Positions 1 through 64,000 of a stretch of 64,000 nucleotides of DNA are shown piece after piece. This DNA comes from Candidatus Sungiibacteriota bacterium (GTDB lineage Bacteria > Patescibacteriota > Minisyncoccia > Sungbacterales > HO2-52-23). The notes under the pieces were generated by a model. The model saw only the letters and a program-made list of their open reading frames with translations, ran no database searches and was not told where the DNA came from. The position numbers and the translations under genes were made by a program. The stretch is taken from the NCBI GenBank assembly GCA_016180435.1, contig JACPBG010000001.1:136358-200357 (forward strand). Reading direction: 5' to 3'. Position 1 is the first letter of the stretch, and each line of letters begins with the position of its first letter.

Positions 1-2394
1 TAAAATATTCCAACACGTTAAGGCCTTCTTTATAAGAAGAGAGTACGGGTAATTCAATAATTTTTCCGGCGGGGTTTACCACAAGTCCTTTCATGCCTGC
101 CATCTGGCGAATCTGGGTCCAGGTGCCGCGCGCCCGCGATTCAACCATGGTTGAAACCGAACTTTCCGGATCAAGCGATGTCGGCACAAGCTTCGTGATG
201 TCTTCCACAACTTTCTGCCATATTTCCACGATTTTTTCATAGCGCTCGCGATCGGTAAGAAGCCCTCTTTGGTATTGTTCAATAATCTGCGAAACGCGCG
301 CTTCCGCATCTTTGATTATTTCTGGCTTGGCATCCGGTATTTTTAAATCATCAATCCCCCATGAAATTCCGGAGCGCGTGGCATATTCAAACCCGAAACG
401 CTTTATGCGATCCAGGATCGGCGGAGTATTCACGATGCCGTAGCGCTTGATGATATGCGCCACTACTTCGGCAAGATCGCGCGATTTCAGCTGCTCATTC
501 ACATATGGAAAATCGTCCGGCAATTCACGGTTAAAAAGCAAACGCCCGACCGATGTCTCAATCAATGTCAGGCCCGTGGGCAATGCGGCATGCGCCTCTT
601 CGGATTTTCGCCCCTCTATTTTGGATGACGGAACCCGAACTTTTATCAATGCCTGAAAATCAACAGCTCCAAACTCGTAAGCAAGCAGGGCATCATCTGC
701 TGATGAGAAAATTTTTCCTTCGCCTTTGAGTCCCTTGCGAACATTGGTCGCAAAATAACAGCCGAGCACCATATCCTTATCCGGATTTACAATCGGATCT
801 CCGGTTGCCGGTTTTAAAAGGTTGTTGGCCGAAAGCATGATATGGCGCGCCTCGGCTTGCGCTTCATCCGTAAGCGGCAGGTGCACAGCCATCTGGTCTC
901 CGTCAAAATCCGCGTTAAACGCCGGACACACCATAGGATGTATTTGAATGGCATCTCCCTCGATTAGAACCGGCTGAAAGGCCTGAATTCCCAAGCGATG
1001 CAGGGTAGGCGCGCGATTCAAAAGAACATATCTTCCCGCAATGACTTCTTCCAATACCGCCCACACGCGCGGATCCTGATCCTCGATCAAGCGGCCGGCG
1101 CCGCGGATATTATGCGCAAATCCCCGCTCAATGAGCTTTCGTATGACAAACGGCTTAAAAAGTTCCAGCGCCATTTTTTTCGGAATTCCGCATTCATTCA
1201 AATTCAAATCCGGCCCGACCACAATGACTGACCGGCCGGAATAATCCACGCGCTTACCCAAAAGATTTTGGCGGAAACGGCCTTGTTTGCCTTTCAAAAT
1301 GTCGGCCAGAGATTTTAAGGGTCGGCGCTGAACTTGGGATGCCACCGGGGCCACTCCGCGGCGGATGGAGTTATCAATCAAAGCATCCACTGCCTCCTGC
1401 AGCATTCTTTTTTCGTTGCGCGTAATAACATCCGGCGCATTCAACTCATGCAGGCGTTTCAGCCGGTTATTGCGGTTTATGACGCGCCGGTATAAATCGT
1501 TTAAATCAGATGTGGCATACCGCCCGCCGTCAAGCTGAACCATGGGACGCAGATCCGGAGGAATAATCGGAATCATGGTCAAAAACATCCATTCCGGACG
1601 TATGCCGGACCGGATTGCGCCCTTAATAATCTGCAGACGCTTCAAGGTTTTTCGCTGCAAAACCGGCGACTGATTTTCAAAATCCGCCTCAAGTTTCTTT
1701 TGCAGATCGGAAAGATTTATACCCTCCAATATCCTCCGGATCGCTTCGGCTCCGATGGACGCTTCAAATGCTTCGCCGAATTTTCTGGACAGGCGGTGAT
1801 ATTCTATTTCCGAAACAACTTGATGCATATGCAGCCCGCGAAGTTCCTCCCGCGCCTTATCGCGGATTTCTTTCAAACTTGCCAGATCTTCGCCGGCAAC
1901 GCCCTTGGATTTTAATTTGAATTCGCGCTCAATTTCCTCAAGCGATGTTTGACGCGCCTCCTCATTTATTTTGGTAATGATGTAACCCGCAAAATAAATT
2001 ACTTTTTCAAGATTCGCGACCGATATATCAAGAATCAAACCGATCTTGGAAGGCACGCCGCGCAAAAACCATATATGCGAAACCGGGGCGGCAAGTTTGA
2101 TATGCCCCATGCGCTCGCGGCGCACAATTGCGCGCGTAACTTCCACTCCGCATTTATCGCATACCACGCCCTTATAACGAATCCTGCGGTATTTACCGCA
2201 ATAACACTCCCAGTCCTTGGTGGGGCCGAAAATCCGTTCATCAAAAAGCCCGTCGCGTTCCGGACGCCCGGTACGATAATTTATGGTTTCGGGTTTAGTC
2301 ACCTCGCCGTATGACCAGCGGGTAATGGCGTCCGGAGAAGCCAGACGCAGGGCAATTCCCGAAAAATCTCCTAAAAATGATTGGATTTCTGGCA
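1..2394 (-). CDS. rpoC: DNA-directed RNA polymerase subunit beta' (N-terminal ~798 aa; ORF runs off the window 5' edge, so it is absent from the ORF track)
   Basis: Manual minus-strand translation from ATG at 2394-2392 gives [58 protein letters not shown]...[15 protein letters not shown], the canonical RpoC N-terminus and catalytic DFDGD motif. The frame stays open to position 1. Confidence 0.9.
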
Positions 2395-2415
2395 TCTATA
2401 CAAACGGTGGTTCTC

Positions 2416-2542
2416 AACAAATATGTTTAAAAATCTTCGTGAAATCCCGCCGTGATTTCACTCATCACGGGTCGGCCTCGCTCGTTCGCTTGCGCTCACA
2501 CCATGGCCGCTCGGCCTCCCAGTGTTTTTAAACATATTTGTC
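2416..2542. repeat. Structured repeat family H, copy 1, in the rpoB-rpoC spacer 22 nt upstream of the rpoC start
   Basis: Core ctcatcacgggtcggcctcgct...ggccgctcggcctcccagtg is shared with 52556-52680. It is bounded by the inverted repeat caaatatgtttaaaaa / tttttaaacatatttg. Confidence 0.6.
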
Positions 2543-2950
2543 TCGACCACCTTATTTTGATTTGCCTTATTATTTTAAATCACTATTTTAATAGTTATTT
2601 CGTGAATCTTTAGGTAGAAAATAAAAAATTATTAATAAACCACTTCACTATTGTAGCAACATTCGTCCGCCTTCGCTAAAGCTTCGGCAAGACATCGGCC
2701 TATCTTTATCTAAATAATCTCAACATTGTAACAGGCCTCGCAATAAACTATCTCCATCCTTTCCGGCGCGATTACAAAATCTTTTTTACAATTTTGGCAG
2801 TTTCGCGTTTCCATGTATTTTATCAATGGCCGCCATCGGCGGCTACATTATGCAAATCTCACTTTTTTCTTTTAAGGCGCTGAATGCTGTTTTGCGCGGT
2901 AACCGATATTTTTTGCAAAACTTTTAAGTGAGTCGGGGGAGGGACAATTT

Positions 2951-3085
2951 CGGATACAGTAATTTCAGACAATGGGAGGCAAAATTTGCTTGGTTCGTCC
3001 CGCTAAAGGCGGGACGAAAATTTTGCCGACCCTTAGCGAGGTTTTCGCAGGAAAAACCGAGACGTGTCTGAAATTACTGTATCCG
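2951..3085. repeat. Structured repeat family A, copy 1 (candidate ncRNA / REP-like element), 10 nt past the rpoB stop
   Basis: Outer 21-bp closing stem cggatacagtaatttcagaca / tgtctgaaattactgtatccg. Conserved unpaired cores AATGGGAGG and CGACCCTTAGCGA, two internal hairpins. Same architecture at 38201-38328 and 63457-63593, with compensatory stem changes. Confidence 0.65.
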
Positions 3086-3094
3086 AAAAATGTA

Positions 3095-6000
3095 TCACCG
3101 GGATACCACTTTCGCACGAGCGGCATACTGCCGACCCGGTTTTCGCTCCTCACCGGATTTCGGCGCCGGCACCTCTTTCTTTATCACGCTTACATCCAGC
3201 GCCAATCCTTTCAGCTCATTCACTAAAACATTGAACGACGCCGGAATATTCGGATTTTTAATTTTTTCGCCATTTATAATCGCCTCATACGTTGCCGAGC
3301 GCCCCAAAACATCATCCGACTTTATGGTCAATAATTCCTGCAGAGTATGGGCGGCTCCGTATCCTTCCAATGCCCAGACTTCCATTTCACCGAATCTCTG
3401 GCCTCCAAACTGCGCTTTTCCTCCCAAGGGCTGTTGAGTAATCAGGGAATATGGCCCGATGGATCGCATGTGAATTTTATCTTCCACCAAATGTATCAGC
3501 TTCATAATATATATATTGCCCACCGTGATTTTCCGGCCAAAACGCTCGCCGGTTCTTCCGTCATAAAGCGGAACTTTTCCGTCCTCGGGAAGCCCGGCTT
3601 TTTTAAGCTCGGCTTTTATCTCTTCTTCCGATGCGCCGGCCAGAGCCGGGGTCACGGCCCGATATCCCAATCTTTGAGCGGCCCAGCCAAGATGGGTCTC
3701 CAGAATTTGTCCGAGATTCATACGAGACGCGACTCCCAATGGATTTAAAATAACATCCACCGGAGTTCCATCTTCCAAATGCGGCATATCTTCCACCGGC
3801 AGAATTTTTGAAATAACACCCTTGTTGCCGTGCCGTCCGGCCAATTTATCGCCCACCGCAACTTTACGGAGCTGGGCAACTTCAACCTGCACGCGCTTGA
3901 TCACGCCGGCTTCCAGCTTGTCGCCGCGCTCGCGCGCAAATACTTTAATCCCGACTATCCGGCCCCGCTTGCCGTGCGGCAGACGCAATGACGTATCTTT
4001 GACATCGCGCGCTTTTTCCCCGAAAATCGCGCGCAATAATTTTTCTTCGGGTGTTAAATCGGATTCGCCTTTGGGCGAAATTTTTCCTACCAAAATATCG
4101 CCGGATCTTACCTCGGCCCCTATTCTTACAATCCCGTCCTCATCCAAATTTTTCAATTTTTCCTCTCCGACATTCGGAATATCATGAGTCGTGATTTCCG
4201 GACCAAGTTTAGTGTCGCGCACATCCACCGAAAAATCTTCAATATGCATCGAGGTAAACCGGTCATTTTCCAGCAGACGTTCCGAAAGAATTATGGCATC
4301 CTCATAATTCGCTCCGACCCAGGAAATAAACGCCACAAGCACATTCTGTCCAAGCGCCAATTCGCCGTCGCTAATAGAGGAACTATCGGCCAAAATATCG
4401 CCCTTCTTTACTTTATCTCCGCGATGCGCGACCGGGCGCTGTCTAATAACAGTAAAGGCATTGGTTCGCAAAAACGAAACCAGAGGATACACTTTCATTT
4501 TTCCGTTTTTATCTTTCACCCGAATTTCACGCGCGTCGGATGATTCCACAACTCCCGCATCTTCGGCGAGAATCACTCTCCCGGAATGGCGCGCCGCATC
4601 AACTTCAACTCCGGTCCCGACATATGGAGCATCGGCGCGGACACACGGCACCGATTGGCGCTGCATGTTTGAGCCCATCAACGCGCGGTTGGCATCATCA
4701 TGCTCAAGAAAAGGGATCAGGCTGGTTGCGATGCTAATTGCCTGCTGTGGAGATACATCCATATAATGAACGTCTTTTTTCTCGATAACTCCCGGGTTTC
4801 CATGTATGCGCGCCTCAATACGCCCAAGTGTGATATTTCCATCGTGATCAATATCAATGCCTGCGTGCGCGATATTAACTTTTGTCTCGAATGCCGCATC
4901 CAGATATTCAATCTCCCCGGTAATTTTGCCGTCCGTGACTTTCATATACGGAGTTAGTATAAGTCCGAGATCGCTTAAGCGCGCGTAACCGGACATATGC
5001 CCCACCAGTCCGATGTTTGGCCCTTCCGGCGTTTGAATCGGACAGATTCTTCCGTAGTGCGAAGGGTGCACATCGCGCACCTCGAATCCGGCGCGTTCTC
5101 TTTGCAGTCCCCCGGGTCCCATGGCCGAAAGACGGCGCTTGTGCTCAAGCTCGGACAACGGATTGATTTGATCCATAAATTGCGAAAGCTGGGATGAAGT
5201 GAAAAATTCCTTGACAGACGCCATAAAAGGACGCGCATTTACCAACTGAGCCGGAGTCAGTGTAACCGGATCAAATGTTGACATGCGATCCTTGACAATT
5301 CTTGCCATGCGCGCAACCCCGACCCGTAATTTATTCTGCAAAAGTTCGCCGACGCAACGCACCCGGCGATTTCCAAGATGATCAATGTCGTCTACCGCCG
5401 CGTCCGGCGCATTATTCAACCGGATTATTTCACGAAGAATCGCAGTAATTTCCTCGGCTCCAAGCACACGATCCTTGGGATCTTTTACGTTTTTTTTCAA
5501 ATCAAGGCGCTGATTCAATTTAAAACGCCCCACTTCTGCCAAGTCATATCGATCCTGTCCGAACATAGCGCGAATAAGAGAGCGCGCATTATCCACGGCC
5601 GCAAGATCCCCGGGACGTATGCGCCGGTATATTTCAATAAATGCGTCATCCGCATTTTTGGAAGAATCGCGCTCCAGGGTTTTTCGCATGTAAGATATCT
5701 CTCCGGTATCAAAATCCTTGAAAAGATTGAGTATGGCGTCATTATCAGCCACGCCAAAAATGCGAAGCAGGACCGAAGCCGGCACTTTTCGCTTGCGGTC
5801 GATTTTCACCTGAATTGCGCCGTCCGAATCTGTTTCAAATTCAAGCCAGGCCCCGCGATTCGGAATTACTTTAGCGCCGAATAGTTTTCTGCCTCGATTC
5901 AAATAAGCCGTGAAATAAACGCCGGAGGAACGTATAAGCTGGGAAACCACAACTCGCTCTACCCCGTTTACTATAAAGGTTCCGCGCGGAGTCATTAACG

Positions 6001-6334
6001 GAAAATCTCCAAGGTATACTTCTTGTTCTTTGGCCTCTTTATTTTGAGAGTTAGTCAAACGCACGCGCACGCGAAGAGGAGCTTCATACGAAAGATTATT
6101 TTCCCGGGCTTGCGCTTCCGTATATTTTGGTTCGTCCAAATAATAATCCGCGAACTCAAATGCCAAACCCTGCTCGCCAAACTCCTCTTTAATGGGGGAC
6201 GACTCCCTGAAAAGTTCTTTAAGTCCGATTTTAAAAAACCAGGCATAGGAATTAACCTGTATTTCGGCAAGATTGGGTAAAGAAATTCGTGAAGCGTGAT
6301 AGCGGGAAAAAATTTTTTTGTTTGACAAAAACAT
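3095..6334 (-). CDS. rpoB: DNA-directed RNA polymerase subunit beta
   Basis: 1079-aa ORF with RpoB signature blocks (GPGGL..[61 protein letters not shown]). It lies directly upstream of rpoC. Confidence 0.97.
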   Translation of the reverse strand: [1079 protein letters not shown]

Positions 6335-6567
6335 AAAATTATTTTTTAAAATATAAAATTAAAACAAAAAAACCCGAACCCAAATATCCCTTCCCTTGGG
6401 GTTTAAATTAACACTTGCGAATATTCAATCTTCTCGCAAATTGTTTCCCGCCGTGTGGCGGATTTTAAAAATTTGATATATATGCAATTCTTTCGCTATT
6501 CTATCGCTTCAATCATCTTACACTGTTAAGTTTACGCCTATTCGCCAATCATGTCAATATACCAGTT

Positions 6568-6981
6568 ATGCACAGTAACAGTAACGGTAATGGTATACAA
6601 ACCTCGAACTTGCATAATTCACCGGATGAAGATAATATTAAACTCATGGGATTTATACTCAAGTTAGCGGCAAGGGTGCTGATAAATTCAGCGGCGCTGT
6701 ATATTGCGGATGAACTATTGGCGGGATTCACGCGCACCAGCGGATGGTATGCACTTCTTATGGGAGCAGTAATCCTGGCCTTGCTAAATACGTTTTTTAA
6801 GCCGGTCCTCCGTTTCTTGACCTTCCCCTTACGCTGGATCACACTGGGATTATTTAACATTGTGATTGCGATGATAATCCTCTGGACATTTGATTTTATT
6901 TCCGTACAATTCACTATAAATGGCCTAACCACGCTTTTTCTAGCGGCTTTAATTATAATGATCGCTAATTCGTTTTTATGA
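6568..6981 (+). CDS. 4-TM membrane protein, phage-holin-4 / DUF360-like (start may be the internal Met near 6646)
   Basis: ORF track; hydrophobic helices with an LLNTFFKPVLRFLTFPLRWITLGLFNIVIAMIILW-type segment. Confidence 0.45.
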   Translation: MHSNSNGNGIQTSNLHNSPDEDNIKLMGFILKLAARVLINSAALYIADELLAGFTRTSGWYALLMGAVILALLNTFFKPVLRFLTFPLRWITLGLFNIVIAMIILWTFDFISVQFTINGLTTLFLAALIIMIANSFL

Positions 6982-7196
6982 AAACAACTCTCATTATCAT
7001 CCAACTCATAGTTTCCACACTGCTTGCCGGCGCTATTCTTCTGCAACAGCGCGGAGGCGGATTATCTCCGGTACTCGGAGGAGAAGGATCGGTATACCGA
7101 ACGCGGCGCGGCATGGAAAAAACACTTTTTGTCGGAACAATAATTTTGGCTGTATTATTTTTTATAACCGGATTACTAAACCTTATACTTCAATAA
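6978..7196 (+). CDS. secG: Preprotein translocase subunit SecG
   Basis: 72 aa, two TM helices flanking the Gly-rich LLQQRGGGLSPVLGG...RRGMEKTL motif typical of SecG. Confidence 0.75.
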   Translation: MKTTLIIIQLIVSTLLAGAILLQQRGGGLSPVLGGEGSVYRTRRGMEKTLFVGTIILAVLFFITGLLNLILQ

Positions 7197-7209
7197 CGAA
7201 AACCAAACG

Positions 7210-8946
7210 GTGGATTTCATACGACTTATCCGCAACTGGAGATTACTTAATTTCAAAAAGCTCCTCTACTTTCCGCACATTTTACATACTTCAGAGAAGC
7301 GTTTTTTTGCAGCGCTTCTCATAGTCGCACTTCTAAGCGGCGGAGCTCTTTTGGTGCGCGGATACCGGATCATCACAATCCCTGCTCCTGGCGTAGGAGG
7401 AACATTTATCGAAGGCGTATTATGGGAGCCGCGCCTGATAAATCCGCTTTACGCGTCGCAAGACACTGACCGCGATATCGCACGCCTTGTATATTCCGGA
7501 CTGCTCTCCTACTCCGGCAACGGAGAAATCATAAACGATCTTGCGGAAAAATATGACATAAGCAGTGACGGAAAAACCTATACCATAATACTCCGCGAAA
7601 ACGCCGAGTGGCATGATGGCAAAAAGGTAACTGCAGATGACATCATCTTCACCGTACACACCCTGCAAAATCCCCAGTATAAAAGCGTCTACCGCGCCAA
7701 CTGGCTTGGCGTAAATGCGGAGAAAATGGATGAGCGTACAGTCAAATTCACTTTGCGCACCGCGTATGCTCCGTTCATAGAAAATCTTACACTTGGCATA
7801 CTGCCCGAGCACATTTGGGGCGCCGTAGGGCCTGAACAAGCACTCATACATGGGGCGAATCTGAAACCAATCGGTTCCGGACCCTATAAATTCAAAGAGT
7901 TCGCCCAGGATAAAGATGGAAACATTGCCTCATACACGCTTGAAAGAAACACAGATTACTTCCTTGAGGGTCCATATCTGAAAACCATACAATTCGTATT
8001 TTTCAAAACAAGCTCCGAGATTCTCGCCGCCTGGAAACGTAAAGCGATTGATGGCTTCACAATCACGGATGAAAAAACGCTGGTAGAAATTAAAGGACGT
8101 AATGAAAACGCGTTGAGAGCCATCGCCATGCCGCGAATAGTAGGTTTATTTTTCAACGAAAAGCACTCGCCTGCGCTCGCCGATAAAAAAATTAGAACAG
8201 CTGTTGCTAAGGCGCTAGACAAAGATAAACTGTCTAAAATTCCGGCAGGCGGAGGTGTGGTGGCCAACTACCCGATTCCTTTTGGGCTGCGGGATAATGT
8301 TGGCACATCCAGCGCATCGGCATATGACCCGGACCTGGCTGCTAAACTTCTGGATGAATCGGGGTGGAAAGACAGAAATAATGACGGAGTACGCAAGAAA
8401 ACGGAACGGGCCAAAGGAAAAGAAACCGAAAAACTCCTGCAATTTACTCTTGCCACATCGGATTGGCCGGAGCTTATACTTGTCGCTGAAAAAATAAAAG
8501 AACAGCTTGGCGCCATCGGTATAGGTGTATCAATTGAAATAAAATCATTTATGGACCTTGAGGCAACTGTTATCCGCCAACGGAACTTCGACATGCTTCT
8601 TTTCGGACAAATATACGGATATGAACCGGATCCGTTCGCATTCTGGCATTCATCCCAAATAAAAGATCCGGGGCTCAATGTTGCACTCTATGCGAATAAA
8701 AAAGCGGATCTACTGCTTGAAGAAACGCGCCGGACATCTGACAAGGAGCTTCGCTCCAAAAAATTTGATGAGTTCTCCAAAATACTTTCCGCGGATATTC
8801 CGGCAATATTTCTCTATACCCAGAATTTTCTATACGTTCTGCCGTCGGATATACAAGGGGCCGAGATTAAACGTGTAGGCGTACCGGCAGACAGATTCAA
8901 TGAGATAAATAAATGGTACAAAGAGACCAAGCGAATTTTTAAATAG
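7210..8946 (+). CDS. ABC transporter substrate-binding protein, family 5 (peptide/nickel type), N-terminal membrane anchor
   Basis: 578 aa with an N-terminal TM and the overall size and composition of DppA/OppA-like solute-binding proteins; no partner permease in the window. Confidence 0.55.
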   Translation: MDFIRLIRNWRLLNFKKLLYFPHILHTSEKRFFAALLIVALLSGGALLVRGYRIITIPAPGVGGTFIEGVLWEPRLINPLYASQDTDRDIARLVYSGLLSYSGNGEIINDLAEKYDISSDGKTYTIILRENAEWHDGKKVTADDIIFTVHTLQNPQYKSVYRANWLGVNAEKMDERTVKFTLRTAYAPFIENLTLGILPEHIWGAVGPEQALIHGANLKPIGSGPYKFKEFAQDKDGNIASYTLERNTDYFLEGPYLKTIQFVFFKTSSEILAAWKRKAIDGFTITDEKTLVEIKGRNENALRAIAMPRIVGLFFNEKHSPALADKKIRTAVAKALDKDKLSKIPAGGGVVANYPIPFGLRDNVGTSSASAYDPDLAAKLLDESGWKDRNNDGVRKKTERAKGKETEKLLQFTLATSDWPELILVAEKIKEQLGAIGIGVSIEIKSFMDLEATVIRQRNFDMLLFGQIYGYEPDPFAFWHSSQIKDPGLNVALYANKKADLLLEETRRTSDKELRSKKFDEFSKILSADIPAIFLYTQNFLYVLPSDIQGAEIKRVGVPADRFNEINKWYKETKRIFK

Positions 8947-8950
8947 TTCT

Positions 8951-9661
8951 ATGAGATTTCCACAATATGAACAATATATAGGCAAATCAAAGGATGAACG
9001 GAGGGAAAAAGTATCCGCCTCGCCCGCGCTTGAACGCAAACGTTTTCTCCTTTCCCGTCATCCGGAATTAAAAGAACGCTTGAAAAAAATACATGAAATA
9101 ATGAAAGAAGAAAAAGCGAAATACCCGGAACTTGTCGCGCTTACACTATTCGGATCACTGACCAAGGGGTATGCGATACCTGAATCCGATATTGACGGTT
9201 ATATTCTAATTGATGAGGATAAAATTCTGCCAAAGAAACCGGAGGAAATTGACTCCCCTAGTGTGTTCTCACACATTCATGATCGGATTAAAGAAGAGTT
9301 AAAACTAAACGCCGAACAAAAGAAAAATCTAACCGCATATATATTCAGCGGAAAACGATTACCGAAGTTACTGACTTATACCCATGATACGACTATTGAC
9401 ATAATGAAGGCCGACCAGCTAATGAGATTTTTCCATCTTTCCATAGGAACCGGAATAAATGACTACCGAAAAATTATCCTCGATACGCTTGAGTCAATGG
9501 GAAAGGACGGAGAAAAAATCTGGAAAAATATATTCAGCCATCTATTCCATTTCGAAAATGGTGGACTTGACACGAAACTATACGCAAAACGCCTCGCGTT
9601 GTATCCGAAAACAATCCAGGAAGCAAAAAAATACTTTCTCCATGAAAACAGTGATCTTTAA
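8951..9661 (+). CDS. Nucleotidyltransferase-domain protein (minimal NTase fold plus helical C-terminal domain)
   Basis: LFGSLTKGYAIPESDIDGYILID matches the GS-x9-13-DxD NTase motif. Confidence 0.5.
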   Translation: MRFPQYEQYIGKSKDERREKVSASPALERKRFLLSRHPELKERLKKIHEIMKEEKAKYPELVALTLFGSLTKGYAIPESDIDGYILIDEDKILPKKPEEIDSPSVFSHIHDRIKEELKLNAEQKKNLTAYIFSGKRLPKLLTYTHDTTIDIMKADQLMRFFHLSIGTGINDYRKIILDTLESMGKDGEKIWKNIFSHLFHFENGGLDTKLYAKRLALYPKTIQEAKKYFLHENSDL

Positions 9662-9665
9662 CAAT

Positions 9666-9700
9666 TTGCAATTTTTTTCTAACTATGCTATACTGCGCAT
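9666..9700 (+). promoter_or_regulatory. Near-consensus sigma70-type promoter (TTGCAA-17 bp-TATACT) pointing towards tRNA-Leu
   Basis: TTGCAAtttttttctaactatgcTATACT read directly; about 285-nt leader before the tRNA. Confidence 0.5.
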
Positions 9701-9985
9701 AACGTAATCTTCCGGAGAGTGGCGCAAAGATCACCTTTCTCCAGAGGACTACTCGTCTTTACACCTCGCACCCGCGAGATTTTCTACGAATAATAATCTA
9801 TTCACATTCGGCGATTCTCCGCTGATATGACGCTGATTACAACGCCGATAAAACGCTGATTTTAATTATTGTATTTACGGGCGAGTGGGTCGCATGCGAG
9901 GTTACACAGCATGCAACGGGCGCAAAAGCGCCCCGGGCCGACACGAGCAACCATTTTTTGATCGAGGCCGTGCCGAGAAAATAAA

Positions 9986-10068
9986 GGGCGAGTGGCGGAA
10001 CGGTATACGCGCTGGCTTCAGGAGCCAGTGGGAGCAATCCTGTGGAGGTTCAAATCCTCTCTCGCCCA
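9986..10068 (+). tRNA. tRNA-Leu (anticodon CAG), class II with long variable arm
   Basis: GGGCGAG acceptor pairs with CTCGCCC. Anticodon stem CTGGC/GCCAG with loop TTCAGGA. T-arm GAGGTTCAAATCCTC. Discriminator A. Confidence 0.85.
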
Positions 10069-10149
10069 TTTTATCTCCTATTTTTAAAATCCTAGACGCG
10101 CTGCAGGATTTAACAACATTCAAGGAACCGAAAATATAAAGTTATAATT

Positions 10150-10605
10150 TTGAGTATGGGTAAAGAATTACCAATTGAGAAACAAAATCTTAATATAGAA
10201 TTTAATTCACGGGCTATAAGCAAACGCCTCGTCGAATTGCTTGATAAACTTTGTGGACAAGTGCAATGGGAAGGTGACACACCCTATAAAATCCAAGTAA
10301 TAGATGCTGATGATAAAAAAGCCTACGTATTTGCTATTCGCAAAGGAGAAAATTGGTATACCGTTCAACAACGAGAAAGTAACAATCCGAGTTTAGTTAG
10401 AACGTATACTCTTGAAAAAAAGACTGAAAATTGGGATTATATTGATCCCTATCAAATAAAGTGTGGTGCGTCTTCACTTCCTGCATTGCGGGGCGTTCTA
10501 GATAAATTACAAAAAGTCTGGGAATTGTCTCAACCCAAGAAAATAGATAGCAACATAGATACCGCAAACAATCCGCTACCCCCAAAGGATCCTCATAATA
10601 CTTGA
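10150..10605 (+). CDS. Hypothetical protein
   Basis: 151-aa ORF immediately downstream of tRNA-Leu in an AT-rich stretch; no recognisable motifs. Confidence 0.45.
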   Translation: MSMGKELPIEKQNLNIEFNSRAISKRLVELLDKLCGQVQWEGDTPYKIQVIDADDKKAYVFAIRKGENWYTVQQRESNNPSLVRTYTLEKKTENWDYIDPYQIKCGASSLPALRGVLDKLQKVWELSQPKKIDSNIDTANNPLPPKDPHNT

Positions 10606-10682
10606 ATGACCTCGATTCTGGATCGTCCCACGCCACCTGAAAAAATTTCATCAAATAGAACCCAAAAACCTCAAAACTAATA

Positions 10683-11141
10683 ATGCGTATGAATAAATTG
10701 CTGGATTTTTTAAGGTCTCAGAAACTGCTTGTCGTGGCCTGCCATGATAAAGACGATATTTGGATCGCAAATGTATATTTCGGGGTCGATGATAATTTCA
10801 AAATATATTTTATAAGCCCCGAAAATACAAAGCATAGTCAGTTGATAGCTGAAAATCCTGCAGTTGCTTTTTCAGTTGCATGGTTTAATCCAAATAATCA
10901 CAAAGATCGAAAGGCAATACAGGGTCTTGGAGTTTGCCGGCCCGCAAAAACCGAAGAAGAAATTGCAGAGGGGGTGCGACTGCATAATCACAATTTTCCG
11001 GAATTTAAAAACAAAATTACAGTGGAGTGGATTCACACCAACGAATACAAATCGCGTGTATGGATTATTGAACCTTCGTATATGAAATACTGGGATGACG
11101 AGTTATATGGCGACAAAGAGACCGAGGAATTCAAATTTTAA
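10683..11141 (+). CDS. Pyridoxamine 5'-phosphate oxidase-like FMN-binding split-barrel family protein (general stress protein 26-like)
   Basis: 152 aa; layout and size typical of the PNPOx-like family; weak. Confidence 0.45.
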   Translation: MRMNKLLDFLRSQKLLVVACHDKDDIWIANVYFGVDDNFKIYFISPENTKHSQLIAENPAVAFSVAWFNPNNHKDRKAIQGLGVCRPAKTEEEIAEGVRLHNHNFPEFKNKITVEWIHTNEYKSRVWIIEPSYMKYWDDELYGDKETEEFKF

Positions 11142-11336
11142 CCCCAGACACGCCCACTCACCTATTTTTGATTTTAACGGAGTTATAATAAAATAATTTG
11201 ATCCTAATTTTTATTTAAATTATCAACATTTTAACAATAAAGGCAAATTTGCACGCTATAAATACGCGACAATAAACGCAATTGCGTTTATATACTGCGT
11301 AGATCTCTTGCGTCTATATTTGTCTCTAAATAAACA

Positions 11337-13124
11337 ATGATCCAGAGAAGAATTGCGCCGCATAGGCGAAGCGCGGCCATGCACGGCGATACGCGCACCG
11401 CGCACCGGCGACGCTTCCCTAAAGCATTTTTTCAGAAAATAATCCCCTCTTTCCAGAGAGGCCAGTTAAAATTTATCCCCTTGGGCGGATGCGGAGAAGT
11501 CATGCGCTCAATGTACATATACGAATACGAAGACGACATCGTAATCATTGACATGGGCCTGCAATTTCCCCAGGAAGATATGCCGGGAATTGATTTTCTG
11601 ATTCCCAATGTGGAATACCTGAAACCGCGCAAAAAAAATATCAGAGGAATAATCATAACTCACGGCCATTATGATCACATGGGCGCAATCCCCTACCTTC
11701 TTGATCCCCTGGGTAATCCCCCAATCTATACTCTGGCGCTCACCCGCGGCATGATTTTAAAAAAGCAGGATGATTTTCCACATTTGCCGCGGCCGAAAAT
11801 TGAAGTGGTTACCACGGAGTCGCGCTTGAAACTAGGCCAAATCGATGTTGAATTTTTCCATGTAAACCACAATATTCCGGATAGCATGGGTATTGTTTTA
11901 AAAACCCCGGCCGGAACCGCAGTGCATACGGGTGATTTTAAATTTGATCACCATCCGGTAAACGAACGCCCGGCTGACATTCCGCGTTTATCCGCCATAG
12001 GCAAAAGCGGGGTACTGCTTCTTGTTTCGGAATCAACGGATGCCGAAATGCCCGGGCACCAAATTTCCGAATCCGATGTACAGCGTTCGCTTGAAGAGAT
12101 TTTTAAGGAGGCACGGGGGCGAATTATTGCCGCAACCTTTTCATCCCTCCTCACGCGGATTCAGCAATTAATCTGGCTTACGGAAAAATATGACCGCAAA
12201 ATTATTATCGAAGGACACAGCATGAAACAAACCGTGGAAATATCGCGGGAGCTTGGATATCTGAAAATAAAAAAAGGCACGCTAATCACCGCCAAAGACA
12301 TTGACCGGTTTCCCGACGGACGAATCGTGATTGCCTGCACCGGAGCTCAGGGCGAAGATCATGCGGTGCTTATGCGTATCGCCAATAGCGAGCATAAAAC
12401 CATTGCCATAAAACCCACGGATTCAATTATATTTTCTTCATCCGTTATCCCGGGAAATGAAGCCACGGTCCAGCGCCTAAAAGACGTGCTTTATAAAAAA
12501 GCCGCCAAGGTATACCACTATGCCAGCATGGACATCCATGCCGGAGGACACGCCAAACGGGATGAGCTTGCGCAAATGATACAGCTGGTAAAGCCTAAAT
12601 TTTTCATACCCATCCATGGAAATTATTTTATGCTTAAATTGCACGCCGAACTTGCGGAAGAGACCGGAATCCCCCGCCAAAATATCATGATTGCCGAAGA
12701 CGGAGATATAATAGCGATGAATCGCGAGGAAATCAAAAAACTTAAAGAAAAAGCGCCGGTTGATTATGTTATGGTGGATGGTCTGGGCGTAGGCGACATC
12801 AAAGAAGTTGTTCTTCGCGATCGCCAGCATCTGGCCGAGGACGGAATTTTTGTTATAATTGCCATAGTAGATGCCAAAACCGGAAAAATGCGCACTTCGC
12901 CCGACATTATCTCACGCGGATTTATTTATTTAAAAGAATCCCAACACCTTTTGAAAGAAGTGCGGCTTAAAACCAAAACCATAGTTGAAGAAATCACCGT
13001 CGGCGGGTCGCATCCCATAAACTGGACGTATATAAAAGACGAACTTCGCGAAAAAATCGGGCAATTCCTATTTACCAAAACGCAAAGACGGCCAATGGTT
13101 TTACCGGTGGTAATTGAAGTATAA
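11337..13124 (+). CDS. rnj: Ribonuclease J (metallo-beta-lactamase / beta-CASP); Arg-rich N-terminal extension, so the start is uncertain
   Basis: KFIPLGGCGEV..MYIYEYEDDIVIIDMG, HGHYDHMGAIPYL (HxHxDH), beta-CASP and C-terminal domain. Confidence 0.85.
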   Translation: MIQRRIAPHRRSAAMHGDTRTAHRRRFPKAFFQKIIPSFQRGQLKFIPLGGCGEVMRSMYIYEYEDDIVIIDMGLQFPQEDMPGIDFLIPNVEYLKPRKKNIRGIIITHGHYDHMGAIPYLLDPLGNPPIYTLALTRGMILKKQDDFPHLPRPKIEVVTTESRLKLGQIDVEFFHVNHNIPDSMGIVLKTPAGTAVHTGDFKFDHHPVNERPADIPRLSAIGKSGVLLLVSESTDAEMPGHQISESDVQRSLEEIFKEARGRIIAATFSSLLTRIQQLIWLTEKYDRKIIIEGHSMKQTVEISRELGYLKIKKGTLITAKDIDRFPDGRIVIACTGAQGEDHAVLMRIANSEHKTIAIKPTDSIIFSSSVIPGNEATVQRLKDVLYKKAAKVYHYASMDIHAGGHAKRDELAQMIQLVKPKFFIPIHGNYFMLKLHAELAEETGIPRQNIMIAEDGDIIAMNREEIKKLKEKAPVDYVMVDGLGVGDIKEVVLRDRQHLAEDGIFVIIAIVDAKTGKMRTSPDIISRGFIYLKESQHLLKEVRLKTKTIVEEITVGGSHPINWTYIKDELREKIGQFLFTKTQRRPMVLPVVIEV

Positions 13125-13128
13125 AAAT

Positions 13129-13152
13129 AAGCCGACGTAACTCGGCTTTTAA
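13129..13152. terminator. Bidirectional intrinsic terminator between convergent rnj and the 256-aa gene
   Basis: Hairpin AGCCGAcgtaacTCGGCT flanked by A/T runs on both sides. Confidence 0.6.
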
Positions 13153-13919
13153 CTTGATAATGCTGTATGAGTCCGCATGGCTGCCAAAAATGTTTTTTCA
13201 AGCTCACGCTTGGCGCCCTCAACGGCATGTTCAAACGCCTTAGACGCCTTTTCCAGAAAAGAATTGCAATGATACTTTCGCATTGCTTCTATGAGTACAG
13301 TAGTATTTTGACGTCTTTTCTCTAATTCCGGTAGTTTTTTTGCTCGATCCTTTAGCAACCTGAATTTCGTGTGCTGCCGCATAAAAATATATACTTTCGT
13401 CCACCAAGGCGATGATTCAAGACCGGACACATCTTTGATTTCTTGCTCCAGCAACCCAGCCCTTGCCTCTAACAAGCAAACAAAATTACGAGACGCCTCA
13501 AGATGTTTTATATACCGTTCATCTTTCTCCAATTCTTCTCGGGCTGCTAAACCATAAGCAAGAAAGGTGTGGACAATAGCTTGAAATGAATTTCCGTTCT
13601 CCACCTGTTTTATCGCATAATCAGCAAATTCATATCCGCGTTTAAATTCAGGCTTTTTAACAATCTCTTCTGCCATCGCTCGACACTTATCACCCATTAT
13701 TTTACCAACGGATTCCAACACCGCCTTATCCTCCGGAATTACCGCATTTCGAATACAGCACCATACGGCATCATTGAACCATCCGAAATCACACAATTCT
13801 TCCAGAGAAATAAATTCCTTGTTGATAAATGGGTTGGGGCATAAATCCGAATCGTCTGAAACTTTCCACACTCTTGTTTCGTGCATCAATTGCGGAGTTG
13901 TACGCATAAAAGTCCTCAA
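13149..13919 (-). CDS. Hypothetical protein (Cys-containing, mostly helical)
   Basis: 256-aa ORF, no recognisable family. Confidence 0.45.
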   Translation of the reverse strand: MRTFMRTTPQLMHETRVWKVSDDSDLCPNPFINKEFISLEELCDFGWFNDAVWCCIRNAVIPEDKAVLESVGKIMGDKCRAMAEEIVKKPEFKRGYEFADYAIKQVENGNSFQAIVHTFLAYGLAAREELEKDERYIKHLEASRNFVCLLEARAGLLEQEIKDVSGLESSPWWTKVYIFMRQHTKFRLLKDRAKKLPELEKRRQNTTVLIEAMRKYHCNSFLEKASKAFEHAVEGAKRELEKTFLAAMRTHTALSS

Positions 13920-13998
13920 ATTTTCAAACGGCTTATATTAAAATATCATCAATGTTCACGGTTTGTCAAACGCCAGCCAAATGCTATAATTAAATAGG

Positions 13999-14370
13999 TC
14001 ACTGCTTTAGCAATGACCTCATGAATTCTTCTTCGCCCGAAAGAGCTTTAGTGAATCTCAGATATTTATCTTCATCGCCGATAATAAAATCCCTGATAAA
14101 ATCGGCATGAAACAAACCAAGAACACTCGTATCTTCTTTTTTATGGCGAACGGATGCGGGCAACTGATCGTTTGTCATCTTCTCGATCTCTCGCACAAAC
14201 CTATCCTCATCGCCTGATACAAATTTATAAATAACAAGCCATACGGCATAACCGAGCGTAACTATTGAAAAAATACTAAGAAACTCTTCGAGCCGGTCCA
14301 ACAAAAAATTTATGGTTGCCATCATTAAAATGACTCTCCGACATTCAATGTACTGTAAATAAATTACCAT
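13999..14370 (-). CDS. Hypothetical small membrane protein (start probably the internal Met)
   Basis: 123-aa ORF with one TM segment. Confidence 0.35.
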   Translation of the reverse strand: MVIYLQYIECRRVILMMATINFLLDRLEEFLSIFSIVTLGYAVWLVIYKFVSGDEDRFVREIEKMTNDQLPASVRHKKEDTSVLGLFHADFIRDFIIGDEDKYLRFTKALSGEEEFMRSLLKQ

Positions 14371-14377
14371 TTTAACT

Positions 14378-15478
14378 ATGGAAAGTCAACAAACATTATT
14401 AAGCGGAATACAACCCTCCGGGGATCTCCATATCGGAAATTATCTCGGGGCGATTAAACAATGGGTGGAACTGCAAAAAACCCACCGCGTTTTTATCACA
14501 ATCGTAGATTTGCATGCCATCACGGTACCGCAAGATCCGGAAAAACTTCGCGAAAAAACTTTAGAAACCGCGGCCTTACTTTTGGCCTGCGGCATTGATC
14601 CCAAAAAATCCGTGCTTTTTATACAATCCCATGTACCGGCGCACACCGAACTTATGTGGATTTTGAATACCCTAACACCTGTCAGAGAACTACTGGAAAT
14701 GACACAATATAAAGAAAAGGCACCCGGACTTAGAAAAATTGTAGCAAGAGGACGTGCGGGACTACTTTCACCGCATGGGGGTGGACTACTTTCACCCGCC
14801 AACATGGAATTAAAAGAAGATTTAGGAAATATGGGCCTTCTCGATTATCCGATATTGCAGGCCGCCGATATTTTACTTTATCAACCGGACATAGTGCCAA
14901 TTGGTGAAGATCAACTTCAACATCTGGAACTTACCCGGACCCTGGCGCGAAAATTCAATAATCGCTTCGGGGAGACATTCAAAGAGCCAAAAGCCCTTAT
15001 TAATGCAGGTACCGGACGCATCATGGGACTTGACGACCCGTCCAAAAAAATGTCCAAATCCGCCCAGAGTCCAAATAATTATATCGCTTTACTTGATTCG
15101 CAGGATGAAATCCGCCGTAAAATTAAAATCGCCGTAACTGATTCAGAAAAAGGAGGGACCGAATTCTACAAAAAGGCGCGACCGGGCGTGGTAAATCTTT
15201 TAGCGATTTATGCGGAATTTTCGGATTTGACTATGGCTGATACTCTGACTAAAAGTTGGGAAAACTATAGTAACAGATATAGTGAACTAAAACACGATGT
15301 AAGCGAAATTGTAATAGAAAAACTTTCCAAAATTCAAGAAAAATACAAGGAAATTTCTACAGACAAAGAGGGGCTTCTCACGATCCTCAATTCCGGCTCC
15401 CAAAAAGCCGCCGAAGTTGCCAATAAAACTCTTACCGAAGTGAAAAATAAAATTGGGCTTGTTCCGTTAGAGTTTTAA
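14378..15478 (+). CDS. trpS: Tryptophan--tRNA ligase
   Basis: Class I signatures: HIGNYLGAI and KMSKS. Contains an in-frame tandem duplication (GLLSPHGG/GLLSPANM) at about 14755-14800. Confidence 0.9.
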   Translation: MESQQTLLSGIQPSGDLHIGNYLGAIKQWVELQKTHRVFITIVDLHAITVPQDPEKLREKTLETAALLLACGIDPKKSVLFIQSHVPAHTELMWILNTLTPVRELLEMTQYKEKAPGLRKIVARGRAGLLSPHGGGLLSPANMELKEDLGNMGLLDYPILQAADILLYQPDIVPIGEDQLQHLELTRTLARKFNNRFGETFKEPKALINAGTGRIMGLDDPSKKMSKSAQSPNNYIALLDSQDEIRRKIKIAVTDSEKGGTEFYKKARPGVVNLLAIYAEFSDLTMADTLTKSWENYSNRYSELKHDVSEIVIEKLSKIQEKYKEISTDKEGLLTILNSGSQKAAEVANKTLTEVKNKIGLVPLEF

Positions 15479-15509
15479 TACTTATCTAAATTATTTTCCA
15501 ACGTTAATC

Positions 15510-15538
15510 AATCCGGATTATAACCGGAATATTTTTAT
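15510..15538 (+). terminator. Intrinsic terminator after trpS
   Basis: Hairpin TCCGGattataaCCGGA followed by a T-rich run (atatttttat). Confidence 0.55.
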
Positions 15539-15589
15539 CTATTGACTAAAAAACTCTAATGGGATAAAAGAAAGAATGGGATTTGTTCT

Positions 15590-16213
15590 TTGATAGACGG
15601 AGTATGCAATATGCCGTATGATGAGAAATTCTTTGAGGCATACCGGGAATACTTGAAAGAGCCGATAGTACGCAAAAATCATGATCATGTTTTCCGGATC
15701 TTTGCCTATCTTATGCTCACCGAAATCCCGCACGTTATGGATCTTGGCTGTGGCATTGGCGAATATGCCATGTACGATCCGTATCACATGAAATATGTTG
15801 GAATTGATTTGCATAACCCCGAGGGAATAAAACCCTTCATCCAGACGGACTATACCGCGCTTGATTTCATGGGCAAAACTCCTTTCCGCCCGAATGCATT
15901 CATCAGTTTGTTTTCCACCGAACTTTTCCTATCCGACCGCGCCAAATACGCTTTTTATGAGAGGATTTTTCGGGAACTTCTCCACATACGATTCGGTATG
16001 GTAAGCGGATTTTTTTATGAATCCAGACGCCGCCAAAAAATACTTAAGGAACTTGAGGGAACAGACAAAGAGGTTACCAGCCGCCAGACAATTGAGCATC
16101 CTTCGCGTTATATCTCTGATCATTTTACGGAGATGCGAATCCATATGCATACGCCCTCACAAATGTTTGGCCAAGACGTGGTTGAAGTATGGAAAATTTT
16201 TGTTAGACGTTAG
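15590..16213 (+). CDS. Putative SAM-dependent methyltransferase-like protein (start likely MPYDEK at 15611)
   Basis: VMDLGCGIGEY resembles class I methyltransferase motif I; otherwise unassigned. Confidence 0.4.
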   Translation: MIDGVCNMPYDEKFFEAYREYLKEPIVRKNHDHVFRIFAYLMLTEIPHVMDLGCGIGEYAMYDPYHMKYVGIDLHNPEGIKPFIQTDYTALDFMGKTPFRPNAFISLFSTELFLSDRAKYAFYERIFRELLHIRFGMVSGFFYESRRRQKILKELEGTDKEVTSRQTIEHPSRYISDHFTEMRIHMHTPSQMFGQDVVEVWKIFVRR

Positions 16214-16772
16214 CAAAAAAGAATCTCCACGGCTTATTTCTCCACTTTCCGGCATAATCCACCCCGATCCGTTTGCCGCGCTTAATATCTCGCGCAGAAA
16301 TTCTAATTCCGCGGTCTTCTATCCAGAGACCGCTTTTTTTATTGGCGGACATTTTATTGAACCGCTTATCAATTTTAAAATATTTACACACTCTCCCCGG
16401 ACCCGTTATCATCTGCGTGAATCCGCGTATAGATCCGCGTGGATCCGCTTCTACCCCCACAGAACGTATCAAAATTGCCGCCGGATATCCCTCGCGCTCG
16501 GTTATGATGTTCAGACAATGATGCATGCCGTAAACAAGGTACACATACCAATACCCTGGTTTTCCGAACATAACTTCGGTGCGCGGAGTTTTTCCGCGGG
16601 ATGCGTGCGAAGCGCGATCATACGGCCCCACATAGGCCTCAACTTCAGTGATTATTCCTTCAATCCGGCGCTTGCCGATTTTTCGCACTAAAAATTTACC
16701 CAAAAGTTTAGGGGCAATTCTTAGTGTTGAATCATTAAAAAAAGAGGTGATAAGTATCATTTTTTGCCGCAA
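16203..16772 (-). CDS. mpg: DNA-3-methyladenine glycosylase (Mpg/AAG family)
   Basis: ITEVEAYVGPYDRASHASRGKTPRTEVMFGKPGYWYVYLVYGMHHCLNI matches the Mpg family core. Confidence 0.8.
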   Translation of the reverse strand: MRQKMILITSFFNDSTLRIAPKLLGKFLVRKIGKRRIEGIITEVEAYVGPYDRASHASRGKTPRTEVMFGKPGYWYVYLVYGMHHCLNIITEREGYPAAILIRSVGVEADPRGSIRGFTQMITGPGRVCKYFKIDKRFNKMSANKKSGLWIEDRGIRISARDIKRGKRIGVDYAGKWRNKPWRFFFANV

Positions 16773-16816
16773 AACAGTGACAGAGATAATATAGAGATTA
16801 CATTAAGGTCTATCAA

Positions 16817-16858
16817 TGTTTTTCATTAATTCGCGATCGCGAATTAATGAAAAACATA
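16817..16858. promoter_or_regulatory. Perfect 42-nt palindrome (family F, copy 1) about 45 nt upstream of mpg
   Basis: atgtttttcattaattcgcgatcgcgaattaatgaaaaacat; near-identical copy at 43659-43693. Confidence 0.5.
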
Positions 16859-16897
16859 TAAAAATATTAAATTTCAGATTAATCAGAGTCCGGCTTG

Positions 16898-18094
16898 TTA
16901 AATCTTAGCTAGTGCCAACTTTAAATCCTCAATCAAATCCAGAGGGTCTTCCCTGCCGATTGATAATCGCAAGGTCCCTTGAGTAATTTCAGCCTTGGCG
17001 AGTTCTTCTTTAGTCAATTGCCCGTGCGTAGTGGTGGCCGGATGAATCACAAGTGAACGCGACTCACCAATATTTGGCGCATGCCAAAAAAGGCGCAATG
17101 ATTCCAGCACGCGTTTAGCGTCACGTCTTCCGCCTTTTATTTCAAAGGCCATGAGTCCCCCAAAACCCTGCGGCATGATTTTTTTATTCTCCCGCGCACG
17201 GGGACCGAAAGCGGGATAAAATACACGCCGAACTTTGGGGTGCTTTGAAAGAAACCGGGCAACCCTAAGAGCGTTTTTCGAGTGTTCCATGACCCGGCCA
17301 AAAAGCGACTCGGCATGCGATAGAAAAATCGCGGCATTGTCCGGAGACATGCAAGGCCCCAATGTCCTAAACCAACCAAGTCGCATGTCGTCAATCAATC
17401 TTTTCTTCCCGACAATGCATCCGCCGATCACCTCGCCATCGCCAAAATATTTTGAGAGCGAATGCCACACGATATCTGCGCCCCGTTTCAAAGGCTGCGC
17501 CAGAGCCGGGGTTGCCAAAGTGTTATCTATAACCAATTTTATGCCATGACGATGCGCGATTTTAGCAATCGGACGCGGATCAAACAAATCAATAAGGGGA
17601 TTGGATGGATTTTCCAACGCAAGAAACCGGGTATTAGACCGAATGGCGCGTTCCCACTCGTCAAGATCATATGGATTTTCCAGGAGAGTAACCTCAATAC
17701 CAAGTTTCGGGAGCAATTCACGAAAAAGATGCAACACGCCGCCATAGAGCCGGTTAGACGAGACAATATGTCCGCCGCCATTCGCGAGGTGCAAAGATAT
17801 TATAAGAATCGCGGACATGCCGGACGAAGTAGCAAGTCCGGCCTCTGCTCCTTCCAACACTGCGACCCGTTTTTCCAAACGATCAACAGTGCGATTATTA
17901 ATACGGCTGTAAATAAAACCCCCTTCCTTTCCTTCAAAAAGGCGTTTGGCTCGTTCAAAAGATCCAAGGGGGTAAGCAGTTACGCGGTCAACCACGGGCC
18001 GAAGTTCGTGATCTTTGAAATCACCTCCTCCATGTATTTCAAGGGTTCGCGGCCTCAATTTCCATAGATTTTTTGCTGAAAGTTTTTTCTTCAT
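16898..18094 (-). CDS. PLP-dependent Cys/Met-metabolism enzyme (O-acetylhomoserine sulfhydrylase / cystathionine gamma-synthase family)
   Basis: TLEIHGG N-terminal motif, HSLSKYFGDG with the PLP lysine, overall family fit. The track ORF extends to 18163 across the tRNA region, so the start is placed at the internal Met (MKKKLSAK). Confidence 0.7.
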   Translation of the reverse strand: MKKKLSAKNLWKLRPRTLEIHGGGDFKDHELRPVVDRVTAYPLGSFERAKRLFEGKEGGFIYSRINNRTVDRLEKRVAVLEGAEAGLATSSGMSAILIISLHLANGGGHIVSSNRLYGGVLHLFRELLPKLGIEVTLLENPYDLDEWERAIRSNTRFLALENPSNPLIDLFDPRPIAKIAHRHGIKLVIDNTLATPALAQPLKRGADIVWHSLSKYFGDGEVIGGCIVGKKRLIDDMRLGWFRTLGPCMSPDNAAIFLSHAESLFGRVMEHSKNALRVARFLSKHPKVRRVFYPAFGPRARENKKIMPQGFGGLMAFEIKGGRRDAKRVLESLRLFWHAPNIGESRSLVIHPATTTHGQLTKEELAKAEITQGTLRLSIGREDPLDLIEDLKLALAKI

Positions 18095-18103
18095 ATCGGT
18101 TTT

Positions 18104-18160
18104 AATCGCCCCATGGGGAATTGAACCCCGGTTCCTAGGCCCTGCCCTCCCGCCTTTTAC
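18104..18160 (-). pseudogene. tRNA-like 3' fragment (D-arm remnant fused to T-arm and acceptor 3' strand; no anticodon arm)
   Basis: Minus strand: GGGCCTAGGAACCGGGGTTCAATTCCCCATGGGGCGA; T-loop TTCAATT within a GGGG/CCCC stem. Confidence 0.35.
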
Positions 18161-18164
18161 CAAT

Positions 18165-18239
18165 CAGCCTCACCGGGATTCGAACCCGGGTTACCAGGAT
18201 GAGAACCTGGCGTCCTAGACCAAACTAGACGATGAGGCC
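18165..18239 (-). tRNA. tRNA-Glu (anticodon CTC)
   Basis: Minus strand: GGCCTCATCGTCTAGTTTGGTCTAGGACGCCAGGTTCTCATCCTGGTAACCCGGGTTCGAATCCCGGTGAGGCTG. Anticodon stem CCAGG/CCTGG with loop TTCTCAT. Confidence 0.8.
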
Positions 18240-18270
18240 AAAAAGGTGGGAAGGTGAAAGAACCTAGTGT

Positions 18271-18349
18271 CCTAGGCCACTAGACGATAGGGGCATAAAT
18301 CGCCAGAATTTTGGAAAAATCTGGACTAGACCGGACTAGACGACAGGAG
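18271..18349 (-). repeat. Repeat family G, copy 1: tRNA-Glu-like 5' fragment (acceptor plus D-arm) plus upstream region with further D-arm-like GTCTAGT words
   Basis: Minus strand: GCCCCTATCGTCTAGTGGCCTAGG..; about 85% identical to 34318-34395. Confidence 0.55.
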
Positions 18350-18468
18350 TATAAAAAATGGGTCGGTCGGAGCCGTAACGTGTTATATCTCATCATATAC
18401 CATCATCTTACAATGAATAATGATAAATGAGGAGTTATTTTGCAGGAGGTCTATATATTCACCGGACC

Positions 18469-18825
18469 TTATTTCTTAATTAAATTAAACAAAACCGCGA
18501 AAAGCCATACTCCCAGAAACGCAATTATATTCCAGATGACCAGGCCGGAAAGAAATGTGCCAAATGTCAAAACGTTGCGGCCCACATCAAGATCAGTGTG
18601 AAGAGCGTACATCATAAATCCAAAACGGATCCCGGGAAATAATGCCACTCCGGTAAAACATATTACATAGACCGCACTAATCCAGGCGGCACTAACTTTT
18701 AAAAGATGCATTGTATTAATCATTATTTTAAAAATATTATTACAGTTATGCTCGACCTTTTGACGATTTTCTCCACCACTAAAATGACGATATAATCCAT
18801 TAATTATTTTTTTACAACTATCCAA
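18469..18825 (-). CDS. Hypothetical multi-TM membrane protein
   Basis: ORF track; hydrophobic segments; last gene of the minus-strand redox operon. Confidence 0.35.
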   Translation of the reverse strand: MDSCKKIINGLYRHFSGGENRQKVEHNCNNIFKIMINTMHLLKVSAAWISAVYVICFTGVALFPGIRFGFMMYALHTDLDVGRNVLTFGTFLSGLVIWNIIAFLGVWLFAVLFNLIKK

Positions 18826-18995
18826 ATAAGAAAACCTATAACGGCCACTGCCAGGAATCCCGCCAGAATCAAAGAGCCGATCGCCGGGCCAGCCGCAACT
18901 GTCTCTCCGGCATGCTCTTCTACCTCCTCACCCGCGTGCGCGAGAACAACGGAAACCGGAAGTAAAAAAATAATTGCTGAAAAAAATTTTCCCAT
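18804..18995 (-). CDS. Small exported/membrane protein with signal peptide, acidic His-containing segment (HAGEEVEEHAGE) and C-terminal TM
   Basis: 63-aa ORF overlapping its neighbour. Confidence 0.35.
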   Translation of the reverse strand: MGKFFSAIIFLLPVSVVLAHAGEEVEEHAGETVAAGPAIGSLILAGFLAVAVIGFLIWIVVKK

Positions 18996-19248
18996 GTTAT
19001 TAAATGCGTGGGTTTACCCCACACTTAATTTTAACTGCCGCTTTCGTTTCCATCCAAGGCAAGATGAACATCTGTTAAGAAATGCGGGCGTATCACACCA
19101 GCTTACTCTGGACGGCACGAAAACGGCCTGCCCGCCATATGCCCGTCTCACAAGTAAAGGCGTTACTCGAAACTTCACTGCAGTACTGAACCCCGTCTTA
19201 ACTTCATATACAGGCGTATGGCAGGCGGGTTAAAATTAAGTGTGGGGC

Positions 19249-20373
19249 CTACATCGCCGGGGCAAAAAACGGAAATGTAAGAAGACCCCAGAGGATAAAA
19301 ACAATAAATAATATCGCAAAAGTCCTACGCGACATTTCTTTTTTTTTCTTGAAATAATACCAGATAAGAACGGCTGACGGCACAATCAGATTAAACCAGG
19401 CGCCAAGCCAAAAGAGAGGCACCATCTCTTCCACCAAAGGAATCGCCGCTTCAGCTATCCGCTTTCCACCGATATCACTTACAAAGCGATTCAGTCCTTC
19501 ATGAAAAATAGAGCCCTCGTACCACATGTGCCCGAAAATGCCGTTTAATATGATAAAGGACGAAATTCCAACTAATGCCCAACCGGTAATTTTATCTACC
19601 ACGGCTTTACGTTTGATCAATCCACCGGTGGCATTAACCCCTAATATGCCAAGAACCGAAAAGAAGAGAAGGGGTAAAACTCGTCCCAAACCATTTACCG
19701 CCATGTACCAGGCGCCCACGGCAATACTGCCTGTTCCAGCCGCGGCAGTCAATATCAAGTATGTTACGGGATTGGGACAACCTACACCGGCATTGCCCAG
19801 AAAAAAACCCAGAAACAAGGCCTTAAAATAATCAGGCTGTTTCTGAATAAACGACGGCATGCCGGTATAGGCGGGCATCTTGAAACCAATTAAGGCAAGC
19901 TCGGACATGCCGAAAATAAAAGCTGCAACTCCGGCTATAAAATAAAGAATCCGGGTCGCGCTATCCAATCCTAAATATTGGCCCACCATGGCAATACCGG
20001 CTCCATAAACCGAAAGCATGGCAATCAATCCAACCCCAAAAAGTAAAGCTATGGTCAAGCCTTTACGGTAACCCTTGCCCATAGAAAGCGGGACTATAAT
20101 AAAAACCAGAGGCAAAGTGCAGGGCAACACAATATTGGAGACACCTCCGACGAAAGAAAGAATAGTGGTCAGCGTTTTGGCGGGGGAAGTTGCCAGATAG
20201 GTAAGAAAAATTATTATGGCTGCGAGCATAGCAAAAGCCAGCCCAACAAAAAACATTTTCATTTTCTGTGTTGACTGCGGCGATATTTCTTCCGGCAAAG
20301 ACGCGGCTGTTTCTTCCGGCGAAGGTGTGATTGTTTTGTTGTCCATATTAAGACCCCTAATTATATCCCGCAA
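19249..20373 (-). CDS. CcdA/DsbD-like thiol-disulfide transmembrane electron transporter with extra C-terminal TM helices
   Basis: Two conserved TM cysteine motifs, LPCTLPL and GCPNPV, as in the CcdA/DsbD core; 374 aa. The true start is probably the MKMFFVGL Met. Confidence 0.6.
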   Translation of the reverse strand: MRDIIRGLNMDNKTITPSPEETAASLPEEISPQSTQKMKMFFVGLAFAMLAAIIIFLTYLATSPAKTLTTILSFVGGVSNIVLPCTLPLVFIIVPLSMGKGYRKGLTIALLFGVGLIAMLSVYGAGIAMVGQYLGLDSATRILYFIAGVAAFIFGMSELALIGFKMPAYTGMPSFIQKQPDYFKALFLGFFLGNAGVGCPNPVTYLILTAAAGTGSIAVGAWYMAVNGLGRVLPLLFFSVLGILGVNATGGLIKRKAVVDKITGWALVGISSFIILNGIFGHMWYEGSIFHEGLNRFVSDIGGKRIAEAAIPLVEEMVPLFWLGAWFNLIVPSAVLIWYYFKKKKEMSRRTFAILFIVFILWGLLTFPFFAPAM

Positions 20374-21353
20374 CCGCTTCCTCCGCGCGACGGCGCGTCA
20401 CTTTCCACTCCGCATCCCCCGCTCCCTCCGCGCTGCTCTTTCGGCTGAACAACTTGCGCCGCGATCCTCGCATATCCTTGAGAGCTGGAATAATTGATTC
20501 CAAGAACTTCCTGCGGATTCACGTCCTGCCACTCAATACCCTTATTATTTTTCATATAAGTTGCAATAGTGAGATATGTGTCCGGAAACCAATAGGCATT
20601 CACCTGCAACGCGACTTTATACATCATCTGCTCGCTCACGCCCTGGGATGCCATTAGTTCAAGAAGCCCGAGCATGGCCATGCCGTGATTGCAATCCGGG
20701 AAATGGGTTGAATTTCCGCAACACGGCCGGTATATGCCGCGCGACACCTTGTCCACTAAGGCCTGCTGTTCCGGCGTCAAAACTATGAAAGGATGCCGGC
20801 TGTAATGCTCCATGGCATTACCGCGGGATAATGTCCAGCCGCCGGTAGATGCAAAATTCTCCGCTCCGCCATAACGCGAGTCCGCCATCTCACCGCTTTC
20901 CAAAATATTATTCTTTGTCCCGAGTCCCAATGCCCAAAACATATTCAAAATCAAACCGGAGTTTTCGGAAGTAATTTTAAGATTGCTGTTTGATTCGCCA
21001 TAAAGTAACCTTTTTATTTCACTATTTAACCCGCCTCGACCCGCATAAAGCTGTTCAAATTTTTGAGCGTCAATCACCCCAACGCTTACCATTTTAGCGC
21101 CAAGATCGCCCCATCTGACCGGCAATACCACGCCGTCTACAGGCAAAACTTTTTCTTCAAGTTCCGATACCTCGGTTTTGGGAGTAATATCTTTTTTGGG
21201 GGGGGTATAAGCATTCCTGGGGCCGGAGGTATAAACCCACGCGCCGGCGATAATAAGCGCTGCAGCGACAATATATACACCGAGGTGCTCATTATTTACG
21301 CCCGCCTTTTCATCCGACATTTTGAGTTCCATATTTTGTTCTTCATTTTTCAT
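20361..21353 (-). CDS. Hypothetical exported protein: N-terminal TM anchor, CCGNSTHFPDCNHG motif, Gly/Cys-rich C-terminal tail
   Basis: 330-aa ORF whose 3' end overlaps the CcdA-like gene by 13 nt. Confidence 0.45.
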   Translation of the reverse strand: MKNEEQNMELKMSDEKAGVNNEHLGVYIVAAALIIAGAWVYTSGPRNAYTPPKKDITPKTEVSELEEKVLPVDGVVLPVRWGDLGAKMVSVGVIDAQKFEQLYAGRGGLNSEIKRLLYGESNSNLKITSENSGLILNMFWALGLGTKNNILESGEMADSRYGGAENFASTGGWTLSRGNAMEHYSRHPFIVLTPEQQALVDKVSRGIYRPCCGNSTHFPDCNHGMAMLGLLELMASQGVSEQMMYKVALQVNAYWFPDTYLTIATYMKNNKGIEWQDVNPQEVLGINYSSSQGYARIAAQVVQPKEQRGGSGGCGVESDAPSRGGSGCGI

Positions 21354-21479
21354 CCCGTTAGAAATTTGCCTGCCCCGTAGCGAACGCGTAGCGTTCTGCT
21401 ACTGGGGTTTGGACATATTATTTATGTTTCGAAGTCCGACTTAAATAGCACGCTATTGAAGTCGGACTTCATTAAGCTA

Positions 21480-22250
21480 TTATTTCAGCCAGCCGGTTAT
21501 CGTCTGAACAAGCTGATTAAGATAAATGTTTATTTTTATTTGAAATTCTCCTCCGCCCATCGCCAGCTGGTTTGTTATTGCGAGGTATAAGATAAAAATG
21601 CCCATCAAAAAGAAGGTTATGCCGGATATCACATCGGCTATCGCAAGATTAATTTGCCTCGCGCCGATTGAATAAGACAGGCGTTTATTTGATTCCATAA
21701 GTTTTTTAGTGAAGTTGTTTTTATCCAGGAGATGGGCAATCAGGAAAAGAGGGGCAACCATTCCTAAAACATAGGCAAGAGCATAAACCCCTCCCCAAAA
21801 AATGGAATTAGGCAAAACAGATAAAGCCACAACACCGGCCAAAACCGGAGCACAGCACATGGTCGCAAATCCCGAAAAAATACCGAGTGTAAAAACCGAG
21901 CCCGCACTATTGATTTTTAATTTCGGACTAACGGAAAACGGCATTGAAAAATGCTGCCCCAGCAGTATCAATGCCCCTAGAAATAAAAGGAATATTCCTC
22001 CGGCAATAAATATCGGATCGTGATATTCACTGAATAACTTCCCGAGGCCAGCCGCCCCCATACCCAGCGGCAGGAACACCGCGAGAAGTCCCAGGAAAAA
22101 TACAAAAGTCATCCAAAACACTTTTTGTTTTTCCCTGAAAATAGAACCCAAATATGAAGGCAGTAAAACAGTGATACAACAAGGCGCAAAGAGCGCCGCT
22201 ATTCCGGCGATAAACGCGGTTATAAGCGATGCGATAATTAATGTTTCCAT
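21480..22250 (-). CDS. DsbD_2/MerT-like membrane protein with two Cys-Cys-x-Pro TM motifs (internal duplication)
   Basis: FAPCCITVLLP and FATMCCAPVLAG. The track start at 22283 is non-ATG and lies inside a repeat, so the start is moved to the METLIIAS Met at 22250. Confidence 0.5.
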   Translation of the reverse strand: METLIIASLITAFIAGIAALFAPCCITVLLPSYLGSIFREKQKVFWMTFVFFLGLLAVFLPLGMGAAGLGKLFSEYHDPIFIAGGIFLLFLGALILLGQHFSMPFSVSPKLKINSAGSVFTLGIFSGFATMCCAPVLAGVVALSVLPNSIFWGGVYALAYVLGMVAPLFLIAHLLDKNNFTKKLMESNKRLSYSIGARQINLAIADVISGITFFLMGIFILYLAITNQLAMGGGEFQIKINIYLNQLVQTITGWLK

Positions 22251-22267
22251 GATTATTGAATCCTCTC

Positions 22268-22367
22268 TAGACCTACTGCACAAAGATTTTCGTCACGAAA
22301 TTTAAGAATTTCGAGGCAAAATCGCTGAACAAACTTTGCGGCCTATCGCTTAGATAAGCCAAAAAGC
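22268..22367. repeat. MITE-like family B, copy 1 (left arm plus centre); overlaps the 3' end of the thioredoxin-like gene and provides its stop codon
   Basis: tagacctactgcacaaagattttcgtcacgaaatttaagaatttcgaggcaaaatcgctgaacaaactttgcggcctatcgcttagataagccaaaaag is near-identical to the first 100 nt of 53158-53321. Confidence 0.7.
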
Positions 22368-22918
22368 GGGTCATCCAGCGTAAATCTGATTATCCCGTTT
22401 TTATCAATAATAAAATAGGTGTGGCCGGGAAAACCGCCCGGATGCATTGATGAATTTAAGTATAACACATCATACGCCCGAGACACGGAGCGCGCGGCGT
22501 CAAAAAGAATTTTGGATTTTGCCAGATTCGGCGATTTACTTACGATTTCCTGCCATTGACCCTTAGAATCGACAACAATGGAGAAAGCCGCTACATTTTC
22601 GGTATCAAATCTGGGATCATTACCAAACCCCGCTATCTGATCCCAACAAGCCGGATAACACATCGCCCCCTCATTAAAGAAAAGCACTACGTTTTTACCG
22701 AGATAATCGTTTAATTTAACTGTTTTCCCGTCAATACTTTCCAGCGCAAAGTCCGGAGCTTTTTTGCCCACCGCATCTTTAAAAACCAATTTTTCTTTAG
22801 AATTTACATCATTCGTGATGGCTAAATTTATATCGGGACGGTTTCCTCCCGCGGTGAAGATAAGAAATCCGCCGATAATAATTGCCGCTGCGCTTATAAT
22901 TATTGTTTTTTTACCCAT
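22343..22918 (-). CDS. Thioredoxin-fold thiol-disulfide oxidoreductase (TlpA/ResA/redoxin-like), N-terminal membrane anchor
   Basis: KAPDFALESIDGKTVKLNDYLGKNVVLFF..CYPAC (CxxC) layout typical of TlpA-like redoxins. The C-terminal FGLSKR* is encoded by repeat B. Confidence 0.65.
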   Translation of the reverse strand: MGKKTIIISAAAIIIGGFLIFTAGGNRPDINLAITNDVNSKEKLVFKDAVGKKAPDFALESIDGKTVKLNDYLGKNVVLFFNEGAMCYPACWDQIAGFGNDPRFDTENVAAFSIVVDSKGQWQEIVSKSPNLAKSKILFDAARSVSRAYDVLYLNSSMHPGGFPGHTYFIIDKNGIIRFTLDDPLFGLSKR

Positions 22919-22924
22919 AGTATT

Positions 22925-23033
22925 TAGAACTTACGCGTTTAAATGAAAAGACCCGCTTTTGTCATTCCCGTGAAAACGGGAATCCAGTATTTTAGGCATA
23001 TATCGGGAATGACATTAAACGTGTAAATCCTAA
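22925..23033. repeat. MITE-like family C, copy 1
   Basis: acttacgcgttt...gtcattcccg..cgggaatccagtattttaggc is shared in inverted orientation with 27691-27824. Confidence 0.65.
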
Positions 23034-23117
23034 TATTGAAGAAATTACAAGAATAAAAAATCTCCGCTCAAGGAGATTGAAAAGGCGCGCGACATAAAAC
23101 CAATTCGACAAACGGTT

Positions 23118-23546
23118 TTACCCCGGCGCCTTAAAAAAAGATGGGCTATTTTCATGGAGCGCAAGCCAGCGAATGAATTTCCGATGGCGCGAAGAAACGG
23201 GCCATTCCGATAAATGGCGGTTTGAATAGATACCAATCAAAGCGGGGCTATGCCAAAAATTCCCGGCACCGAAAATCCAGAAAGTTAAAACCGACATCAG
23301 GAAAGCCGCCAATATGCCTAAAAGATTCTTTGCAAAAGTGGCGGTTAAAATGCTTTTCAACGCATCAAAATGGAAATTCAGAAAAACCAGTGAAACGGTG
23401 TCTTCCGGGCAATCAATGCCTTTGGCGGCGGAGGCAATACACCCCTTATGGCTGTTGTCGGAACCGTGATCCATGGCAAACACGCCGGCATTAGCAATGC
23501 CCATGATACTTAAGATTACTATAGCCGCAAGAATAATTTTTATCAT
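23118..23546 (-). CDS. Hypothetical exported/membrane protein (signal peptide, two Cys, HGSDNSHKGC segment)
   Basis: 142-aa ORF directly downstream of the giant surface protein gene. Confidence 0.35.
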   Translation of the reverse strand: MIKIILAAIVILSIMGIANAGVFAMDHGSDNSHKGCIASAAKGIDCPEDTVSLVFLNFHFDALKSILTATFAKNLLGILAAFLMSVLTFWIFGAGNFWHSPALIGIYSNRHLSEWPVSSRHRKFIRWLALHENSPSFFKAPG

Positions 23547-26500
23547 CTAATTATGGATAACAGCTTATTTAAATCCTCCGTCAGAATTCTTAATGCCTCG
23601 GCCAAACTTGCCGTCTGCGAAGAATTCGGGGCAAGCAAAATAGACCCTCCTCCGCCTCCTCCACCGCCTCCGCCGCTGCTTGCTACCACGATACTAAACC
23701 CAACGCTGTTGGTGTTTACGCCTCCGACGCATTCTTTTGACGCGTCGCAGAATAATATTAAGTAATCGCCGGCGCCTCCTTCGTTAAAAATTCCCCATCT
23801 GTTCAAGAAAATATATGTATTGGTATTTAACGCGATGGACGCGCTGGCCTGAATCAGCGTCCTTACATTATCTTTATTTCTTACCGCGTAAATATCAACC
23901 GGATAATAAGCTGTTTTGCCGTCAGCCCGGCTGGAAGTTAAAACAAGAGTGTCAGTCGGCGCGTAAGTAGATTTATCCAACTTCATAAAGAAGCCCGGAT
24001 AAGATGACTGTAAGCTCACAATGCTAAACGGCGCGTTGCTCATATCGCTATTGCCAGTTTCAGTTTCAAGGATTAAAATCTTGTAATCGCCAGGACTCAA
24101 TACCCTTTGTAAATTGCCTTGATCACTTGCGACGATTACCTGTCCAACTGGCCAACTAAAAACTTGTTTGTCTGCAGCAATACCTTTAACAGTTGCAATA
24201 TTGCCTTGCCCAAAACCGTTTTTATCCACAACACTTATCGCGTATGTTTTCCCGAAGCTTCCAATCCAAGTAATTGGTTGCGCCGCACCTATCTGAAATT
24301 GCTCTCCCCCATTCGGAGAAAGAACGGTGATGGAGGGTTGGGTCGCGGCCGTGACAATCTTAAAGTATGAATCGCTTCCGTCAAAAAGAGTTAGGCTATT
24401 ATATGAACTCTTTATTTCCAACGTATATGCTCCGTCAGGAATAGAGGATGGAATGGGAATCTCCTCATAACCGTCGTTAATCGTATTATTGATGAGATAA
24501 TATTCAACTCCGTTGTCGTATCCTCTTAAGCGAATTAAATCTAATACTGCCGAGGATGAAACTCCTGAAGTAGTCCACTTTGCGAAAATGATGCCATCTT
24601 TGCCATTTCCTTTATAATACGTCTCCCCTCCATTCGGCGAAAGAACGGTAATGGAGGGTTGGGAGGTTGGCTGATTAACCGTAATCTGGAATTGTTTTGA
24701 AGCTGATTTCCCGCCGGAGGTTACGGTAACTGTAAATGTATAAGTGCCCACGGCTGTCGGCGTTCCAAAAATAACTCCGTTGGTAGAGCAGCTTCCCGCG
24801 CTATTGCAGGAAACAGGAGAAGTTGAAATCGTTAAACCCGGCGGCAAACCGATTGCGGTCCATTTAGCATCTGATCCGATCCCTGAAGCAGTAATGTTAG
24901 GTTGAGGATAAGCAACTCCCACAGTGCCGGTTGGCAAATCGGCGGCATTAATAATAATTATAGGAACTGGCGTTGGAGCCATAATACTAAACGGAGAATT
25001 TGATGAACTTACTGACGGCGCTGTTTGTCTGACGATTTGAATGTAGTAGGACGTTTCCCCAGGGGCGAGCGGCCCAAGTTTTCCGTCATATAACGTACCG
25101 ACGTTCCAAACAAATGATGTACCATAAACCTGGTTTGCAATAATTCCGTACGCGCCTCCATCTTTACGCACTGCAAAAACTGTATAGTATACATTGCTCG
25201 CATACGCAGAATCCGTCCATTGAATGGTCTGATTTGTTCCTGATTGCCACGCGTGTCCATTCGGCACAGTAACGGTGATGGAGGGTTGAGTATAAAATTT
25301 CTCCAGATAATTTTCCGTCACCCAGCCGTCCGCTCCGGAATCAAAATCTATATACCACCACCAATAACCATTTACATAAATAGGATAGGTAGCGAGGTTA
25401 AGAGGTGAAGGAGAAATAGTGCCAAGAGCGCCAACGGCTTGGGTGCCGCGGATTGGACTGGCAAAATTTGACAAAGACGGAGTGCCCCGCACATTAACTA
25501 TAGCGGTGGTTTTTACCCTATCGCCGATTTGAAATCTTGCAGAAGGATCTATAGTAACCGTCATGCTTGTTTTGGCGATAAGGCCCTGGTTGTCGGTCAC
25601 ATAGAAAACCGGGGTATATACACGGGAGTTAGCGTAAGAATGAGTAAATGTCGCGGTTTGTTGAACCGGAGCCAATGAAAGCGGGACCGGAGAAGGAGAA
25701 GGCATTGGTTGAACCGCTTCATCTCCCCAAACAACCGAATACGAAAGCGGCCCATTTTCCGGATCATACGCACTAACACTCCATGTGCCGGTTTCTCCGA
25801 CTTTCAGCGCAGTCGGACCTTTGACTCCGGAAATAACCGGTGCTTGATTATTAATCGGAGGCGGTGTTGGAAATGGAGTGGGGAACGGCGGAGGAACTTC
25901 AAACTGCGAAAGATTAATTGTCGCAAAAGTCACTCTGCCCGCTCCTATAGAAACATCGGTTTTATTTTTATCATATCCTTTCGCGCTTGCAACAATCGTA
26001 TATTCTCCCGCGCGTAAATTCTCAAAAAACGCAACTCCGCGTTCCGTGGTCTGCGTTCCGATCAGCGTGCCGGACGCGTCATACAAATCAACCGTTGCGT
26101 GATAAATTGTCCCGCAAGGCGGAAGAATTATTGAGGGTCCTCCGTCTGAATGTCCTCCGCCCGAGCCGCCACTCTGAATTTGTTGTAAGGAAGATGACGA
26201 TAACACGCACATTATATTCATACCATTCACACTGACCTGTAAGGATCCGTAATTTTGCGCGGGCCTAGAAAGATCGCGTATAATCAACGCTTTAATGTTC
26301 TGACTACTGTTAGTGTAGGAGCCGTAAATATTCAAAATATCCCCAACCGCTATCTCGGAAAGCGCCATGGAAGTCCTGTCTCTTTGCAAAATGGCTGTTT
26401 GTGAAGTTACTTCAATTAAATATTTCCTGATAGCCGGATAATAATCGGGACTAGCTCCCATGGCTCCCGCGCCTGGTTGTGGCTGCTCTTGAATTTCCAG

Positions 26501-27265
26501 TCCCATGGGACAGGGCAGAGTAACGCCGCTATTTGGATTATCACTAAAATCACGGCAAGGAGAAAAGTATTTATTCACAACCGTAAAACTTGCGGGCGGA
26601 ACTCCGGAAGAGGGCGCAGACAACACTTCCATATTATTTAATTGGATAAAACTCAATCTGACGGGCTTGGTAAGATTCCTCACAACCAGAGCGTCTATGG
26701 AAGAAACTCCGGAATTCGTAAATCCATATACGTTTATGCGGTTTCCGACTTCAAAATCAGACAAAGAAGCCCTTTGCCGGTTTCGCAGCAATAATCTTGT
26801 ATCTGAATCTAATTGGATCGTGTAAAGAACGGATGGCGAAAGCGGGCAGGGGTATTCAACTCCACTCGCGCTTTCGGATTGAAATTTTTGACACCTAACT
26901 CCGACTTCGTAAGATGCTTTGATTTCAGCCGGGAAAGACGGACCGGAAACGCTGCGGACAATAAGATTATTGAACTGCACAATATCATCAAAATCGTCGT
27001 CAAAATCAGGGGGTGGAAAAGGCGGCATGTTTGGCATGGGTACGGATAATAATGTGGGGCTACCCGCCGAACCGCTTCCGCCAGCGACGCCCCCGGCGCC
27101 GGACTGCGCTTGGCTTTGCGACGCTTGTAATTGCTGAACTTTCTCCATAAGAACTTTAAGTTGAGCCTGCAGAGCCGCAATGGTTTCTACATTGATCTGG
27201 GCATAAGTCCAAAAAGGCGCGATCAAAACTGCGCCAAACCATAAACTTATTATATATTTTTTCAC
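23543..27265 (-). CDS. Giant secreted cell-surface protein (1240 aa) with repeated Ig-like/beta-sandwich modules
   Basis: Signal peptide MKKYIISLWFGAVLIAPFWTYA; Gln/Ser/Gly-rich linker; PPFPPPDFDDDFDD; three internal repeats beginning QPSITV(L/T)(S/V)PNG; Pro-rich PFPTPFPTPPP; Gly-12 run near the C-terminus. Confidence 0.65.
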   Translation of the reverse strand: MKKYIISLWFGAVLIAPFWTYAQINVETIAALQAQLKVLMEKVQQLQASQSQAQSGAGGVAGGSGSAGSPTLLSVPMPNMPPFPPPDFDDDFDDIVQFNNLIVRSVSGPSFPAEIKASYEVGVRCQKFQSESASGVEYPCPLSPSVLYTIQLDSDTRLLLRNRQRASLSDFEVGNRINVYGFTNSGVSSIDALVVRNLTKPVRLSFIQLNNMEVLSAPSSGVPPASFTVVNKYFSPCRDFSDNPNSGVTLPCPMGLEIQEQPQPGAGAMGASPDYYPAIRKYLIEVTSQTAILQRDRTSMALSEIAVGDILNIYGSYTNSSQNIKALIIRDLSRPAQNYGSLQVSVNGMNIMCVLSSSSLQQIQSGGSGGGHSDGGPSIILPPCGTIYHATVDLYDASGTLIGTQTTERGVAFFENLRAGEYTIVASAKGYDKNKTDVSIGAGRVTFATINLSQFEVPPPFPTPFPTPPPINNQAPVISGVKGPTALKVGETGTWSVSAYDPENGPLSYSVVWGDEAVQPMPSPSPVPLSLAPVQQTATFTHSYANSRVYTPVFYVTDNQGLIAKTSMTVTIDPSARFQIGDRVKTTAIVNVRGTPSLSNFASPIRGTQAVGALGTISPSPLNLATYPIYVNGYWWWYIDFDSGADGWVTENYLEKFYTQPSITVTVPNGHAWQSGTNQTIQWTDSAYASNVYYTVFAVRKDGGAYGIIANQVYGTSFVWNVGTLYDGKLGPLAPGETSYYIQIVRQTAPSVSSSNSPFSIMAPTPVPIIIINAADLPTGTVGVAYPQPNITASGIGSDAKWTAIGLPPGLTISTSPVSCNSAGSCSTNGVIFGTPTAVGTYTFTVTVTSGGKSASKQFQITVNQPTSQPSITVLSPNGGETYYKGNGKDGIIFAKWTTSGVSSSAVLDLIRLRGYDNGVEYYLINNTINDGYEEIPIPSSIPDGAYTLEIKSSYNSLTLFDGSDSYFKIVTAATQPSITVLSPNGGEQFQIGAAQPITWIGSFGKTYAISVVDKNGFGQGNIATVKGIAADKQVFSWPVGQVIVASDQGNLQRVLSPGDYKILILETETGNSDMSNAPFSIVSLQSSYPGFFMKLDKSTYAPTDTLVLTSSRADGKTAYYPVDIYAVRNKDNVRTLIQASASIALNTNTYIFLNRWGIFNEGGAGDYLILFCDASKECVGGVNTNSVGFSIVVASSGGGGGGGGGGSILLAPNSSQTASLAEALRILTEDLNKLLSIIR

Positions 27266-27440
27266 TGTGAATATGCGGAACTGACGCCCCCCCCCGCTAA
27301 AGCGAAAAGAACAGGTCGCCGGTTCCCATTAAAATATTGATAATGGTGACCAATTTACTGTCTTGACAAGTAGGACCACTTCAGTCTAATCATAAAGCCA
27401 AGAAAATAAACAGTCAATTAACTCGCTTTTCCGTCCGACA

Positions 27441-27644
27441 CTATATACAGCTGCAATGATCTTCGGATTGTCCACATGCCTTGCATTTTACCCTAAATTT
27501 ACCGCCGCCCATACATTCTTTCCAATGAAACGGATCATAATGACCCGAGGATTTACCGCATTTCGGGCATTTCATTCCCTCGCCTTCTCCGCCGCAATGA
27601 CTACAGTGCTTGCTGGAAATATGATGTTTAATATGTTCTGTCAT
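27441..27644 (-). CDS. Small Cys/His-rich putative metal-binding protein (tandem CxxC zinc-ribbon-like motifs)
   Basis: 67 aa with 10 Cys and 8 His: HCSHCGG...CPKCG...CKACG..HCSC. Confidence 0.45.
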   Translation of the reverse strand: MTEHIKHHISSKHCSHCGGEGEGMKCPKCGKSSGHYDPFHWKECMGGGKFRVKCKACGQSEDHCSCI

Positions 27645-27690
27645 ATTTTTAACTATACCATAGCTTGATATAAATAAAAGCTTACTATTT

Positions 27691-27824
27691 TAGGACTTAC
27701 GCGTTTGATGTCATTCCCGACTTGATCGGGAATCCAGGAAACCCATATTTGCCTAAAATACTGGATTCCCGTTTTCACGGAAATGACAAAAATGGGTCTT
27801 CCCATTCAAACGCGTAAGTCCTAT
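27691..27824. repeat. MITE-like family C, copy 2 (full palindromic form)
   Basis: Terminal inverted repeats aggacttacgcgtttga / tcaaacgcgtaagtcct; inner inverted repeat gtcattcccg / cgggaatgaca. Confidence 0.65.
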
Positions 27825-27908
27825 ATTTAAAAGAATTACAACACTTGATTAAATGTGCCTAATATAGTAAGCTTATGCATATAATTTCCGGAACCGAAGG
27901 AAAGAAAA

Positions 27909-28358
27909 ATGAAGAAAGTTCTTTTTTTTATAAGCGCATGTCTAGTTTCAATTTTTATGGCGTCCATGGCGGCCGAAGGGCAGATTTACAAAAGAACGGT
28001 AAACGGAATTGAGGAGTATGAATGTTTACTTCTCAACGAAACGAAAAACTACATCGTCATAGTGATTGATGGAAAACGGGTGGGTACTCTTAATCCGGTT
28101 GAAAACCACCCGAATACCTACGATCGGTCGGCTCAAAAAATATGGCTTTCCCTCGGACCGCATGTAATGACTGCGTTCGGTTATCCCTCTCAAGCAAACA
28201 TTACCAGAGAGAAGCCCTCGGTTCAGACCAAAGAACATATTTTCGACATCAGCAGCCGCATAGACCGAAATCCGAATCCCAACGGATCATACAATCTGCC
28301 AGCATTCATTCTGGAAGATATCCTTTTCAAACCATATCAATCAACCCGCCACCACTGA
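27909..28358 (+). CDS. Hypothetical secreted protein
   Basis: 149 aa with N-terminal signal peptide. Confidence 0.4.
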   Translation: MKKVLFFISACLVSIFMASMAAEGQIYKRTVNGIEEYECLLLNETKNYIVIVIDGKRVGTLNPVENHPNTYDRSAQKIWLSLGPHVMTAFGYPSQANITREKPSVQTKEHIFDISSRIDRNPNPNGSYNLPAFILEDILFKPYQSTRHH

Positions 28359-28461
28359 TTCTAATGCGCCGCCCATAACAAAAATGACTTCCGCTTCCGG
28401 AAGTCAATTTTTTATCCCCACACCTTCCCGGAATACCCAGCAGCTTGCTACGGGATGAATG

Positions 28462-28498
28462 GGCGTTTTAAAAATCCTACGGGGTTTAATACCCGTAG
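28462..28498 (-). terminator. Intrinsic terminator after typA
   Basis: Hairpin CCTACGGGtattaaaCCCCGTAGG followed on the minus strand by atttttaaaac. Confidence 0.6.
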
Positions 28499-28512
28499 GA
28501 AGGTGTGGGGAT

Positions 28513-30333
28513 TTATTTTAACCCGTTGGCGCGGCGCGCCCGGCTGCGCTCAACTTCGGTAAGATATTGCTTGCGCAAACGCACGCTTTTGGGGGTAATT
28601 TCCAAATACTCATCCGCGGCCATAACTTCAAGTCCGCGCTCAATGGTAAGTTCAAACGGAGGCGTTAAATCAATCGCATCATCCGCAGCCGCATCCCGGA
28701 CATTGCTCAATTGTTTCCCTTTGGTCGGATTAACCGTCATCTCCTCGCCTTTGGAAGTATTGCCGATCACCATTCCATTATATACTTCCGTTCCCGGACC
28801 GATATAAAGCGTTCCCCGATCCTGCAAACCCCAAAGGGAAAACCCAAGCGCTTTTCCGTCCGCCATTGAGATCATGGAACCGACCGCGCGTTTGCGTATT
28901 TCCCCGGCGTATGGCCAAAATCCCAAAACGCGCGAAGACATAATCCCTTCGCCTTTAGTATCAATGACAAAAAGATTGCGATATCCGAGAAATCCGCGGG
29001 TAGGCCCCTCAAAAATTAAACGCACGGATTCAGCATGATGCCGAATATCTTTCATGATAAATCCGCGCGTGCCGAGCCGTTCAATCACCACCCCCTGAAA
29101 TTCCGAAGGCGTATCCACCACCACTTCTTCAAACGGTTCAAGCTTTTCCCCGCCTTCTTCGCGGATAATAACCTGCGGCTGAGAAACCTGAAGTTCGTAT
29201 CCGGCCCGCCGCATATTTTCAAGCAAAATCGCAATATGCAGCTCTCCCCGGCCGAATACGCGTGAACTATCCGTGGAAGAAAAATCAATACGAAGTCCCA
29301 CATTTACTTCAAGCTCGCGCTTGAGATATTCGCGAATCTGGCGGGATGTCACGTATTTTCCCTCGCGCCCGGAAAGTGGAGAATTATTTACAAAAAAATT
29401 CAGTGCAATGGTCGGCTCATCCACCGCAATGGCGGGCAGCGGCTCTGATTCCGGATCGGTGGTTATGGTCTCTCCGATATCAATATCCGGCAAACCGGCT
29501 GCAAGCACGATATCTCCCGTACTTGCTTCTTTGGTTTCTATACGTTCCAGACCCTGAAAAGTGAAAAGTTTTGTGATTTTTCCGGAGCGTATTTTGCCGT
29601 CCGGGTTTTTTACAAATACATTCGCGCCCGGTACCGCAACACCCTCATATACGCGGGCCACGGCCAGCCGTCCCATAAAATTGTCATATCCCAGATTAAA
29701 CGGCTGCATGCGCAAAGGTTTTTTAACACGCATATCGGAAAAAGCATTCGGCACATGCTCTAGAATCATATCTAAAAGCGGGGTTAGATCCGCCGACGTA
29801 TCGCCAAGTTTCCGTTTCGCGATCCCCTCGCGGCCGATAGAATACACCACCGGAAAATTCGCTTGCTCCTCATTCGCGCCAAGTTCCAGAAATAATTCAA
29901 GCACCTGCTCTTCCGCACGCGCCGGATCGGCCGACGGTTTGTCTATTTTATTGATAACGACTATGGGGCGCAATCCGAGTTCCAAAGATTTTTTCAGCAC
30001 AAACCGCGTTTGCGGCATGGGTCCCTCCTGCGCATCCACCACCAAAAGTACCGAATCAATTGCGCGCAGAACCCGCTCGACTTCGGATCCGAAATCAGCG
30101 TGTCCGGGCGTATCCACAATATTAATCTTTGTTACGGGACGTCCCGAGCTTGGCGAAGGATAAAAAATCGAGGCGTTTTTGGCATAAATCGTAATGCCGC
30201 GCTCTTGCTCAAGCGTATTTGAATCCATGGTAACGCCTTCTTGGGCGGCTCCGGTTTGGCGCATGATAGCATCCGTCAGCGTGGTTTTGCCGTGATCCAC
30301 ATGCGCGATTATCGCGATATTTCGAATCTCCAT
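28513..30333 (-). CDS. typA: Translational GTPase TypA/BipA
   Basis: [33 protein letters not shown]-motifs; 606 aa EF-G-like architecture. Confidence 0.92.
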
Positions 30334-30364
30334 GATTATTCTTCCTAAATTTTAACTTGATAAT

Positions 30365-30512
30365 TCCGACCAGCTTGCTGGTCGGTTACCATTGATAGGT
30401 TCTCGACCCGCTTCGCTCTCGCTCCAGCGAGGCGAGCAGGCTCGAACAATATTTTTCGAGCGAAGTCGAGAAGATACCCTTGATGATACCGACCTGCTTG
30501 CAGGTCGGAGGT
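30365..30512. repeat. MITE-like family D, copy 1 (with about 30-nt internal insertion)
   Basis: Hairpin termini tccgaccagcttgctggtcgg / ccgacctgcttgcaggtcgg and core ttcgagc..gtcgagaa; inverted copy at 43914-44027. Confidence 0.65.
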
Positions 30513-30520
30513 TCATTTAT

Positions 30521-30634
30521 TAGACCTACTACGCAAAGATTAATCTACTGCAATTTAATAATTTCGGCCAAAATCGCTTCAAAACTTTTTGGCTTATCTA
30601 AGCGATAGGCCGCAAAGTTTGTTCAGCGATTTTG
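30521..30634. repeat. MITE-like family B, copy 2 (inverted; right arm plus centre), supplies the obg stop codon
   Basis: Reverse complement matches 53207-53321. Preceded by ttattag, like the full copy. Confidence 0.7.
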
Positions 30635-31697
30635 TTTTTTCTATCGCATCATAATCATAAATTGAAAAAGCGCCGACAAGCATCTTCTTCTTTTTCAGTA
30701 AAGAAAGTTTCTTTTTTAACTCTGACCGAGAAACCGTATCGCTCTTTCCCAAGAAAATAAATTCTTTTTTATCTAAAAGCGCTTTACTGTATATTCCAAG
30801 CTCTTTCCGGACGATTTTATAATCTTTATATGGATCGGCTGATTCCGCGGAAATAATATGAAATAAAACTTTTGTCCGCTCGATATGGCGCAAAAATTTT
30901 ATGCCCAGCCCCCTTCCGCCGGATGCCCCTTCTATTAACCCGGGAATATCTGCCAGCACAAGCTCATAATATACCCCCAGATTCGGCTCCAGAGTTGTAA
31001 ACAAAAAATTTCCGACCTTGCTTCGGGCGTTAGTAAATTCATTCAACAAACTTGATTTCCCGACGTTGGGCAATCCTATAAGCCCCACATCGGCAATAAG
31101 TTTTAATTCAAGCCGTACGGTAAAATTTTCTCCCGGCGCGCCGTATTCAAATTCTTTGGGCCGGGTATTTACGGAGGACCGAAAATGAAAATTTCCTCTA
31201 CCCCCGCGCCCGCCTCGGGCCGCCAGAAAACGCTCGCCAATGGATACGATTTCTCTATCATTTTTTACCCCGTTAGAACGCTGCCGACTCCTGCTCGCCT
31301 CGCTAAAGCTATGGCGAAGCGGGTCGGCGGTAACGGCAGAGATAGCCGATGGGGATATAATACTCTCATTGGCAGGTCGCGAAGCGTCCGTTCTAACGGG
31401 GTTTGCAGTAAGATTATGGATAATCGTTCCCACCGGCACATATAAAACAAGATCTTTCGCATTGGGTCCGTCGCGAAATTGACCCTTGCCGTCCCCGCCG
31501 TTTTTTGCGGAAAATTCCTTTTTGAAACGGTACGAGCTTAAAATGCTAAAATCCGACGATCCCTCAAAATAAATATCCCCGCCGTCACCCCCTGACCCGC
31601 CCACCGGGCCGTATTGATTCAAATTTTTGTTAAACAAAACAGCGCCCCGTCCGCCGCTTCCCGCACGTAGTTTTATTGTGATGTCGTCTATAAACAT
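30594..31697 (-). CDS. obg: GTPase Obg/CgtA
   Basis: N-terminal Obg fold MFIDDITIKLRAGSGGRGAVLF...GGDGGDGG and G-domain motifs GLPNVGKSSL, DIPGLIEGA. C-terminal ...KLCGLSLR* is encoded by repeat B. Confidence 0.9.
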   Translation of the reverse strand: MFIDDITIKLRAGSGGRGAVLFNKNLNQYGPVGGSGGDGGDIYFEGSSDFSILSSYRFKKEFSAKNGGDGKGQFRDGPNAKDLVLYVPVGTIIHNLTANPVRTDASRPANESIISPSAISAVTADPLRHSFSEASRSRQRSNGVKNDREIVSIGERFLAARGGRGGRGNFHFRSSVNTRPKEFEYGAPGENFTVRLELKLIADVGLIGLPNVGKSSLLNEFTNARSKVGNFLFTTLEPNLGVYYELVLADIPGLIEGASGGRGLGIKFLRHIERTKVLFHIISAESADPYKDYKIVRKELGIYSKALLDKKEFIFLGKSDTVSRSELKKKLSLLKKKKMLVGAFSIYDYDAIEKTKSLNKLCGLSLR

Positions 31698-31760
31698 AAA
31701 TTAAAAAGGCGTTACGCCGAAGCCACGCCCAAACGCATTATAAAAATTACTAACTCTTAT

Positions 31761-32012
31761 TTATGCAGTGACGTGATTAGTAGACAACCAATCAATAAGT
31801 TTCTTGCGATGCCGGGCGATTGACCATGTGTCACCATGCCTGAAAAGCCCCGGATTAATACTTTGAAACTTTTGCAATATAGCGACCGATACGCACGGAA
31901 AACCATTTGGAATATTTTTATTATAATCAGCCAGAAACGCCAAAAGAGGCATCGGTATCAAGCTTTTTTCATATTCTTTATACTTTCTTTTCATTGCTAA
32001 CCCAGTATACAA
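31761..32012 (-). CDS. Hypothetical small protein
   Basis: 83-aa ORF, no motif recognised. Confidence 0.3.
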   Translation of the reverse strand: MYTGLAMKRKYKEYEKSLIPMPLLAFLADYNKNIPNGFPCVSVAILQKFQSINPGLFRHGDTWSIARHRKKLIDWLSTNHVTA

Positions 32013-32072
32013 TAAAACGAATTAAAAATCAATTTATACGCGGAAAACAAAACCAACAAGCTTAGGGATAAA

Positions 32073-32816
32073 TTAAAATAATCCTTGGCCGCCGAATCTC
32101 ACAACCTTTTTCTTGATTCCCGACACACACTTATTCAAATCAGAGACGATATCCCGCTCCATCAAATGCATCACGACCCATCCAATTCTTTTAAGCGCGC
32201 GGTTTTTGGTCTTATCTTTATCAAGCTGGCGGCGTCCGGAATGAGCTTTGCGATTATCGCACTCAACCGCAATTTTACCCTTCCGGCATAATACCGCAAA
32301 ATCAAGCGAATAACGTTTTCCGCCGGAGGAAATCCTATACTGCGGAATAGCTATAATGCCCGCGCGACGCAAAGCCCTCTCTATAATTGATTCTGTCGGA
32401 GCCACCCGATATAGTTCCAAAATATTTCTGGCGGTCTTGAGGCGACCCAGCGTAGCAAATCCAAAAGACACCCGGCGCGGCGGCATATTTCGGATAGGTC
32501 GCTTAAGTTTTTGAATGCGTCCCAGCCATACCTTTTGATATTCTTTACCAGCTGCCGGATGCTTAATTTCCTCCGGAAGTATTTCAAGGCGTTTCTTTAA
32601 CTCAATACGAAGTGCCCGCGCGTAATACTTGATTTGCTTGCCTCCCGGACCGAAACGCGCGGGTTCGTAAAAAGCCAAAAAATTAAATTTTCTCCGCGGG
32701 GATTTATCCGCCGGCATACGATACCAATGCTCATGCAAAAGAATTTCAAGATCGCTTTTTCGTTTAAGCACTCCCACGAGCGCCATTTCTTTTTCTTTGT
32801 CAATTTTTGCCATCAA
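32073..32816 (-). CDS. DUF559 (Vsr/PD-(D/E)xK-like endonuclease-domain) protein with unknown N-terminal domain
   Basis: C-terminal KRYSLDFAVLCRKGKIAVECDNRKAHSGRRQLDKDKTKNRALKRIGWVVMHLMERDI resembles the DUF559 endonuclease-like domain. Confidence 0.55.
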   Translation of the reverse strand: MMAKIDKEKEMALVGVLKRKSDLEILLHEHWYRMPADKSPRRKFNFLAFYEPARFGPGGKQIKYYARALRIELKKRLEILPEEIKHPAAGKEYQKVWLGRIQKLKRPIRNMPPRRVSFGFATLGRLKTARNILELYRVAPTESIIERALRRAGIIAIPQYRISSGGKRYSLDFAVLCRKGKIAVECDNRKAHSGRRQLDKDKTKNRALKRIGWVVMHLMERDIVSDLNKCVSGIKKKVVRFGGQGLF

Positions 32817-32861
32817 ATTCTCCAGTCACAACATCCTTACAAACTTGAGAATGTAAGGATG

Positions 32862-33149
32862 TTATTTTATCCGCCGGAAGGATTCTAAAAATTTAACAAA
32901 CATCTTGCCATAAGGCGAGAGAGCGTGCTCCACGAATTTACCGCGGTATTTTTTATTGATAAGCCCGGCCTGATAAAGCCGCCGGGTGTGTTCTCCAATG
33001 GTTTTCTCGTTGGCTCCGAGTGTTTCAACTATATCCTCCAGGGTAACGCCATCGCGTTCGGATACCAAAAACAATATCTCAATGCGATAGTGATTGGCCA
33101 TCCCTTTAAGATGGCGCTCCATTTGTTTGGCTGTCTTCACCTTCTTCAT
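32862..33149 (-). CDS. ArsR/SmtB-family winged-helix transcriptional regulator
   Basis: 95 aa; MANHYRIEILFLVSERDGVTLEDIVETLGANEKTIGEHTRRLYQAGLI is a typical ArsR HTH. Confidence 0.6.
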   Translation of the reverse strand: MKKVKTAKQMERHLKGMANHYRIEILFLVSERDGVTLEDIVETLGANEKTIGEHTRRLYQAGLINKKYRGKFVEHALSPYGKMFVKFLESFRRIK

Positions 33150-33156
33150 CTCTTTA

Positions 33157-33215
33157 TGTTACACAACATACCAACATTCTCAAGTTTGTAAGTATGATGT
33201 AAATGTGTTGTGACT
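33157..33215. promoter_or_regulatory. Palindromic putative operator upstream of the ArsR gene
   Basis: cacaacat...atgtgttgtg inverted repeat enclosing acattctcaagtttg. Its complement caaacttgagaatgt recurs inside the hairpin at 32823-32855, downstream of the gene. Confidence 0.45.
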
Positions 33216-33252
33216 AGATTGCCGATACGATCCGCATCCGTAAAAAATTTAT

Positions 33253-34125
33253 TTAAAGTTTGGCTTTTTGGTCGGGGATATAGGCGGCATACACTTCGGC
33301 TTTTTGGGCAAATTCTTGGGATTTTGGAATATCCCCTTTTCGACGGGAAATATCCCGAAGACACCGCGCAACTCTGGCCGCTTGTCCATACTTACCCATG
33401 TTTTTAGAAATTTCTTCGGCGGAAGTATTCTCCGTAGGCCACGGATATTTTTCGGCAAGTTTAGACATCTTAGTTGAGTATGTATCGGATGCTTTTTCCT
33501 TTCCGTATCTTTTTGCAATATCAAACGCGCCCGCCAGCAAAAATATTTCCGTATGCGGAGCAACATCTTGCCCGGCGTTTCGTTCTTCGCGCACCTTTTT
33601 TAATCCGGCGCGAATGGCAGTTAGGGCCGCCGCGTCAAAATCACGAATGGGGTCATTTTTCTTAAAAACCAAAAGACCCCGAAGCGGTTTAACAAGAGGC
33701 ATGGAATCGGCAACCTCGGCCGCGCGCCGATAGACGGTCTGCATAACATCAAGTTCGCTGGAAGTCATTCCGTTCAGAGAGACCGGAATCAGGCCGGCTT
33801 TCCGGCCCCCCTGTTTCTCCATTTCTCTTTTTATACGTTCTTGAAGCGCGCGCAGGGCTTTATTCATATACATTCCCACATTTCCCGCGGCCTTCACTTT
33901 TTTTTCTTTCCAAAGACGCGATGCAGCCGAATAATAATTACTCGCATAATTAACAAGCGCCGCATCCCGATCTCCATGCTCGCTCCGAAATTCAAACACC
34001 CTATCCGCCAGCGGCAGAGCTTCATCATATTTTTCCTCCCAGTTAAGCCGGCCAAGCCGCTTGGCCGCGTCCTCAAAATTTTCTTTGGTTAGCGCTTCAA
34101 ATTGTCCAAGTTTTGGTCTTTCCAT
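33253..34125 (-). CDS. Hypothetical helical protein
   Basis: 290-aa ORF, no motif recognised. Confidence 0.45.
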   Translation of the reverse strand: MERPKLGQFEALTKENFEDAAKRLGRLNWEEKYDEALPLADRVFEFRSEHGDRDAALVNYASNYYSAASRLWKEKKVKAAGNVGMYMNKALRALQERIKREMEKQGGRKAGLIPVSLNGMTSSELDVMQTVYRRAAEVADSMPLVKPLRGLLVFKKNDPIRDFDAAALTAIRAGLKKVREERNAGQDVAPHTEIFLLAGAFDIAKRYGKEKASDTYSTKMSKLAEKYPWPTENTSAEEISKNMGKYGQAARVARCLRDISRRKGDIPKSQEFAQKAEVYAAYIPDQKAKL

Positions 34126-34190
34126 GGCTAAAAATAATGCGTAAAAATGTATAAAGGGGATAAAAAGGTGTCACCTTCTTTTTTTATATT

Positions 34191-34304
34191 TTACATTATA
34201 ACACGAATTCCGTGTATTCTAAATCCGCCCGGAAGCGCAAATTCTCCCTCGCCATGCGAACCTTTACGCTTACCGAGTAAAATAGTGCCGTCTTTCAAAA
34301 TCAT
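34191..34304 (-). pseudogene. Truncated Nudix-hydrolase N-terminal fragment (37 codons), fused behind a tRNA 5' fragment
   Basis: MILKDGTILLGKRKGSHGEGEFALPGGF then stop, before any Nudix box. AGGAGG RBS and ATG lie inside repeat family G, copy 2. Confidence 0.4.
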
Positions 34305-34317
34305 TACACCAACTCCT

Positions 34318-34395
34318 CCTAGGCCACTAGACGACGGGGGCATAAATCGCCAGAATTTTGAAGAAATCGGGAATAGACCGAAATAGACGACAGGA
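34318..34395 (-). repeat. Repeat family G, copy 2 (tRNA-Glu-like 5' fragment plus upstream region)
   Basis: Minus strand: GCCCCCGTCGTCTAGTGGCCTAGGAGG; about 85% identical to 18271-18349. Confidence 0.55.
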
Positions 34396-34580
34396 ACACA
34401 AAATGTTTGATTTCTTATCTTACTACAATTCTTACTACGATATACTAAAAATAAAGCGCTTTCACAAGGAAACTTAATCACGGAATGGCTTTTTTTATTT
34501 GACAAAGCCAAAAAATAGATGTATTAAATCTGTATTAAGAGGGTTGGCTCTTTTAAAACCCAGTATGGAGGAGGCTCAAA

Positions 34581-36125
34581 ATGGCTGATAAAACAGTGTG
34601 CGTTGTTTCGGCAGAAGCAATGATTCAGGGGTTGGGACCGTTTGCCTGCGGTGCCAATCAAAGAGGCGGCCTTGGCGACCTGTTCGGCCACATGATGGAA
34701 GGTTTTGTAAAAAATGAAATCCGCGTAATCCCTATAACCTATTTTTACCCGCGCGATTGGCAGACGGGTGAAATGGTTGACTACAACAACACACCCGCGC
34801 GTTGTAACTACAACCTGGATGTTGATATCTATTGGCAAAAAAGAAGCGTTCCAATATTTACCATTGATCAGGCCGGTGCTCGAGTATACGGCATCAATGA
34901 TCCCGAAGCTGGCATCATTTATCCGGACACATGGAAAAAAGTGCGCCAAGCCGCTTTCTTTGGAAGAGCGGCGCATGCGCTGCTTAAAAAGCTTAATGAA
35001 AGACCGGAAATTGTATGGTGCCAGGAATGGCCGACTATGCCGGTTATTCCGAATTTGCGAGATGATCCATTTTTTGAAAAAACAAAATACATTTTCACTC
35101 TTCACACCTCGGTGCATGACGCCCTCGATTCCATGCCAAATGAATGGTACAGCGAATTTGCGATTAGCGAAAAATATCGCTCGGCATTTTTAAGAGACGG
35201 GGTTTTGGATCCAACTCTGGCCGGAGTGCGTATGGCCGATCTGATAACAGGCGTCAGCGACGAACATGGCGGCGAGATTCGCAGAATGTATCCGGAATAT
35301 GCCACCGAAATAAAAGGATTCAGGAACGGCACCAGCCGCAGTTCTCTCCTTTCACCGCGAATCAAAGCGCTTCCGCACGTCAACCCATATTCTTTATGGA
35401 CAGCGCATCTCGGAGATAAGGCCGAACTTCACGAAGAAATCCGTAAAGAAACTGGGGTTTCGCTGGATCCGGAACGCCCAGACATCGCACTATTTAGACG
35501 AGAAGCAGATTATAAAAACCGACGCCCGATGTTTGAACCAATCATAAAGGCGATTTGCGCCCCACGCGGAAAAATACTTGAGGATGGGAGAAGAGGTCTG
35601 GGCGCGAATGTAATATTCGGGGGCGTGGCGCATGAGAACGACCCAGCGGGCCGGGAGAATATGGAACTTTACCGCAGATGGATGAAAGATCCAGACCTTA
35701 AAGGAAGATTTGTCTATCTTTCGTTCTACAACGCAGCGTGGCGAACTCTGGCAGTAAGGGGATGCGATATTCACGTTGAATGCCCGCAACCCCGATGCGA
35801 GGCCTGTGGCACCAGCTGGATGCTCGCCCTACTAAACGGAGTAATGAATGTCGCAACTTTGGGCGGAGGACACAAGGGATTTAGCAGACCGGCTGATCCG
35901 CAAACAGGCGAAGGAGATACGCTTTTTATTGAACCGTATAATTCAGAAACTCTTTATTTGCAACTGGACAAAGCCGACGGCTGGTACTATGACTGGACAT
36001 TAAACCAAAATGATTGGTGGCCGCGGCTCAAAATGAATAATTTTCTACGCGGCGAAGAAGTGGACATTACAAAAATGATCGAGAGATATAACACACTCTG
36101 CTTTGAACCGCTTCTTGCGGCCTAA
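34581..36125 (+). CDS. GT-B-fold glucan phosphorylase/synthase-like glycosyltransferase (divergent)
   Basis: N-terminal RGGLGDLFGH (GGLGD motif of glycogen synthase/phosphorylase) and C-terminal EACGTSWMLALLNG resembling the phosphorylase EASGTSNMK motif but without the Lys. Confidence 0.45.
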   Translation: MADKTVCVVSAEAMIQGLGPFACGANQRGGLGDLFGHMMEGFVKNEIRVIPITYFYPRDWQTGEMVDYNNTPARCNYNLDVDIYWQKRSVPIFTIDQAGARVYGINDPEAGIIYPDTWKKVRQAAFFGRAAHALLKKLNERPEIVWCQEWPTMPVIPNLRDDPFFEKTKYIFTLHTSVHDALDSMPNEWYSEFAISEKYRSAFLRDGVLDPTLAGVRMADLITGVSDEHGGEIRRMYPEYATEIKGFRNGTSRSSLLSPRIKALPHVNPYSLWTAHLGDKAELHEEIRKETGVSLDPERPDIALFRREADYKNRRPMFEPIIKAICAPRGKILEDGRRGLGANVIFGGVAHENDPAGRENMELYRRWMKDPDLKGRFVYLSFYNAAWRTLAVRGCDIHVECPQPRCEACGTSWMLALLNGVMNVATLGGGHKGFSRPADPQTGEGDTLFIEPYNSETLYLQLDKADGWYYDWTLNQNDWWPRLKMNNFLRGEEVDITKMIERYNTLCFEPLLAA

Positions 36126-36149
36126 TATCATCCATAGCGGCATATGCCG

Positions 36150-37481
36150 CTATTTTCTTTTCCAATTTTTATCCTGCCGCACAAGTAACTCACCGGCTTT
36201 TTCCGGGTGCGCCATAATTTCCTCCACGACTTTCTCCATGCGCATGGACTGACTGCCTTTTACTAAAATCAGGTCGCCTTCCCGAATCATGGGATCAAGC
36301 GTTTTTCCGGCGGATTCGGAATCGCCAAATTTAAATATCTGTAATAATGCATGTCCGGCCTCCCGCCCCATTTCATGGGGCGAGGCTCGCCCAGATTGCT
36401 GGGCGGCATCTGCAATGAATTTGGCGCGCGGTCCTACGCAAAAAAGTAAATCCACGAATTTCGCGGCCTGATCTCCTACGGCGCGGTGCGCTTGTTCAGA
36501 GTATTTCCCGATTTCCAGCATATCGCCCAAAACCGCTATTTTTCTTTTTCCCGGAAGGACGCGCAGGGTATCAAGCGCCAACCGCATAGATTCGGGCGCC
36601 GCATTATAAGTATCATCAAGAATCCAAGAATTTTTTATCCCATCCAACAGTCGCAGGCGCCCCGAGATCGGATTAAAACTTGCCAGCGCCTCGGAAATCT
36701 CAACAAGATTGAGTCCCAGCGCAATCCCCACTGCCGCGGCCGCTGCCGCAGAATACACTTGAGGCATGCCAAAGGTATTTTTAAACCGCGCCGGCATCAT
36801 ATTTCCCTGATATTCAATTTTGAATGAAACTCCATCGGGAATATCATTACCTTGATTATCCTTTATAATTTGTAGTTTGTAGTTTGTAGTTTTGATATCG
36901 GAATGTTCTTCCGTGCCAAAAGTAATTACACGCGCTTTAGTTTTATCTTTCATGCCATACACCGCAAAATCATCGTGATTTAAAACCGCCAGGCCGCCTG
37001 CCGGAAGTGCTACAACCAGTTTTGCTTTTTCCATAATAAGTTCCTCAATGTCCTTAAAAAACTCAACATGCACGGGAATATCTCCAATGGCAGTGACCAC
37101 CGCAATATCGGGTTTGGCAATGGATAAAAGATAATCCATGTCGCCCGGCCTATCCATGCCATATTCCAACACTAACGCCTCCGGATAAGGACTGCGCCAA
37201 ACTATTCTCCTATTCGCGCGAATAAGTCCATAGAGCCATCCGAAAATGTTACGTCCGCAGTGCGGGATGCCCAAAATAGCAAGCGGAAAACCGATTTCAT
37301 TGTTGTAATTTTTCTCCGCTTGTCTCACGCGATACTTTTTGGAAAGCACCGCAAAAACCGCCTCCCGCGTAGAGGTTTTCCCCACTGATCCGGTAATGCC
37401 GATTATTTTGGGCTTATACTTCCGTATGGTTGCCCGCGCCAGTATTGCCAAGATTTTTTGAAGAATTGACTTTTGAATCAT
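36150..37481 (-). CDS. murF: UDP-N-acetylmuramoyl-tripeptide--D-alanyl-D-alanine ligase
   Basis: Mur ligase P-loop GITGSVGKTSTRE, family layout, position in the dcw cluster. Confidence 0.85.
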   Translation of the reverse strand: MIQKSILQKILAILARATIRKYKPKIIGITGSVGKTSTREAVFAVLSKKYRVRQAEKNYNNEIGFPLAILGIPHCGRNIFGWLYGLIRANRRIVWRSPYPEALVLEYGMDRPGDMDYLLSIAKPDIAVVTAIGDIPVHVEFFKDIEELIMEKAKLVVALPAGGLAVLNHDDFAVYGMKDKTKARVITFGTEEHSDIKTTNYKLQIIKDNQGNDIPDGVSFKIEYQGNMMPARFKNTFGMPQVYSAAAAAAVGIALGLNLVEISEALASFNPISGRLRLLDGIKNSWILDDTYNAAPESMRLALDTLRVLPGKRKIAVLGDMLEIGKYSEQAHRAVGDQAAKFVDLLFCVGPRAKFIADAAQQSGRASPHEMGREAGHALLQIFKFGDSESAGKTLDPMIREGDLILVKGSQSMRMEKVVEEIMAHPEKAGELLVRQDKNWKRK

Positions 37482-37532
37482 ATAATGCTAATATATATTA
37501 AGGTCATTTTCAGATCATAATTAGGAGGAGAA

Positions 37533-37670
37533 ATGAAACTAAAATTGGTCTTAGGGGTAATTGGGATCTTATTAATTGTCAATCAAATAATCAACTGGAG
37601 TCAGATAGGACTTATAGGTTTTTTCCTTGGTGGTCTTATGCTTGCCGCTTCGTCTGATGAGTTTCTTTAG
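37533..37670 (+). CDS. Small 45-aa membrane protein (below the ORF-track cutoff)
   Basis: AGGAGGAG RBS 3 nt upstream of the ATG (AGGAGGAGaaATG); MKLKLVLGVIGILLIVNQIINWSQIGLIGFFLGGLMLAASSDEFL. Confidence 0.3.
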   Translation: MKLKLVLGVIGILLIVNQIINWSQIGLIGFFLGGLMLAASSDEFL

Positions 37671-37737
37671 AATTTTTTGCAGGATTGACTTCATAATTTC
37701 ATTATGCTATACAGCATAATAGCACATTTCCATTATT

Positions 37738-38076
37738 TTGGGGGGCGGCCACATGAAAAAGTTCAGGATATATCTGATCATTCACCTCATCTGCGGCCTA
37801 TTGGCGCTTGGGATGATACGATTTGCCGGATTTGAAACTGATTATTATCATAGAGGGGAGTCCTTAGAAAATGTACTGACACACATTAATAGCCCCATAC
37901 CAAACATTTTGTTACCAGTTTTCGGTCCACTAGCGCTCGTCACGGTGCCTTTTCTCATATACCTCGTTAATGAAACCGGGCATCCATTATTCGGCGTCAT
38001 GATTACCAAAGATCTTCGCTGGCCGGATTACCATCCTGACTTTAAATCAATCCAGAGTCCGGCAAAATCGCCCTGA
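37738..38076 (+). CDS. Hypothetical membrane protein
   Basis: 112 aa with two hydrophobic helices. Confidence 0.4.
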   Translation: MGGGHMKKFRIYLIIHLICGLLALGMIRFAGFETDYYHRGESLENVLTHINSPIPNILLPVFGPLALVTVPFLIYLVNETGHPLFGVMITKDLRWPDYHPDFKSIQSPAKSP

Positions 38077-38200
38077 TTTTTATCATACCTGACCCTTCGG
38101 GTCATTTTTTTATTTTTCAAAGCGCGGAGCGCTACCTTAATACAAACCGCACTCCCCACACCGAGATGCCGCAAACATCAATAAATGTATAAGGGCGAGC

Positions 38201-38328
38201 GTATCACTATTTCAAAACAATGGGAGGACAAGTTTGCATGGTTCGCCGTCTGCAGACGGCGAAAACTTGTCCGACCCTTAGCGAGTTTTTGCGCTGGCAA
38301 AAACGAGCGTGTTTTGAAATAGTGATAC
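38201..38328. repeat. Structured repeat family A, copy 2, 7 nt past the ftsI stop
   Basis: Closing stem gtatcactatttcaaaaca / tgttttgaaatagtgatac covaries relative to copies 1 and 3. Cores AATGGGAGG and CGACCCTTAGCGA are conserved. Confidence 0.65.
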
Positions 38329-38334
38329 CGAACC

Positions 38335-40062
38335 CTATTTTTCATCCGGCGGTATCTCGTAATAATTCAAAATATACTCCGCCAAATCATGAAACGCCGT
38401 AGTCAGAGTGTTAGCCGCAAAACGATTCCCCGTAGGAGAGTTAAGCTGCAAAAATACCAGAAACTTCGGATTAAACGCCGGCGCATATCCGACAAAAGAA
38501 TGAATTACTTCATCCGAATACCCCCGGCCGTCGCGACGTGGAATTTGAGCTGTGCCGGTTTTTCCTGCCACAAAATATCCTTTAACGCCTGCCCGATTTT
38601 CATATCCTATCCGCACCACGGAAATAAGCATTTTAGTCAGAGTTTCGGCGGTTTCTTTGGAAATCACCTGCCGCACTTCCTGCGGTTCCTTTTTAATTTC
38701 ATTCCCCGAATCATCCACAATTCTTTCAACAACATAAGGCCGCATCAATTTACCCTCATTAGCAATGGCGCCTGCCGCCATCGCCATCTGCAAAGGGGTT
38801 ACGGCGATTCCCTGCCCGAAAGATGCGGTGGCAAAGTCAATTTCCCGCTCCGCGGAAAGATTGGAAATATTTCCGGAGACCTCTCCCGGCAGATCAATGC
38901 CGGTTTTTTCGCCAAACCCAAATTTTTTCAAAAAAGCCCACTGCCGGTCGCGGCCCAATAACCGTGCCACGTGCACCGCCCCGGTATTTAACGATTTTTC
39001 AAGAACCTGAGTCATAGTCTGCGTTTTATAGGTTTTGCCGTCAAAATTTTTAATGGTATAACCCTTGATCTTTATCTCTCCGAAGTCATAATAGGTCGAA
39101 TCCGGACGGACCACGCCATCTTCGATACCTCCGGCCATGGTGATGGGCTTCATAACCGATCCCAATTCATACATTGATTCCGCCGCCGGATTCAAAAAAA
39201 CAGAAAAATCCTTTTCCCTTGAAAAAGCATTCGGGTCAAATGCCGGAGATGAAGCCAGCGCCAGAATTCTTCCGGTCCTCGGCTCAAGAACAATTGCCAG
39301 ACCCCGATCCGCCTCCCATTTTTTTCTATAGGCCGCGAGCACTTCTTCCGTTTTTTGCTGTATATTGTGATCCAGCGTCAAAAAAAGTTTTGATCCCTCT
39401 TTGGGCGGATGGATGATCCGGCGTCCGAGGGCCACCCAAAAACCGGCAGCATCTTTCACGCCCTCAAGCATCCCCTTGTTCCCGGCAAGGTCCGATTCGT
39501 AGTAACGCTCCAATCCGTATCGTCCTTCCTCATCCTCCTGAATCCTGCTGACAAACCCGAGTAAATGCGCAGCCATGGCGCCATACGGATAATAACGCGC
39601 CTTCCCCTCCTCAATATAAATGCCCGGCAGGCGGCGCGCCGCAATGCGCTCAGCCGATTCCCGGCTGATATTTTTTTCTAATACTTCGTAAAAGTCCCCT
39701 TTCTTCCCAAGTTTAGCGAAAATCTCTTCCTGCGGAAGCGATAAGTCCTTTCCAAGAATTTCCGCGAGTTCAGCAGGACTTGCGATGTCTTCCGGGGATG
39801 CAATAACCGCCCAAGACGATCGGCTGATTGCCAATGGTATGGAATTACCGAATTTATCGCCGGCAAAAATGGAACCCCGTTCTGCCAAAAGTTCCACAAC
39901 CTGCCGATGCTGGCGGGACGCGGATTTAACAAAATCCTTATGATCAATAATCTGCAATTGAAAAAGCCTGCCGAGAAGAGCCAGTCCTGCCGTCAAAAAA
40001 AAGAGGAGGATCCAATTCATCCGCCTCCTTATACTTGCGTCAAATTTAGGAATGCGTGGCAT
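38335..40062 (-). CDS. ftsI: Peptidoglycan D,D-transpeptidase (PBP2/FtsI class B penicillin-binding protein)
   Basis: SVMKP (SxxK), KTGTAQ (KTG) and N-terminal TM/dimerisation region; position after ftsL. Confidence 0.85.
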   Translation of the reverse strand: MPRIPKFDASIRRRMNWILLFFLTAGLALLGRLFQLQIIDHKDFVKSASRQHRQVVELLAERGSIFAGDKFGNSIPLAISRSSWAVIASPEDIASPAELAEILGKDLSLPQEEIFAKLGKKGDFYEVLEKNISRESAERIAARRLPGIYIEEGKARYYPYGAMAAHLLGFVSRIQEDEEGRYGLERYYESDLAGNKGMLEGVKDAAGFWVALGRRIIHPPKEGSKLFLTLDHNIQQKTEEVLAAYRKKWEADRGLAIVLEPRTGRILALASSPAFDPNAFSREKDFSVFLNPAAESMYELGSVMKPITMAGGIEDGVVRPDSTYYDFGEIKIKGYTIKNFDGKTYKTQTMTQVLEKSLNTGAVHVARLLGRDRQWAFLKKFGFGEKTGIDLPGEVSGNISNLSAEREIDFATASFGQGIAVTPLQMAMAAGAIANEGKLMRPYVVERIVDDSGNEIKKEPQEVRQVISKETAETLTKMLISVVRIGYENRAGVKGYFVAGKTGTAQIPRRDGRGYSDEVIHSFVGYAPAFNPKFLVFLQLNSPTGNRFAANTLTTAFHDLAEYILNYYEIPPDEK

Positions 40063-40065
40063 ACA

Positions 40066-40452
40066 TTATGGAATTTGTGCCGAGAATTGAGAGGCAACGA
40101 AACTTGAAGGAGTAATAAATTGCATCACCGATATCTTCTGCATAGATTCTAAAACGTTTTTATGCTCGGATGCAAGCGAAGAAAGCGCGATTTGCGCTTC
40201 AATCTCCTTTTCTTCAAGCGCCACCTCGGCTTTACGAAGCTCCGCGCTATTACTGCGAATTTGAAACCCGAGGTCAAATGTCATATAAAGCGCAGCGGCA
40301 TAAACCAGAACGGATATGGCGACAAGCGCCAGAAGAACCGCCGAGAACGAACGCGTACGCATGATTTCCCGAATCGTAAAATATCTAACGGACGGAAACC
40401 GAAAAAACGGGAGTCCAAGGATTTTTTGTTGCGCCAGAATTAAATAAGTCAT
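40066..40452 (-). CDS. ftsL: Cell division protein FtsL-like (single TM plus coiled coil)
   Basis: 128 aa bitopic protein between rsmH and ftsI. Confidence 0.5.
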   Translation of the reverse strand: MTYLILAQQKILGLPFFRFPSVRYFTIREIMRTRSFSAVLLALVAISVLVYAAALYMTFDLGFQIRSNSAELRKAEVALEEKEIEAQIALSSLASEHKNVLESMQKISVMQFITPSSFVASQFSAQIP

Positions 40453-40531
40453 ATACGAGAACTTAGATCTTAGAATTTAGAACTTAGAGTCTAAAATATT
40501 ATATAAATATAAATTTTCTAAGTTCTATGTT

Positions 40532-41422
40532 CTAATACGCTTTTATGGCGGCGCGGAGCTTAGCCGAGCGCGCCCTCGGATTTTCCATTATTTCAATCCA
40601 CGACGCTTTAATCGGCTTTTTAGTCAAAATTTTAAGCGTGCCCGATTTTGATTCTTTTTTAAAAAATTCTTTGACGATACGATCCTCAAGCGAGTGGAAA
40701 GAAATCACGACAATTTTGCCACCCGTTCTAATCGCATCCCGCGCAACCGGCAAAACATTCTCTAAATTTTCAAGTTCGTGATTGACCGCTATACGAAGCG
40801 CCTGGAAAGTGCGGGTGGCGAAATGAATCCGTCCATAGCGGTAACCGGGCGGGACGCTTCGCGAAATAATTTCGACAAATTCAGCTGTCGACTGAATCCG
40901 ATGTTGGCGGCGGGCGCGCTCGATACCCTGCGCAATTTGACTTGCAAATCGCTCTTCTCCATAGAGGCGAAGGATATCCTCAATTGCCGCGCATTCCCAA
41001 GTATTGATGATTTTCTCTGCCGTAAGGCCATTGAATTTAACATCATACCTCATGTCGAGCGGTTCTCGTTTCAGGAACGAAAACCCGCGACCAGATTCTT
41101 CAAGGTGATGCGAACTAAAACCAAGATCAAAAAGGATTCCGCAAGGCGCATCCAGATTATGTTCTCGTATAATATCTCCAAGATTTGCATAATTATCACA
41201 AACTAATTTTATATTTTTATTTCTAAGTTCTAAGTTCTTGACTCTAAGTTCTTCGATGAGATCGCAATCCCAATCTATACCAAGCACCAATCCTTTTTCT
41301 CCAACTCTTTCGGCAATCGCCCTGGCATGCCCTCCGCCGTTAACTGTTGCATCCACATACACCTCACCTGGTTGAGGATTGAAGATTTCTAGAACTTCGT
41401 TCAGTAAAGCCGGCTTATGCAT
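40532..41422 (-). CDS. rsmH: 16S rRNA (cytosine1402-N4)-methyltransferase RsmH/MraW
   Basis: Family-wide similarity (GGHARAI..., DLGFSS, FHSLEDRIVK). Confidence 0.9.
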   Translation of the reverse strand: MHKPALLNEVLEIFNPQPGEVYVDATVNGGGHARAIAERVGEKGLVLGIDWDCDLIEELRVKNLELRNKNIKLVCDNYANLGDIIREHNLDAPCGILFDLGFSSHHLEESGRGFSFLKREPLDMRYDVKFNGLTAEKIINTWECAAIEDILRLYGEERFASQIAQGIERARRQHRIQSTAEFVEIISRSVPPGYRYGRIHFATRTFQALRIAVNHELENLENVLPVARDAIRTGGKIVVISFHSLEDRIVKEFFKKESKSGTLKILTKKPIKASWIEIMENPRARSAKLRAAIKAY

Positions 41423-41492
41423 ATCTTTACGAAATACGAATTTTTGCGAATGTACGAATTCGTATATTCGTACTGATTCGTAATTCGTAAAG

Positions 41493-41927
41493 TTAATAAA
41501 GTCCCAGTTCCCCTAATTTCTCCGCTATCATATCCGCATTCTTCTCAACCTCTTTTTTATAATTTTCCCAGCGTTCCATATCCCAAATTTCCAAACGGTT
41601 CTGCACTCCGACAATCGTCACCCTTTGGGCAAGGCCCGCATATTCTTTAAGATAGTCCGGCACAAGTATCCTTCCCAACTGATCAAGTTCCACCTCAACC
41701 GCGCCGGAGAACTGCAAACGCAAAAAACTTCGCGCATCCGCCTGCCCCGTAGAAAGTTGTTCCAATTTTCCACTAACCCTCGCCCACTGTGCCATAGGAT
41801 ACAAAACCAGACAGTTGTTAAGGCCTCTTGTCAAAATCGCCTTCTCCCCGATTTCTTTGCGAAGTTTAGCCGGCACCGCAAGCCGTTTTTTGGAATCAAT
41901 ATTATGAAGGTATTCACCAATTAACAT
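41493..41927 (-). CDS. mraZ: Transcriptional regulator MraZ
   Basis: Duplicated MraZ fold, MLIGEYLHNIDSKKRLAVPAKLR..; first gene of the dcw cluster. Confidence 0.88.
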   Translation of the reverse strand: MLIGEYLHNIDSKKRLAVPAKLRKEIGEKAILTRGLNNCLVLYPMAQWARVSGKLEQLSTGQADARSFLRLQFSGAVEVELDQLGRILVPDYLKEYAGLAQRVTIVGVQNRLEIWDMERWENYKKEVEKNADMIAEKLGELGLY

Positions 41928-42195
41928 AGCAGTGATGCCAATCTACGAATTTAATGCCAATCTACAAATTGCGAATTTACGAATCCTCTACTTCCCTCCC
42001 GCCTAATAAGTTAGTAAGTCCTATTTACCCGGCGAGATGATCCGATTTCGAGACCATGATTTGGTCGAGCGGGCATGGTTCCGAGCGAAGCCAAATTTGA
42101 TTTGGCGAAGCGAGGAGAGCGAGACCAAATCCTGAGGTGAGCGAGCACGCCGGGCGAGCGATAGCCGAGTCGAGAAATTGGATTATCTCGTCGGG

Positions 42196-42300
42196 TTATC
42201 CCCAAAACAACTAACTTATCCACAATCTTATCCACTTTTCACCACTTCACTTATATATTATCCCACTTTGATACATTATGCAATGATGTCAACCCACTTT
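42196..42300. promoter_or_regulatory. Cluster of DnaA-box-like 9-mers (TTATCCACA, TTATCCACT, TTATCCCAC, TTATCCCCA) upstream of mraZ
   Basis: Read directly: TTATCCACA at 42216-42224 is a perfect consensus box, with three one-mismatch boxes within 100 bp. Confidence 0.45.
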
Positions 42301-42377
42301 ATTCAAAATAAAAAACGGCTTATCTAAGCCGTTGATCCAAGAATTCATTCACAGGTTTTCCACTATTCAGGAAATCT

Positions 42378-43532
42378 CTATAAAATTACCCCGGATAGGC
42401 ACTTATAATGAATACCGCGTTGCCTAAGATGATCCAGCATGAAAATGAAATTTCCTTCGGAACGTCCGATGTATTCGGGCGGATTTATGCCTCTTCGCTT
42501 GAATTTACCGTCAAGAATGAGACGCGCTGCGCCGGTTGCGGTATATCCGGTAGTGCGGGCCATGGAAGTAGTCTGGGTCAAAAAATCATACTGGTCAAAA
42601 AGGTTGTAGGTAATTTTTTGAGAAATGCCGTTACACGTACCTTCAATAACCAAACGAACAACGGTCAATTCCTTTTCCTGTTCACCGAGCCGCCACTTGT
42701 TCATAATAATTTTTGTGTTGAAATCAAAAGGACGAATGACATTGCCCTCAAATTCTATGGGCGCGAGCGATAAAAAACCGCTGGCCTGCAATGCCTTATA
42801 TAAACCGATATGACCCGGGTATCGAAGAGTTTGCTCTTTCATATTCGGAATGTGTTTCATAGTATGAAGAAGCGTGCGCAAGCCATCCGTGTCAAATGCC
42901 TCCAGTGTCCCAACGGTGTCAAATTCTACGGTCCGTATATTTGAAAGAGCCGGGACCGTAACCACCTGACCATTTTCCACAAAACGCGCAGGGCGCGTGT
43001 ATTCCTCAATAACGTCGGCTGGCGAAAACGGCGCCTTGTATTCCCAAGGCCATTTACGAACAACCGGCAATCCGCCTACCAAGGCCTCGTAATGCGTAAT
43101 TGCCATATGCCCATCATGGTATCCGAGAATAATGTTGGTCATGCCCGGACATACGCCGCAATCCACTATGGCGATAACATCATTTTTCCCGGCAAGCTCG
43201 TCTAATTTTAACGGATCTTCTGCAGAAAAAGTTATGTCCACCACATTTTTTCCGGCCTCAATAATATTCTTAAGCGTGGCAAATCCCATCCGGCTTAGCA
43301 CGGCCGAGACCACCAGATCGGCATCCTTTATAACTTGGCGCAGTGTTTCGGCATTGGATATATCCGCGCACACGGTTTGTACGCCATTTTTAGCCAGAGG
43401 TTCAAGCCGTGTTCGGTTTATATCCACCGCGGTCACCAAATAGTTTTTATTAAGATCAACCGCAATGGCTTTACCAACCATTCCTGCGCCCAATACCACA
43501 ACATGTTCCTCTTTCAAGGTGCTCTCCAACAA
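42378..43532 (-). CDS. Saccharopine dehydrogenase-family NAD(P)-binding oxidoreductase
   Basis: N-terminal Rossmann motif VVVLGAGMVGKAIAVDL. Confidence 0.65.
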   Translation of the reverse strand: MLESTLKEEHVVVLGAGMVGKAIAVDLNKNYLVTAVDINRTRLEPLAKNGVQTVCADISNAETLRQVIKDADLVVSAVLSRMGFATLKNIIEAGKNVVDITFSAEDPLKLDELAGKNDVIAIVDCGVCPGMTNIILGYHDGHMAITHYEALVGGLPVVRKWPWEYKAPFSPADVIEEYTRPARFVENGQVVTVPALSNIRTVEFDTVGTLEAFDTDGLRTLLHTMKHIPNMKEQTLRYPGHIGLYKALQASGFLSLAPIEFEGNVIRPFDFNTKIIMNKWRLGEQEKELTVVRLVIEGTCNGISQKITYNLFDQYDFLTQTTSMARTTGYTATGAARLILDGKFKRRGINPPEYIGRSEGNFIFMLDHLRQRGIHYKCLSGVIL

Positions 43533-43658
43533 AAGATCAAAACTATACCATGCATATCATGATCAAGTTTAAATTACAATATAGACCCTATCACGTCGCC
43601 ATCGAACTGGATTATATATTTTAGCAGGCCGAAAAAATTCTAAGTTAGATTTATTAAT

Positions 43659-43693
43659 GTTTTTCACTAATTCGCGATCGCGAATTAGTGAAA
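43659..43693. promoter_or_regulatory. Perfect palindrome (family F, copy 2) upstream of the saccharopine-DH-family gene
   Basis: tttttcactaattcgcgatcgcgaattagtgaaaa; same TTCGCGATCGCGAA core as 16817-16858. Confidence 0.5.
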
Positions 43694-43913
43694 ATTAATA
43701 AAAAATGGGTCCCCATGGGCAAGCCCCGTCACCAAAATTTTGACAGTTTCTGTGCCGCCCCGAATAAGCTGGCGGGATATACTCTGTATTTCTTGATATA
43801 TGTTCATCTCTCTTGGGATGGAAACGAAAGCGGCAGTCAAAATTTGGTGCGGGGCAAGCCCATGATCTTTTGGAGCATGGATAAAAATCCGCCTAAAGGC
43901 GACTACAATGAAG

Positions 43914-44027
43914 CTCCGACCTGCAAGCAGGTCGGTATCAAAGGTATCTTCTCGACTTAGCTCTAAGAATATTGTTCGAGCCTGTCGAGAACCTACCAAT
44001 GGTAACCGACCAGCAAGCTGGTCGGAA
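43914..44027. repeat. MITE-like family D, copy 2 (inverted)
   Basis: Reverse complement aligns with 30365-30512, minus its 30-nt insertion. Confidence 0.65.
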
Positions 44028-44049
44028 TTATCAAGTTAAAAAACCAATT

Positions 44050-44076
44050 ATACAAAAAGCCCGAGAGAATTCGGGC
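44050..44076 (-). terminator. Intrinsic terminator after aspS
   Basis: Hairpin GCCCGAgagaatTCGGGC followed on the minus strand by tttttgtat. Confidence 0.6.
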
Positions 44077-44098
44077 CTAAAATGAGTAAGAGGATTCA

Positions 44099-45514
44099 CT
44101 ATAGAGGCTTAGCCTCTATAGTAATATGCAGTTCTTTAAGCTGTTTTTTGTCTATTTCCGAGGGCGCATCCATCATAAGATCCCGGCCGTCGCCGGTTTT
44201 CGGAAAGGCGATGACTTCACGGATATTCGGCTCATTTTGCAGAATCATCACCAAGCGGTCAATTCCCGGAGCAATTCCTCCGTGCGGCGGCACTCCATAA
44301 CGAAACGCTTCCAGCATATGGCCAAATTGCCGCTCTACTGCCTCCGGCGCATTGCCCAACGCCTCAAACACGGCTTTCAGAAGTTCCGGATCATGAATGC
44401 GGATGGATCCTCCGCCGATCTCGTATCCGTTCAACACAAAATCGTATTGGTCGGCCAGCATCTCGCCCGGCCGCTCCTTAAATTCTTTCCAAAACATTTC
44501 TACATTCTCCACGCGCGGTTTGGTAAAAGGATGATGCGTCGCATCCCAACGCCGTTCGGTCTCCTTCCACTCAAATGCCGGAAAATCCACCACAAAAAGA
44601 AAGGCAAGTTCATCCTTATCATTTTTATCTTTACGCACATCCGGCTTATCCGTACCGTATTTTTCCATGGCTTCCTTATACGTCATAACCGGGATTCGGC
44701 CATCCGCTTCAAGCGTTAATCTCTTATCTGGAAATAATGTCCTCACCAGGGATAAATACAATTTTTCGGTCATAGCAAGTATTTCTTCTCTGTCGGTAAA
44801 ACTCATCTCTATATCAAGCTGGGTAAATTCCGGCTGTCTATCCCCCCTGGTATCTTCATCCCGGAAACAGCGGGCAATTTGGAAATAGCGCTCAATTCCG
44901 GCAACCATCAGAAGCTGTTTATACTGCTGGGGTGATTGGGGAAGCGCATAAAATTTTCCCGGATAAATGCGGGAGGGCACCACATAATCCCGTGCGCCCT
45001 CGGGCGTTGACTTGGTAAGAATCGGCGTCTCAATTTCAATAAAATTATTTTTGTGCAAAAAATCCCGCATATAAGCAATCACTTTATCGCGCACAACCAG
45101 ATCGTTTTTCAGACGCTCCCGGCGCAAGTCCAAATACCGATAATGCAGACGATTTTCCTCGCCTATCTCGTATCCATCCGTATCCAGAGCAAAAGGCGGG
45201 GTCTTTGATTCATTAAGTATATTCAGGCCATCCGCTTCAACTTCAATCAAACCCGTCGCCAAAACAGGATTTTCCATGTTTTTGGGGCGTTTCTTTACCG
45301 TGCCCCGAATTTCAACCACCCATTCGGAACGAAGCTGATTGGCACTCGCCAGCAATTCCTTACGCGCCGGCGAAAAAACAACCTGCACAATCCCCCAACG
45401 GTCGCGCAAATCAATAAAAATAAGTTTGCCGTGATCGCGCCGCACATGAACCCAGCCCAGCAGAGTTACCGATTCGCCTATTTTGTTTACTGTGTCTTTA
45501 GTGAGAGTACGCAT
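44099..45514 (-). CDS. aspS: Aspartate--tRNA ligase (short, archaeal/eukaryal-like form, likely non-discriminating)
   Basis: Class II motifs, N-terminal OB fold, 471 aa with no bacterial GAD insertion; QSPQ..., GGGSIRIHD, GIDRLVM. Confidence 0.9.
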   Translation of the reverse strand: MRTLTKDTVNKIGESVTLLGWVHVRRDHGKLIFIDLRDRWGIVQVVFSPARKELLASANQLRSEWVVEIRGTVKKRPKNMENPVLATGLIEVEADGLNILNESKTPPFALDTDGYEIGEENRLHYRYLDLRRERLKNDLVVRDKVIAYMRDFLHKNNFIEIETPILTKSTPEGARDYVVPSRIYPGKFYALPQSPQQYKQLLMVAGIERYFQIARCFRDEDTRGDRQPEFTQLDIEMSFTDREEILAMTEKLYLSLVRTLFPDKRLTLEADGRIPVMTYKEAMEKYGTDKPDVRKDKNDKDELAFLFVVDFPAFEWKETERRWDATHHPFTKPRVENVEMFWKEFKERPGEMLADQYDFVLNGYEIGGGSIRIHDPELLKAVFEALGNAPEAVERQFGHMLEAFRYGVPPHGGIAPGIDRLVMILQNEPNIREVIAFPKTGDGRDLMMDAPSEIDKKQLKELHITIEAKPL

Positions 45515-45561
45515 AGTTTATACCATAACATATTTTACATAAAATTCTAATCTCTAATTTC

Positions 45562-45671
45562 GAGTTTGGTGAATAATGCATAAATAAATTATTTTTCGAG
45601 CAAGCCGCAACAGCGGCGCGTCGAGAAATTACCTTAATCCATAATGTACTTCTCGACAGGCTCGAAGAATA
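45562..45671. repeat. MITE-like family E, copy 1 (inverted, one terminus only)
   Basis: Matches the reverse complement of 60105-60247; shares the ttcgagcctgtcgagaa core with family D. Confidence 0.65.
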
Positions 45672-45718
45672 AAAGTTGCTTAAAATCTTAATTCTAAAAC
45701 ATAGATTCGACAAGATCG

Positions 45719-47341
45719 CTATAAATTCTGGGATTCCTTATTGAACGGAAGTTCAACGAAGAAAGTGGACCCCTTTCCCGAACCCCCTGATTCCGCCCAG
45801 ATTTTCCCTCCGTGATCCTCCACAACTTTTTTGGCAAAATACAAACCCAAACCCAATCCATTCGGATCAACGCGCGCCGCATCCTCAACCCTGGCAAACT
45901 TCACAAAAAGTTTATGTATATTTTCGGGGCTTATTCCGATGCCGTCATCTTTAACGCTTATTCTGATTTGGTCGCGCATCCTATTTATGGATACCAGCAC
46001 TTTCCCGTTGCGCTTGGTATATTTTACCGCGTTATCCACCAAATTAATGAATACCTCGCGGATTTTATCTTTATCACAAATTGCCCAAAGTTCGGTTCCG
46101 GCCCTATTTTCAAATTGCAAATTAAGTTCAAGTTTTTCGGCTTTAATTTTTAATCCGTCAACCGCATCATCCAAAATTTTAACAACATTATTTTTAACCA
46201 TCTCGTACTGTATTTTTCCGGATTCAATGCGCGAAAGATTCAATAAATCGGAGATCAGACGTATAAGATTCTCCGTGGAAATCGCCATCTTGGTAATCAC
46301 TTCCAGCGCCTTTACGCTTAATTTGCCAAATCCGCCCTCCAGAAGCATGGAAGCGTATCCTTTGATCGCAGTAAGCGGGCTGCGCAACTGATGGGATGCG
46401 ATGGAAAGAAATTCGGACTTGGCCTGATCAAGTTTTTTCAGTTCTTCATTGGCAATTTCAAGATCATGCGTCAACACTTCCAATTTTTCACGTTGCTCAG
46501 CTTCGCGCACAGTACCCCTGATCAGTAAATAACTGAATATGCCGCCTCCAATCAGTAAAATGACTTTTCGTATAAGCTCATCCGTAGTGCGCGAAAGAGA
46601 CGTTTCAATGAAAAATATGATAAGAATGATCGCAACGAATATTTCGGTTGCAATTAGACGGGCATTAAGCAGGCGGTGCATGGTAATCGCGTAAGTTATA
46701 AGTATTACCCAAACAATCGTAGAAACGGGTCCGATCCAAATATATTGAAATATGTTCAAGAGGGGCGCAAAAACATTTGTAATAGCCGCAATTGAAAGTA
46801 CAATATAGGTTCCCAGGGTTATATACAAAATCTGGGTTTTAAGATTTTCATCTTTAAGTTTAATCCGTGTTTTGATCAATTTTAAAAGGGCAAGTCCCAT
46901 AAAAACCCAGAGTTGAATGTCAAAAAGCAGGCGCCCCGGTCCGTAAAGAAATCCCTTTATTCCCGTATCGGTAACAAAATAACCTCCAATTATGAAATCA
47001 GAGAAGAAATAAAGAATAAACAATATGAATGACGTAACAAATATGGCAAAAGTTTTTATGCGCGGCAATTTACTATCAGAAATGAAGGTTTCAACAAAAA
47101 AATAAAACGCCGGCGCTGTAAAGCCGCCGGCTAAATATAAAAATCGCGCCGACAAATCAGAAAGCATTGGACTGGAAGTCCATAAAAATAAACTCACTCC
47201 GAATCCCCACATCGCGGCGGTAAACACAAAAATCGAATACGCAACGCTTGCGACATATCCTTGGCTTTGAAAATAAAATATGAGTGAAATAGCGGCAACA
47301 ATAAGCGCGACAAGCAATGTTGCCAGAATTATTGGATCCAT
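45719..47341 (-). CDS. Sensor histidine kinase with large polytopic N-terminal membrane domain
   Basis: HisKA H-box SEFLSIASHQLRSPLT, then N, D/G1 (DDGIGI) and G2 boxes; no response regulator in the window. Confidence 0.8.
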   Translation of the reverse strand: MDPIILATLLVALIVAAISLIFYFQSQGYVASVAYSIFVFTAAMWGFGVSLFLWTSSPMLSDLSARFLYLAGGFTAPAFYFFVETFISDSKLPRIKTFAIFVTSFILFILYFFSDFIIGGYFVTDTGIKGFLYGPGRLLFDIQLWVFMGLALLKLIKTRIKLKDENLKTQILYITLGTYIVLSIAAITNVFAPLLNIFQYIWIGPVSTIVWVILITYAITMHRLLNARLIATEIFVAIILIIFFIETSLSRTTDELIRKVILLIGGGIFSYLLIRGTVREAEQREKLEVLTHDLEIANEELKKLDQAKSEFLSIASHQLRSPLTAIKGYASMLLEGGFGKLSVKALEVITKMAISTENLIRLISDLLNLSRIESGKIQYEMVKNNVVKILDDAVDGLKIKAEKLELNLQFENRAGTELWAICDKDKIREVFINLVDNAVKYTKRNGKVLVSINRMRDQIRISVKDDGIGISPENIHKLFVKFARVEDAARVDPNGLGLGLYFAKKVVEDHGGKIWAESGGSGKGSTFFVELPFNKESQNL

Positions 47342-47414
47342 AATTTTAGTTTAACAGCAAATATACAAATTTAAAAGCCCCGATTTTTGAAACCAGAGGG
47401 CCTGATTATCTATA

Positions 47415-48512
47415 CTATATACGTATGATCGCGGAGCCATACTGCAAACCAGCTCCCAACGCGGAAAAAAGAACAAGATTTCCACTTTGTATCTTGTTGG
47501 CGGTCTTGGCTTCGTGAAATCCAACCGCTAATGTGGCGGTATCAAGATTCCCGAATCGGTCCACATGAATCGTAGTTTTTTCAGGAGGAATACCCAGGCG
47601 CGAAGTAAGCTTCTCCAGAATTACTTTATTAATTTGATGGAATACAAAGTAATTTATGTCTTGGATGGACATGTTGGCGTTTTTGAGCACTTCGTGCACC
47701 GTTCTCTCAAAATACGCCGGTGCCTTTTTTTGGACCATCGGCGCGTCCAGATTGAAATAATGGACGCCCGAAAGCACCGATTCTATGATTGCTGGATTTC
47801 GCGACCCGCCCTTAAACGTAGCGAAGTTGTTTGCGCCATCCGCGCCCCAATACGTGGCGAGAAATTTTTCAGGTGAATGCGGCTTAGATTTTTGCAGTAT
47901 CATTGCTCCAGCGCCGTCTCCAAACAGTGAGGCATTGAATCGGTCGCGCGCCATTAAAGCGCGCTGTCTCTCTGCTGTAATGCCATTTTCGTAGTAGCAT
48001 ACTGCATATGAAGATGTTGAGGTAGATGCGCTGATCAAAACTGTCTTGGCCTGACCGGACACGATGAGCGAGTTTGCGATAATCATCGCATAAATAAATC
48101 CTCCGCATCCGACGGTGGTCAGACCGAATGCAGATGTATTGGCGCGTGTCGCTCCGAGACGCATCATAAGCATTGGACCGGGATCCGGCATAAGGTCCTC
48201 GGGTGTAGAACTTGCGTAAATTATCACATCAACATCATCAATGTTGATGTTCGCATCTTGTAAGGCGTTTCGGCTGGCTTTTTCTGCAAGGTCCAAATCG
48301 TAAAACCCTTCCCTCATTTTGCCGGCGCTAAAATCAAATGCGAAGTGCCGCTCTTTAATTCCGAGTTTCTTCTCAATCCATTCCGGGCTCCAATCAAAAT
48401 TCTGATTGAATTCCGGCAATTTTCCGGTGGGGAAAATTCTGCAGAGCCCCTCGTTTGTCATAACAAACGGGGGCATGAACATGCCACTTCCGATTATCTT
48501 TGAATGGCGCAT
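47415..48512 (-). CDS. 3-oxoacyl-ACP synthase III (FabH)-like condensing enzyme
   Basis: Thiolase-fold size and layout with candidate active-site Cys in the TVGCGGFIYA context. Confidence 0.6.
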   Translation of the reverse strand: MRHSKIIGSGMFMPPFVMTNEGLCRIFPTGKLPEFNQNFDWSPEWIEKKLGIKERHFAFDFSAGKMREGFYDLDLAEKASRNALQDANINIDDVDVIIYASSTPEDLMPDPGPMLMMRLGATRANTSAFGLTTVGCGGFIYAMIIANSLIVSGQAKTVLISASTSTSSYAVCYYENGITAERQRALMARDRFNASLFGDGAGAMILQKSKPHSPEKFLATYWGADGANNFATFKGGSRNPAIIESVLSGVHYFNLDAPMVQKKAPAYFERTVHEVLKNANMSIQDINYFVFHQINKVILEKLTSRLGIPPEKTTIHVDRFGNLDTATLAVGFHEAKTANKIQSGNLVLFSALGAGLQYGSAIIRI

Positions 48513-48578
48513 ATTTCTCCTGGATGAATTTTTTCGAGAACTTCCCTGATTATACCATAAATTTATGATTTATACAAA

Positions 48579-48603
48579 TTTTAAAAAAGCCCTTAAAAGA
48601 GGG
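48579..48603 (-). terminator. Intrinsic terminator after the amidinotransferase-fold gene
   Basis: Hairpin GCCCTcttttaAGGGC followed by a T-run on the minus strand. Confidence 0.5.
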
Positions 48604-48605
48604 CT

Positions 48606-49511
48606 TTAAATATCTGATTTTACGCTGTACAAAAAGGTTGAATTCAGCGAAATCACGAGGCAGCGGGCGCTTCCGCCAGCTTTATGGAATTCGGAAAGAT
48701 ATACAACTCCGAGCTCAATATCGCGCTTGGCGAGTTCCTTGCGTAAAGCCGGCGATGGCTCGGTGGTAATCAATTTCCAATGGGTCAATTCCCTGGTTCG
48801 TGGATCCAGCTTCATTATCGGAATTCCGTTACAGACAAATTGCATGGCATCACGGTATGAAACAGGAATAACCTCGCTGTGATTTTCTATCACTCGAAAA
48901 GAGTGGGCATCAAATGCTTCAGGATAACATAAAATATATTTTCCGATAGGGCAGAGGCATGTGTCCAAATGATAAAAATCCGGATGAATGAGCTTCACCA
49001 ATATCGGGCTTTTTTTAATGCACTCGGCGGCATTAATGGCTCCGCGCTCGCTTGTACGAAAATAATTTCTCTCATCAGTGTCGCTGTAGCCGCAAAAAAG
49101 GGTTTCTTTCTCGTCAAAAATAAACAGGGCATCTCCGTGTCCTTCAAATGTCCCTTCGCACAACTCATGGATTTTAAACCCGAAACTCTCAAATGCGGTT
49201 TTAAAATACGCCTCCTCCTTCCCCCGCTCTTTCCGGAAACGAAAATGACTTAATACAAAATCGTCTTTATACACCAATCCGGCATTGGCGATAAAAACCA
49301 TGTCCGGAAGTCCCTCGGCCTGATCAGTGAAATAACTGCGAATTCCCTCCTGCTCCAGGGCATGGCGCAATCCATACCATTGAAATTTTGCGCCCGCAGG
49401 ATCAACCGGTTTCTGTCCCTTACGCCTCATGTGCGTGTTTATTTTATAGAAAACTCCGTAATAATCAGGACGGCACATCAGAACAGCCGAATTTTCTTTA
49501 AACGCTTCCAT
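48606..49511 (-). CDS. Guanidino-group-modifying enzyme superfamily protein (amidinotransferase/DDAH/arginine deiminase fold)
   Basis: FYHLDTCLCP and C-terminal GGSARC (candidate catalytic Cys). Start moved to the MEAFKENS Met because the upstream Cys/Arg-rich extension looks non-coding. Confidence 0.5.
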   Translation of the reverse strand: MEAFKENSAVLMCRPDYYGVFYKINTHMRRKGQKPVDPAGAKFQWYGLRHALEQEGIRSYFTDQAEGLPDMVFIANAGLVYKDDFVLSHFRFRKERGKEEAYFKTAFESFGFKIHELCEGTFEGHGDALFIFDEKETLFCGYSDTDERNYFRTSERGAINAAECIKKSPILVKLIHPDFYHLDTCLCPIGKYILCYPEAFDAHSFRVIENHSEVIPVSYRDAMQFVCNGIPIMKLDPRTRELTHWKLITTEPSPALRKELAKRDIELGVVYLSEFHKAGGSARCLVISLNSTFLYSVKSDI

Positions 49512-49652
49512 AAACTCCTTATTTGCACATTTTGAAGGTACGCGCCTTTTTTGAATATATGCTTTTGCGTAAAAAAGGCAACGGGGTTGAAAAATCAGGC
49601 ATATCGTTATACGATTCCGGCAGAACATTGACATTTGTTCGAGATCATATAG

Positions 49653-50927
49653 ATGTGGAAATTCCCTGATCCCATTGGCTGGATTCCGCCCGGAGATGCC
49701 GGACAAGCGCTTATGCGATTCATTATAGCATCGCTTAATCTGGAAGATGCGCAAAAAACAGCGCATATTTTCAGAGAAATACTAGAACCATACAAAAACA
49801 ACCTGGGATGGCATTTCAAATGCCTTATGCTTCTTGCCAAATTTTTCCCGCATGGTTTTAACGCCTTATTCCGCATCGGCACGTCGCTGTTTTTTGAAAA
49901 ACGTTTTATGGCGGCCAATGGCGATACGGGTATTGTGCTGGCTGTTTCGCGAACATCACGCCAAGGGTTAAAAACAAATTTTGATATTTTAGGAGAAGCG
50001 GTTACATCGGAAAAACAAGCCGAACGTTATGTCCAATCGTATCTTGCACTTATACGACAACTTATAACCTGTATGCCGCCGCATGAAATCAGCATATCAC
50101 TGAAACCCTCGGCATTTTATTCGCAAATTCAGGCTGCAGCGCCGGAACATTCGGCTGAAGTTATTGCCAAACGCCTGGAACCGATAATCGCCCTGCTTAA
50201 AAAAATCGGCGGACACGCCTACCTTGATGCGGAAGAATCCGAGATGCTTGAAGTGCAGAAACTGGTTTTTAAAATTCTATACCTAAAATATGGCAGCGCA
50301 GTCCGTTTCGTTCTGCAGGCCTATCTTAAATCCTCATTCCATACTCTAAAATGGCTAGTTTCCATAAATAATCCGGATGACCCCATACATTTCCGCTTGG
50401 TACGCGGAGCATATTGGGACCATGAATGTATGCGCGCCGAGCGGCTGAACTGGGATGAAACGCCGGTATATACCGATAAAGACGAAACCGATCTCATGTA
50501 TCATACGCTCATCTGGCAGGGCATGCGGCATGGACTTGTCGTGAATCTCGGAACGCACAATATCATAAGTATTGCCAACAGCATAAATTCCTATATTTCG
50601 ATGCGCGCCTGGGGTTTTGAATGCAGTATCCCGGAATTCCAAATGCTGCACGGCATGCCGGGCGTTAAAGAATTTGGCAAAATACTTTGCCAAAAAGGCT
50701 ATTCGGTTCGTATTTACAGTCCGGTCATATATCCCGAAGGCGAAACCCGCGAAGGAATGGCATATCTTGTGCGCAGAATTTTAGAAAACCAGTCCCAGAT
50801 GTCATTTCTGGTACAGCATTCCGGAACAAAAATGCGGGAAGCAGTTGGTATTTTACAAAAAATACCGGCCCGCAAAGATCTTCCGGATATAATCAAACAA
50901 ATCCGTATTCCCAAGGAGGCGGCCTAA
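49653..50927 (+). CDS. Proline dehydrogenase (PutA PRODH-domain-like)
   Basis: FAD-barrel family pattern including RLVRGAYWD (the VKGAY motif region); adjacent to P5C dehydrogenase. Confidence 0.65.
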   Translation: MWKFPDPIGWIPPGDAGQALMRFIIASLNLEDAQKTAHIFREILEPYKNNLGWHFKCLMLLAKFFPHGFNALFRIGTSLFFEKRFMAANGDTGIVLAVSRTSRQGLKTNFDILGEAVTSEKQAERYVQSYLALIRQLITCMPPHEISISLKPSAFYSQIQAAAPEHSAEVIAKRLEPIIALLKKIGGHAYLDAEESEMLEVQKLVFKILYLKYGSAVRFVLQAYLKSSFHTLKWLVSINNPDDPIHFRLVRGAYWDHECMRAERLNWDETPVYTDKDETDLMYHTLIWQGMRHGLVVNLGTHNIISIANSINSYISMRAWGFECSIPEFQMLHGMPGVKEFGKILCQKGYSVRIYSPVIYPEGETREGMAYLVRRILENQSQMSFLVQHSGTKMREAVGILQKIPARKDLPDIIKQIRIPKEAA

Positions 50928-52550
50928 ATGAATACCTTGCATGAATTCAAGAATGAACCGCACCTGGACTGGACTAATGAGGAAAACCGAAACGCCATGC
51001 GAAATGCCCTGCAACGGGTAAAAGGCGAGTTCGGAAAATCATATCTGATTATTATTGACGGAGAGTGGTCGCTTGCCAAAAAATCATTTTATTCGTTTGA
51101 TCCGGCGACCTGCAATCCGCGTATAAATCCGCATGGTTTTGATCCAACCCGCGACATAATAGGCATTGCATATACGGCTGGCCCAAATGATATTGACCGC
51201 GCAGTTAGAGTTGCTGAAAAAATAATTACGGAATGGCGCAAACTTGGCGTGGAAAAGCGCGCCGAATTGCTTTGGCGCGCCGCGCAAATCATGCGCGAAC
51301 GAAAATTTGAACTCGCCGCCTGGCTGGTTTATGAAGTGTCAAAATCCTGGGATGAGGCCATAAGCGAAGTTGAAGAAGCGATTGACTTCATTGAACTTTA
51401 TGTCCGCGAGAGTTATTTCTTTTTCGGTGAATTCCCTACGGCATCGCTCAAATCCGAAGAAAATATTCTTACAGCGGTTCCGCGCGGTCCGACTGCCGCC
51501 ATATCAACTTGGAATTTCCCGATCGCTTTGGCAGTTGAAAAAATAGCCGCATCGCTTGTTTGCGGATGTCCGGTGCTTTTCAAGCCGGCGGAACAGGCCT
51601 TTGTATGCGGATGGATGGCGGTTAAATGTTTTCTGGATGCGGGAGTGCCCCCGGAACTTATTGCTTATCTTCCGGGCGGGGATGAAGTTGGCAAAGCACT
51701 GGTAACATCCCGGGGAATCGCGCAAATCGCTTTTACTGGATCGGTTGAGGCGGGCATTGCCATAAATTTGTCCGCCGCCCAAACTCCCGGAAAATTCGGC
51801 ATCAAGGGGTTTGAACCGGAACTTGGCGGCAATAACGCCGTCATTGTTTGCCCGAGCGCCGTGCATGATTCCGCCATACGCGACATCCTGCATTCCAAAT
51901 TCGGCTTCAACGGCCAAAAATGCTCGGCACTGCAACGCCTTATTTTCGTGGGATCGCCGCTGGATTGCACGCCGCGAAAAATATGCGAAGGAGTAATTGA
52001 GGCTGCCAAATCGCTTGAATACGGGCATCCGGAAAATCCGGCTTATCGCCACACCTCTCTCATTGACAACGATGCCTATAAAAAAGTCCTTGAACGAATT
52101 GAGGCCTTGAAATGCTACGCGAATCCTTGTTATGAGCAAATGTTAAAAAAAGTTGATCGCGGGTATTTTGTAGGTCCGATTATTTTTGATAAAATTCCGC
52201 CTCATCTCGGATTTGTTCAGGAAGAAATATTCGGTCCAGTGCTTATGATTTTTTATGCTAGATCCTTGGAAGATGCGGTTTTACTTGCCAATAGCACTCC
52301 CAATGCCCTGACTGGAGGGGTTTTTACGGAGTTGGAAAGCGAGATTGAATACGCCAAACAAAATATTGATGTGGGAAATTTTTACGCCAACCGCCCTATC
52401 ACTGGGGCCATGGTCGGACGCCAGCCTTTCGGAGGATTTAAATTTTCCGGCAATGGCAAAAAAGTGGGGTGTCCGGAACGCCTGAATTTTTTTCTGAATC
52501 AAAAAACAGTGACGATCAACCGCGAGCGCTACGGCGCTTTGCTGAAGTAG
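50928..52550 (+). CDS. Aldehyde dehydrogenase family, likely 1-pyrroline-5-carboxylate dehydrogenase
   Basis: ALDH signatures ELGGNNA and FGFNGQKCSALQR (catalytic Cys); translationally coupled to the PRODH gene (stop/start overlap). Confidence 0.75.
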   Translation: MNTLHEFKNEPHLDWTNEENRNAMRNALQRVKGEFGKSYLIIIDGEWSLAKKSFYSFDPATCNPRINPHGFDPTRDIIGIAYTAGPNDIDRAVRVAEKIITEWRKLGVEKRAELLWRAAQIMRERKFELAAWLVYEVSKSWDEAISEVEEAIDFIELYVRESYFFFGEFPTASLKSEENILTAVPRGPTAAISTWNFPIALAVEKIAASLVCGCPVLFKPAEQAFVCGWMAVKCFLDAGVPPELIAYLPGGDEVGKALVTSRGIAQIAFTGSVEAGIAINLSAAQTPGKFGIKGFEPELGGNNAVIVCPSAVHDSAIRDILHSKFGFNGQKCSALQRLIFVGSPLDCTPRKICEGVIEAAKSLEYGHPENPAYRHTSLIDNDAYKKVLERIEALKCYANPCYEQMLKKVDRGYFVGPIIFDKIPPHLGFVQEEIFGPVLMIFYARSLEDAVLLANSTPNALTGGVFTELESEIEYAKQNIDVGNFYANRPITGAMVGRQPFGGFKFSGNGKKVGCPERLNFFLNQKTVTINRERYGALLK

Positions 52551-52555
52551 TCCGG

Positions 52556-52680
52556 AAACTGCTTTTAAAAATCTTCGCAAAATTCCACCGTAATTTTGCT
52601 CATCACGGGTCGGCCTCGCTCTTTCCGTTTCACGGAAAACCGTGGCCGCTCGGCCTCCCAGTGTTTTTAAAAGCAGATTT
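52556..52680. repeat. Structured repeat family H, copy 2, immediately after the ALDH stop codon
   Basis: Same core as 2416-2542; closing inverted repeat ctgcttttaaaaa / tttttaaaagcag (differs from copy 1). Confidence 0.6.
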
Positions 52681-52801
52681 CCTTCCTTAATGGATTTGCT
52701 TTAAGTTTATGCGGCATTTTCTATGCCGCATTTTTAATTTTTGCATTTGCATACACAATAAAATGTGTTATATTCAACGCAGTTCCTAAAAAAGTTAAAG
52801 A

Positions 52802-53128
52802 ATGAATGATATAGAATTTTTCTGTCCGCAGTGCTATAAAAAAGCCGAATTTGCGACGCACTATTGGATTAAATATTCTACGGCTGGATTGGAATTGCCT
52901 ACGTTTTTGTGCGTGGATTGTCACACAGCATATATTGATTGGCCCGTTGTCAAGCGTAAAATCCGCCGATGGAGAAATGCATCAAAATATGCGAAAGCAA
53001 AAATTTCTTATTTCGCGGTTGTCATAGAAATTATGCAGTGGCACCGTGAAAACCTGGAAGAGTTTTTTATAAAGCGACTTGGATATCGCGAAGTGAAATT
53101 TTTAAAGCGGCGTAAAGCCAAAACTTAA
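52802..53128 (+). CDS. Hypothetical zinc-ribbon protein (CPQC...CVDC)
   Basis: 108-aa ORF with two CxxC pairs. Confidence 0.4.
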   Translation: MNDIEFFCPQCYKKAEFATHYWIKYSTAGLELPTFLCVDCHTAYIDWPVVKRKIRRWRNASKYAKAKISYFAVVIEIMQWHRENLEEFFIKRLGYREVKFLKRRKAKT

Positions 53129-53156
53129 AACGCGGATTAATCGCGTTTATTTTTTA
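53127..53156 (+). terminator. Intrinsic terminator after the zinc-ribbon ORF
   Basis: aaaaCGCGGattaaTCGCGtttt then tttttt. Confidence 0.65.
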
Positions 53157-53157
53157 T

Positions 53158-53321
53158 TAGACCTACTGCACAAAGATTTTCGTCACGAAATTTCAGAATT
53201 TCGAGGCAAAATCGCTGAATAAACTTTGCGGCCTATCGGCCAAGATAAGCCAAAAAGTTTTGAAGCGATTTTGGCCGAAATTCTGAAATTGCAGTAGATT
53301 AATCTTTGCGCAGTAGGTCTA
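53158..53321. repeat. MITE-like family B, full-length palindromic copy (about 164 bp, 22-bp terminal inverted repeats)
   Basis: tagacctactgcacaaagatt ... aatctttgcgcagtaggtcta; the terminal cta provides the TAG stop of the minus-strand ORF 53319-53573. Confidence 0.7.
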
Positions 53322-53573
53322 TTCAACTCCTCCGACTTTTTCCACAATAGCGCGGTTAATTTCATCTTCAGTGGCGCCTTCGGGCAAACCGAGTTCTTTG
53401 ATCAATTCTTCGCGCTCCTTTCTTTCTTTTCGCTCTTGCAATTTTTCAAACGGCAAAACTTTGACTTTTTGTCCGGGCTTTTGCCCGGATTCCGGTAGCG
53501 GCTTTTCTTTCCGCTGGCGGTATTCATCAAGGTTCACGACGTTTTCGAAATTATTTTGAGGAGTTTTTTCCAT
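53319..53573 (-). CDS. Hypothetical small charged protein
   Basis: 84-aa Lys/Glu-rich ORF. Confidence 0.35.
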   Translation of the reverse strand: MEKTPQNNFENVVNLDEYRQRKEKPLPESGQKPGQKVKVLPFEKLQERKERKEREELIKELGLPEGATEDEINRAIVEKVGGVE

Positions 53574-53813
53574 AAATTTTTGCGATATAAATATAGATAA
53601 AATCTTGATCTACTTATACAACCAAGCTTGAACGCACTTTATCATAAATTTTTGAGCTAAGATAGTCCCGCCCCGCGAGCAGGACGGGCATTCCGTCGCT
53701 CTTCCCAACAAGGCATCAAAACTCATCCCAAAAAACACGCAAAAAAAATAAATTTGCGGGTGGACGCGTGCGGAATTTTCTTTTTAATTAGGGATCAATT
53801 TAATACAAACAAA

Positions 53814-54005
53814 TTATCCAAATACAGTGTAAAAGACGGCGATAATTACTATTGCAATAAGAATAATCCATTTCCAGCCACGAGATGACACTTGGGACAT
53901 ATTTTTAGCCTGATACTCAACCCGTTCTGCTGTGCGTTGCATGCTATCAAGCGTGCTCATGGTGCGGTCTACTTTCTTAAAAACATCAAATATTTTATCA
54001 AACAT
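53814..54005 (-). CDS. Small tail-anchored membrane protein
   Basis: 63 aa with C-terminal TM. Confidence 0.3.
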   Translation of the reverse strand: MFDKIFDVFKKVDRTMSTLDSMQRTAERVEYQAKNMSQVSSRGWKWIILIAIVIIAVFYTVFG

Positions 54006-54031
54006 TTTATTTATTTAAGTCAGGTAATTAG

Positions 54032-54667
54032 TCAGAAACGTAAATTATTATTAATAAGTTTTGCAAAAGCAATTAATTGTTCACGAGTAAATTTTTCATC
54101 AGCCATTAAAGTTACGAAGAAGCGACCAGAGCTATCAGCAAACATCAAGGATCTCTCAAGATTTTTTTCTTTATCCATATAAAAGTAAAATCCTTTCTTA
54201 CCGACATCAATATTGTCTATGCTAGCGCCGCCCAATTTACCCAAAGCCTCATATGAATCGAGCATCTTAAACGCTGAGTCTGCATAAATTACGTTGGCGC
54301 TTATATTAATATTATTATTGTTTCCATATTGACAAAAAATAATTTTTTCAGTTTGAAACGCATCCATCATGGGGTCGGAAGCCAAATTTGTATTCACTAA
54401 AAATAGTTTGTTTACATCTTTTGCCGAAGCTATTTGTGAACAACTAAATTTAAAACTACTGGAACCAATTTTGTCATTCGACGGTACTTGAGTCGGCGAG
54501 GCAGAAGGCGTTGTTTTTTGTGTAAACCCTTGCGGGCCAGACGGCGTTGATCTGCTTATAGTGTTGATGGCTCTATTGTAAAAATAAAATGCGCCTCCTA
54601 TTACAATTACTGCTGCCGCAACGATCACTAGCAATGAAATATATCCGCGATTATTTGATGTTTTCAT
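54032..54667 (-). CDS. Hypothetical membrane-anchored extracellular protein
   Basis: 211 aa, N-terminal TM, Ser/Thr/Pro-rich linker; low GC. Confidence 0.4.
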   Translation of the reverse strand: MKTSNNRGYISLLVIVAAAVIVIGGAFYFYNRAINTISRSTPSGPQGFTQKTTPSASPTQVPSNDKIGSSSFKFSCSQIASAKDVNKLFLVNTNLASDPMMDAFQTEKIIFCQYGNNNNINISANVIYADSAFKMLDSYEALGKLGGASIDNIDVGKKGFYFYMDKEKNLERSLMFADSSGRFFVTLMADEKFTREQLIAFAKLINNNLRF

Positions 54668-56430
54668 TATTTTATATTTTCTTCTTGGCCAATATTAATA
54701 GTTGGCTCCACTGAGGCGTATTTTCGGATGAAATAAATATCATTCGCGTTTTGTATGGTATCTATGCCTCTGGTTTTATCATACCTGCCTCCGATATTGT
54801 AATTCAAAACTGATACGGGTGCGGTTTGATTTTTTCCAGTTCCGTCTCCAAGTTGTCCAGTTTCATTGCCGCCCCAACACTTCATTTCTCCATTCGATAA
54901 CAAAGCGCAGCTATAATTTACACCGGCCGCAATGGCAACAGCGTTAGTGATGGCAGAAGAAGAAATCTCGCCCCCTGCACTCCCGCCCCAACATTTTACT
55001 TGTCCGCTTGATAACAAGGCGCAAGTATGAAAAGATCCAACCACAACAGATGTAGCATTGGAAATGCTGCCGCCATTAAGCTGGCCGCCACCATTATCGC
55101 CCCAGCATTTAATTGTGCCACCAGTTAGCAAAGCGCAGGTATGGCTTTCGCCAGCACTTAAAGCAGATACGCCATTTAAACCAGAAACCACAACTGGCGT
55201 GGCTTCGTATTGAAGCTTTGTAGAAGCGCCTAACTGTCCGCTAGTATTCCAGCCCCAGCATTTTACGGTGGCGTTGGAAAGCAAAGCACACGTGTGGTTG
55301 CCGCGAGCTATCAGTGCTACTGCATCATCAATACCTATAACTGATATTGAGGTATTTTTAGAAACAGTTGTCCCATCGCCTAATTGACCATGACTATTTT
55401 CGCCCCAGCATTTTACAGAGCCGTTTGATAATAAAGTACAGGTGTGCTTCCAGCCAGCCGCTATTGCTATCGCATCATTTATTCCTGAAACCAAAACCGG
55501 AGAACTTTTACTTGTTCCGTAACCGTCTGTTCCTATACCTAACTGGCCATAGAGATTATACCCCCAACATTTCACGTTCCCACCGGAAAGCAATGCGCAT
55601 GTGTGTTTCCAGCCAGCGCTTACGGCCATCGCATTATTTATGCCTGACACAGCAACGGGCGTAGATTTATAATCATAAGACGCGCTTGAACCATATCCTA
55701 GCTGGCCCCAATCATTTTGGCCCCAGCATTTAACCCCACCACTCGAAAGTAAAGCGCAAGTATGTGCGCCGTTTGCAGAAATAATATTTTCCTTTTTCAA
55801 ACCAAACGCCAAAAAAGTATTTTGTCCGTTGCTTAGAAAAGATGCTGACGCGTTGCCGTAATATAAATAAATTTTGCCACTGGGCGCAGTGATAGACGGA
55901 ACTTTTACCCAAATTTTTGAATTCTCCGAGTTACATCCGGATTCCATCCAGTAATTAAGCAAAACAGTGCTGCCAAAATCAGTAAATCGCATATCGCCAC
56001 AATCTGAACGCATTTTGCCTGCAGATACAAGCGAGGCAGTATCTAAAGATATTAAAATCTGATAATTGGAAAGTGCTGTGGCAGAAGATATAGAAATTAA
56101 TTTTCTATATTGCCAATTTGGCAAAATTTTTACTGGTTCGGATTTAAGTACTGTCGGCGTTGGAGTTTGACTTGGTACTATGATTTTTGGTGTAGCAGGC
56201 CGCACAGTGGGCGTTTGAGTAGACTGGGTGAAAGGCGCTGTTACTTGCAGCTCCGTTTCCGAAGGCGCGGCCTGTTTATCTTTTGGCTCCGGAAAAGATA
56301 AAGGATTTGATGTAATCTTTTGTGAACCTGTCGGCACTGAAGAAGGATTAATGAAAATATTTAAATAAACATAAGCGCCCCCAAGTAAAACAGCGGCGAT
56401 AATTATAGAAATTATTACTAATTTAACCAT
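54667..56430 (-). CDS. RCC1-repeat (beta-propeller) surface protein with N-terminal TM anchor
   Basis: About eight repeats of the HTCALLS.G.VKCWG.N..GQLG pattern; PT-rich linker. Confidence 0.7.
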   Translation of the reverse strand: MVKLVIISIIIAAVLLGGAYVYLNIFINPSSVPTGSQKITSNPLSFPEPKDKQAAPSETELQVTAPFTQSTQTPTVRPATPKIIVPSQTPTPTVLKSEPVKILPNWQYRKLISISSATALSNYQILISLDTASLVSAGKMRSDCGDMRFTDFGSTVLLNYWMESGCNSENSKIWVKVPSITAPSGKIYLYYGNASASFLSNGQNTFLAFGLKKENIISANGAHTCALLSSGGVKCWGQNDWGQLGYGSSASYDYKSTPVAVSGINNAMAVSAGWKHTCALLSGGNVKCWGYNLYGQLGIGTDGYGTSKSSPVLVSGINDAIAIAAGWKHTCTLLSNGSVKCWGENSHGQLGDGTTVSKNTSISVIGIDDAVALIARGNHTCALLSNATVKCWGWNTSGQLGASTKLQYEATPVVVSGLNGVSALSAGESHTCALLTGGTIKCWGDNGGGQLNGGSISNATSVVVGSFHTCALLSSGQVKCWGGSAGGEISSSAITNAVAIAAGVNYSCALLSNGEMKCWGGNETGQLGDGTGKNQTAPVSVLNYNIGGRYDKTRGIDTIQNANDIYFIRKYASVEPTINIGQEENIK

Positions 56431-56947
56431 TAGAATTAGAAGCTGACCCTTGAATTATCGGATCATAATATTTTCCGACACCCTGTTGCATTATTAAGGC
56501 AAACGCATAAATTCCAACAATTCCGCCGATGGCGTTTATCAGCCAGAATACTATGCCGCCAAAAACACCCAATCCGGACAGGCCGCCCAGAATTCCAAAA
56601 ATAATCCATATCGCAAGACTTGGATAGAAACATAACTGAAAAATATTTGTTATATTGAACGCCCAGCCGAATAAAATCCTGGCAAGCTTAAGCCAGAAAT
56701 CAAAAAACATAGAAAAAATCACTCCGCCTATGGCGCCGCCAATTACTGACAAAACAATATTATAAATGAAATTTCCTAAACCAAAATAATTTGACTTAAT
56801 TCCAAAGGCTATCAGATCGTCTATTGCTCCTCCCCCGGGGATAGTAAAAAATCTAACACTAACAAAAGTAGCAATCCCAATAATTACTCCGTAAACGGCC
56901 GATCCTATGGCGGACCAATATATTGTGTTTTTTGTGCGTTCATCCAT
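56423..56947 (-). CDS. Hypothetical polytopic membrane protein
   Basis: 174 aa Gly/Ile-rich with 4-5 TM helices; first gene of the operon (8-nt overlap with the next gene). Confidence 0.45.
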   Translation of the reverse strand: MDERTKNTIYWSAIGSAVYGVIIGIATFVSVRFFTIPGGGAIDDLIAFGIKSNYFGLGNFIYNIVLSVIGGAIGGVIFSMFFDFWLKLARILFGWAFNITNIFQLCFYPSLAIWIIFGILGGLSGLGVFGGIVFWLINAIGGIVGIYAFALIMQQGVGKYYDPIIQGSASNSNG

Positions 56948-57180
56948 ATAAACATTATACGCGAAACGAGATTAATGAAAAGAAAAACTATCCACACGTA
57001 GAACCAATCCTTTTATATAAAAATACCATCACTCATTGGGCAGACACCAACCCTCCCAATTTATTTCTAATTAAAAAGAAAATTCCGCGCGCGCCCACCT
57101 CCTCCACCAAAGACGAATTGCGGATTTTGGGGGATAGCCGTTGCGAGGCGGCTTCCTCTGGCTTGCGCTTTTCTAAAGTG

Positions 57181-57252
57181 TCCTCCCACCTGGAATCGAA
57201 CCAGGACCAACGGCTTAAAAGGCCGCTGCTCTACCAATTGAGCTATGGGAGG
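57181..57252 (-). tRNA. tRNA-Lys (anticodon TTT)
   Basis: Minus strand: CCTCCCATAGCTCAATTGGTAGAGCAGCGGCCTTTTAAGCCGTTGGTCCTGGTTCGATTCCAGGTGGGAGGA. Anticodon loop CTTTTAA. C1-G72 pair. Confidence 0.8.
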
Positions 57253-57267
57253 ATAAATTTTAGTACG

Positions 57268-57290
57268 GGACCAATTGAGCTATGGGAGGG
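57268..57290 (-). pseudogene. Duplicated tRNA-Lys 5' fragment (acceptor plus D-arm, about 23 nt) 15 nt upstream of tRNA-Lys
   Basis: Minus strand: CCCTCCCATAGCTCAATTGGTCCC. Confidence 0.5.
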
Positions 57291-57292
57291 AA

Positions 57293-57832
57293 TTATGATC
57301 TCCGCCATTCGGATTTATTGCCCTTGCGCTGATTTTCTGCCATTGCCAGCTCATCATATATACCGTCAATAAGCCGATAGTTTTTCGCCTCCTCAAGAGT
57401 TACCCAACGAAATTCGTCGGTCTCATCCGGTTTAAGCGCAACTTCGCCCGATTGATAATCAGCGAGGCATGAAATAACCAAAGATGGATTTCCATCGCCA
57501 TGCACAGTAGCCAAACTTGTAACATAGGCAATGTTCGCAATATTCAATCCGACCTCCTCTTTTACTTCGCGCCGCAAAACTTTTTCCAGCACATTATACC
57601 AATAATCGGCAGTATCTTTGGGTAAATTAATGTAATCATTGATTTCCAACTTGCCGCCCGGAACAGTCCACATTCCCGGAAAACGTTTTTTGTTAGATGA
57701 ACGCCTCGTAATCAAATACTTTCCGTTTTTTACAATGATAGCGGTAATTACTACTTCGTGAAGATGCTGATTTTTATTATCCATATTTTTAAAATTTTTG
57801 GGGGGTGGGTTTTTTAAGCCGAAGCGTACCAT
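57293..57832 (-). CDS. Nudix hydrolase
   Basis: Nudix box G(x5)E(x7)REVKEEVGL present. Confidence 0.75.
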   Translation of the reverse strand: MVRFGLKNPPPKNFKNMDNKNQHLHEVVITAIIVKNGKYLITRRSSNKKRFPGMWTVPGGKLEINDYINLPKDTADYWYNVLEKVLRREVKEEVGLNIANIAYVTSLATVHGDGNPSLVISCLADYQSGEVALKPDETDEFRWVTLEEAKNYRLIDGIYDELAMAENQRKGNKSEWRRS

Positions 57833-57990
57833 ACATATTAGTATTATTGTATCACAAATATACTTTTATGACAAATTCTACGAAGTTACAAAAATATATG
57901 CGCGATACAAAGTGGCGTTATCTATTTTTGCTGATGCAATCTCACTAAGTTCTTGAAAATGCGTAAAATTTATCGTAACCTGTAGAAGTT

Positions 57991-60099
57991 ATGGCGCAGG
58001 ATTATTTTTTGGCCTTGATTTACTACCTGGTTTTTCTGGCATTCGCACCGGCCGGATTTTGGGCTGCGCAGATTTTCATATCCGATTTTCGCTCGGCCTA
58101 TGCTGTTTCCAAACTCCTCGGACTTCTTATTTTCGGATATTTTATTTGGCTGCTATCTTCTCTTCAATTCCTTGATTTCCAAAACATCTTTTTTATAAGA
58201 ATGTTTTTTATGCTGCTTGCGTCTGCAAGTATCTGGACGCTGTTTAAATATTGGCCCGAAGAATGGAAAAAAAACCGCAAGACCAATTTTAAAACCGTGC
58301 TCATGACCGAGGCCTTTTGGATTATTTTATATTTGGCCTATCTCTGGTTAAGATCCCATAATGCCGAAATTCACGGAACCGAGCGCTTTATGGACATGGC
58401 ATTTCTTAAAGCATCATCTCTGACCGATTACTTTCCGCCGATTGATCCCTGGATGGCGGGAAACCCGATAAATTATTATTACTACGGCCATTATCTTTTT
58501 TCTTTGGTCTCCAATCTTTCCGGTATTGGCGTAAATTTCACATATACATTTGCCCTCGGAATTATTTTCAGTTCCTCGCTGATGCTTGCCTGGACCTTTG
58601 TAAGGCGCTTTGTAAATTCCAAAACTTTCGCACTGCTTGCCGCATTTTGGATCATTATTTCCGGTACAGCCGCATTTGGCGCATGCATTATTCAAACACT
58701 CGGCGCATGTTCCTACGTAAAATCAACCCGGCTTTACGAGCCCTCATATATAATCAATGAAATTCCATCTTATAGTTTTACGGTCGGAGATTTACATGCG
58801 CATCTTATTGCCCTGCCGTTTTTTCTCTTGGTATTATTTTTTTTATATGAACTTTTCAACAAAGAAACATTCGGTTTCGGCCTAATCGGAATAATGGCAG
58901 TTATTTTGGCATCGCTCGGCATGATGAACCCATGGGATTTTGTTTCATTGGCAATGATCGTTTTTTTAATCGCCGTATTCAGAATATTTCGCGCTAAAAA
59001 ATCCGGCATTACCTGGATTAAGGCCTGGGACATGGAAAAAATGATCGTGGTCAAAACAGTATTTTTGGGAGTTTTTGCGGTTATTTTAATGCTGCCGTTT
59101 TTAATGCATTTTGAAGGCGGAGCCGGAGGAATAGGATTTTCCCCGGTATATGCGGCAAATCATAATCTTCTTTATAACTATCAATATCCGACGCCGTTTT
59201 GGGGGTGGATCGGCATTTGGGGAGGTTTTGCCCTAATTTTGGCGCTTAGTGCCGCGATACTGCGGAGAATCTTTTTCAATGCGCAAAACTTTACGGCTCT
59301 TCTTATTCTGGCCGGAATTTTGCTTTTGGCCGGAGTGGAACTATTTTTTGTAAAAGACATTTATTCGCTTGCCAATCCCCCGTATTTCAGGGCAAACACG
59401 GTTTTTAAATTCGGCTTCCACACCTGGACCCTTCTTTCGCTGGCAGCCGCAAGCACTTCGGCACAGGCCCTGCGCGAATACAAATTTTCCAGGACCAGAT
59501 TAAAAAATGCGCGGATATACGCCCGGATCCTGCCTGTCATTATAACTATTTTGGTTTTGCTCGGACTTTTTTATCCGATCAAAGCCCTGAATGAATTTTA
59601 TCTTTCCTCAAATTCTGCACAAACGCTGGACGGATCTTTGTTTTTGAAAACGCTTTATCCGGACGATTACGCGGCAGTCATGTGGCTGAACAACAATGCG
59701 CGCCAACGTGAAGTGCTTATTGAAGCGGCCGGAGACAGTTATACTGATTACGGAAGAATAGGAATTTTTTCCGGAATGATGAATCCCATAAATTGGATGA
59801 CGCATGAATGGGGCTGGCGCTTCAAGCCGCAGGGCGAGCCCCCAGCCGATCCGAATGCGCCGCGGGAATCGGGCTGGAGCAAAGTTGCCGCCCTGTCCGG
59901 AGAAATACGCGGAATATACGAATCAAACGACCCGGAAACAACCCGCGCGCTACTACGCAAACACAGCGCCGGATTTATTTATATCGGCGACCTTGAAAGA
60001 AAAGAATATCCCAATCTTATGGAATCAAAATTTTATCAGCTTGGGTCAGTGATTTTTTCTTCCGGCAACGCCAAGTTATTCAAGTTGGAATTTGAATAA
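57991..60099 (+). CDS. Large polytopic membrane protein of the DUF2298 / Chlor_Arch_YYY family
   Basis: Signature PINYYYYGHYLFSL and about 14 TM helices. Confidence 0.65.
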   Translation: MAQDYFLALIYYLVFLAFAPAGFWAAQIFISDFRSAYAVSKLLGLLIFGYFIWLLSSLQFLDFQNIFFIRMFFMLLASASIWTLFKYWPEEWKKNRKTNFKTVLMTEAFWIILYLAYLWLRSHNAEIHGTERFMDMAFLKASSLTDYFPPIDPWMAGNPINYYYYGHYLFSLVSNLSGIGVNFTYTFALGIIFSSSLMLAWTFVRRFVNSKTFALLAAFWIIISGTAAFGACIIQTLGACSYVKSTRLYEPSYIINEIPSYSFTVGDLHAHLIALPFFLLVLFFLYELFNKETFGFGLIGIMAVILASLGMMNPWDFVSLAMIVFLIAVFRIFRAKKSGITWIKAWDMEKMIVVKTVFLGVFAVILMLPFLMHFEGGAGGIGFSPVYAANHNLLYNYQYPTPFWGWIGIWGGFALILALSAAILRRIFFNAQNFTALLILAGILLLAGVELFFVKDIYSLANPPYFRANTVFKFGFHTWTLLSLAAASTSAQALREYKFSRTRLKNARIYARILPVIITILVLLGLFYPIKALNEFYLSSNSAQTLDGSLFLKTLYPDDYAAVMWLNNNARQREVLIEAAGDSYTDYGRIGIFSGMMNPINWMTHEWGWRFKPQGEPPADPNAPRESGWSKVAALSGEIRGIYESNDPETTRALLRKHSAGFIYIGDLERKEYPNLMESKFYQLGSVIFSSGNAKLFKLEFE

Positions 60100-60104
60100 A
60101 GTAG

Positions 60105-60247
60105 AGTTTGGTGAATAATAAGATTAAGCCAATTTTATTCTTCGAGCCTGTCGAGAAGTACATTATGGATTAAGGTAATTTCTCGACGCGCCACTGTCAC
60201 GGCTTGCTCAAAAAATAACCTATTTTATGCATTATTCACCAAACTCA
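60105..60247. repeat. MITE-like family E, full-length palindromic copy
   Basis: Terminal inverted repeats gagtttggtgaataat / attattcaccaaactc around ttcgagcctgtcgagaagtacattatggattaaggtaatttctcgac. Confidence 0.65.
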
Positions 60248-60325
60248 AAGTAACAAATTTGCATAAATATATGCGTTGTGTAAAATTAAATTGTCGCAAC
60301 ATTATAAAAGATATCATTAAAATCT

Positions 60326-61336
60326 ATGAAAAATACACTTTTTATCACACTTTTTCTGGCTCTGGCCATGCCCGCATTCGGCCAGGAAGCCGGGGTATAT
60401 CTTACCGATGCCAGCGGAAACAAAATAACGCAATTTAATGTCGGGGACTCGGTTTATCTTGAAGGCATCTGCCCTTCGGCCGGAGGAGTTAGTGCAAGAA
60501 TCTATATTACTCCGGATAAAACCTGGAAAGCCGGAGACCAGTTGCAGGATGTTTCCGCCGGAATTGAGGCCCTGCAAATTCCAAGCAATGGCACGATAGT
60601 GTCCACAAAAATCTGGAATTACGCCAATGGAGGCGCGTATGACGCTATCATTGATACAAATAATGATATGATTTTGCAGGATTACGAAAGCTGTATTGTC
60701 GGCAAAACCGATATCGGATTTCGCGTAGGAATAGTGGCTACTCCGACTCCGACACCCACGCCGGTACCTACGCCCACTCCAACCCCCGTTGTACTTACGC
60801 CATCTCCAACGCCAACTCCTGCGCCCGTAACGCCTGTGCCGTCTCAACCCTCGCAATTATTTACGCTTGATTCTTATGTTGAAACAAAAAGCCTTGCCAA
60901 TGTCCGGAAATCCCCCGGTGGAACCCTGCTTGGACAGCAACTTAGCGGAGTCGGCGGCACTGTAATAGGCGGACCGGTACAAGCATCTTTATCCGGAATC
61001 CCGCAATGGTTCTGGAATGTGAATTTCAATGATGGCCCTGACGGCTGGGTTGCGGAATTTACGCTGAAATCCGCAACAAAGCCGGTGCCGAAAACAGAGC
61101 CCGAGCCAACACCCGAACCCGAAGCCACTCCGGAACCGTCCCAAGAAGTGACAATTACGGAACCGGCTCCGGTTTTGACAGAAAAACCGTTTGAAGGAAA
61201 TCTTGCGCAGGTATCGGAATCCGCGGGAAATTCCGGATGGAATTCTTTCCTGGGCGCAGCAGTCATCGGACTTGCTATTTTACTCGGACTTATCATTGGA
61301 TCCTCAATCATTGCCCGCGCTATTCGCAAAAATTAA
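60326..61336 (+). CDS. Secreted surface protein with Pro/Thr-rich linkers and C-terminal TM anchor
   Basis: Signal peptide MKNTLFITLFLALAMPAFG; TPTPTPTPVPTPTPTP linker; C-terminal hydrophobic helix plus RAIRKN. Confidence 0.55.
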   Translation: MKNTLFITLFLALAMPAFGQEAGVYLTDASGNKITQFNVGDSVYLEGICPSAGGVSARIYITPDKTWKAGDQLQDVSAGIEALQIPSNGTIVSTKIWNYANGGAYDAIIDTNNDMILQDYESCIVGKTDIGFRVGIVATPTPTPTPVPTPTPTPVVLTPSPTPTPAPVTPVPSQPSQLFTLDSYVETKSLANVRKSPGGTLLGQQLSGVGGTVIGGPVQASLSGIPQWFWNVNFNDGPDGWVAEFTLKSATKPVPKTEPEPTPEPEATPEPSQEVTITEPAPVLTEKPFEGNLAQVSESAGNSGWNSFLGAAVIGLAILLGLIIGSSIIARAIRKN

Positions 61337-61354
61337 AATCACTTTTTCTGTCCT

Positions 61355-61382
61355 CAAAAAACCGAGTCCAACTCGGTTTTTT
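61355..61382 (+). terminator. Intrinsic terminator after the surface-protein gene
   Basis: AACCGAGtccaaCTCGGTT followed by ttttt. Confidence 0.75.
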
Positions 61383-61570
61383 GTATACTGACTCGAATAA
61401 TACGAAATAAACCCTGGTTCAAACTCTGCTCATTTCATGGAAATTTTCTATCTTATGCTTATCCGCGGTCGCGGATAAGCATAAGATGGCATAGCTTAAA
61501 ATAGTTCGGACGGTTTTCATTACAAGTTTTTCTTTGCTTGCCGGCTGTAGTTTTAACGAAGGCTGGGCGG

Positions 61571-61611
61571 CAAATTCTTTGAAAAAGAAAATCGCCTTCC
61601 GAAGAAGGCGA
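61571..61611 (-). terminator. Intrinsic terminator after the ASCH-like gene
   Basis: Hairpin TCGCCTTCcgaaGAAGGCGA followed on the minus strand by ttttctttttc. Confidence 0.7.
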
Positions 61612-61627
61612 CGATATACGATTCGGC

Positions 61628-62086
61628 TTAAAGCGAGACACCTATTTCTTTGAGAGCCTTGGCCACAATAAAGACCGGAACATTGAATAGTCTGACTGCC
61701 CCTTGCGGTGGCTTGAACGGAACTGGCTTTTTGAAACGCTTAAGGTTCTTGAACTCATATCGCCAAGATCCGGCGCCAATACTGACTGTACCGGTGTCGT
61801 TATCAAACTCTCTCTCAATCTGCTCTGCTTCCGCATCGGTGAGTTCTCGAACCGGAACAAGTTCTCCTACGCCGACAAGAACACCACGAAGGGTATTTTT
61901 GGAATCAAGACCGTGTGCTTTCGCAACATCACGGGCAGTGCTCGTAGAGGTGTAAAGAAGGGTCAGCCCTGTATGGCTCCAACGCCATGTACGTGTCTTT
62001 GCCGAGAGCTTCCCTCGAAGCAAAAGCTCATTGTATGGGAACGAATTGGGAAATGCGGGAATAGTCTTGCCATTGCCGTTTTTCAT
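61628..62086 (-). CDS. ASCH-like (PUA-fold) domain protein
   Basis: ELLLRGKLSAKTRTWRWSHTGLTLLY resembles the ASCH N-terminal GxK..E.R.W motif; weak. Confidence 0.4.
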   Translation of the reverse strand: MKNGNGKTIPAFPNSFPYNELLLRGKLSAKTRTWRWSHTGLTLLYTSTSTARDVAKAHGLDSKNTLRGVLVGVGELVPVRELTDAEAEQIEREFDNDTGTVSIGAGSWRYEFKNLKRFKKPVPFKPPQGAVRLFNVPVFIVAKALKEIGVSL

Positions 62087-62237
62087 TGTTTTCCTCCTGT
62101 TTGGACTGGGAAAAGATCTACGTAGAGGTTAGCAAATATCAGTATAAAATGTCAAGAGGCGGCCAATGCCGCTTCTTGAAAAAATCTTATAAAATTTTTC
62201 TTTTCACAAAATTAAAATGCGGTTCGAACCGATATTT

Positions 62238-62308
62238 TGGACCCGAGGAGAATTGAACTCCTGTTTCCCGCGTGCAAGGCGGGTGCTCTACCACTAAGCT
62301 ACGGGCCC
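62238..62308 (-). tRNA. tRNA-Ala (anticodon TGC)
   Basis: Minus strand: GGGCCCGTAGCTTAGTGGTAGAGCACCCGCCTTGCACGCGGGAAACAGGAGTTCAATTCTCCTCGGGTCCA. Anticodon loop CTTGCAC. G3-T70 wobble. Confidence 0.85.
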
Positions 62309-62344
62309 TCTCAAAAAATGGAAGAGTGAACAAGCCGGGTACAT

Positions 62345-62722
62345 TTAAGCGGCCCTGAGATTAGAAGAATTTTCTTCTAACTCGTCTTTATTTTCTTCAT
62401 TTGCCGGCTTGGCTTCGTCATAACTCAACCACGCATTGGTCCGAGACGCTTCCGTCTCTTCAATTGTTTTCAGCGGAGAAATTTCGTGAAAATTAAGCCA
62501 GGCGTCCACTTTATTTCCGTCCGGCAATACAAACTCAACGAGCAAATCCTGAACAGATCCTCCAATCTGCTTTATTTTACCAACCGTACCCGGAGCCACA
62601 CGGCAATCCTTATTTCCGAGCCTGCCTGGTATAGTTACCCAATTTTCCAGACGAGCTGATATGCCTACTTTCCATCCTTCCTCCGGTTCATTTTTTTCGA
62701 ATTTTTTAGATGATTCCTTCAT
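62345..62722 (-). CDS. Hypothetical protein
   Basis: 125-aa ORF. Confidence 0.4.
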   Translation of the reverse strand: MKESSKKFEKNEPEEGWKVGISARLENWVTIPGRLGNKDCRVAPGTVGKIKQIGGSVQDLLVEFVLPDGNKVDAWLNFHEISPLKTIEETEASRTNAWLSYDEAKPANEENKDELEENSSNLRAA

Positions 62723-62756
62723 GTTTTTTATAAATCTACCAAATGGTTAGAAAAAA

Positions 62757-63296
62757 TCAAGTGTCCGACTCAAACCGGCGAAATAGGATAATCACGGCCA
62801 GAGGCACAATCACCCACCAGATATGATAGGCGGGATTCGCAAATACGGTTCGGGTGAACGGCGCCAAAATTTCAAATCGGCCCGGCGGCAGAAAGCTCAA
62901 AAAAATGTGGATTAGAAGCCCGGCCTGCAAAAAACACAAAATAAATATTTTCCACCAGGAACCGGCGGGCGTAATTCCCCGGCTCCGCCTGGAACCCAGC
63001 GAAAATGCAAGCAAAAGGAAAGTCGCCGTAAAAACCGCTGTTTTGGCAAAAAATTCCTCAACCTCGCTGAAATTTTTAAACCAAGCGCCTAACGGCAACG
63101 CCAAAAACAGCGCATATGCCGCATAAGTATAAATTATTGTCGCGGCAACGCGCGATTTTCCGGCAAAAATCCCGTAAAAAAACCCTCCGGCGATCAATGC
63201 CAAAATAGAAATGATATCCCAGGTCGGATGGGACCAAATCGCTTGTGCCGTTGCGCTTATGGCTCCAAGTTCAGGCATAATTATATTATAGCACAA
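62757..63296 (-). CDS. Hypothetical polytopic membrane protein
   Basis: 179 aa with 4-5 TM helices; start possibly the MPELGAIS Met. Confidence 0.4.
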   Translation of the reverse strand: MCYNIIMPELGAISATAQAIWSHPTWDIISILALIAGGFFYGIFAGKSRVAATIIYTYAAYALFLALPLGAWFKNFSEVEEFFAKTAVFTATFLLLAFSLGSRRSRGITPAGSWWKIFILCFLQAGLLIHIFLSFLPPGRFEILAPFTRTVFANPAYHIWWVIVPLAVIILFRRFESDT

Positions 63297-63456
63297 TTAC
63301 TATATATTTAAATCCCCACCACGTGGGGATTTAAATATATTCATACTTAACTTTTCTTCTTAAGGCGCATGCCGTGTATGAACTTACTATCAAGATAATT
63401 CGGTCGAGGCAATATGATTTTGAAACAAAAGCCCCCAGTGAGTTATTGCGGCTTCG

Positions 63457-63593
63457 TATATTGTAATTTCAGACAATGGGAGGACGCGAAAGCTTGGTCC
63501 GAGCACTCAAAAATTTTGAGTGCTCGGTTTCGCGTCCGACCCTTAGCGAATCCCGCGCTGGACGGGACGAGTCGTGTCTGAAATTACAATATA
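63457..63593. repeat. Structured repeat family A, copy 3, 70 nt past the groEL stop
   Basis: tatattgtaatttcagaca ... tgtctgaaattacaatata closing stem. Conserved AATGGGAGG and CGACCCTTAGCGA cores. Internal hairpins differ from the other copies with compensation. Confidence 0.65.
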
Positions 63594-63662
63594 CGAGAGC
63601 CGCGTAAGCGAGTAAACGTGTTTCAAAATCATGTTGCCGAGTAAACCGAATTATCAAGTCCA

Positions 63663-64000
63663 TTAATAATCCTCATGCGGCATCGCCGGCATCTTTTCCT
63701 TCTTCTCCGGCAGTTCCGCCACCGCGGCTTCGGTAGTAAGAAACATGGCCGCCACGGATACCGCGTTCTGCAGGGCAAATCGCACAACTTTCAACGGATC
63801 AATGATACCCGCCGCAAACATATCTTTTACAAGCTCTCCGGAAAGCGCGTTATATCCTCCGTATTCTCCGGTACGGATAAGATTGGCAATAACCACGCCG
63901 TCTTCCCGGCCGGCATTAGCCACAATTTGGCGCAAGGGCTCCTCCAGCGCGCCCATTAAAATTTCACGCGCGGAATCAAATTCTCGTTTAGTATCTGCCG
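63663..64000 (-). CDS. groEL: Chaperonin GroEL (C-terminal end only; gene continues past the window 3' edge)
   Basis: ...[34 protein letters not shown]... matches the GroEL C-terminal equatorial domain. Confidence 0.85.

Follow-up and report, generated by a model that had tools for sequence, protein, structure and literature searches.

The stretch of DNA analysed here (64 kb, hereafter the window) belongs to a groundwater candidate-phylum (Sungbacteria-like) bacterium of the Parcubacteria/CPR group, and carries rpoB and rpoC near its start, both on the minus strand (Table 1). RpoB homologues are those of Candidatus Sungbacteria, the best match being 92% identical and the remainder ≤79%, and rpoC begins at an ATG at 2395-2393 with a start (MPE...) that aligns with rpoC of a sister lineage (locus L001). 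The rpoB-rpoC junction is among the most conserved gene junctions in bacteria and is normally tight. Here it is occupied by a gap of 699 bp (2396-3094), against 20, 1, 0, 45 and 88 bp in five other Sungbacteria (L004-L008, respectively; RpoB 76-79% identical), bearing out the first-pass annotation, which had called the spacer abnormally long. The gap starts one base further on than that annotation had it (2396, not 2395), the minus-strand orientation of the two genes went unmentioned there, and the description of the gap as AT-rich held only mildly, with a GC content of 0.409 in the spacer (0.363 once the repeats are removed) compared with 0.448 in the window and 0.49 in rpoB. Intergenic regions in the window are generally long for a CPR bacterium (median 163 nt, twelve of ≥300 nt). 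The lack of a Shine-Dalgarno sequence before rpoC was considered as a special feature and rejected, as the genome is poor in such sequences overall; across the whole window, an SD-like 4-mer lies upstream of only 9 of 50 long ORFs.

Table 1. Features of the rpoB-rpoC junction and repeat copies in the window. R1 and R2 are covariance models built here from A-type copies only and from all subtypes, respectively; their E-values are rough.
Feature	Coordinates	Strand	Basis and remarks
rpoC, N-terminal 798 codons, runs off window	2..2395	(-)	Pfam Rpb1 domains 1-4
H1 (H subtype), core 2423-2535	2407..2551	(-), same as rpoC	R1 34 bits, E=2e-5; R2 69 bits, E=3e-14
AT-rich block, partly conserved with L001	2560..2668	(-)	alignment with L001
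Small hairpin GCCGAAGC-TTTA-GCGAAGGC, GAA/GAA internal mismatch	2669..2688	(-)	sequence read directly
33-codon ORF METRNCQNCKKDFVIAPERMEIVYCEACYNVEII	2710..2811	(-)	homology to CPR zinc-ribbon proteins
Hairpin GCCGCCGATGGCGGC (2843-2829) and promoter-like TTAAAA-17-CATAAT (2875-2847)	2829..2875	(-)	promoter: consensus match only
A1 (A subtype), core 2959-3077	2947..3089	(+), antisense to rpoB/rpoC	R1 118.7 bits, E=3e-26
rpoB, 1079 codons	3095..6334	(-)	Pfam, six Rpb2 domains, E down to 7e-125
Further repeat family	16803-16870, 43647-43706
Further repeat family	18270-18356, 34317-34403		one copy beside tRNA gene (18165-18239)
Further repeat family	22268-22366, 30516-30634, 53153-53326
Further repeat family	22922-23036, 27687-27826
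A2	38196..38338	(+)	3' end abuts stop of ORF 38335-40062(-)
Third-subtype copy (ACCAUGAU...)	42043..42180	(+)	R1 E=0.4; R2 46 bits, E=9e-9
Further repeat family	45544-45694, 60113-60264
H2	52545..52690	(-)	3' end abuts stop of ORF 50928-52550(+), antisense; R1 48 bits, E=1e-8
A3, core 63463-63587	63400..63655	(+)	nested in outer stem and P1 of a second, core-less copy

Along the direction of transcription, the rpoB stop codon is followed after 9 nt by a structured repeat copy (A1) and then, ~70 nt further on, by a promoter-like match and a GC hairpin, both upstream of a 33-codon ORF. A small GA-mismatched hairpin stands immediately past this ORF, ahead of an AT-rich block of ~110 nt, a second repeat copy (H1) and a final 11 nt before the rpoC ATG. 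The AT-rich block carries a candidate extended -10 box, TGCTACAAT, at 2658-2650 (L001 counterpart TGTTATAAC), as well as CTACCTAAAGATTCACG, which is conserved with L001; a promoter scan did not call the candidate -10 box. The block could be a promoter or leader of rpoC.

The centre of the spacer holds the remains of a gene that the first-pass annotation missed. The 33-codon ORF consists of the first 17 residues of a zinc-ribbon/treble-clef protein of ~100 aa fused in frame to its last ~17. Its counterpart in L001 is a 105-codon frame that opens with METRNCQNCKNEF, is interrupted by a single in-frame TAA and closes with ...RPEIVYCEACYNSEVV; over its full length it matches intact CPR hypothetical proteins of 97-113 aa, with E-values down to 6e-22. 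Pfam returns weak zf_Tbcl/Zn_ribbon matches on the remnant. The intact family shows the pattern CxxC...CPxC...C.C...CxxC; in the alignment with these homologues the CPxC segment is missing from the L001 version, and the window ORF retains only the first and last CxxC. On this alignment evidence, the window ORF is an in-frame deletion remnant, not a working family member, suggesting that a small zinc-ribbon gene was inserted between rpoB and rpoC and is now decaying. A link between the zinc-ribbon family and the repeats was considered and rejected, as intact homologues occur elsewhere with no repeat nearby.

Both structured repeats lie where they had first been noted, the arms of A1 forming a 21-bp stem (P1) at 2951-2971/3065-3085 and the H1 hairpin spanning its full extent in Table 1. 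H1 comprises an outer stem (GGTGGT/ACCACC), a CGAG/TGAG cap, P1 and a three-way-junction core, and its distance to the rpoC ATG is counted from the outer stem. Each folds well beyond shuffled sequence (z = -12.6/-11.4 for A1 and -6.2/-5.0 for H1), each recurs in the window, and each is recovered by covariance models at rough E-values of 1.5e-25 (A1) and 3e-14 (H1), which chance does not explain. With filters off, model R2 finds six copies in the window, scoring 46-116 bits on one strand; only the complements of two A copies score at all, at ~10 bits, as exemplified by A1 (115.8 bits on the plus strand and 10.1 bits on the reverse). Copies within the window are only 64-90% identical, and thus do not reflect a recent burst. 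The third-subtype copy is antisense to both flanking minus-strand ORFs and has GAU/AUC in place of GGG/CCC in the helix P2a. An assembly artefact or a chance palindrome is a very improbable origin for the long spacer or its repeats: metagenome assemblers can be misled by repeats, but three independent sister-lineage assemblies share the long spacer, the ORF remnant and an element before rpoC, model matches reach rough E-values of 1e-25, and the folds lie 5 to 12.6 SD beyond shuffled sequence, the value varying with copy and strand.

The window also contains at least five other families of palindromic or dispersed repeats, unmatched by model R2 (Table 1). Separately, a 65-nt unit occurs seven times at 54851-55764, at spacings of 114-159 nt and with its diverged copies 66-75% identical, within the minus-strand ORF 54667-56430, which presumably encodes a repeat-domain protein.

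The first-pass annotation had regarded the two spacer repeats as unrelated. This is contradicted by model R1, which, though derived from A-type copies only, recovers every H copy over its full length (model positions 1 to 115) at rough E-values of 5e-10 to 4e-4, and also finds a third subtype in which the GGG/CCC helix P2a is replaced by GAC/GUC or GAU/AUC. A and H are subtypes of one superfamily. The element measures ~115-165 nt; its long hairpin (P1), to which an outer stem is often added, leads into a three-way junction. On the sense strand, taken as the strand reading ACAATGGGAGG, the common plan runs from P1 through ACAMUGGGAGG to P2, which has an asymmetric 5' bulge (GCYWYGGU) and a terminal hairpin, then through CCGACCC-KURRYGAG to P3 with its 7-nt loop, and back through CGAR to P1'. 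Junction bases are nearly invariant, and stem sequences vary freely while pairing is kept. The arms pair within copies, differ between copies and covary; only their innermost portion, TTTYRRRACA/TGTYYYRAAA, is common. Many terminal loops are GAA-type triloops rather than GNRA or UNCG tetraloops.

Covariation was assessed on a MAFFT alignment of 30 A-type cores made without reference to any structure. In it, 94.4% of cells pair under the three-way junction drawn by hand, compared with 67% when shuffled and 38-50% with the partners slid, and 31 of the 39 pairs show double-sided changes. Helix positions that depart from Watson-Crick pairing are strongly skewed, with 99 G.A/A.G against 8 C.U/U.C and 42 G.U against 23 A.C. 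CGAG/CGAG caps occur at the bases of P1 and P3, within some P3 stems and within the H-type P2. At the P3 cap, a C-G to U-A change spans the two G.A pairs, and the P1-base cap reads CGAG/CGAG in 29 cases, TGAG/CGAA in six and CGAA/TGAG in three. This antiparallel covariation marks the YGAR motifs flanking P1 as a structural motif and not a target-site duplication. As the caps can form tandem G.A pairs, the sense strand folds better than its complement, and was indeed the more stable fold in 31 of 40 copies, although both strands form very stable hairpins.

Repeats of this superfamily are restricted to CPR genomes and metagenomes, where they amount to more than 100 distinct copies. A degenerate pattern scan of species-representative genomes returned 36 loci, of which 34 were genuine, all 34 in CPR/Patescibacteria MAGs; a single MAG, Parcubacteria GW2011_GWA2_45_30, contains at least 19 pattern matches. 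The same pattern occurs in at least 120 stretches of JGI metagenomes and in none of the viral contigs scanned, and a covariance-model scan of the metagenome loci added 99 matches, the metagenome copies deriving in part from redundant strains. Some intergenic sites carry a copy in one genome and lack it at the orthologous position of another (L044 and L035 at two sites, L024 and L013, L007 and L006), in pairs only 70-80% identical, at which level precise insertion boundaries are not readable. Elements also nest: in L012 (2279-2489), an A-like P1 encloses an H copy, and at ~6500-6800 in L029 there are three nested layers, the inner copies lying between host ..AGYGAG and CGAG.. in the position of P3. 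Nested hosts have an inner copy at the P3 position and a decayed P2 of their own.

Gain and loss are also visible at the rpoB-rpoC junction. In the sister lineage (L001-L003, three independent assemblies with RpoB 92% identical), the spacer is 927 bp long and its repeat content differs. Alignment of the window spacer with that of L001 finds homology in three places only, namely the two ends of the small ORF, the AT-rich block and the outer stem that precedes rpoC. The position of A1 behind rpoB is taken in L001 by a mini-hairpin (AGTTCC-CGAG-CTTGT-CGAG-GGACT) and an unrelated palindrome with a 24-bp stem, and that of H1 before rpoC by an A-type copy; H1 and this A-type copy are enclosed by a common outer stem, GGYGGTYGAG...GAGAACCRCC. 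The proposal that small non-autonomous elements had struck this spacer repeatedly is upheld by this difference in palindrome and copy, and by presence and absence at orthologous sites elsewhere. Together with the 0-88 bp spacers of the other Sungbacteria, the alignment is best read as a recent, lineage-specific expansion of an ancestrally tight junction.

Several smaller structures were also observed. Mini-hairpins of the form [variable stem]-YGAG-CTTGT-CGAR-[stem'] occur in L001 (13305-13335, directly after the rpoB stop codon and at the position of A1 in the window), L076 (7849-7873) and L094 (5602-5626), and could represent either a minimal relative of the element or a landing site. The 88-nt rpoB-rpoC spacer of L008 contains two small hairpins of the GTCATTCCCG...CGGGAATGAC type (3570-3650), and the window has a similar motif (TCGGGAATGACAT) in two places, 23003-23036 and 27687-27720. 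In L001, source pipelines called short 'genes' of 46 aa (2015-2155) and 65 aa (17887-18081) in repeat-bearing intergenic DNA, the latter coinciding with a repeat copy at 17906-18020; both calls are likely annotation artefacts.

Placement relative to genes is not random. Among 106 distinct copies, with ORFs taken as simple longest-ORF calls and metagenome copies partly redundant, an opposite-strand stop codon lies within 45 nt of the core 3' end in 52 and a same-strand start codon within 60 nt of it in 17, while a same-strand stop codon near the 5' end is rare; of the copies that abut an ORF, around three quarters are antisense after stop codons. The typical copy therefore stands directly after a gene, with its well-folding strand corresponding to the gene's template strand. 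The rule holds for A1, A2 and H2, for the third-subtype copy and for the L001 copy after rpoC. The rarer sense orientation, just before a start codon, is that of H1 and of the L001 copy before rpoC, and is found before glmS in a third genome. In a type IV pilus operon of L011 (1488-7200), arranged pilM-N-[A]-O-[A]-x-[H]-pilB, three sense copies lie between cistrons and a reversed copy follows pilB. The genes beside the copies have no function in common (rpoB, rpoC, RNase J, glmS, pilus genes), and the constant orientation upstream of a coherent gene set that marks a cis-regulatory leader or riboswitch was not observed.

This placement rule lends real support to the main rival to an explanation in terms of mobile DNA, namely that they are cis-acting RNA signals of the host, with a function set by orientation, and that the spacer is a regulated rpoB-rpoC boundary, as the first-pass annotation had proposed. 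For the regulated processing or attenuation which that annotation suggested, the orientation rule gives indirect support. Antisense copies after stop codons would end or protect the upstream message, and sense copies before start codons would serve as a leader between cistrons or as a site of processing by, for example, a double-strand-specific RNase. The sense copies between pilus cistrons with a reversed one at the operon end, the sense copies preceding rpoC in two genomes and glmS in a third, and the very stable hairpins formed by both strands all agree with such a role, and the strong conservation of unpaired bases, together with the non-random position and orientation, would also fit host function. 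Against this, no U-tract follows the hairpin in either orientation (U and A in the flank profiles are at ~0.3-0.5), so that the combination of GC-rich hairpin and U-tract typical of an intrinsic terminator is lacking; a terminator scan called nothing at A1 and only the internal P3 in H1. Furthermore, the commonest orientation puts C.U mismatches rather than G.A caps into the mRNA, the adjoining genes share no function, the rpoB-rpoC junction of close relatives is 0-88 bp long and free of elements, and nesting is not expected of regulatory signals. Overall, we regard host RNA signals as an unlikely, though far from negligible, account of these repeats.

Less probable still is that the sense strand specifies a small structured RNA present in many copies, whether a self-cleaving ribozyme of a new type or an RNA that binds protein. 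It would be transcribed independently or from divergent promoters nearby, and the two rpoB-rpoC copies would be two of its genes. Invariant junction bases, covarying stems, GA-rich strands in a three-way junction, the strong strand specificity of the covariance model and a superficial resemblance of the H type to hammerheads are what such an RNA would display. However, searches of Rfam 15 returned only four tRNAs in the window at gathering thresholds and, in the spacer at E up to 10, three matches of 12-16 bits, well short of threshold; neither BLAST of the flanks nor position profiles revealed a conserved flank, promoter or T-tract across copies; and many of the loops are GAA-type triloops instead of GNRA or UNCG tetraloops. 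A small GC hairpin followed by ATACAWTAAGAAAA precedes the core by ~31-48 nt in 11 copies (e.g. L001 13995-14030, L014 4115-4150). A TAYAWTAA box at this distance from 11 copies would suit independent transcription, and within 140 nt upstream the box occurs in 15 of 107 copies, ~ten-fold over background, but the ACAAU remnant of a decayed host copy accounts for it better than a -10-like box does. An apparent upstream motif, CTACCTTAAG, proved to be coding sequence of orthologous divergent genes.

We favour instead, with a probability of roughly 0.6, the reading that the spacer consists of a decaying zinc-ribbon gene and two oppositely oriented copies of a single structured interspersed repeat superfamily of the REP/ERIC/Correia-like kind. 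The elements would be non-autonomous mobile or duplicative DNA, as suggested by the many copies per small genome, gain and loss, nesting and mutual replacement at one site; they would be tolerated at gene ends, and two of them would have been inserted into the rpoB-rpoC gap in opposite orientations. The conserved branched fold is probably the substrate of the copying machinery. It would most likely act as single-stranded DNA, given that the strand that folds well is in most cases the template strand of the adjacent gene; single-stranded DNA would be the simplest explanation for strand asymmetry and antisense bias together. Counting against mobile DNA is the absence of its classical hallmarks: terminal arm sequences are not conserved between copies, there is no target-site duplication and no partner enzyme was found. 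The divergence of the window copies likewise gives no sign of a recent burst. Across 1.3 Mb of loci, no gene was found inside any copy and no split copy flanked a gene as an autonomous version might, and widely separated motif pairs considered as autonomous copies resolved into chance matches within genes or neighbouring copies. Nor were empty frames or GA-capped mini-hairpins enriched as insertion targets, with 38 occurrences compared with 30 in shuffled sequence and 46 for a permuted motif.

Under the mobile-DNA reading, insertion would have had consequences for expression. Upon transcription of the rpoB-rpoC region, both copies would be expected to form RNA hairpins of 20 bp or more, A1 in the usual end-of-gene orientation and H1 in the rarer leader orientation before the rpoC ATG. 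With such hairpins in the transcript, rpoC would probably be at least partly uncoupled from rpoB, by RNA processing at the hairpins and/or by a promoter within the spacer, for which the conserved AT-rich block is a candidate. A bolder proposition, which we consider doubtful, is that the repeats go beyond junk DNA and constitute a new class of CPR-only, strand-specific folded nucleic acid whose insertion split rpoB and rpoC into separately controlled genes. As single-stranded DNA, it may be a recombination substrate targeting GA-capped hairpins, its own P3 included; as RNA, it may be catalytic or protein-binding and punctuate operons.

An insert of 0.7-0.9 kb at rpoB-rpoC illustrates the extent to which selfish or semi-domesticated repeats intrude into the tiny genomes of CPR bacteria, and strict co-expression of the two largest RNA polymerase subunits may have been lost in this lineage. 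As a structure, the repeat is abundant and well defined, combining a three-way junction, tandem-G.A caps, >100 copies and strong covariation, and is a candidate for structural probing, a lead towards the enzyme that copies it, and an annotation marker for CPR intergenic DNA, where spurious ORFs are now called across elements.

Full-text literature searches found no description of these repeats; Rfam lacks them, they match none of the known repeat families, and the family is best read as previously undescribed and REP/ERIC/Correia-like. Its likeness to hammerhead ribozymes consists of a three-way junction with GA-rich junction strands and of the H subtype reading GUGAUGAG-stem-CGAAG where hammerheads have CUGAUGAG-stem-CGAAA. 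The A subtype, in contrast, lacks this motif and reads UUAGCGAG...CGAG, and the A15.1-U16.1/H17 arrangement is absent from the element; with no Rfam match near threshold, we conclude that it is not a hammerhead or another known ribozyme, and the hammerhead reading of the H type was rejected. The repeats resemble MITEs in being small, non-coding, present in many copies and polymorphic for insertion, but were rejected as such, as terminal inverted repeats are not common to the copies and there is no target-site duplication.

Integron attC sites, which are 57-141 nt long, share with the element a position directly after ORFs, the conservation of structure over sequence and a folded strand complementary to the coding strand. 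Here, in contrast, there are no cassette arrays and no integrase, and the neighbours are housekeeping genes (rpoB, rpoC, RNase J, glmS); both R-boxes (RYYYAAC...GTTRRRY) were present in 0 of 100 copies on either strand, with single boxes at chance level, and attC identity was rejected. REPs are simple hairpins of 20-40 nt with conserved sequence (GTAG), often arranged as inverted doublets, and the associated RAYT is a Y1 HUH transposase; their effects on mRNA 3' ends are secondary. REP, BIME and REPIN repeats, as generally described, resemble the element as structured, non-autonomous repeats at gene 3' ends whose fold is recognised on one DNA strand. A REP or REPIN unit was nevertheless rejected as an identity, as the conserved part here is a branched core of 115 nt and not a short unit.

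ERIC/IRU elements of enterobacteria and Correia elements (CREE/NEMIS) of Neisseria are imperfect palindromes whose arms are conserved in sequence as terminal inverted repeats, and Correia elements make a TA duplication. The present element differs from both in that its arms are free and covarying, its branched three-way-junction core is conserved, no duplication is seen and its hosts are CPR bacteria. In common with them, as they are usually described, it forms imperfect palindromes of ~100-160 bp that are non-coding and present in many intergenic copies near gene ends; those elements are co-transcribed with adjacent genes as long hairpins whose orientation has a bearing on the flanking mRNA. 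Compared by description, therefore, the element appears to behave most like ERIC or Correia elements.

Follow-up and report, generated by a model that had tools for sequence, protein, structure and literature searches.

The elements that sit just behind rpoB, ftsI and groEL in the window, by which we mean the whole 64-kb stretch of DNA analysed, belong to an undescribed, Patescibacteria-restricted family of structured, strand-specific and mobile repeats with at least three subtypes. The members are non-coding and ca. 140–330 nt long, and our literature searches returned no description of such a family. What had been described as a three-copy family has six members of three subtypes in the window according to the covariance model (R1), making up ca. 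1.5% of the sequence (Table 1). Such structured repeats sit inside core operons, i.e., in the rpoB-rpoC spacer, within the dcw cluster and behind groEL. Patescibacteria have tiny, dense genomes and, to our knowledge, few known mobile elements. The original prediction had taken compensatory pairing as the mark of a functional RNA rather than a transposon; this opposition fails here, with sites that are empty, filled or replaced and copies that are nested or truncated. Covariation and mobility both hold for this family, and covariation alone is therefore no proof of host function.

Anatomy, subtypes and distribution

The three A1 copies were found where they had been predicted, with one shared architecture and perfectly complementary arms. 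Their closing stem had been put at 19–21 bp; the pairing within each copy is indeed perfect, but the arms measure 24 nt in copy 1 (2948-2971/3065-3088), 19 nt in copy 2 (38201-38219/38310-38328) and 22 nt in copy 3 (63454-63475/63575-63596). The motifs AATGGGAGG and CGACCCTTAGCGA are identical in all three, and the 13-mer invariant motif does not occur elsewhere in the 64-kb window. The third predicted motif is also present, but its variable position reads CGAG(A/T/-)CGTGT and not (A/C). Fold stability of the three copies was far above that of dinucleotide shuffles on either strand (z = -10.6 to -13.5).

Table 1. Family members in the window, parts of copy 1, and modules found upstream of the A1 copies.
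Feature	Position	Strand	Basis or remark
A1 copy 1	2948..3088	+	R1 covariance model, 135.1 bits; noted originally as 2951-3085
A1 copy 2	38196..38333	+	R1, 116.4 bits
A1 copy 3, inner Y-shaped unit	63452..63598	+	R1, 125.8 bits
Nested rod enclosing copy 3, 262 nt	63394..63655	+	Minimum-free-energy fold, inverted repeat I11
A2 member, ACACUGGGAGGCCGAGCGGCCAUGG...GAGCGAGGCCGACCCGUGAUGAG...CGAAG	2412..2546	-	R1, 36.1 bits, E = 1e-6; inverted repeat I17
A2 member abutting the stop of an aldehyde dehydrogenase gene (50928-52550, +)	52550..52685	-	R1, 41.6 bits; Pfam
A3 member, ACCAUGAUUUGG...GGGCAUGG...CCUGAGGUGAG	42032..42191	+	R1, 28.1 bits, E = 1.5e-4
Copy 1, P1	2948-2971/3065-3088
Copy 1, J1/2 = AU	2972-2973
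Copy 1, P2a/b = GGG-A-GG+8 bp	2974-2987 with 3018-3032
Copy 1, bulge GCTTGGT, 7 nt	2988-2994
Copy 1, apical hairpin P2c	2995-3017
Copy 1, J2/3 = TTA	3033-3035
Copy 1, GC-GA-G + P3, loop CGCAGGA	3036-3064
Copy 1, 5' module	2828..2857	+	GC hairpin 2828-2843, TACATT 2844-2849, ATGCAAAT
Copy 2, 5' module	38121..38146	+	Hairpin AGCGCGGAGCGCT, TACCTT 38133-38138, AATACAAA
Copy 3, 5' module	63385..63399	+	TACTAT, CAAGATAAT; directly before the outer rod, without hairpin

Read on the strand on which it was originally written, the A1 unit consists of a closing stem of 19–26 bp (P1) beneath a three-way junction. The strand J1/2 is AU and J2/3 is UUA. P2 has GGG-A-GG followed by 8 bp, a 7-nt bulge (GCUUGGU) and an apical hairpin of free sequence (P2c), its return side being 8 bp plus CC-GA-CCC, while P3 is built of GC-GA-N and 5 bp, a CGCWGGA loop and the return side N-GA-G(N)C, and is separated from P1' by a single G. 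The unpaired junction bases are invariant, as is the tandem G·A at the base of P3, and ca. 40 unpaired or core bases of the unit do not change.

Many copies have extra helices beyond P1, joined by CGAG/CGAG (tandem G·A) loops, and for this reason the unit exceeds 135 nt. The alternative joint of the outer helices is the loop GG-UCGAGG/CCGAGGGAA-CC. A standard k-turn would need the bulge on the other side of the G·A pairs; this reading was rejected, and the joint is simply called a conserved asymmetric G·A loop here. The pattern CGAG...CGAG brackets P3, P1 and each of the outer layers, and nesting is located exactly at such sites. Copy 3 is enclosed by a nested rod of this kind, with outer helices at 63394-63403/63646-63655 and 63408-63427/63619-63638 and with UCGAGG/CCGAGUAAA and AGUGAGU/AGCGAGU loops as joints; the rod leaves 7 nt to the stop codon of groEL. 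The same layered build is found at loci L012, L017 and L082.

The subtypes are distinguished by the motifs AAUGGGAGG ... CGACCCUUAGCGA (A1), ACACUGGGAGG ... CCGACCCGUGAUGAG ... CGAAG (A2) and ACCAUGA..GG ... GGGCAUGG ... CCUGAG (A3), and bulge and loop read GC and CGC in A1 vs. CC and CGG in A2. One A2 member shares the rpoB-rpoC spacer with copy 1, in the opposite orientation and 16 nt upstream of the rpoC start. The A3 member lies in a leader, between a cluster of TTATCCAC repeats and mraZ. Rod-only relatives with stacked CGAG loops occur as well. We noticed one (L036 ~2400-2640, equivalent to the reverse strand of L010) with three stacked helices and CGAG-type loops between them, which replaces the lost 3' half of an A1 copy directly upstream of clpB.

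Relatives were collected with an exact pattern joining the two invariant motifs. It retrieved 26 loci from reference genomes, all of them Patescibacteria MAGs (Parcubacteria GW2011_GWA2_45_30, whose FtsI is 83% identical to that of the window, and others), and 70 loci from metagenome contigs, mostly of groundwater type. The same search gave no locus in viral contigs, phage records or plasmid records, and a phage or plasmid origin was discarded on these grounds. Rfam 15 run over the whole window at gathering score recovered four tRNAs and nothing else. At E ≤ 10, the A1, A2 and nested copies gave only chance matches to miRNA and snoRNA models, far below threshold, so that the elements fall in no Rfam family at either setting.

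The window contains other inverted-repeat elements (19017-19247, 27669-27883, 60104-60246, 53153-53326 and 32823-33205), with perfect arms of 16–19 nt or long imperfect ones, whose cores have nothing in common with family A; palindromic repeats of several families are present in this genome.

Covariation and the strand that folds

The family has a conserved secondary structure of the single-strand or RNA type, with true compensation far above controls. A MAFFT alignment of 23 copies, scored against the structure written by hand, had 90.3% of its cells paired vs. 65% after shuffling and 39–47% when the structure was slid along the alignment, and changes on both sides were seen at 38 of the 48 pairs. 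For a second set of 72 distinct copies these figures rose to 92.1% and 47 of 48, in an alignment made with, and fitted to, the covariance model, which therefore leans towards the structure. Both the covariation score and the percentage of paired cells exceeded all of 500 shuffles, in the one alignment as in the other, and over both the slid controls stayed at 38–49% against the observed 90–92%. Within P1, conservation is partial over the inner ca. 10 bp, and the 12 or more bp outside them are free to change with compensation. The invariant cores of the original prediction were confirmed, and its compensation of paired regions was borne out also among the wider homologs.

The pairs that depart from Watson-Crick rules are distributed unevenly between the two strands. 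Over the 72 distinct copies the folding strand has 89 G·U vs. 35 A·C and 154 G·A vs. 14 C·U, and an independent register-based count in 27 copies gave 26 G·U vs. 11 A·C, plus 34 G·A cells. The positions of the G·A pairs are fixed; in almost all cases CGAG faces CGAG, and other copies have Watson-Crick pairs there. This asymmetry shows that the fold is selected on the strand on which it was originally written; deamination of cytosines on an exposed strand would be expected to produce the opposite bias. The 20 copies that abut a convergent stop codon show the same tendency (G·U:A·C 19:7, G·A:C·U 39:2), which means that the mRNAs of those genes carry the poorer complement. The folding strand is antisense to the adjoining gene in two thirds of the copies, including all three A1 copies of the window, and however the neighboring genes are oriented, it is the same defined strand that retains the fold. 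A role as 3'-UTR stabilizer of rpoB, ftsI and groEL, as originally proposed, is not supported by a fold selected on the antisense strand.

Genomic context and mobility

We examined 63 distinct A1 copies with clear surroundings. The right-hand gene is convergent in 35 of them, with its stop codon at a median of ca. 9 nt from the 3' end of the element, and co-directional in 17; where the left-hand gene is co-directional, the stop codon is 3–50 nt away in 7 of 14 cases. Stop codons are hugged in either orientation. Some members are instead in 5' leaders or upstream of genes, the A3 member before mraZ being one example.

By Pfam, copy 1 adjoins rpoB, copy 2 the gene of a PBP transpeptidase (FtsI) and copy 3 the C-terminal end of groEL. 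These were the genes named by the original prediction, but the gaps between stem and stop codon, reported as 7, 10 and 70 nt, come to 6, 6 and 66 nt when counted from the coordinates, the last one being 7 nt if the outer helices are included. Copy 1 sits in a 700-nt rpoB-rpoC spacer, as rpoC starts at 2395. This spacer is unusually long and holds two family members in opposite orientations, and the product of the rpoB gene itself (3095-6334, -), with 1079 aa, is a short beta subunit by bacterial standards. Copy 2 is flanked by a small convergent ORF on the + strand, with its own terminator (38090-38104), and by the ftsI stop codon at 38335. Between ftsI and murE we also noted two small hydrophobic ORFs (37533-37670 and 37753-38076, +) with a promoter-like site and that same clean terminator; they are missing from the same spacer in the relative L012, and a duplicate of the murE start region adjoins them.

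The flanks of all the collected loci were compared pairwise. One orthologous site is empty in L018, which has a 10-nt spacer there, and filled in L064, where the insertion stands in place of the stop codon and the two codons before it. L069 and L035 have no element in the mraZ leader; the window has the A3 member there, and in L082 a different, A1-like member occupies exactly the A3 spot, with an additional three-layer A1 close by that points the other way. Behind ftsI, both the window and L035 carry an element, and L012, the closest relative among the collected loci (FtsI 83% identical), has no more than a simple terminator hairpin. The family is therefore mobile, with orthologous sites that are empty, filled or refilled by another subtype. 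Truncated or disrupted relics (L010 5773-5855, L002 near 4600) and nested copies also occur. One orthologous pair of copies is identical at 139 of 140 positions over flanks that are 83–93% identical.

The hairpin P2c can be swapped wholesale for an unrelated one between copies that are ca. 92% identical elsewhere, as estimated from the alignment; one such replacement is seen at 63495-63527 of the window vs. L012 and L017. Comparison of L003 and L009 suggested that P2c might be a terminator hairpin already resident at the target, but this found no support at the ftsI site and was dropped. No target-site duplication was visible at the three filled/empty comparisons, where the flanks are only 65–90% identical, and the CGAG repeats at the flanks more plausibly belong to the element itself than to a target duplication. 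Nor did the collected loci contain autonomous copies, split halves with an ORF or a recurrent propagating enzyme: clustering of their 708 ORFs yielded housekeeping families only (FtsI, RsmH, MraZ, MreB, ClpB, EF-G and similar).

Some insertion/deletion variants in otherwise 100% identical sequence (L010 vs. L072 and L036) were set aside as assembly differences that affect coding sequence and not the element. Around ~1425 of L010, the contig of a public MAG, 132 nt present in the metagenome contig L072 are missing, comprising the C-terminal Fe-S motif of an endonuclease III-like gene and its terminator; this gap is probably an artefact of assembly or binning.

Next to the A3 copy and just upstream of mraZ (42195-42330) there are direct repeats TTATCCAC(A/T)/TTATCCCC resembling DnaA boxes, a cluster conserved in L069, L035 and L082. 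A replication origin was considered here and rejected, the adjoining gene being mraZ; since the GC skew does not switch at these repeats, an operator for MraZ or DnaA at the dcw promoter is likelier.

A 5' module precedes part of the copies on the folding strand (Table 1). Its motif was found up to 130 nt upstream of 25 of 87 copies, vs. 2–7 of 87 at three control positions, and a related pattern placed the module at 19 of 94 copies, and at 2 of the 20 that lie between two co-directional genes. The listed modules usually comprise an A-rich tract, a GC hairpin of free sequence, TAnnnT and AAGAAAA (further examples are L010 1490-1535 and L016 60-110). The module falls within a segment present in L082 and missing in the window. 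In TAnnnT the positions T1, A2 and T6 are invariant, and L083 and L028 have TATAAT-CAAGAAAA in this slot, which together is the conservation pattern of a -10 box; the module may thus be a promoter of the element's own transcript. No -35 box was found for it, a sigma-70 scan around the copies gave no convincing -35/-10 pair, and TTAAGA of the module was rejected as a -35 box because no -10 box lies at the correct spacing. The rpoB promoter of this organism reads TTGACA-17-TAAACT. The hairpin after the A-rich tract, present in most copies with a module, has the appearance of an intrinsic terminator of the opposite strand. Neither strand has a U-run or T-run directly after the rod, which does not have the form of an intrinsic terminator, and a minority of copies have, 6–90 nt from the rod, an independent small hairpin with its T-run on the opposite strand.

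What recognizes the fold

We lean towards the view that the element is recognized in a single-stranded form, most likely its own RNA, and that the fold is read by the machinery that propagates it. The copies would then probably promote their own spread rather than serve the adjoining genes. Each element forms a long rod, P1 often being extended outwards by helices with CGAG/CGAG joints and topped by the three-way junction, the bulged P2 and the P3 with its conserved loop. The invariant tandem G·A of P3 and the conserved asymmetric loop of the outer helices are RNA-like motifs that agree with this view. The RNA would be transcribed from the element itself, possibly from the upstream TAnnnT box in the quarter or so of the copies that have one, and the recognizing agent would be the propagation machinery. 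The location beside rpoB, ftsI and groEL would follow from the compactness of these genomes, which would tolerate insertions only within a few bases behind a stop codon, and the very stable hairpin gained by the neighboring mRNAs would be a by-product. Against an exclusive role of RNA counts the fact that G·T and tandem G·A are tolerated in folded DNA too, and the near-perfect stems and the swaps of P2c could reflect a palindrome-correcting process at the DNA level instead of selection on RNA.

The main rival of this reading, which we regard as possible though doubtful, is a non-autonomous element like REP/BIME or IS200/IS605, moved as folded ssDNA by a tyrosine HUH transposase. In that case the CGAG at either side of each rod would not be tandem G·A of an RNA but the tetranucleotide that is cleaved or targeted. 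The established movers of small palindromic repeats in bacteria are HUH enzymes, and the palindromes of REP/BIME-RAYT and IS200/IS605 resemble our elements in being short, non-coding, multi-copy and extragenic, with hairpins near gene ends, in being recognized strand-specifically as a folded single strand and in leaving no target duplication. A strand-specific fold with tolerated mismatches, the 2:1 orientation bias relative to the gene and to the direction of replication (the + strand of the window has a GC skew of -0.08 and most genes are on the - strand), the failure to see target-site duplications, and the CGAG tetranucleotides around P3, P1 and all outer layers, with nesting exactly there, all fit such an element. 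However, the three A1 copies of the window fold on the leading-strand template, and IS608-type elements use the lagging-strand template. CGAG is also absent from the junctions of the empty sites, whose flanks are only 65–70% identical. REPs are imperfect palindromes of ~20–40 nt with a conserved GTAG head, whereas here a rod of 140–330 nt has stems of free sequence, and its three-way junction with invariant bases is unlike any known REP or IS200 end. Across ~750 kb of DNA around the copies, only a small part of each genome, no tyrosine HUH enzyme (RAYT or TnpA) was seen, and REP size and sequence are not matched either.

Two other kinds of DNA element were compared. Like the MITEs (Neisseria Correia, enterobacterial ERIC and pneumococcal BOX elements), the family is interspersed, gene-less, polymorphic for presence or absence and nested; co-transcription with the neighbors as long hairpins, and in some cases a promoter, are features of these MITEs that our family may share. 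Those elements, however, have terminal inverted repeats conserved in sequence and a target duplication (TA for Correia), while here the arms vary with compensation, the unpaired core is conserved and no duplication is seen. Measured as classical DDE-type MITEs, the copies are multiple, without an ORF and polymorphic, and lack the sequence-conserved terminal repeats. Integron attC sites share the conservation of structure over sequence, the single productive strand, the antisense position relative to the upstream gene and the location immediately 3' of genes. But attC is a simple bulged hairpin with R and L boxes (R''-L''...L'-R', GTTRRRY) in cassette arrays beside intI; no such boxes were found here, and the neighbors are scattered chromosomal core genes (rpoB, ftsI, groEL, mraZ).

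We judge it unlikely that the copies are non-coding RNA genes of the cell with an independent function, among them a new class of self-cleaving ribozymes, mobility being secondary. The compact three-way junction, with J1/2, J2/3 and J3/1 invariant, would suit such a gene, as would the conserved bulge of P2 (GCUUGGU) and loop of P3 (CGCNGGA), which could dock together, the one orthologous copy that is more conserved than its flanks and the possible promoter. There is a resemblance to type III hammerheads and other small ribozymes, in which a three-way junction is closed by the 5'/3' stem, the stems covary, the junction strands are invariant and two other arms carry a conserved bulge and loop; these are also multi-copy and often in mobile DNA. 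At its base, P3 has a G-C pair flanked by the tandem G·A, an arrangement with an equivalent in hammerhead stem II. Still, relaxing Rfam to E ≤ 10 brings up no ribozyme or other RNA family beyond the chance matches mentioned above, and a search by eye (hammerhead, twister, pistol, hatchet) agreed with Rfam and with the original prediction that no known ribozyme core is present. Where the hammerhead core would have CUGANGA/GAAA/UH, A1 has UUAGCGA/GAG(N)CG and A2 has GUGAUGA/GAAG, i.e., the GAAA is missing. Covariation between bulge and loop was not found within A1, the copies are dispensable at orthologous sites, and many of them are truncated.

A mobile version of this idea strikes us as equally speculative. 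The Y-shaped rod would be a mobile RNA gene with its own TAnnnT promoter, and its core a new catalytic or protein-recruiting module, either self-cleaving or a handle for RNA-templated copying. If so, it would be the first SINE- or retrozyme-like repeat family propagated through RNA in bacteria with reduced genomes.

Structured hairpins with box C/D-like purine motifs are known from CPR bacteria as TIGR stem-loop guide RNAs and IS110 bridge RNAs, which have unpaired guide segments in internal loops and form arrays beside a Nop-domain or IS110 protein (PMC12045711). Subtype A3, which reads AUGAUGA...CUGA, is similar to them. In our family, by contrast, the internal loops are 2x2 G·A pairs and the variable parts are all paired. 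A guide function was rejected, as there are no unpaired guide segments and the outer part of P1, P2b and P2c match nothing else in the window; the ORFs of the collected loci included no Nop-domain or IS110 gene, nor was there an array beside the copies.

Least probable is the proposal that accompanied the original prediction, a cis-acting 3'-UTR stabilizer, terminator or RNase III site for the highly expressed upstream gene, which would agree with the hugging of stop codons, a hairpin very stable on either strand and, in many copies, though a minority, read in the sense of the gene, a hairpin plus U-run after the rod, but which has against it the pairing quality selected antisense to the gene in two thirds of the copies, the lack of a U-run directly after the rod, the copies in 5' leaders and before start codons, the sites of relatives that are empty or differently filled (as after ftsI in L012, with its plain terminator), and the position of copy 1 inside the rpoB-rpoC unit, where termination would harm.

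If the core is catalytic, or the handle of a propagation enzyme, a new class of RNA or a new transposition system would be present in an uncultured phylum. The ca. 100 natural variants of one fold make the family a tractable case for the recognition of repeats by shape.

The tRNA genes of the window include some that look split or duplicated (57253-57300 and 18085-18360). A second copy of the 5' part of tRNA 57181-57252 lies immediately upstream of that gene, in the region 57253-57300, and further tRNA-like halves flank tRNA 18165-18239. Such tRNAs may be intron-containing or rearranged genes, of the kind reported for Patescibacteria (PMC13011429).

What the first reader, a model, noticed from the sequence alone, without database searches (positions are those of the whole stretch)
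9880..9995. Systematic duplication of tRNA 5' ends near their parent genes (Leu, Lys, Glu) and a portable tRNA-5'-fragment repeat fused to a Nudix gene stub
GGGCGAGTGG, the first 10 nt of tRNA-Leu, recurs at 9880-9889, about 100 nt upstream of the gene. A 23-nt copy of the tRNA-Lys acceptor plus D-arm lies 15 nt upstream of tRNA-Lys (57268-57290). A Glu-like 5' fragment lies upstream of tRNA-Glu (18271-18296). The latter belongs to an 80-nt repeat (family G), whose second copy (34318-34395) provides the RBS and ATG for a 37-codon Nudix N-terminal stub. An intact but different Nudix gene sits next to tRNA-Lys. Recurrent 5'-end (not the usual 3'-end) tRNA duplications suggest repeated integration or excision at tRNA 5' regions, or template switching during tRNA-primed events.
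Basis: seen in the sequence. Interest (0 to 1): 0.6.

Follow-up and report, generated by a model that had tools for sequence, protein, structure and literature searches.

The report
tRNA genes nested inside older copies
The tRNA "5' fragments" are leftovers of older tRNA genes that were split when a newer copy of the same tRNA, flanked by short inverted repeats, landed inside them. This gene-within-a-gene layout recurs in related candidate-phyla bacteria, and I found no description of it in the papers I could search.

Summary
The window comes from a Candidatus Sungbacteria (Parcubacteria/CPR) genome.

**What held up**
- The tRNA-Lys fragment is real. It is an exact 20-mer of tRNA nt 1-20, lying 17 nt upstream of the gene.
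- The tRNA-Glu fragments are real, and there are two of them.
- The Leu 10-mer is borderline.

- The matching 3' half of the Glu fragment lies just downstream of the working tRNA-Glu.
- So the functional tRNA-Glu(CTC), flanked by a 14-bp inverted repeat, sits inside the anticodon loop of an older tRNA-Glu(CTC). A still older 5' relic lies further upstream.
- The same design occurs at the sister lineage's tRNA-Glu and at a Wolfebacteria tRNA-Pro(CGG), which has perfect 13-bp flanking repeats.
- The flanks resemble the terminal repeats of a small MITE-like element ("X") found elsewhere in the window. The 17-nt Lys spacer belongs to the same family.

**What did not hold up**
- "Family G" is not a portable promoter. 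Copy 2 marks the ancestral tRNA-Glu site upstream of the glycosyltransferase gene, where the sister lineage still keeps its tRNA-Glu.
- The Nudix stub is an internally truncated pseudogene with an internal ATG.
- No integrase was found in the window.

**Mechanism**
Insertion of repeat-bounded tRNA cassettes is inferred, not shown.

The parts
18165..18239 (-). Functional (innermost) tRNA-Glu(CTC).
   Evidence: ARAGORN and Rfam (58.8 bits).
18259..18294 (-). 5' half (nt 1-35) of an older tRNA-Glu (the 'outer' gene, type B). It ends at TTCT in the anticodon loop.
   Evidence: Local alignment to the tRNA gives p<0.001. It is orthologous to the outer 5' fragment in sister locus L049.
18240..18258 (-). 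Left flank of the inner tRNA. It holds the inverted-repeat arm CCTTCCCACCTTTT (18241-18254).
   Evidence: Pairs with 18145-18158. The flank inverted-repeat score gives p=0.019 against a random-position null.
18140..18164 (-). Right flank of the inner tRNA. It holds the inverted-repeat arm AAAAGGCGGGAGGG (18145-18158).
18107..18139 (-). 3' half (anticodon-stem 3' strand, variable region, T arm, acceptor) of the outer tRNA-Glu.
   Evidence: Local alignment to tRNA nt 42-73 gives p<0.001. 27 of 33 nt are identical to the sister's outer 3' half. Joined in silico to the 5' half, ARAGORN at a lowered detection threshold (-ps95) calls it tRNA-Glu(CTC).
18304..18350 (-). Oldest relic ('fragment A'): the 5' part of a third tRNA-Glu type. 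It is 23/25 identical to the sister lineage's functional tRNA-Glu, with a distorted anticodon arm.
18270..18356 (+). Family G copy 1. It consists of fragment A, a spacer, and nt 1-25 of the outer 5' half.
   Evidence: the repeat finder family D4.
34317..34403 (+). Family G copy 2. This is the relic left at the ancestral tRNA-Glu site upstream of the GT5 gene. It breaks at tRNA nt 25/26.
   Evidence: 87% identical to copy 1. The sister lineage has its tRNA-Glu nest at the equivalent place. The adjacent block ATATACTAAAAATA... is orthologous.
34212..34316 (-). Nudix pseudogene stub covering residues 10-44 of a 140-aa Nudix.
   Evidence: BLASTP gives 77% identity, E=1e-18. tblastx is.
57181..57252 (-). 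tRNA-Lys(TTT).
   Evidence: It is inverted relative to the Nudix gene when compared with the sister lineage.
57270..57289 (-). Exact copy of tRNA-Lys nt 1-20, the relic of a split older copy.
57253..57269 (-). 17-nt spacer CCCGTACTAAAATTTAT. It belongs to the same terminal-repeat family as the left flank of the sister's tRNA-Glu cassette and the ends of the X elements.
   Evidence: The 14-mer CCCGYACTAAAATT is found only here and at the sister cassette.
9879..9888 (+). GGGCGAGTGG, matching tRNA-Leu nt 1-10. Status unresolved.
9986..10068 (+). tRNA-Leu(CAG).
43725..43862 (-). X element: about 140 nt, MITE-like, with ends GCCCCGCACCAAATTTTGAC and GTCAAAATTTTGGTGACGGGGC. It is inserted in the loop of the hairpin GGGC-TT-GCCC.
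19016..19246 (+). X element, longer variant, with perfect 19-bp terminal inverted repeats CCCCACACTTAATTTTAAC.

Best explanation
**Proposal**
The tRNA fragments are relics of older copies of the same tRNA genes. A unit made of a complete tRNA gene bounded by short inverted repeats became inserted into a single-stranded loop of the resident gene for the same tRNA. Those bounding repeats belong to the same family as the ends of a small MITE-like element, here called X. The insertion split the old gene into halves that now flank the new one.

**tRNA-Glu**
- This happened at least twice, in the anticodon loop after nt 34/35.
- The result, in order, is: oldest 5' relic, outer 5' half, repeat arm, working gene, repeat arm, outer 3' half.

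**tRNA-Lys**
- Only the first 20 nt of the old gene and the left repeat arm survive.
- The rest was probably lost in the inversion and 3.6-kb insertion that distinguish this lineage from its sister.

**Family G**
- The second copy is what stayed at the original tRNA-Glu site upstream of the glycosyltransferase (GT5) gene.
- A rearrangement placed about 16 kb between that site and the working nest, which now lies at the junction with the PLP-enzyme block.

**Shown versus inferred**
- Shown: the anatomy, its recurrence in other lineages, and the shared repeat family.
- Inferred: that the inner unit arrived by insertion, and that the outer halves are non-functional.
- Unknown: the enzyme responsible.
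- Unresolved: the Leu 10-mer.
For: 1. **Both halves are present and meet at one point.** The 5' half (nt 1-35) lies upstream and the 3' half (nt ~39-73) downstream of the working tRNA-Glu, each with p<0.001 (sequence).

2. **The design recurs.**
   - Sister-lineage tRNA-Glu (L049): the outer halves abut exactly at TTC|TCAG. The flanking repeat is 20 bp.
   - Wolfebacteria tRNA-Pro(CGG) (L019:703-878): the flanking repeat CCCCCACACTCAT/ATGAGTGTGGGGG is a perfect 13 bp, and the outer acceptor strands are complementary.
   - Sister tRNA-Leu: a probable, degraded case.

3. **Flanking inverted repeats are specific to the nests.** They are significant only for the nested tRNAs (p=0.003-0.019) and not for the five other tRNAs tested.

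4. **The outer genes are the same tRNA as the inner ones.** When the inner unit is removed in silico, ARAGORN at a lowered detection threshold (-ps95) calls tRNA-Glu(CTC) and tRNA-Pro(CGG), the same anticodons as the inner genes.

5. **The outer genes carry defects.**
   - Window: broken terminal acceptor pairs, explained by a 1-nt loss in a G run.
   - Sister: a 150-nt X element at nt 25/26.
   - Wolfebacteria: a shortened anticodon stem, and a strain polymorphism that breaks the T stem.

6. **The flanks share a consensus with X.**
   - The consensus is about CCCCRCACYAAAATTT, shared with the terminal repeats of X elements dispersed in the window (43725-43862, 19016-19246) and in the sister locus.

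7. **X sits in the loops of short hairpins.** Examples are GGGC-TT-GCCC and CCTAG-GACA-CTAGG. An anticodon stem-loop is this kind of target.

8. **The structure is real.** Independent assemblies carry the identical sequence.

9. **All the loci lie at synteny breaks** relative to the sister lineage.
Against: - No transposase or recombinase was found in the window, and none has been linked to the X ends.
- Target-site duplications are unclear. TT appears at one X copy, but nothing consistent appears at the nests.
- The repeat arms of the window's own Glu cassette and of the sister Leu cassette fit the family consensus only loosely.
- Why a cassette should land in the gene for the same tRNA is unexplained. 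Survivorship or homology could each account for it.
- The outer acceptor stem shows one compensatory change between the window and the sister (T5:A68 to C5:G68). This means either independent insertions after the lineages split, or continued selection on the outer gene, which would favour the intron-like rival.
- The sample is small. Ten distinct Parcubacteria tRNA loci were examined, with three clear nests.
- The Lys case lacks a right repeat arm and a 3' relic.
Confidence: 0.55

Rival explanations
1. **Local duplication and decay, with no mobile unit.** The tRNA gene was tandemly duplicated or triplicated together with its flanks. Deletions then removed the 3' half of the upstream copy and the 5' half of the downstream copy, or only one of these for Lys.
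For: - A tandem duplication that straddles a gene's 5' end yields a 5' fragment, a leader and an intact gene without any special machinery.
- Each Glu unit carries a similar A/T-rich run just before nt 1.
- These genomes are full of repeats that could drive duplication and deletion.
Against: - Two independent deletions would have to end at the same nucleotide of the anticodon loop, and this would have to happen in three separate cases: Glu in the window, Glu in the sister, and Pro in Wolfebacteria.
- Flanks of tandem copies would be direct repeats. The flanks of the inner genes are inverted repeats.
- The 17 nt before tRNA-Lys do not recur before the fragment (5 of 17 matches, read from the sequence).
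- Outer and inner genes differ by about 25%, and differ in their acceptor stems.
Confidence: 0.15
2. **The first reader's model.** Integrase-mediated integration and excision of genomic islands at tRNA 5' regions left the 5' fragments as attachment-site remnants.
For: - The Glu breakpoint is in the anticodon loop, a classical integrase crossover site (established knowledge, from memory: Williams 2002).
- All three tRNAs sit next to lineage-specific DNA: 10150-11141, the 3.6 kb at 53574-57180, and the rearranged Glu junction.
- Published work attributes prokaryotic tRNA gene fragments to integrating elements (PMC9897764).
Against: - No integrase was found in 64 kb.
- The fragments lie 13-17 nt from the intact gene, with no island between them.
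- The 16 kb between the G copies is housekeeping DNA.
- Integration that restores the gene leaves one half at the far end of the island. It does not leave both halves hugging a complete inner gene.
- The junctions share no overlap sequence of 6-8 bp.
Confidence: 0.1
3. **A functional nested gene.** The outer tRNA is transcribed with the inner tRNA inside an intron-like insert. The long helix formed by the inverted repeats is cleaved, the inner tRNA is released, and the outer halves are joined.
For: - Predicted folds stack the outer anticodon stem, the repeat helix and the inner acceptor stem into one rod.
- The sister and Wolfebacteria outer genes form valid cloverleaves once the insert is removed.
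- One compensatory pair change occurs in the outer acceptor stem between the window and the sister.
- Disrupted tRNA genes of this general sort are normal in archaea (PMC4390854, PMC4033280).
Against: - Outer and inner genes have the same anticodon, so the outer gene adds nothing.
- Every outer copy carries a defect.
- The minimum-free-energy folds show no bulge-helix-bulge motif at the junctions, and Rfam finds no group I intron core.
- No bacterial enzyme set is known to join halves cut in an anticodon loop (established knowledge).
Confidence: 0.08

Closest known systems
tRNA gene fragments left by integrating genetic elements (att-site remnants; PMC9897764; Williams 2002, from memory)
   Same: - Partial tRNA copies lie beside an intact gene.
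- The Glu breakpoint is in the anticodon loop.
- The loci are hotspots of lineage-specific change.
   Different: - Known cases leave a displaced 3' fragment at the far end of an island that carries an integrase.
- Here both halves of the old gene directly flank a complete new gene of about 75 nt plus 15-35-nt inverted-repeat arms.
- There is no island and no integrase.
Disrupted tRNA genes of archaea and some algae: intron-containing, split and permuted genes (PMC4390854, PMC4033280, PMC3978253)
   Same: - A tRNA coding sequence is interrupted in a loop.
- The ends of the insert pair into a helix.
- One outer gene (sister Glu) has two inserts, at nt 25/26 and nt 34/35.
   Different: - This is a bacterium.
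- The insert is itself a complete tRNA with the same anticodon.
- No bulge-helix-bulge motif is present.
- The outer copies look degenerate.
Bacterial MITEs and palindromic repeat elements, such as Correia elements and REPINs (from memory)
   Same: - The units are short, non-coding, dispersed and bounded by terminal inverted repeats, so transcripts would fold into long hairpins.
- The X elements fit this description.
   Different: - I know of no described bacterial MITE family that carries a tRNA gene.
- A preference for inserting in the loops of short hairpins, including tRNA loops, is inferred here from only a few sites.
- No transposase has been identified.
Nested insertions of site-specific elements, such as twintrons and IS-in-IS (from memory)
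   Same: The Russian-doll layering is what repeated insertion into one intact target would produce.
   Different: Here the inserted unit brings a fresh copy of its own target, the tRNA loop. Each event therefore recreates the site.

Membership tests
Integrase-type genomic island at a tRNA gene | A tyrosine or serine integrase gene next to the tRNA or the repeat. | tested here: not met
   Pfam scans of 53 of the 58 ORFs of 80 aa or more gave no integrase, recombinase or transposase hit.
Integrase-type genomic island at a tRNA gene | A direct repeat of the tRNA 3' part at the distal end of a block of foreign genes. | tested here: not met
   - The fragments are 5' parts, or both halves, lying within 13-25 nt of the intact gene.
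- The 16 kb between the G copies encodes Obg, BipA, AhpC and DsbD.
MITE / non-autonomous element with terminal inverted repeats (X family) | Terminal inverted repeats. | tested here: met
   - X copies have 19-20-bp terminal repeats.
- The nested tRNAs have 13-20-bp flanking repeats, p=0.003-0.019.
MITE / non-autonomous element with terminal inverted repeats (X family) | Several dispersed copies with related sequence, in different contexts. | tested here: met
   - Two X copies in the window and one inside the sister's outer tRNA-Glu align over ends and interior.
- The ends of the tRNA cassettes fit the same consensus to varying degrees.
MITE / non-autonomous element with terminal inverted repeats (X family) | Target-site duplication. 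| tested here: inconclusive
   TT flanks the X copy at 43725-43862. No consistent duplication appears at the tRNA nests.
MITE / non-autonomous element with terminal inverted repeats (X family) | A cognate transposase somewhere in the genome, and polymorphic filled and empty sites. | not testable with these tools
   - Only 64 kb of the source genome is available.
- The source genome is not in the genome collection.
- The pattern scan of metagenomes found nothing.
Intron-containing tRNA gene | A bulge-helix-bulge motif or a group I catalytic core at the insert. | tested here: not met
   - The minimum-free-energy folds give a near-continuous helix without 3-nt bulges.
- Rfam finds no intron family at E up to 1.
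- ARAGORN in intron mode does not call the outer genes.
Intron-containing tRNA gene | Exons that form an intact tRNA under selection. | tested here: inconclusive
   - The in-silico spliced outer genes are called as tRNAs.
- One compensatory change is seen.
- Every outer copy nonetheless has a defect.
Intron-containing tRNA gene | A spliced RNA product. | not testable with these tools
   No transcript data are available.

The most novel reading that the evidence does not exclude
Parcubacteria harbour a mobile unit not yet described. It is a cassette of about 110-140 nt, made of a complete tRNA gene between X-family terminal inverted repeats. It inserts into the anticodon loop (or another loop) of the resident gene for the same tRNA. 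The insertion disables the old gene, supplies a replacement, and brings a fresh copy of its own target. Repeated rounds then build Russian-doll loci and drive turnover of tRNA genes, perhaps preferentially of the C34 isoacceptors (Glu-CTC, Pro-CGG, Leu-CAG).
Probability: 0.3. Interest if true: 0.85.

Novelty: new variant of a known kind. Interest (0 to 1): 0.68.

Why it matters
- tRNA fragments beside tRNA genes are normally read as footprints of integrases and islands. Here they record something else: complete tRNA genes sitting inside the loops of older copies of themselves, bounded by repeats of a small dispersed element, in at least three lineages and two or three tRNA identities.
- If this is a mobile cassette, it is a very compact way to replace essential RNA genes, and an element that carries its own target site.
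- If instead the outer genes are expressed, it would be a bacterial counterpart of the disrupted tRNA genes of archaea.
- Either way it affects tRNA annotation in candidate-phyla genomes, because halves are missed or miscalled, and it explains why assemblies break at these loci.
- It also gives a concrete, testable handle on genome rearrangement in these repeat-rich small genomes.

Tried and rejected
- **Genome-collection scan.** A 20-mer from family G returned only four chance hits in unrelated phyla. The source genome is not among the species representatives, so the scan was wasted.
- **Metagenome scan.** A 22-mer from family G found nothing.
- **Possible tRNA-like patch at 24780-24820.** This was suggested by short matches to tRNA-Lys and tRNA-Ala. 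It lies inside a 1240-aa surface-protein ORF and was dismissed as chance.
- **The 16 kb between the G copies as an island bounded by att-like repeats.** Rejected because the content is housekeeping.
- **Simple tandem duplication for Lys.** Rejected because the 17-nt leader is not repeated upstream of the fragment.
- **ARAGORN with introns allowed.** It did not call the outer genes. At relaxed thresholds it gave only spurious calls elsewhere.
- **Rfam at permissive thresholds.** It found nothing for the X element and no partial tRNA hits for the relics.
- **Search for a 3' relic of tRNA-Lys.** None was found within 300 nt downstream of the gene or anywhere in the window.
- **Four literature searches.** No description of tRNA-in-tRNA nests in these bacteria turned up. 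The library is incomplete, so this is not proof of novelty.
- **An exact-protein look-up for the Nudix with the long start** failed.
Full report
**Source and gene map**

The PLP-dependent enzyme at 16901-18094 (- strand) is identical to a protein of a Candidatus Sungbacteria MAG on a 364,844-bp NCBI contig. The Nudix and DUF5676 proteins match the same record. The window holds four tRNA genes:
- Leu-CAG, 9986-10068 (+)
- Glu-CTC, 18165-18239 (-)
- Lys-TTT, 57181-57252 (-)
- Ala-TGC, 62238-62308 (-)

Pfam scans of 53 of the 58 ORFs of 80 aa or more found ordinary housekeeping and envelope genes. They found no integrase, recombinase or transposase. The window is rich in short dispersed direct and inverted repeats.

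**Checking the observation**

*Lys.*
- The sequence CCTCCCATAGCTCAATTGGT (tRNA nt 1-20) recurs exactly at 57270-57289 (- strand). That is 17 nt upstream of the gene and 3 nt after the Nudix stop codon.
- blastn-short gives E=3e-6.
- A null built from every position in the window gives 1.6e-5 for a prefix match this long within 300 nt upstream.

*Glu.*
- Upstream lie two tRNA-Glu-like 5' pieces, each preceded by a short A/T-rich run like the real gene.
- The nearer piece (18259-18294) matches tRNA nt 1-35 and stops in the anticodon loop (p<0.001).

*Family G.* The repeat is real: 87 nt, 87% identity, at 18270-18356 and 34317-34403.

*Leu.*
- The 10-mer is at 9879-9888.
- Matches of 10 nt or more to tRNA-Leu occur eight other times in the window, close to expectation. 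The unanchored test gives p=0.036.
- A match anchored at nt 1 within 300 nt upstream has p of about 1.4e-3 per gene.
- The 10-mer is absent from the syntenic locus of the sister lineage, where only the first ~110 nt after the upstream gene align.
- I leave it unresolved.

*Ala.* tRNA-Ala has nothing comparable.

The sequence CCTAGGAACCGGGGTTCAATTCCCCATGGGGCG lies at 18107-18139, 25 nt downstream of the working tRNA-Glu. It comprises the anticodon-stem 3' strand, variable region, T arm and acceptor strand of a tRNA-Glu (p<0.001). Its anticodon-stem strand (CCTAG) pairs with that of the upstream fragment (CTAGG), not with the working gene's.

The locus on the - strand therefore reads:
1. outer 5' half (nt 1-35)
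2. 19-nt flank
3. complete tRNA-Glu(CTC)
4. 25-nt flank
5. outer 3' half
6. 12 nt later, the PLP gene's ATG

The two flanks contain an imperfect 14-bp inverted repeat, CCTTCCCACCTTTT / AAAAGGCGGGAGGG (p=0.019 against random positions). The predicted fold stacks the outer anticodon stem, this helix and the inner acceptor stem. With the inner unit removed in silico, ARAGORN at a lowered detection threshold (-ps95) calls the outer sequence tRNA-Glu(CTC).

The outer gene is damaged. Its two terminal acceptor pairs are broken, which is explained by loss of one G from a G run.

Independent Logan assemblies from several samples are identical to the window through this region. Their contigs end exactly at the family G boundary, as expected at a two-copy repeat.

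**Relatives**

A sister lineage has 85-89% protein identity and comes mostly from aquifer metagenomes. It supplied syntenic loci for all the sites.

*Sister tRNA-Glu.* Its tRNA-Glu(CTC) lies about 870 nt upstream of the GT5 glycosyltransferase gene. This is the position occupied in the window by family G copy 2, and the adjacent block ATATACTAAAAATA...ACAAGGAAA is orthologous. That locus is also a nest:
- The outer 5' part is GCCCTCATCGTCTAGTGGCCTAGGAC. A ~150-nt insert (X) follows it, and the outer sequence then resumes with ACTAGGTTC.
- The left repeat arm is GCCCCGCACTAAAATTCAAT.
- An intact inner tRNA-Glu follows.
- The right repeat arm is ATTGAATTTTTAGTGCGGGG.
- TCAG-CCTAGGAACCGGGGTTCAATTCCCCGTGAGGGCA completes the outer gene.
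- The outer halves abut exactly (TTC|TCAG) and their acceptor strands are perfectly complementary.
- Further downstream lies a 3' relic of a third type (TCATCCGTGTAACTCGGGCTC, p<0.001).
- In the window, the far-upstream fragment A (18304-18350) is 23/25 identical to the sister's inner gene.
- Together the two genomes therefore show three layers.

*Wolfebacteria tRNA-Pro.* In a Wolfebacteria genome (GCA_001793855.1 and two metagenome assemblies), tRNA-Pro(CGG) shows the same design:
- Upstream lies TGGGTTGTAGTATACCGGTAGTACGCGCGTTCG.
- The arm CCCCCACACTCAT, the inner gene, and the arm ATGAGTGTGGGGG follow.
- GGGTGCGTGAAGACCGGGTTCGTTTCCCGGCAGCCCGA completes the outer gene.
- Both halves give p<0.001, and the outer acceptor strands are complementary.
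- The one strain polymorphism in this 200-nt stretch breaks the outer T stem.

*Sister tRNA-Leu.* It is flanked by a 13-bp repeat (ATCCCGTTAGAAAT/ATTTCTAACGGGA). An anticodon-arm-like piece (GCGTTGGTTCA) precedes it, and a T-arm/acceptor-like relic follows 137 nt downstream (p=0.006). This is a probable degraded nest.

One is probable, one (Lys in the window) has a 5' relic only, and one (Leu in the window) is doubtful.

**The flanks belong to a dispersed repeat family**

- The insert X in the sister's outer tRNA-Glu has terminal inverted repeats: CCCACACCAAAATTTCGAC ... GTCGAAATTTGGTGACGGGG.
- It aligns, ends and interior, with two elements in the window at 43725-43862 (-) and 19016-19246 (+).
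- Rfam has no match.
- The ends of the tRNA cassettes align with these ends to give a consensus near CCCCRCACYAAAATTT. The fit is close for the sister Glu cassette and the Wolfebacteria Pro cassette. It is looser for the window's Glu cassette and the sister Leu cassette.
- The 17-nt spacer between the Lys fragment and tRNA-Lys, CCCGTACTAAAATTTAT, shares the 14-mer CCCGYACTAAAATT with the sister's Glu cassette arm. That 14-mer occurs nowhere else in the window or in the 52 loci.
- The Lys case is therefore the same phenomenon, with the break after nt 20 in the D loop, even though no right arm or 3' relic remains.
- The X copies sit in the loops of short hairpins:
  - GGGC-TT-GCCC at 43.8 kb
  - GTGGG-TTTA-CCTAC at 19.1 kb
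  - CCTAG-GACA-CTAGG, the nt 25/26 site in the sister's outer tRNA-Glu
- The breakpoints seen here fall in single-stranded parts of the cloverleaf: nt 20/21, nt 25/26 (also where family G copy 2 ends) and nt 34/35. This reading rests on direct inspection of a few sites.

**Rearrangements**

*Glu.*
- In the sister lineage, the PLP gene is directly preceded by a histidine-phosphatase gene.
- There, DUF5676 is followed by a 330-aa gene and a P-type ATPase.
- There, tRNA-Glu sits by GT5.
- In the window, DUF5676, the Glu nest and PLP are contiguous. GT5 retains only fragment A plus nt 1-25 of the outer gene (family G copy 2).
- That relic is joined to 35 codons of a Nudix gene, residues 10-44 of a 140-aa homologue.
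- So copy 2 is the residue of the ancestral site, not a transposed promoter. The stub's ATG and GGAG are Nudix-derived or junction sequence lying outside the repeat.

*Lys.*
- The sister has the Nudix gene and tRNA-Lys convergent and no fragment.
- The window has them co-oriented, with the fragment exactly at the junction.
- The window also has an extra 3.6 kb (53574-57180) encoding an RCC1-repeat protein and two unknown proteins. A 42-nt inverted repeat (arms at 53759-53800 and 57058-57099) brackets most of it.

*Leu.*
- The upstream side is syntenic.
- The genes downstream (10150-11141) have no counterpart in the sister, which has three other genes there.

**Interpretation**

The anatomy is firm. 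The halves abut precisely, the flanks are inverted rather than direct repeats, the layers are nested, and the design recurs in different lineages and tRNA identities. These features all favour insertion of a complete, repeat-bounded tRNA unit into a loop of the resident cognate gene. They argue against decay of tandem arrays.

Layering is what repeated insertion into the only remaining intact target would produce. Inner and outer genes share the anticodon, and every outer copy is damaged, so relics are more likely than a working nested gene.

Against this:
- No enzyme is identified.
- Target-site duplications are unclear.
- Cognate targeting is unexplained.
- One compensatory change in the outer acceptor stem between the two lineages leaves room for continued function, or for independent insertions.

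All three clear or probable nests involve C34 isoacceptors whose loops start TTC. This may reflect target preference or the dispensability of these genes. With this sample size it is only a lead.

**Literature**

Searches found reviews of disrupted archaeal tRNA genes (PMC4390854, PMC4033280, PMC3978253). They also found a paper attributing prokaryotic tRNA fragments to integrating elements or CRISPR activity (PMC9897764). Nothing found describes tRNA genes nested in cognate tRNA genes in these bacteria. The library is partial, so novelty is provisional.

Noticed in passing
window 43725-43862 (-) and 19016-19246 (+); L049 ~3170-3318 (-): The X family: elements of about 140-230 nt with 19-20-bp terminal inverted repeats (CCCCRCACYAAAATTT...) and a conserved interior. 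They sit in the loops of short hairpins. Rfam has no match. They could be a MITE or a small structured RNA gene.
   Followed up: partly
window 9700-9745; L037 17555-17600 (-): Just after the nucleotidyltransferase gene there is a stretch conserved with the sister lineage. It has promoter-like TTGCA...TATGCTATACTG, followed by the hairpin GTAATCTTCCGGAGAGTGGC...CCTTTCTCCAGAGGA. The rest of the spacer does not align. This may be a small RNA or a leader upstream of tRNA-Leu.
   Followed up: no
window 2948-3088, 38205-38331, 63461-63596: Three copies of a ~140-nt intergenic element (families D2/D7). One copy has a perfect 24-bp inverted repeat, TTTCGGATACAGTAATTTCAGACA / TGTCTGAAATTACTGTATCCGAAA. 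This is a repeat family distinct from X.
   Followed up: no
window 22263-22366, 30516-30634, 53153-53326: Another dispersed repeat family (D3/D5/I2/I6), up to 98-100% identical between copies in both orientations. This suggests recent spread or gene conversion.
   Followed up: no
window 16803-16870 and 43647-43706: Two ~60-nt palindromes centred on TTCGCGATCGCGAA (D11/I17/I22), lying in intergenic DNA.
   Followed up: no
window 53574-57180 (repeat arms at 53759-53800 and 57058-57099): A lineage-specific 3.6-kb segment encoding an RCC1-repeat/DUF2341 protein (whose coding sequence carries seven 114-159-nt repeats) and two unknown proteins. A 42-nt inverted repeat brackets most of it, and it is absent from the sister lineage between tRNA-Lys and the 84-aa gene.
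   Followed up: partly
L037 16950-17290 (-): Downstream of the sister's tRNA-Leu lie a perfect 11-bp hairpin (GCTGAAGCCAA/TTGGCTTCAGC) and a T-arm plus acceptor-like sequence (GTGGGTTAAAATCCCACCCGCGGCA) that ARAGORN does not call. The motif GAAATTTGSTGACGGGGCAGGC precedes both the Leu and the Glu nests in that genome.
   Followed up: partly
L049 3640-3900 and window 43850-43870, 43715-43735: The short palindrome GGGCTTGCCC, often extended to ...CCCCGTTAGAGAGAAAC, recurs many times in intergenic DNA of both lineages. It looks like a REP-like repeat and may provide the hairpin targets for X.
   Followed up: no
window 10150-11141 and 13149-14370: Four ORFs (151, 152, 256 and 123 aa) have no counterpart in the sister lineage's otherwise syntenic block, which carries AAA_18, HAD-hydrolase and unknown genes instead.
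   Followed up: partly
window 18165-18239 versus L049 3059-3133: The functional tRNA-Glu(CTC) genes of the two lineages are nearly identical from nt 8 to nt 65. Their acceptor stems are entirely different (GGCCTCA versus GCTCCTG). The window's acceptor stem resembles the sister's outer (relic) gene, which suggests chimeras formed by recombination among the layers.
   Followed up: no

What the first reader, a model, noticed from the sequence alone, without database searches (positions are those of the whole stretch)
18104..18349. tRNA-Glu(CTC) nested between the two halves of a second Glu-like tRNA lacking its anticodon arm
Order on the minus strand: 5' fragment GCCCCTATCGTCTAGTGGCCTAGGAC (acceptor plus D-arm); 31-nt spacer; intact tRNA-Glu(CTC); 4-nt spacer; 3' fragment GGGCCTAGGAACCGGGGTTCAATTCCCCATGGGGCGA (D-arm remnant, T-arm, acceptor 3' strand). 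Both fragments contain GCCTAGGA, and joining them there gives a tRNA-shaped molecule without an anticodon stem-loop. Possible explanations: a tRNA gene interrupted by insertion of a segment carrying another tRNA; a recombination scar; a split or permuted tRNA arrangement.
Basis: seen in the sequence. Interest (0 to 1): 0.55.

Follow-up and report, generated by a model that had tools for sequence, protein, structure and literature searches.

The report
tRNA gene nested inside another tRNA
In this Candidatus Sungbacteria (CPR) genome a complete tRNA-Glu gene sits where the anticodon loop of a second tRNA-Glu should be, and dozens of other CPR bacteria keep this previously undescribed "tRNA-in-tRNA" design, here in a slightly decayed copy.

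Summary
The outer tRNA-Glu-like gene (minus strand, 18294..18106) does have an anticodon stem, CTAGG/CCTAG. Its anticodon loop is replaced by a 123-nt cassette: a 23-nt C-rich linker, an intact tRNA-Glu(CTC) (18239..18165) and a 25-nt G-rich linker that pairs with the first.

This is not a one-off scar. Pattern scans found the same nested design in five CPR genomes and in more than 40 distinct metagenome loci. In 34 of 46, the outer has a perfect 7-bp acceptor and 5-bp T-stem. The outer anticodon stem was not used for selection and is 91% paired, against 54% when partners are shuffled. Many loci lie beside murF orthologues only 22-78% identical, so the design is old and maintained. Nested tRNA-Arg and tRNA-Lys examples share the CCCGCC/GGCGGG linker module.

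ARAGORN (with intron search) and Rfam see only the inner tRNA. I found no BHB motif, no group I core and no paper describing this.

The window's outer is mildly damaged (acceptor 5/7, T-stem 4/5), and a third, older 5' remnant lies upstream.

What the outer does is unresolved. It could be a non-decoding two-piece tRNA body or an exon pair that gets spliced.

The parts
18303..18350 (-). Layer A: decayed 5' half of an older outer tRNA-Glu. It has an acceptor 5' strand ACTCCTG, TC, a D-arm GTCTAGTCCGGTCTAG that lacks the GAC, and a hairpin CCAGA/TCTGG. No matching 3' half exists downstream.
   Evidence: Read from the sequence. Its first 17 nt are identical to the 5' half in the Sungbacteria locus L018. 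The same (G/A)CTCCTG..CCAGG TTCTTT type of outer 5' half occurs in L019 and L249.
18263..18294 (-). Layer B, outer tRNA-Glu 5' half: acceptor GCCCCTA (18294..18288), TC, D-arm GTCTAGTGGCCTAGGAC, A26 (18268), and the anticodon-stem 5' strand CTAGG (18267..18263).
   Evidence: All segments fall in register with 42 homologous outers.
18240..18262 (-). 5' linker TTCTTTCACCTTCCCACCTTTTT. TTCT extends the anticodon stem, TTCA is an unpaired bulge (anticodon-like UUC plus A), and the C-rich strand forms the linker helix.
   Evidence: Folds. It belongs to the class-2 linkers (TTCTTTCA-CCCGCC..), as in L177, L264 and L019.
18165..18239 (-). Layer C: intact inner tRNA-Glu, anticodon CTC at 18203..18201, discriminator G at 18165.
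   Evidence: ARAGORN. Rfam RF00005 at 58.8 bits, E = 3.7e-10.
18140..18164 (-). 3' linker ATTGGTAAAAGGCGGGAGGGCAGGG, the G-rich strand that pairs with the 5' linker.
   Evidence: Folds. It carries the GGCGGG..CRGG motif shared with the other nests.
18106..18139 (-). Layer B, outer 3' half: anticodon-stem 3' strand CCTAG (18139..18135), variable loop GAAC, T-arm CGGGG TTCAATT CCCCA (4/5 pairs), acceptor 3' strand TGGGGCG (5/7 pairs with GCCCCTA), discriminator A at 18106.
   Evidence: score 11 of 14. It is two changes from a perfect partner: a G-to-A at the last T-stem position and one missing A in TAGGGGC (my reading of the sequence).
16898..18094 (-). Downstream gene, an O-acetyl/succinyl-homoserine sulfhydrylase-like PLP enzyme, starting 11 nt after the outer tRNA. 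It is context only and not part of the element.

Best explanation
The locus is a partly decayed member of an old, selectively maintained tRNA-in-tRNA gene design of CPR/Patescibacteria. A cassette sits in the anticodon loop of a host (outer) tRNA of the same amino-acid identity. The cassette consists of a C-rich linker, a complete tRNA and a G-rich linker. Inferred mechanism: one transcript folds into two cloverleaves joined by the linker helix, which continues the outer anticodon stem. RNase P and RNase Z (or equivalent 3' trimming) release the inner tRNA-Glu(CUC), which is the working decoder. The outer halves stay paired through the acceptor stem, anticodon stem and linker helix. They form a two-piece tRNA-Glu body without a contiguous anticodon loop. 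I take that body to have a non-decoding role that needs the acceptor, T and D arms, such as precursor folding, end definition and stability, or an acceptor-arm-dependent use. In this window the outer has begun to decay, so it probably acts only as a structured leader and trailer for the inner tRNA. Shown: the anatomy, its recurrence, covariation, age, and invisibility to annotation tools. Inferred: co-transcription, the processing enzymes and the role of the outer.
For: The same design occurs in Paceibacterota (L016, perfect), Saccharibacteria (L015, L019), Harrisonbacteria and Sungbacteria genomes. The metagenome scan hit its 120-locus limit, and 46 distinct nests were found, 34 of them with a 7/7 acceptor, 5/5 T-stem and TTCRA loop built from many different acceptor sequences. 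The outer anticodon stem was not used for selection. It is 91% paired, against 54% (maximum 64%) in 1000 partner shuffles, with 5-7 standard pair types per position. With a synthetic loop, ARAGORN of 42 joined outers as tRNA. Unselected outer features match those of the inner tRNAs: a 4-nt NAAC variable loop, a purine at 26, discriminator A30/G11 versus A32/G10, and CCA encoded in 8 versus 8. Outer and own-inner identity is 0.66, against 0.60 for unrelated pairs, so the two evolve independently. Fourteen nests of all linker classes lie just downstream of MurF-like genes that are 22-78% identical, median 42%. Linker helices pair in every locus despite different sequences. The 5' linker has CCC in 37/42 and GGG in 0/42, and the 3' linker has GGG in 36/42. 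Thirty G.U pairs fit only the sense RNA. Evidence for a non-decoding role: class-3 Glu nests and the Lys nest have no anticodon-loop bases at all yet have perfect outer stems, and some class 2/4 outers lack UUC (L228, L231).
Against: No RNA data exist, so co-transcription and processing are inferred. No concrete non-decoding function can be named. In class-1 nests the unpaired bases flanking the helix are invariably UUC and UCAN. These bases exactly rebuild a Glu(CUC) loop, and CUUC/UAA rebuilds an Arg(UCU) loop. That fits splicing into a decoding tRNA better than a scaffold role. The outers keep every tRNA-Glu hallmark, which would also be expected of a true decoder. My scan was anchored on the 5' half, so decay rates of the two halves cannot be compared. 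No consensus promoter or terminator was found at the window's locus.
Confidence: 0.5

Rival explanations
1. It is a true intron of a new bacterial type. The cassette (linker, tRNA, linker) is excised from the outer pre-tRNA and the exons are ligated. One locus then yields two decoding tRNAs: the inner via RNase P and Z, and the outer via an unknown endonuclease and ligase, or via RNase P/Z cuts followed by trimming and a 5'-P/3'-OH ligase.
For: In 13 class-1 Glu nests, removing CCCGCCUGCC...GGCGGGCAGG joins UUC to UCAN, which gives the canonical Glu(CUC) loop. In L188 the same cassette ends flank CUUC and UAA, which gives the canonical Arg(UCU) loop. Those loop bases stay invariant across loci whose murF neighbours are deeply diverged. 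The outers keep the discriminator, variable loop and CCA statistics of working tRNAs. In class 2, including the window, the outer carries CUUUCA, a UUC-type loop, while the inner is CUC, so the locus could supply both isoacceptors.
Against: No BHB motif is present; the folds show a 3x4 internal loop or a 4-nt bulge. No group I or other ribozyme family matches, and only about 45 nt of the cassette is not tRNA. With the same cut rule, class 2/4 would give 8-9-nt loops, for example L180 CUUUUUCAA versus its inner CUUUCAA. Class 3 and the Lys nest have no loop bases to rejoin. No bacterial enzyme for this is known, which rests on my own knowledge.
Confidence: 0.3
2. It is a selfish or addictive insertion. 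A small cassette with inverted-repeat ends inserted into the anticodon loop and killed the host tRNA gene, while its cargo tRNA compensates. The outer is a pseudogene that looks intact only where the insertion is recent or where gene conversion from other tRNA-Glu genes refreshes it.
For: A decay series exists. Twenty-eight further loci have a good inner tRNA but a decayed or missing outer 3' half, and the window itself has a 5/7 acceptor and an older 5' remnant upstream. L180 and L246 have outers 100% and 96% identical to their inner tRNAs. Similar cassette ends occur in Glu, Arg and Lys hosts. L241 repeats the 5' half plus linker.
Against: Nests of all classes sit at an orthologous position beside murF genes only 22-78% identical, so most are old. 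They still have perfect, covarying outer stems and tRNA-like unselected positions. Mean identity between an outer and its own inner is only 0.66. No transposase or integrase is among the recurrent neighbours. No target-site duplication is visible in the sequence.
Confidence: 0.15
3. It is a local recombination or deletion scar from two adjacent tRNA-Glu genes, or an assembly artefact, specific to this genome.
For: tRNA-Glu-like fragments are piled up at this locus. The tRNA locus is not syntenic in the closest relatives, whose downstream gene is 85% identical.
Against: The same architecture appears in more than 70 independent contigs from different studies and assemblers. The linkers are complementary to each other rather than direct repeats, which deletion from tandem genes would not produce. 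The covariation results argue against it as well.
Confidence: 0.03

Closest known systems
Archaeal and eukaryal intron-containing pre-tRNAs (BHB introns cut by EndA/TSEN, some with cargo such as the C/D box RNA in Haloferax tRNA-Trp)
   Same: An intervening sequence lies in or next to the anticodon loop. Exon-proximal helices bring the two halves together. The intron can carry a functional RNA.
   Different: The host is a bacterium. No 3-nt bulge / 4-bp / 3-nt bulge motif is present. The cargo is a complete tRNA of the same identity. Several classes have no loop bases left to rejoin. Statements about EndA and the Haloferax intron rest on my own knowledge and on reviews PMC4090602 and PMC3400036, seen only as titles and abstracts in the search results.
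Group I introns in bacterial tRNA anticodon loops (Leu, Arg, fMet, Ile2)
   Same: They occur in bacteria and lie in the anticodon loop. The class-1 cassette has C at -1 and a 3'-terminal G, which that family also tolerates or prefers (10.1101/2020.01.27.920355).
   Different: No group I core is present. Rfam gives no intron or ribozyme hit at E <= 1 in the window region or E <= 0.05 in five nests. The cassette is only about 120 nt, of which about 75 nt is tRNA.
Split tRNAs of Nanoarchaeum equitans (which include tRNA-Glu and tRNA-Lys)
   Same: The 5' and 3' tRNA halves are brought together by a G+C-rich helix placed at the anticodon-loop position. Once the inner tRNA is removed, the outer would be a two-piece tRNA.
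   Different: Here both halves lie in one gene, flanking another tRNA, and in a bacterium. The Nanoarchaeum halves are separate genes joined by BHB splicing. This comparison rests on my own knowledge.
tmRNA, including two-piece tmRNA
   Same: It has a tRNA-like acceptor and T-arm domain whose anticodon arm is replaced by a long helix leading to another functional domain. Two-piece forms work as base-paired halves.
   Different: The nests have no mRNA-like domain and no pseudoknots, keep a full D-arm, and give no meaningful Rfam tmRNA hit (one search shows only an 18-nt 3'-end match at 16 bits). The distal domain is a tRNA.
tRNA fragments left by integrases at att sites
   Same: Partial tRNA copies lie next to an intact tRNA gene.
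   Different: Att duplications are direct repeats of the tRNA 3' part separated by a kb-scale element with an integrase. Here the halves are a 5' half and a 3' half of a different tRNA sequence, 123 nt apart, with no integrase nearby. L017 is an ordinary partial tandem duplication of tRNA-Glu and serves as a contrast to nesting.

Membership tests
Canonical bacterial tRNA gene (inner element) | Cloverleaf recognised by tRNA finders, with a 7-nt anticodon loop | tested here: met
   ARAGORN calls tRNA-Glu(ctc) at 18164..18240. Rfam RF00005 scores 58.8 bits against a gathering score of 29.
CPR nested tRNA-in-tRNA (family defined here) | An outer 5' half (acceptor strand, D-arm, anticodon-stem strand) lies upstream of a complete tRNA, and an outer 3' half (anticodon-stem strand, 4-nt variable loop, T-arm, complementary acceptor strand) lies downstream of it. 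| tested here: met
   All segments are present in register. The anticodon stem is 5/5, the T-stem 4/5 and the acceptor 5/7, giving a score of 11/14 where most members score 14.
CPR nested tRNA-in-tRNA (family defined here) | A C-rich 5' linker pairs with a G-rich 3' linker (CCCNCC / GGNGGG module) and continues the outer anticodon stem. | tested here: met
   In the window, CCTTCCCACCTTTT pairs with AAAAGGCGGGAGGG, and TTCT pairs with AGGG. Family-wide strand asymmetry is 37/42 and 36/42.
CPR nested tRNA-in-tRNA (family defined here) | The inner and outer tRNAs have the same amino-acid identity. | tested here: met
   Both carry the Glu-type D-arm TCGTCTAG..AGGAC and a 4-nt variable loop. The Arg-in-Arg and Lys-in-Lys nests follow the same rule.
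BHB-intron pre-tRNA (archaeal/eukaryal type) | Two 3-nt bulges separated by a 4-bp helix at the exon-intron junctions | tested here: not met
   Folds of 38 nests show a 3x4 internal loop, a 4-nt/1-nt bulge or a continuous helix, and never the 3-4-3 pattern.
BHB-intron pre-tRNA (archaeal/eukaryal type) | A splicing endonuclease (EndA/TSEN) is encoded by the organism. | not testable with these tools
   Only 64 kb of the genome is available. None of the recurrent neighbour genes is an endonuclease or ligase.
Group I intron in a tRNA | A conserved catalytic core (P3-P9) detectable by the Rfam Intron_gpI model | tested here: not met
   No such hit at E <= 1 in window 18050..18420 or at E <= 0.05 in L195, L170, L157, L188 and L192.
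Permuted tRNA gene | The 3' half is encoded upstream of the 5' half. | tested here: not met
   The order is 5' half, cassette, 3' half.
Split tRNA (separate half-genes) | The halves are encoded at separate loci, each with its own promoter. | tested here: not met
   The halves are 123 nt apart on one strand. Separate promoters are not supported, although that scan covers only the sigma-70 consensus.
Integrase att-site tRNA duplication | A direct repeat of part of the same tRNA flanks an element that encodes an integrase. | tested here: not met
   The window's outer and inner share 68% identity over the compared positions and are complementary halves, not repeats. The neighbours are DUF5676, DsbD-like, AhpC and a sulfhydrylase.

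The most novel reading that the evidence does not exclude
CPR bacteria may have a third kind of tRNA intron, neither group I nor BHB. Its cargo is itself a tRNA, and its conserved ends (5'-CCCGCC...GGCGGG-CRRG-3') would direct a so far unknown protein-dependent excision and ligation pathway. One gene would then yield two tRNAs. Alternatively, the outer may mature into a two-piece, anticodon-less but chargeable tRNA-Glu/Arg/Lys body with a non-ribosomal role.
Probability: 0.35. Interest if true: 0.92.

Novelty: new variant of a known kind. Interest (0 to 1): 0.8.

Why it matters
Disrupted tRNA genes (intron-containing, split or permuted) are treated as an archaeal and eukaryal speciality, and self-splicing group I introns are the only known interruption of bacterial tRNA genes. 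This family shows that a large bacterial radiation keeps a different interruption under selection, a whole tRNA inside the anticodon loop of another, over deep evolutionary time. That has three consequences.

1. tRNA annotation of CPR genomes misses the outer genes, because ARAGORN and Rfam see only the inner tRNA. tRNA complements used in reports on CPR translation may therefore be incomplete.
2. If the outers are spliced, bacteria have an undiscovered tRNA splicing route. If they are not, there is a class of conserved anticodon-less tRNA bodies whose function needs to be found.
3. The layered remnants (A, B and C in this window) record how tRNA genes are disrupted and replaced, which bears on models of tRNA gene evolution from halves.

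Tried and rejected
1. Synteny through the downstream sulfhydrylase gene. Relatives with an 85% or 79% identical protein have other genes upstream and no tRNA, so this was uninformative for the element. An exact look-up of the window's protein returned nothing.

2. The first genome scan used a D-loop gap of 6-11, which excludes the window's own 5-nt gap. It still found five CPR nests, but it underestimates prevalence.

I did not inspect those hits and abandoned the pattern. The 5' pattern in viral contigs gave no CPR-type nest.

4. ARAGORN with introns allowed finds no outer tRNA.

5. BHB motif: I tried both possible registers by hand and with the folds, and neither fits.

6. Ribozyme or group I identity: no Rfam hit.

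7. One cut rule for all linker classes. The class-1 rule gives perfect loops only in class 1. It gives 8-9-nt loops in classes 2/4 and nothing in class 3, so a uniform splice model was not established.

8. Gene conversion from a neighbouring tRNA-Glu. No second tRNA-Glu lies on the 241 kb of nested contigs, so this could not be tested.

9. An A-contains-B-contains-C insertion history for the window. MAFFT aligns L018's tRNA with the window's inner as readily as I had aligned it with the outer, so the order of events is unresolved.

10. Promoter and terminator scan: no consensus sites.

11. Six literature searches and one paper found no description of nested bacterial tRNAs.

Full report
OBSERVATION. 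On the minus strand the window reads as follows:

GCCCCTA TC GTCTAGTGGCCTAGGAC A CTAGG | ttctttcaccttcccaccttttt | [tRNA-Glu(CTC), 18239..18165] | attggtaaaaggcgggagggcaggg | CCTAG GAAC CGGGG TTCAATT CCCCA TGGGGCG A

ARAGORN and Rfam call only the middle tRNA. The key anatomical claim is also wrong. The GCCTAGGA in the 3' fragment is not a D-arm remnant. It is the 3' strand of an anticodon stem (CCTAG) plus the variable loop (GAAC), and it pairs with CTAGG directly after position 26 of the 5' half. The outer molecule therefore has an acceptor stem, D-arm, anticodon stem, variable loop and T-arm, and it lacks only a contiguous anticodon loop. In the predicted fold the anticodon stem runs on into a 9 + 7 + 5-6 bp helix formed by the two linkers, with the inner tRNA at its tip (dG -84 kcal/mol, z = -3.1). 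A third Glu-like 5' fragment, ACTCCTG TC GTCTAGTCCGGTCTAG.., lies upstream at 18350..18303.

ORGANISM. rpoB and trpS are bacterial. The downstream sulfhydrylase is 100% identical to a protein of a Candidatus Sungbacteria MAG on a 365-kb contig, and its homologues come from Parcubacteria-type CPR lineages. An archaeal-type explanation is therefore not available by default.

IT IS A FAMILY, NOT A SCAR. Close relatives do not keep a tRNA upstream of the sulfhydrylase gene, so I searched for the signature itself: two tRNA-Glu D-arms only 20-50 nt apart, a spacing that tandem genes cannot produce. The genome collection gave six hits, five of them CPR.

- L016 (Paceibacterota) is a perfect example, with acceptor GCCCCCA/TGGGGGC, a D-arm, an anticodon stem, an intact inner tRNA-Glu(CTC), a T-arm and a terminator.
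- L015 and L019 (Saccharibacteria) are nested too.
- L020 (Harrisonbacteria) and L018 (Sungbacteria) keep only the 5' half plus linker.

The metagenome scan reached its 120-locus limit. Of 98 hits with a good inner tRNA, 58 (46 distinct) have an outer T-arm and a complementary acceptor strand after the inner tRNA. Of those 46, 34 are perfect: a 7/7 acceptor, a 5/5 T-stem and a TTCRA T-loop. They are built from many different acceptor sequences. By my estimate, a perfect match at any of about 140 positions has a chance probability near 2e-6 per locus.

SELECTION ON THE OUTER.
- The outer anticodon stem played no part in choosing the examples. It is 91% paired, against 54% (maximum 64%) in 1000 partner shuffles, with 5-7 standard pair types per position.
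- Joined by a synthetic loop, 36 of 42 outers are called tRNA by ARAGORN.
- Positions I did not select on behave like those of the working inner tRNAs. The variable loop is the 4-nt NAAC type, position 26 is a purine, the discriminator is A30/G11 versus A32/G10, and CCA is encoded in 8 versus 8 of 42.
- Outer and own-inner identity (0.66) barely exceeds that of unrelated pairs (0.60). Only L180 (1.00) and L246 (0.96) are near-identical.
- Fourteen nests of all linker classes lie just downstream of a MurF-like ligase, preceded by PBP2/FtsI in ten loci. Those MurF proteins are 22-78% identical, median 42%. The nest has therefore stayed at an orthologous housekeeping position through deep divergence while its outer stems remained intact.

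THE LINKERS. The two linkers pair in every locus, although their sequences differ. The helix is strand-asymmetric. CCC occurs in 37/42 5' linkers and GGG in 0/42, while GGG occurs in 36/42 3' linkers. The helices contain 30 G.U pairs, which work only in the sense RNA. There are three classes.

- Class 1: AC-stem-UUC | CCCGCCUGCC..[inner CUC]..GGCGGGCAGG | UCAN-AC-stem. The unpaired bases together are exactly a Glu(CUC) anticodon loop, split between positions 34 and 35.
- Classes 2/4 (class 2 includes the window): YUUUUUCA or UUCUUUCA, then CCCGCC or CCCCGCACC.., and on the 3' side ..GGCGGG-CRRG-N. Four bases extend the stem, and UUCA is left as a bulge.
- Class 3 (L016 and others): CCCUUUU/AAAAGGG continues the anticodon stem directly, with no loop bases.

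NOT ONLY GLU. Among the 80 other tRNAs on the contigs I held, two are nested.

- L188 has tRNA-Arg(UCU) inside an Arg-like outer with the same class-1 ends, CUUC | CCCGCCUGCC .. GCGGGCAGG | UAAG. Removing the middle gives CUUCUAA, a canonical Arg(UCU) loop.
- L262 has tRNA-Lys(UUU) inside a Lys-like outer whose anticodon stem is itself GCCCGCC/GGCGGG followed by AAAUUU (z = -5.3).

WHAT IT IS NOT. ARAGORN with introns enabled sees only the inner tRNA in all 46 nests. Rfam at permissive thresholds finds only the inner tRNAs, with no group I or other ribozyme family. The junctions do not form a bulge-helix-bulge motif. The element is not permuted, not split into separate genes, and not an att-site duplication. 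L017 serves as a contrast: it is an ordinary partial tandem duplication. Six literature searches and one paper found no description of a tRNA nested in a tRNA. The known bacterial tRNA introns are group I.

THE WINDOW'S COPY. It is a class-2 member with an intact linker helix and a 5/5 anticodon stem. Its 3' half is two changes from perfect, which leaves the T-stem at 4/5 and the acceptor at 5/7. A decay series exists elsewhere. Twenty-eight further distinct loci have a good inner tRNA but a decaying (L019, L164, L217, L230, L221) or missing (L018, L187, L201, L242 and others) outer 3' half. The upstream fragment A shares its first 17 nt with the 5' half of L018 and resembles the outers of L019 and L249. 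The locus thus holds three layers: a remnant A, a damaged B and an intact C. The order of events is not resolved. The locus has ordinary neighbours and no consensus promoter or terminator.

MECHANISM. The anatomy, recurrence, covariation and age are shown. The rest is inferred. One transcript folds as a double cloverleaf, and RNase P and RNase Z release the inner tRNA, which is the working tRNA-Glu(CUC). For the outer I weigh three readings.

- (a) A non-decoding two-piece tRNA body or processing scaffold, probability about 0.5. It is favoured because class 3, the Lys nest and some class 2/4 members have perfect stems without any anticodon.
- (b) A true intron whose exons are ligated, about 0.3. 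It is favoured by the exact and invariant loop halves of class 1 and the Arg nest, and by the outers keeping all tRNA hallmarks. It is weakened by the absence of any known motif or enzyme, and by the 8-9-nt loops the same cut rule gives in classes 2/4.
- (c) A selfish insertion with a compensating cargo tRNA, about 0.15. It is supported by the decay series and by L180 and L246. It is contradicted by the age and covariation of most nests.

In this window the damaged outer most likely serves only as a structured leader and trailer.

VERDICT. The element belongs to a widespread, old and apparently undescribed architecture of CPR bacteria.

Noticed in passing
L188:1937-2113 (+), with a Glu nest at about 10673-10800 (-) on the same contig: One contig carries two nests of different identity and linker class: Arg(UCU)-in-Arg with class-1 ends and Glu(UUC)-in-Glu with class-4 linkers. 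A single genome can therefore hold several nested tRNAs.
   Followed up: partly
L262:1230-1390 (+) and 1391-1520 (+): A Lys(UUU)-in-Lys nest (z = -5.3) is followed directly by a Glu nest that has lost its outer 3' half.
   Followed up: partly
L241 (+) about 1455-1720; compare L180: The outer 5' half plus 5' linker is present twice in tandem before the inner tRNA. In the related L180, the outer halves are 100% identical to the inner tRNA. This could be a recent duplication, gene conversion or an assembly repeat.
   Followed up: no
window 18140-18156 (minus strand): The 3' linker GGCGGGAGGGCAGGG has four G-runs separated by 1-2 nt, which makes it a possible G-quadruplex former. G-rich 3' linkers are general in the family (GGG in 36/42).
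   Followed up: no
L022:791-990, L023:100-335, L026:4130-4372 (IMG/VR viral contigs): Phage contigs carry tandem tRNA-like genes of about 60 nt. They have a Glu-type D-arm and a T-arm but only a very short anticodon arm, for example TTATCGTCTAGAGGCTTAGGACGCTCTAATTGAGAAACATGGGTTCAAATCCCATCGGAGA.
   Followed up: no
L017:5705-5840 (-): A contig binned as a Halobacteria archaeon MAG carries a bacterial-type tRNA-Glu(TTC) preceded by a direct partial duplication of its first ~47 nt plus the 8 nt upstream. This suggests a binning error or a transferred segment, and it is an ordinary tandem partial duplication.
   Followed up: no
nested loci L170, L175, L177, L191, L192, L195, L199, L200, L204, L205, L215, L231, L234, L249: The nested tRNA-Glu sits at the 3' end of the cell-division and cell-wall cluster (PBP2/FtsI then MurF-like ligase). 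Six other nests lie next to tsaD. I do not know whether this position is functionally linked or is only a stable tRNA site.
   Followed up: partly
window 23543-27265 (-): A 1240-aa ORF has only weak similarity to an anammox S-layer glycoprotein family (E = 9e-9, far below the cut-off). It may be a large surface protein of this CPR bacterium.
   Followed up: no
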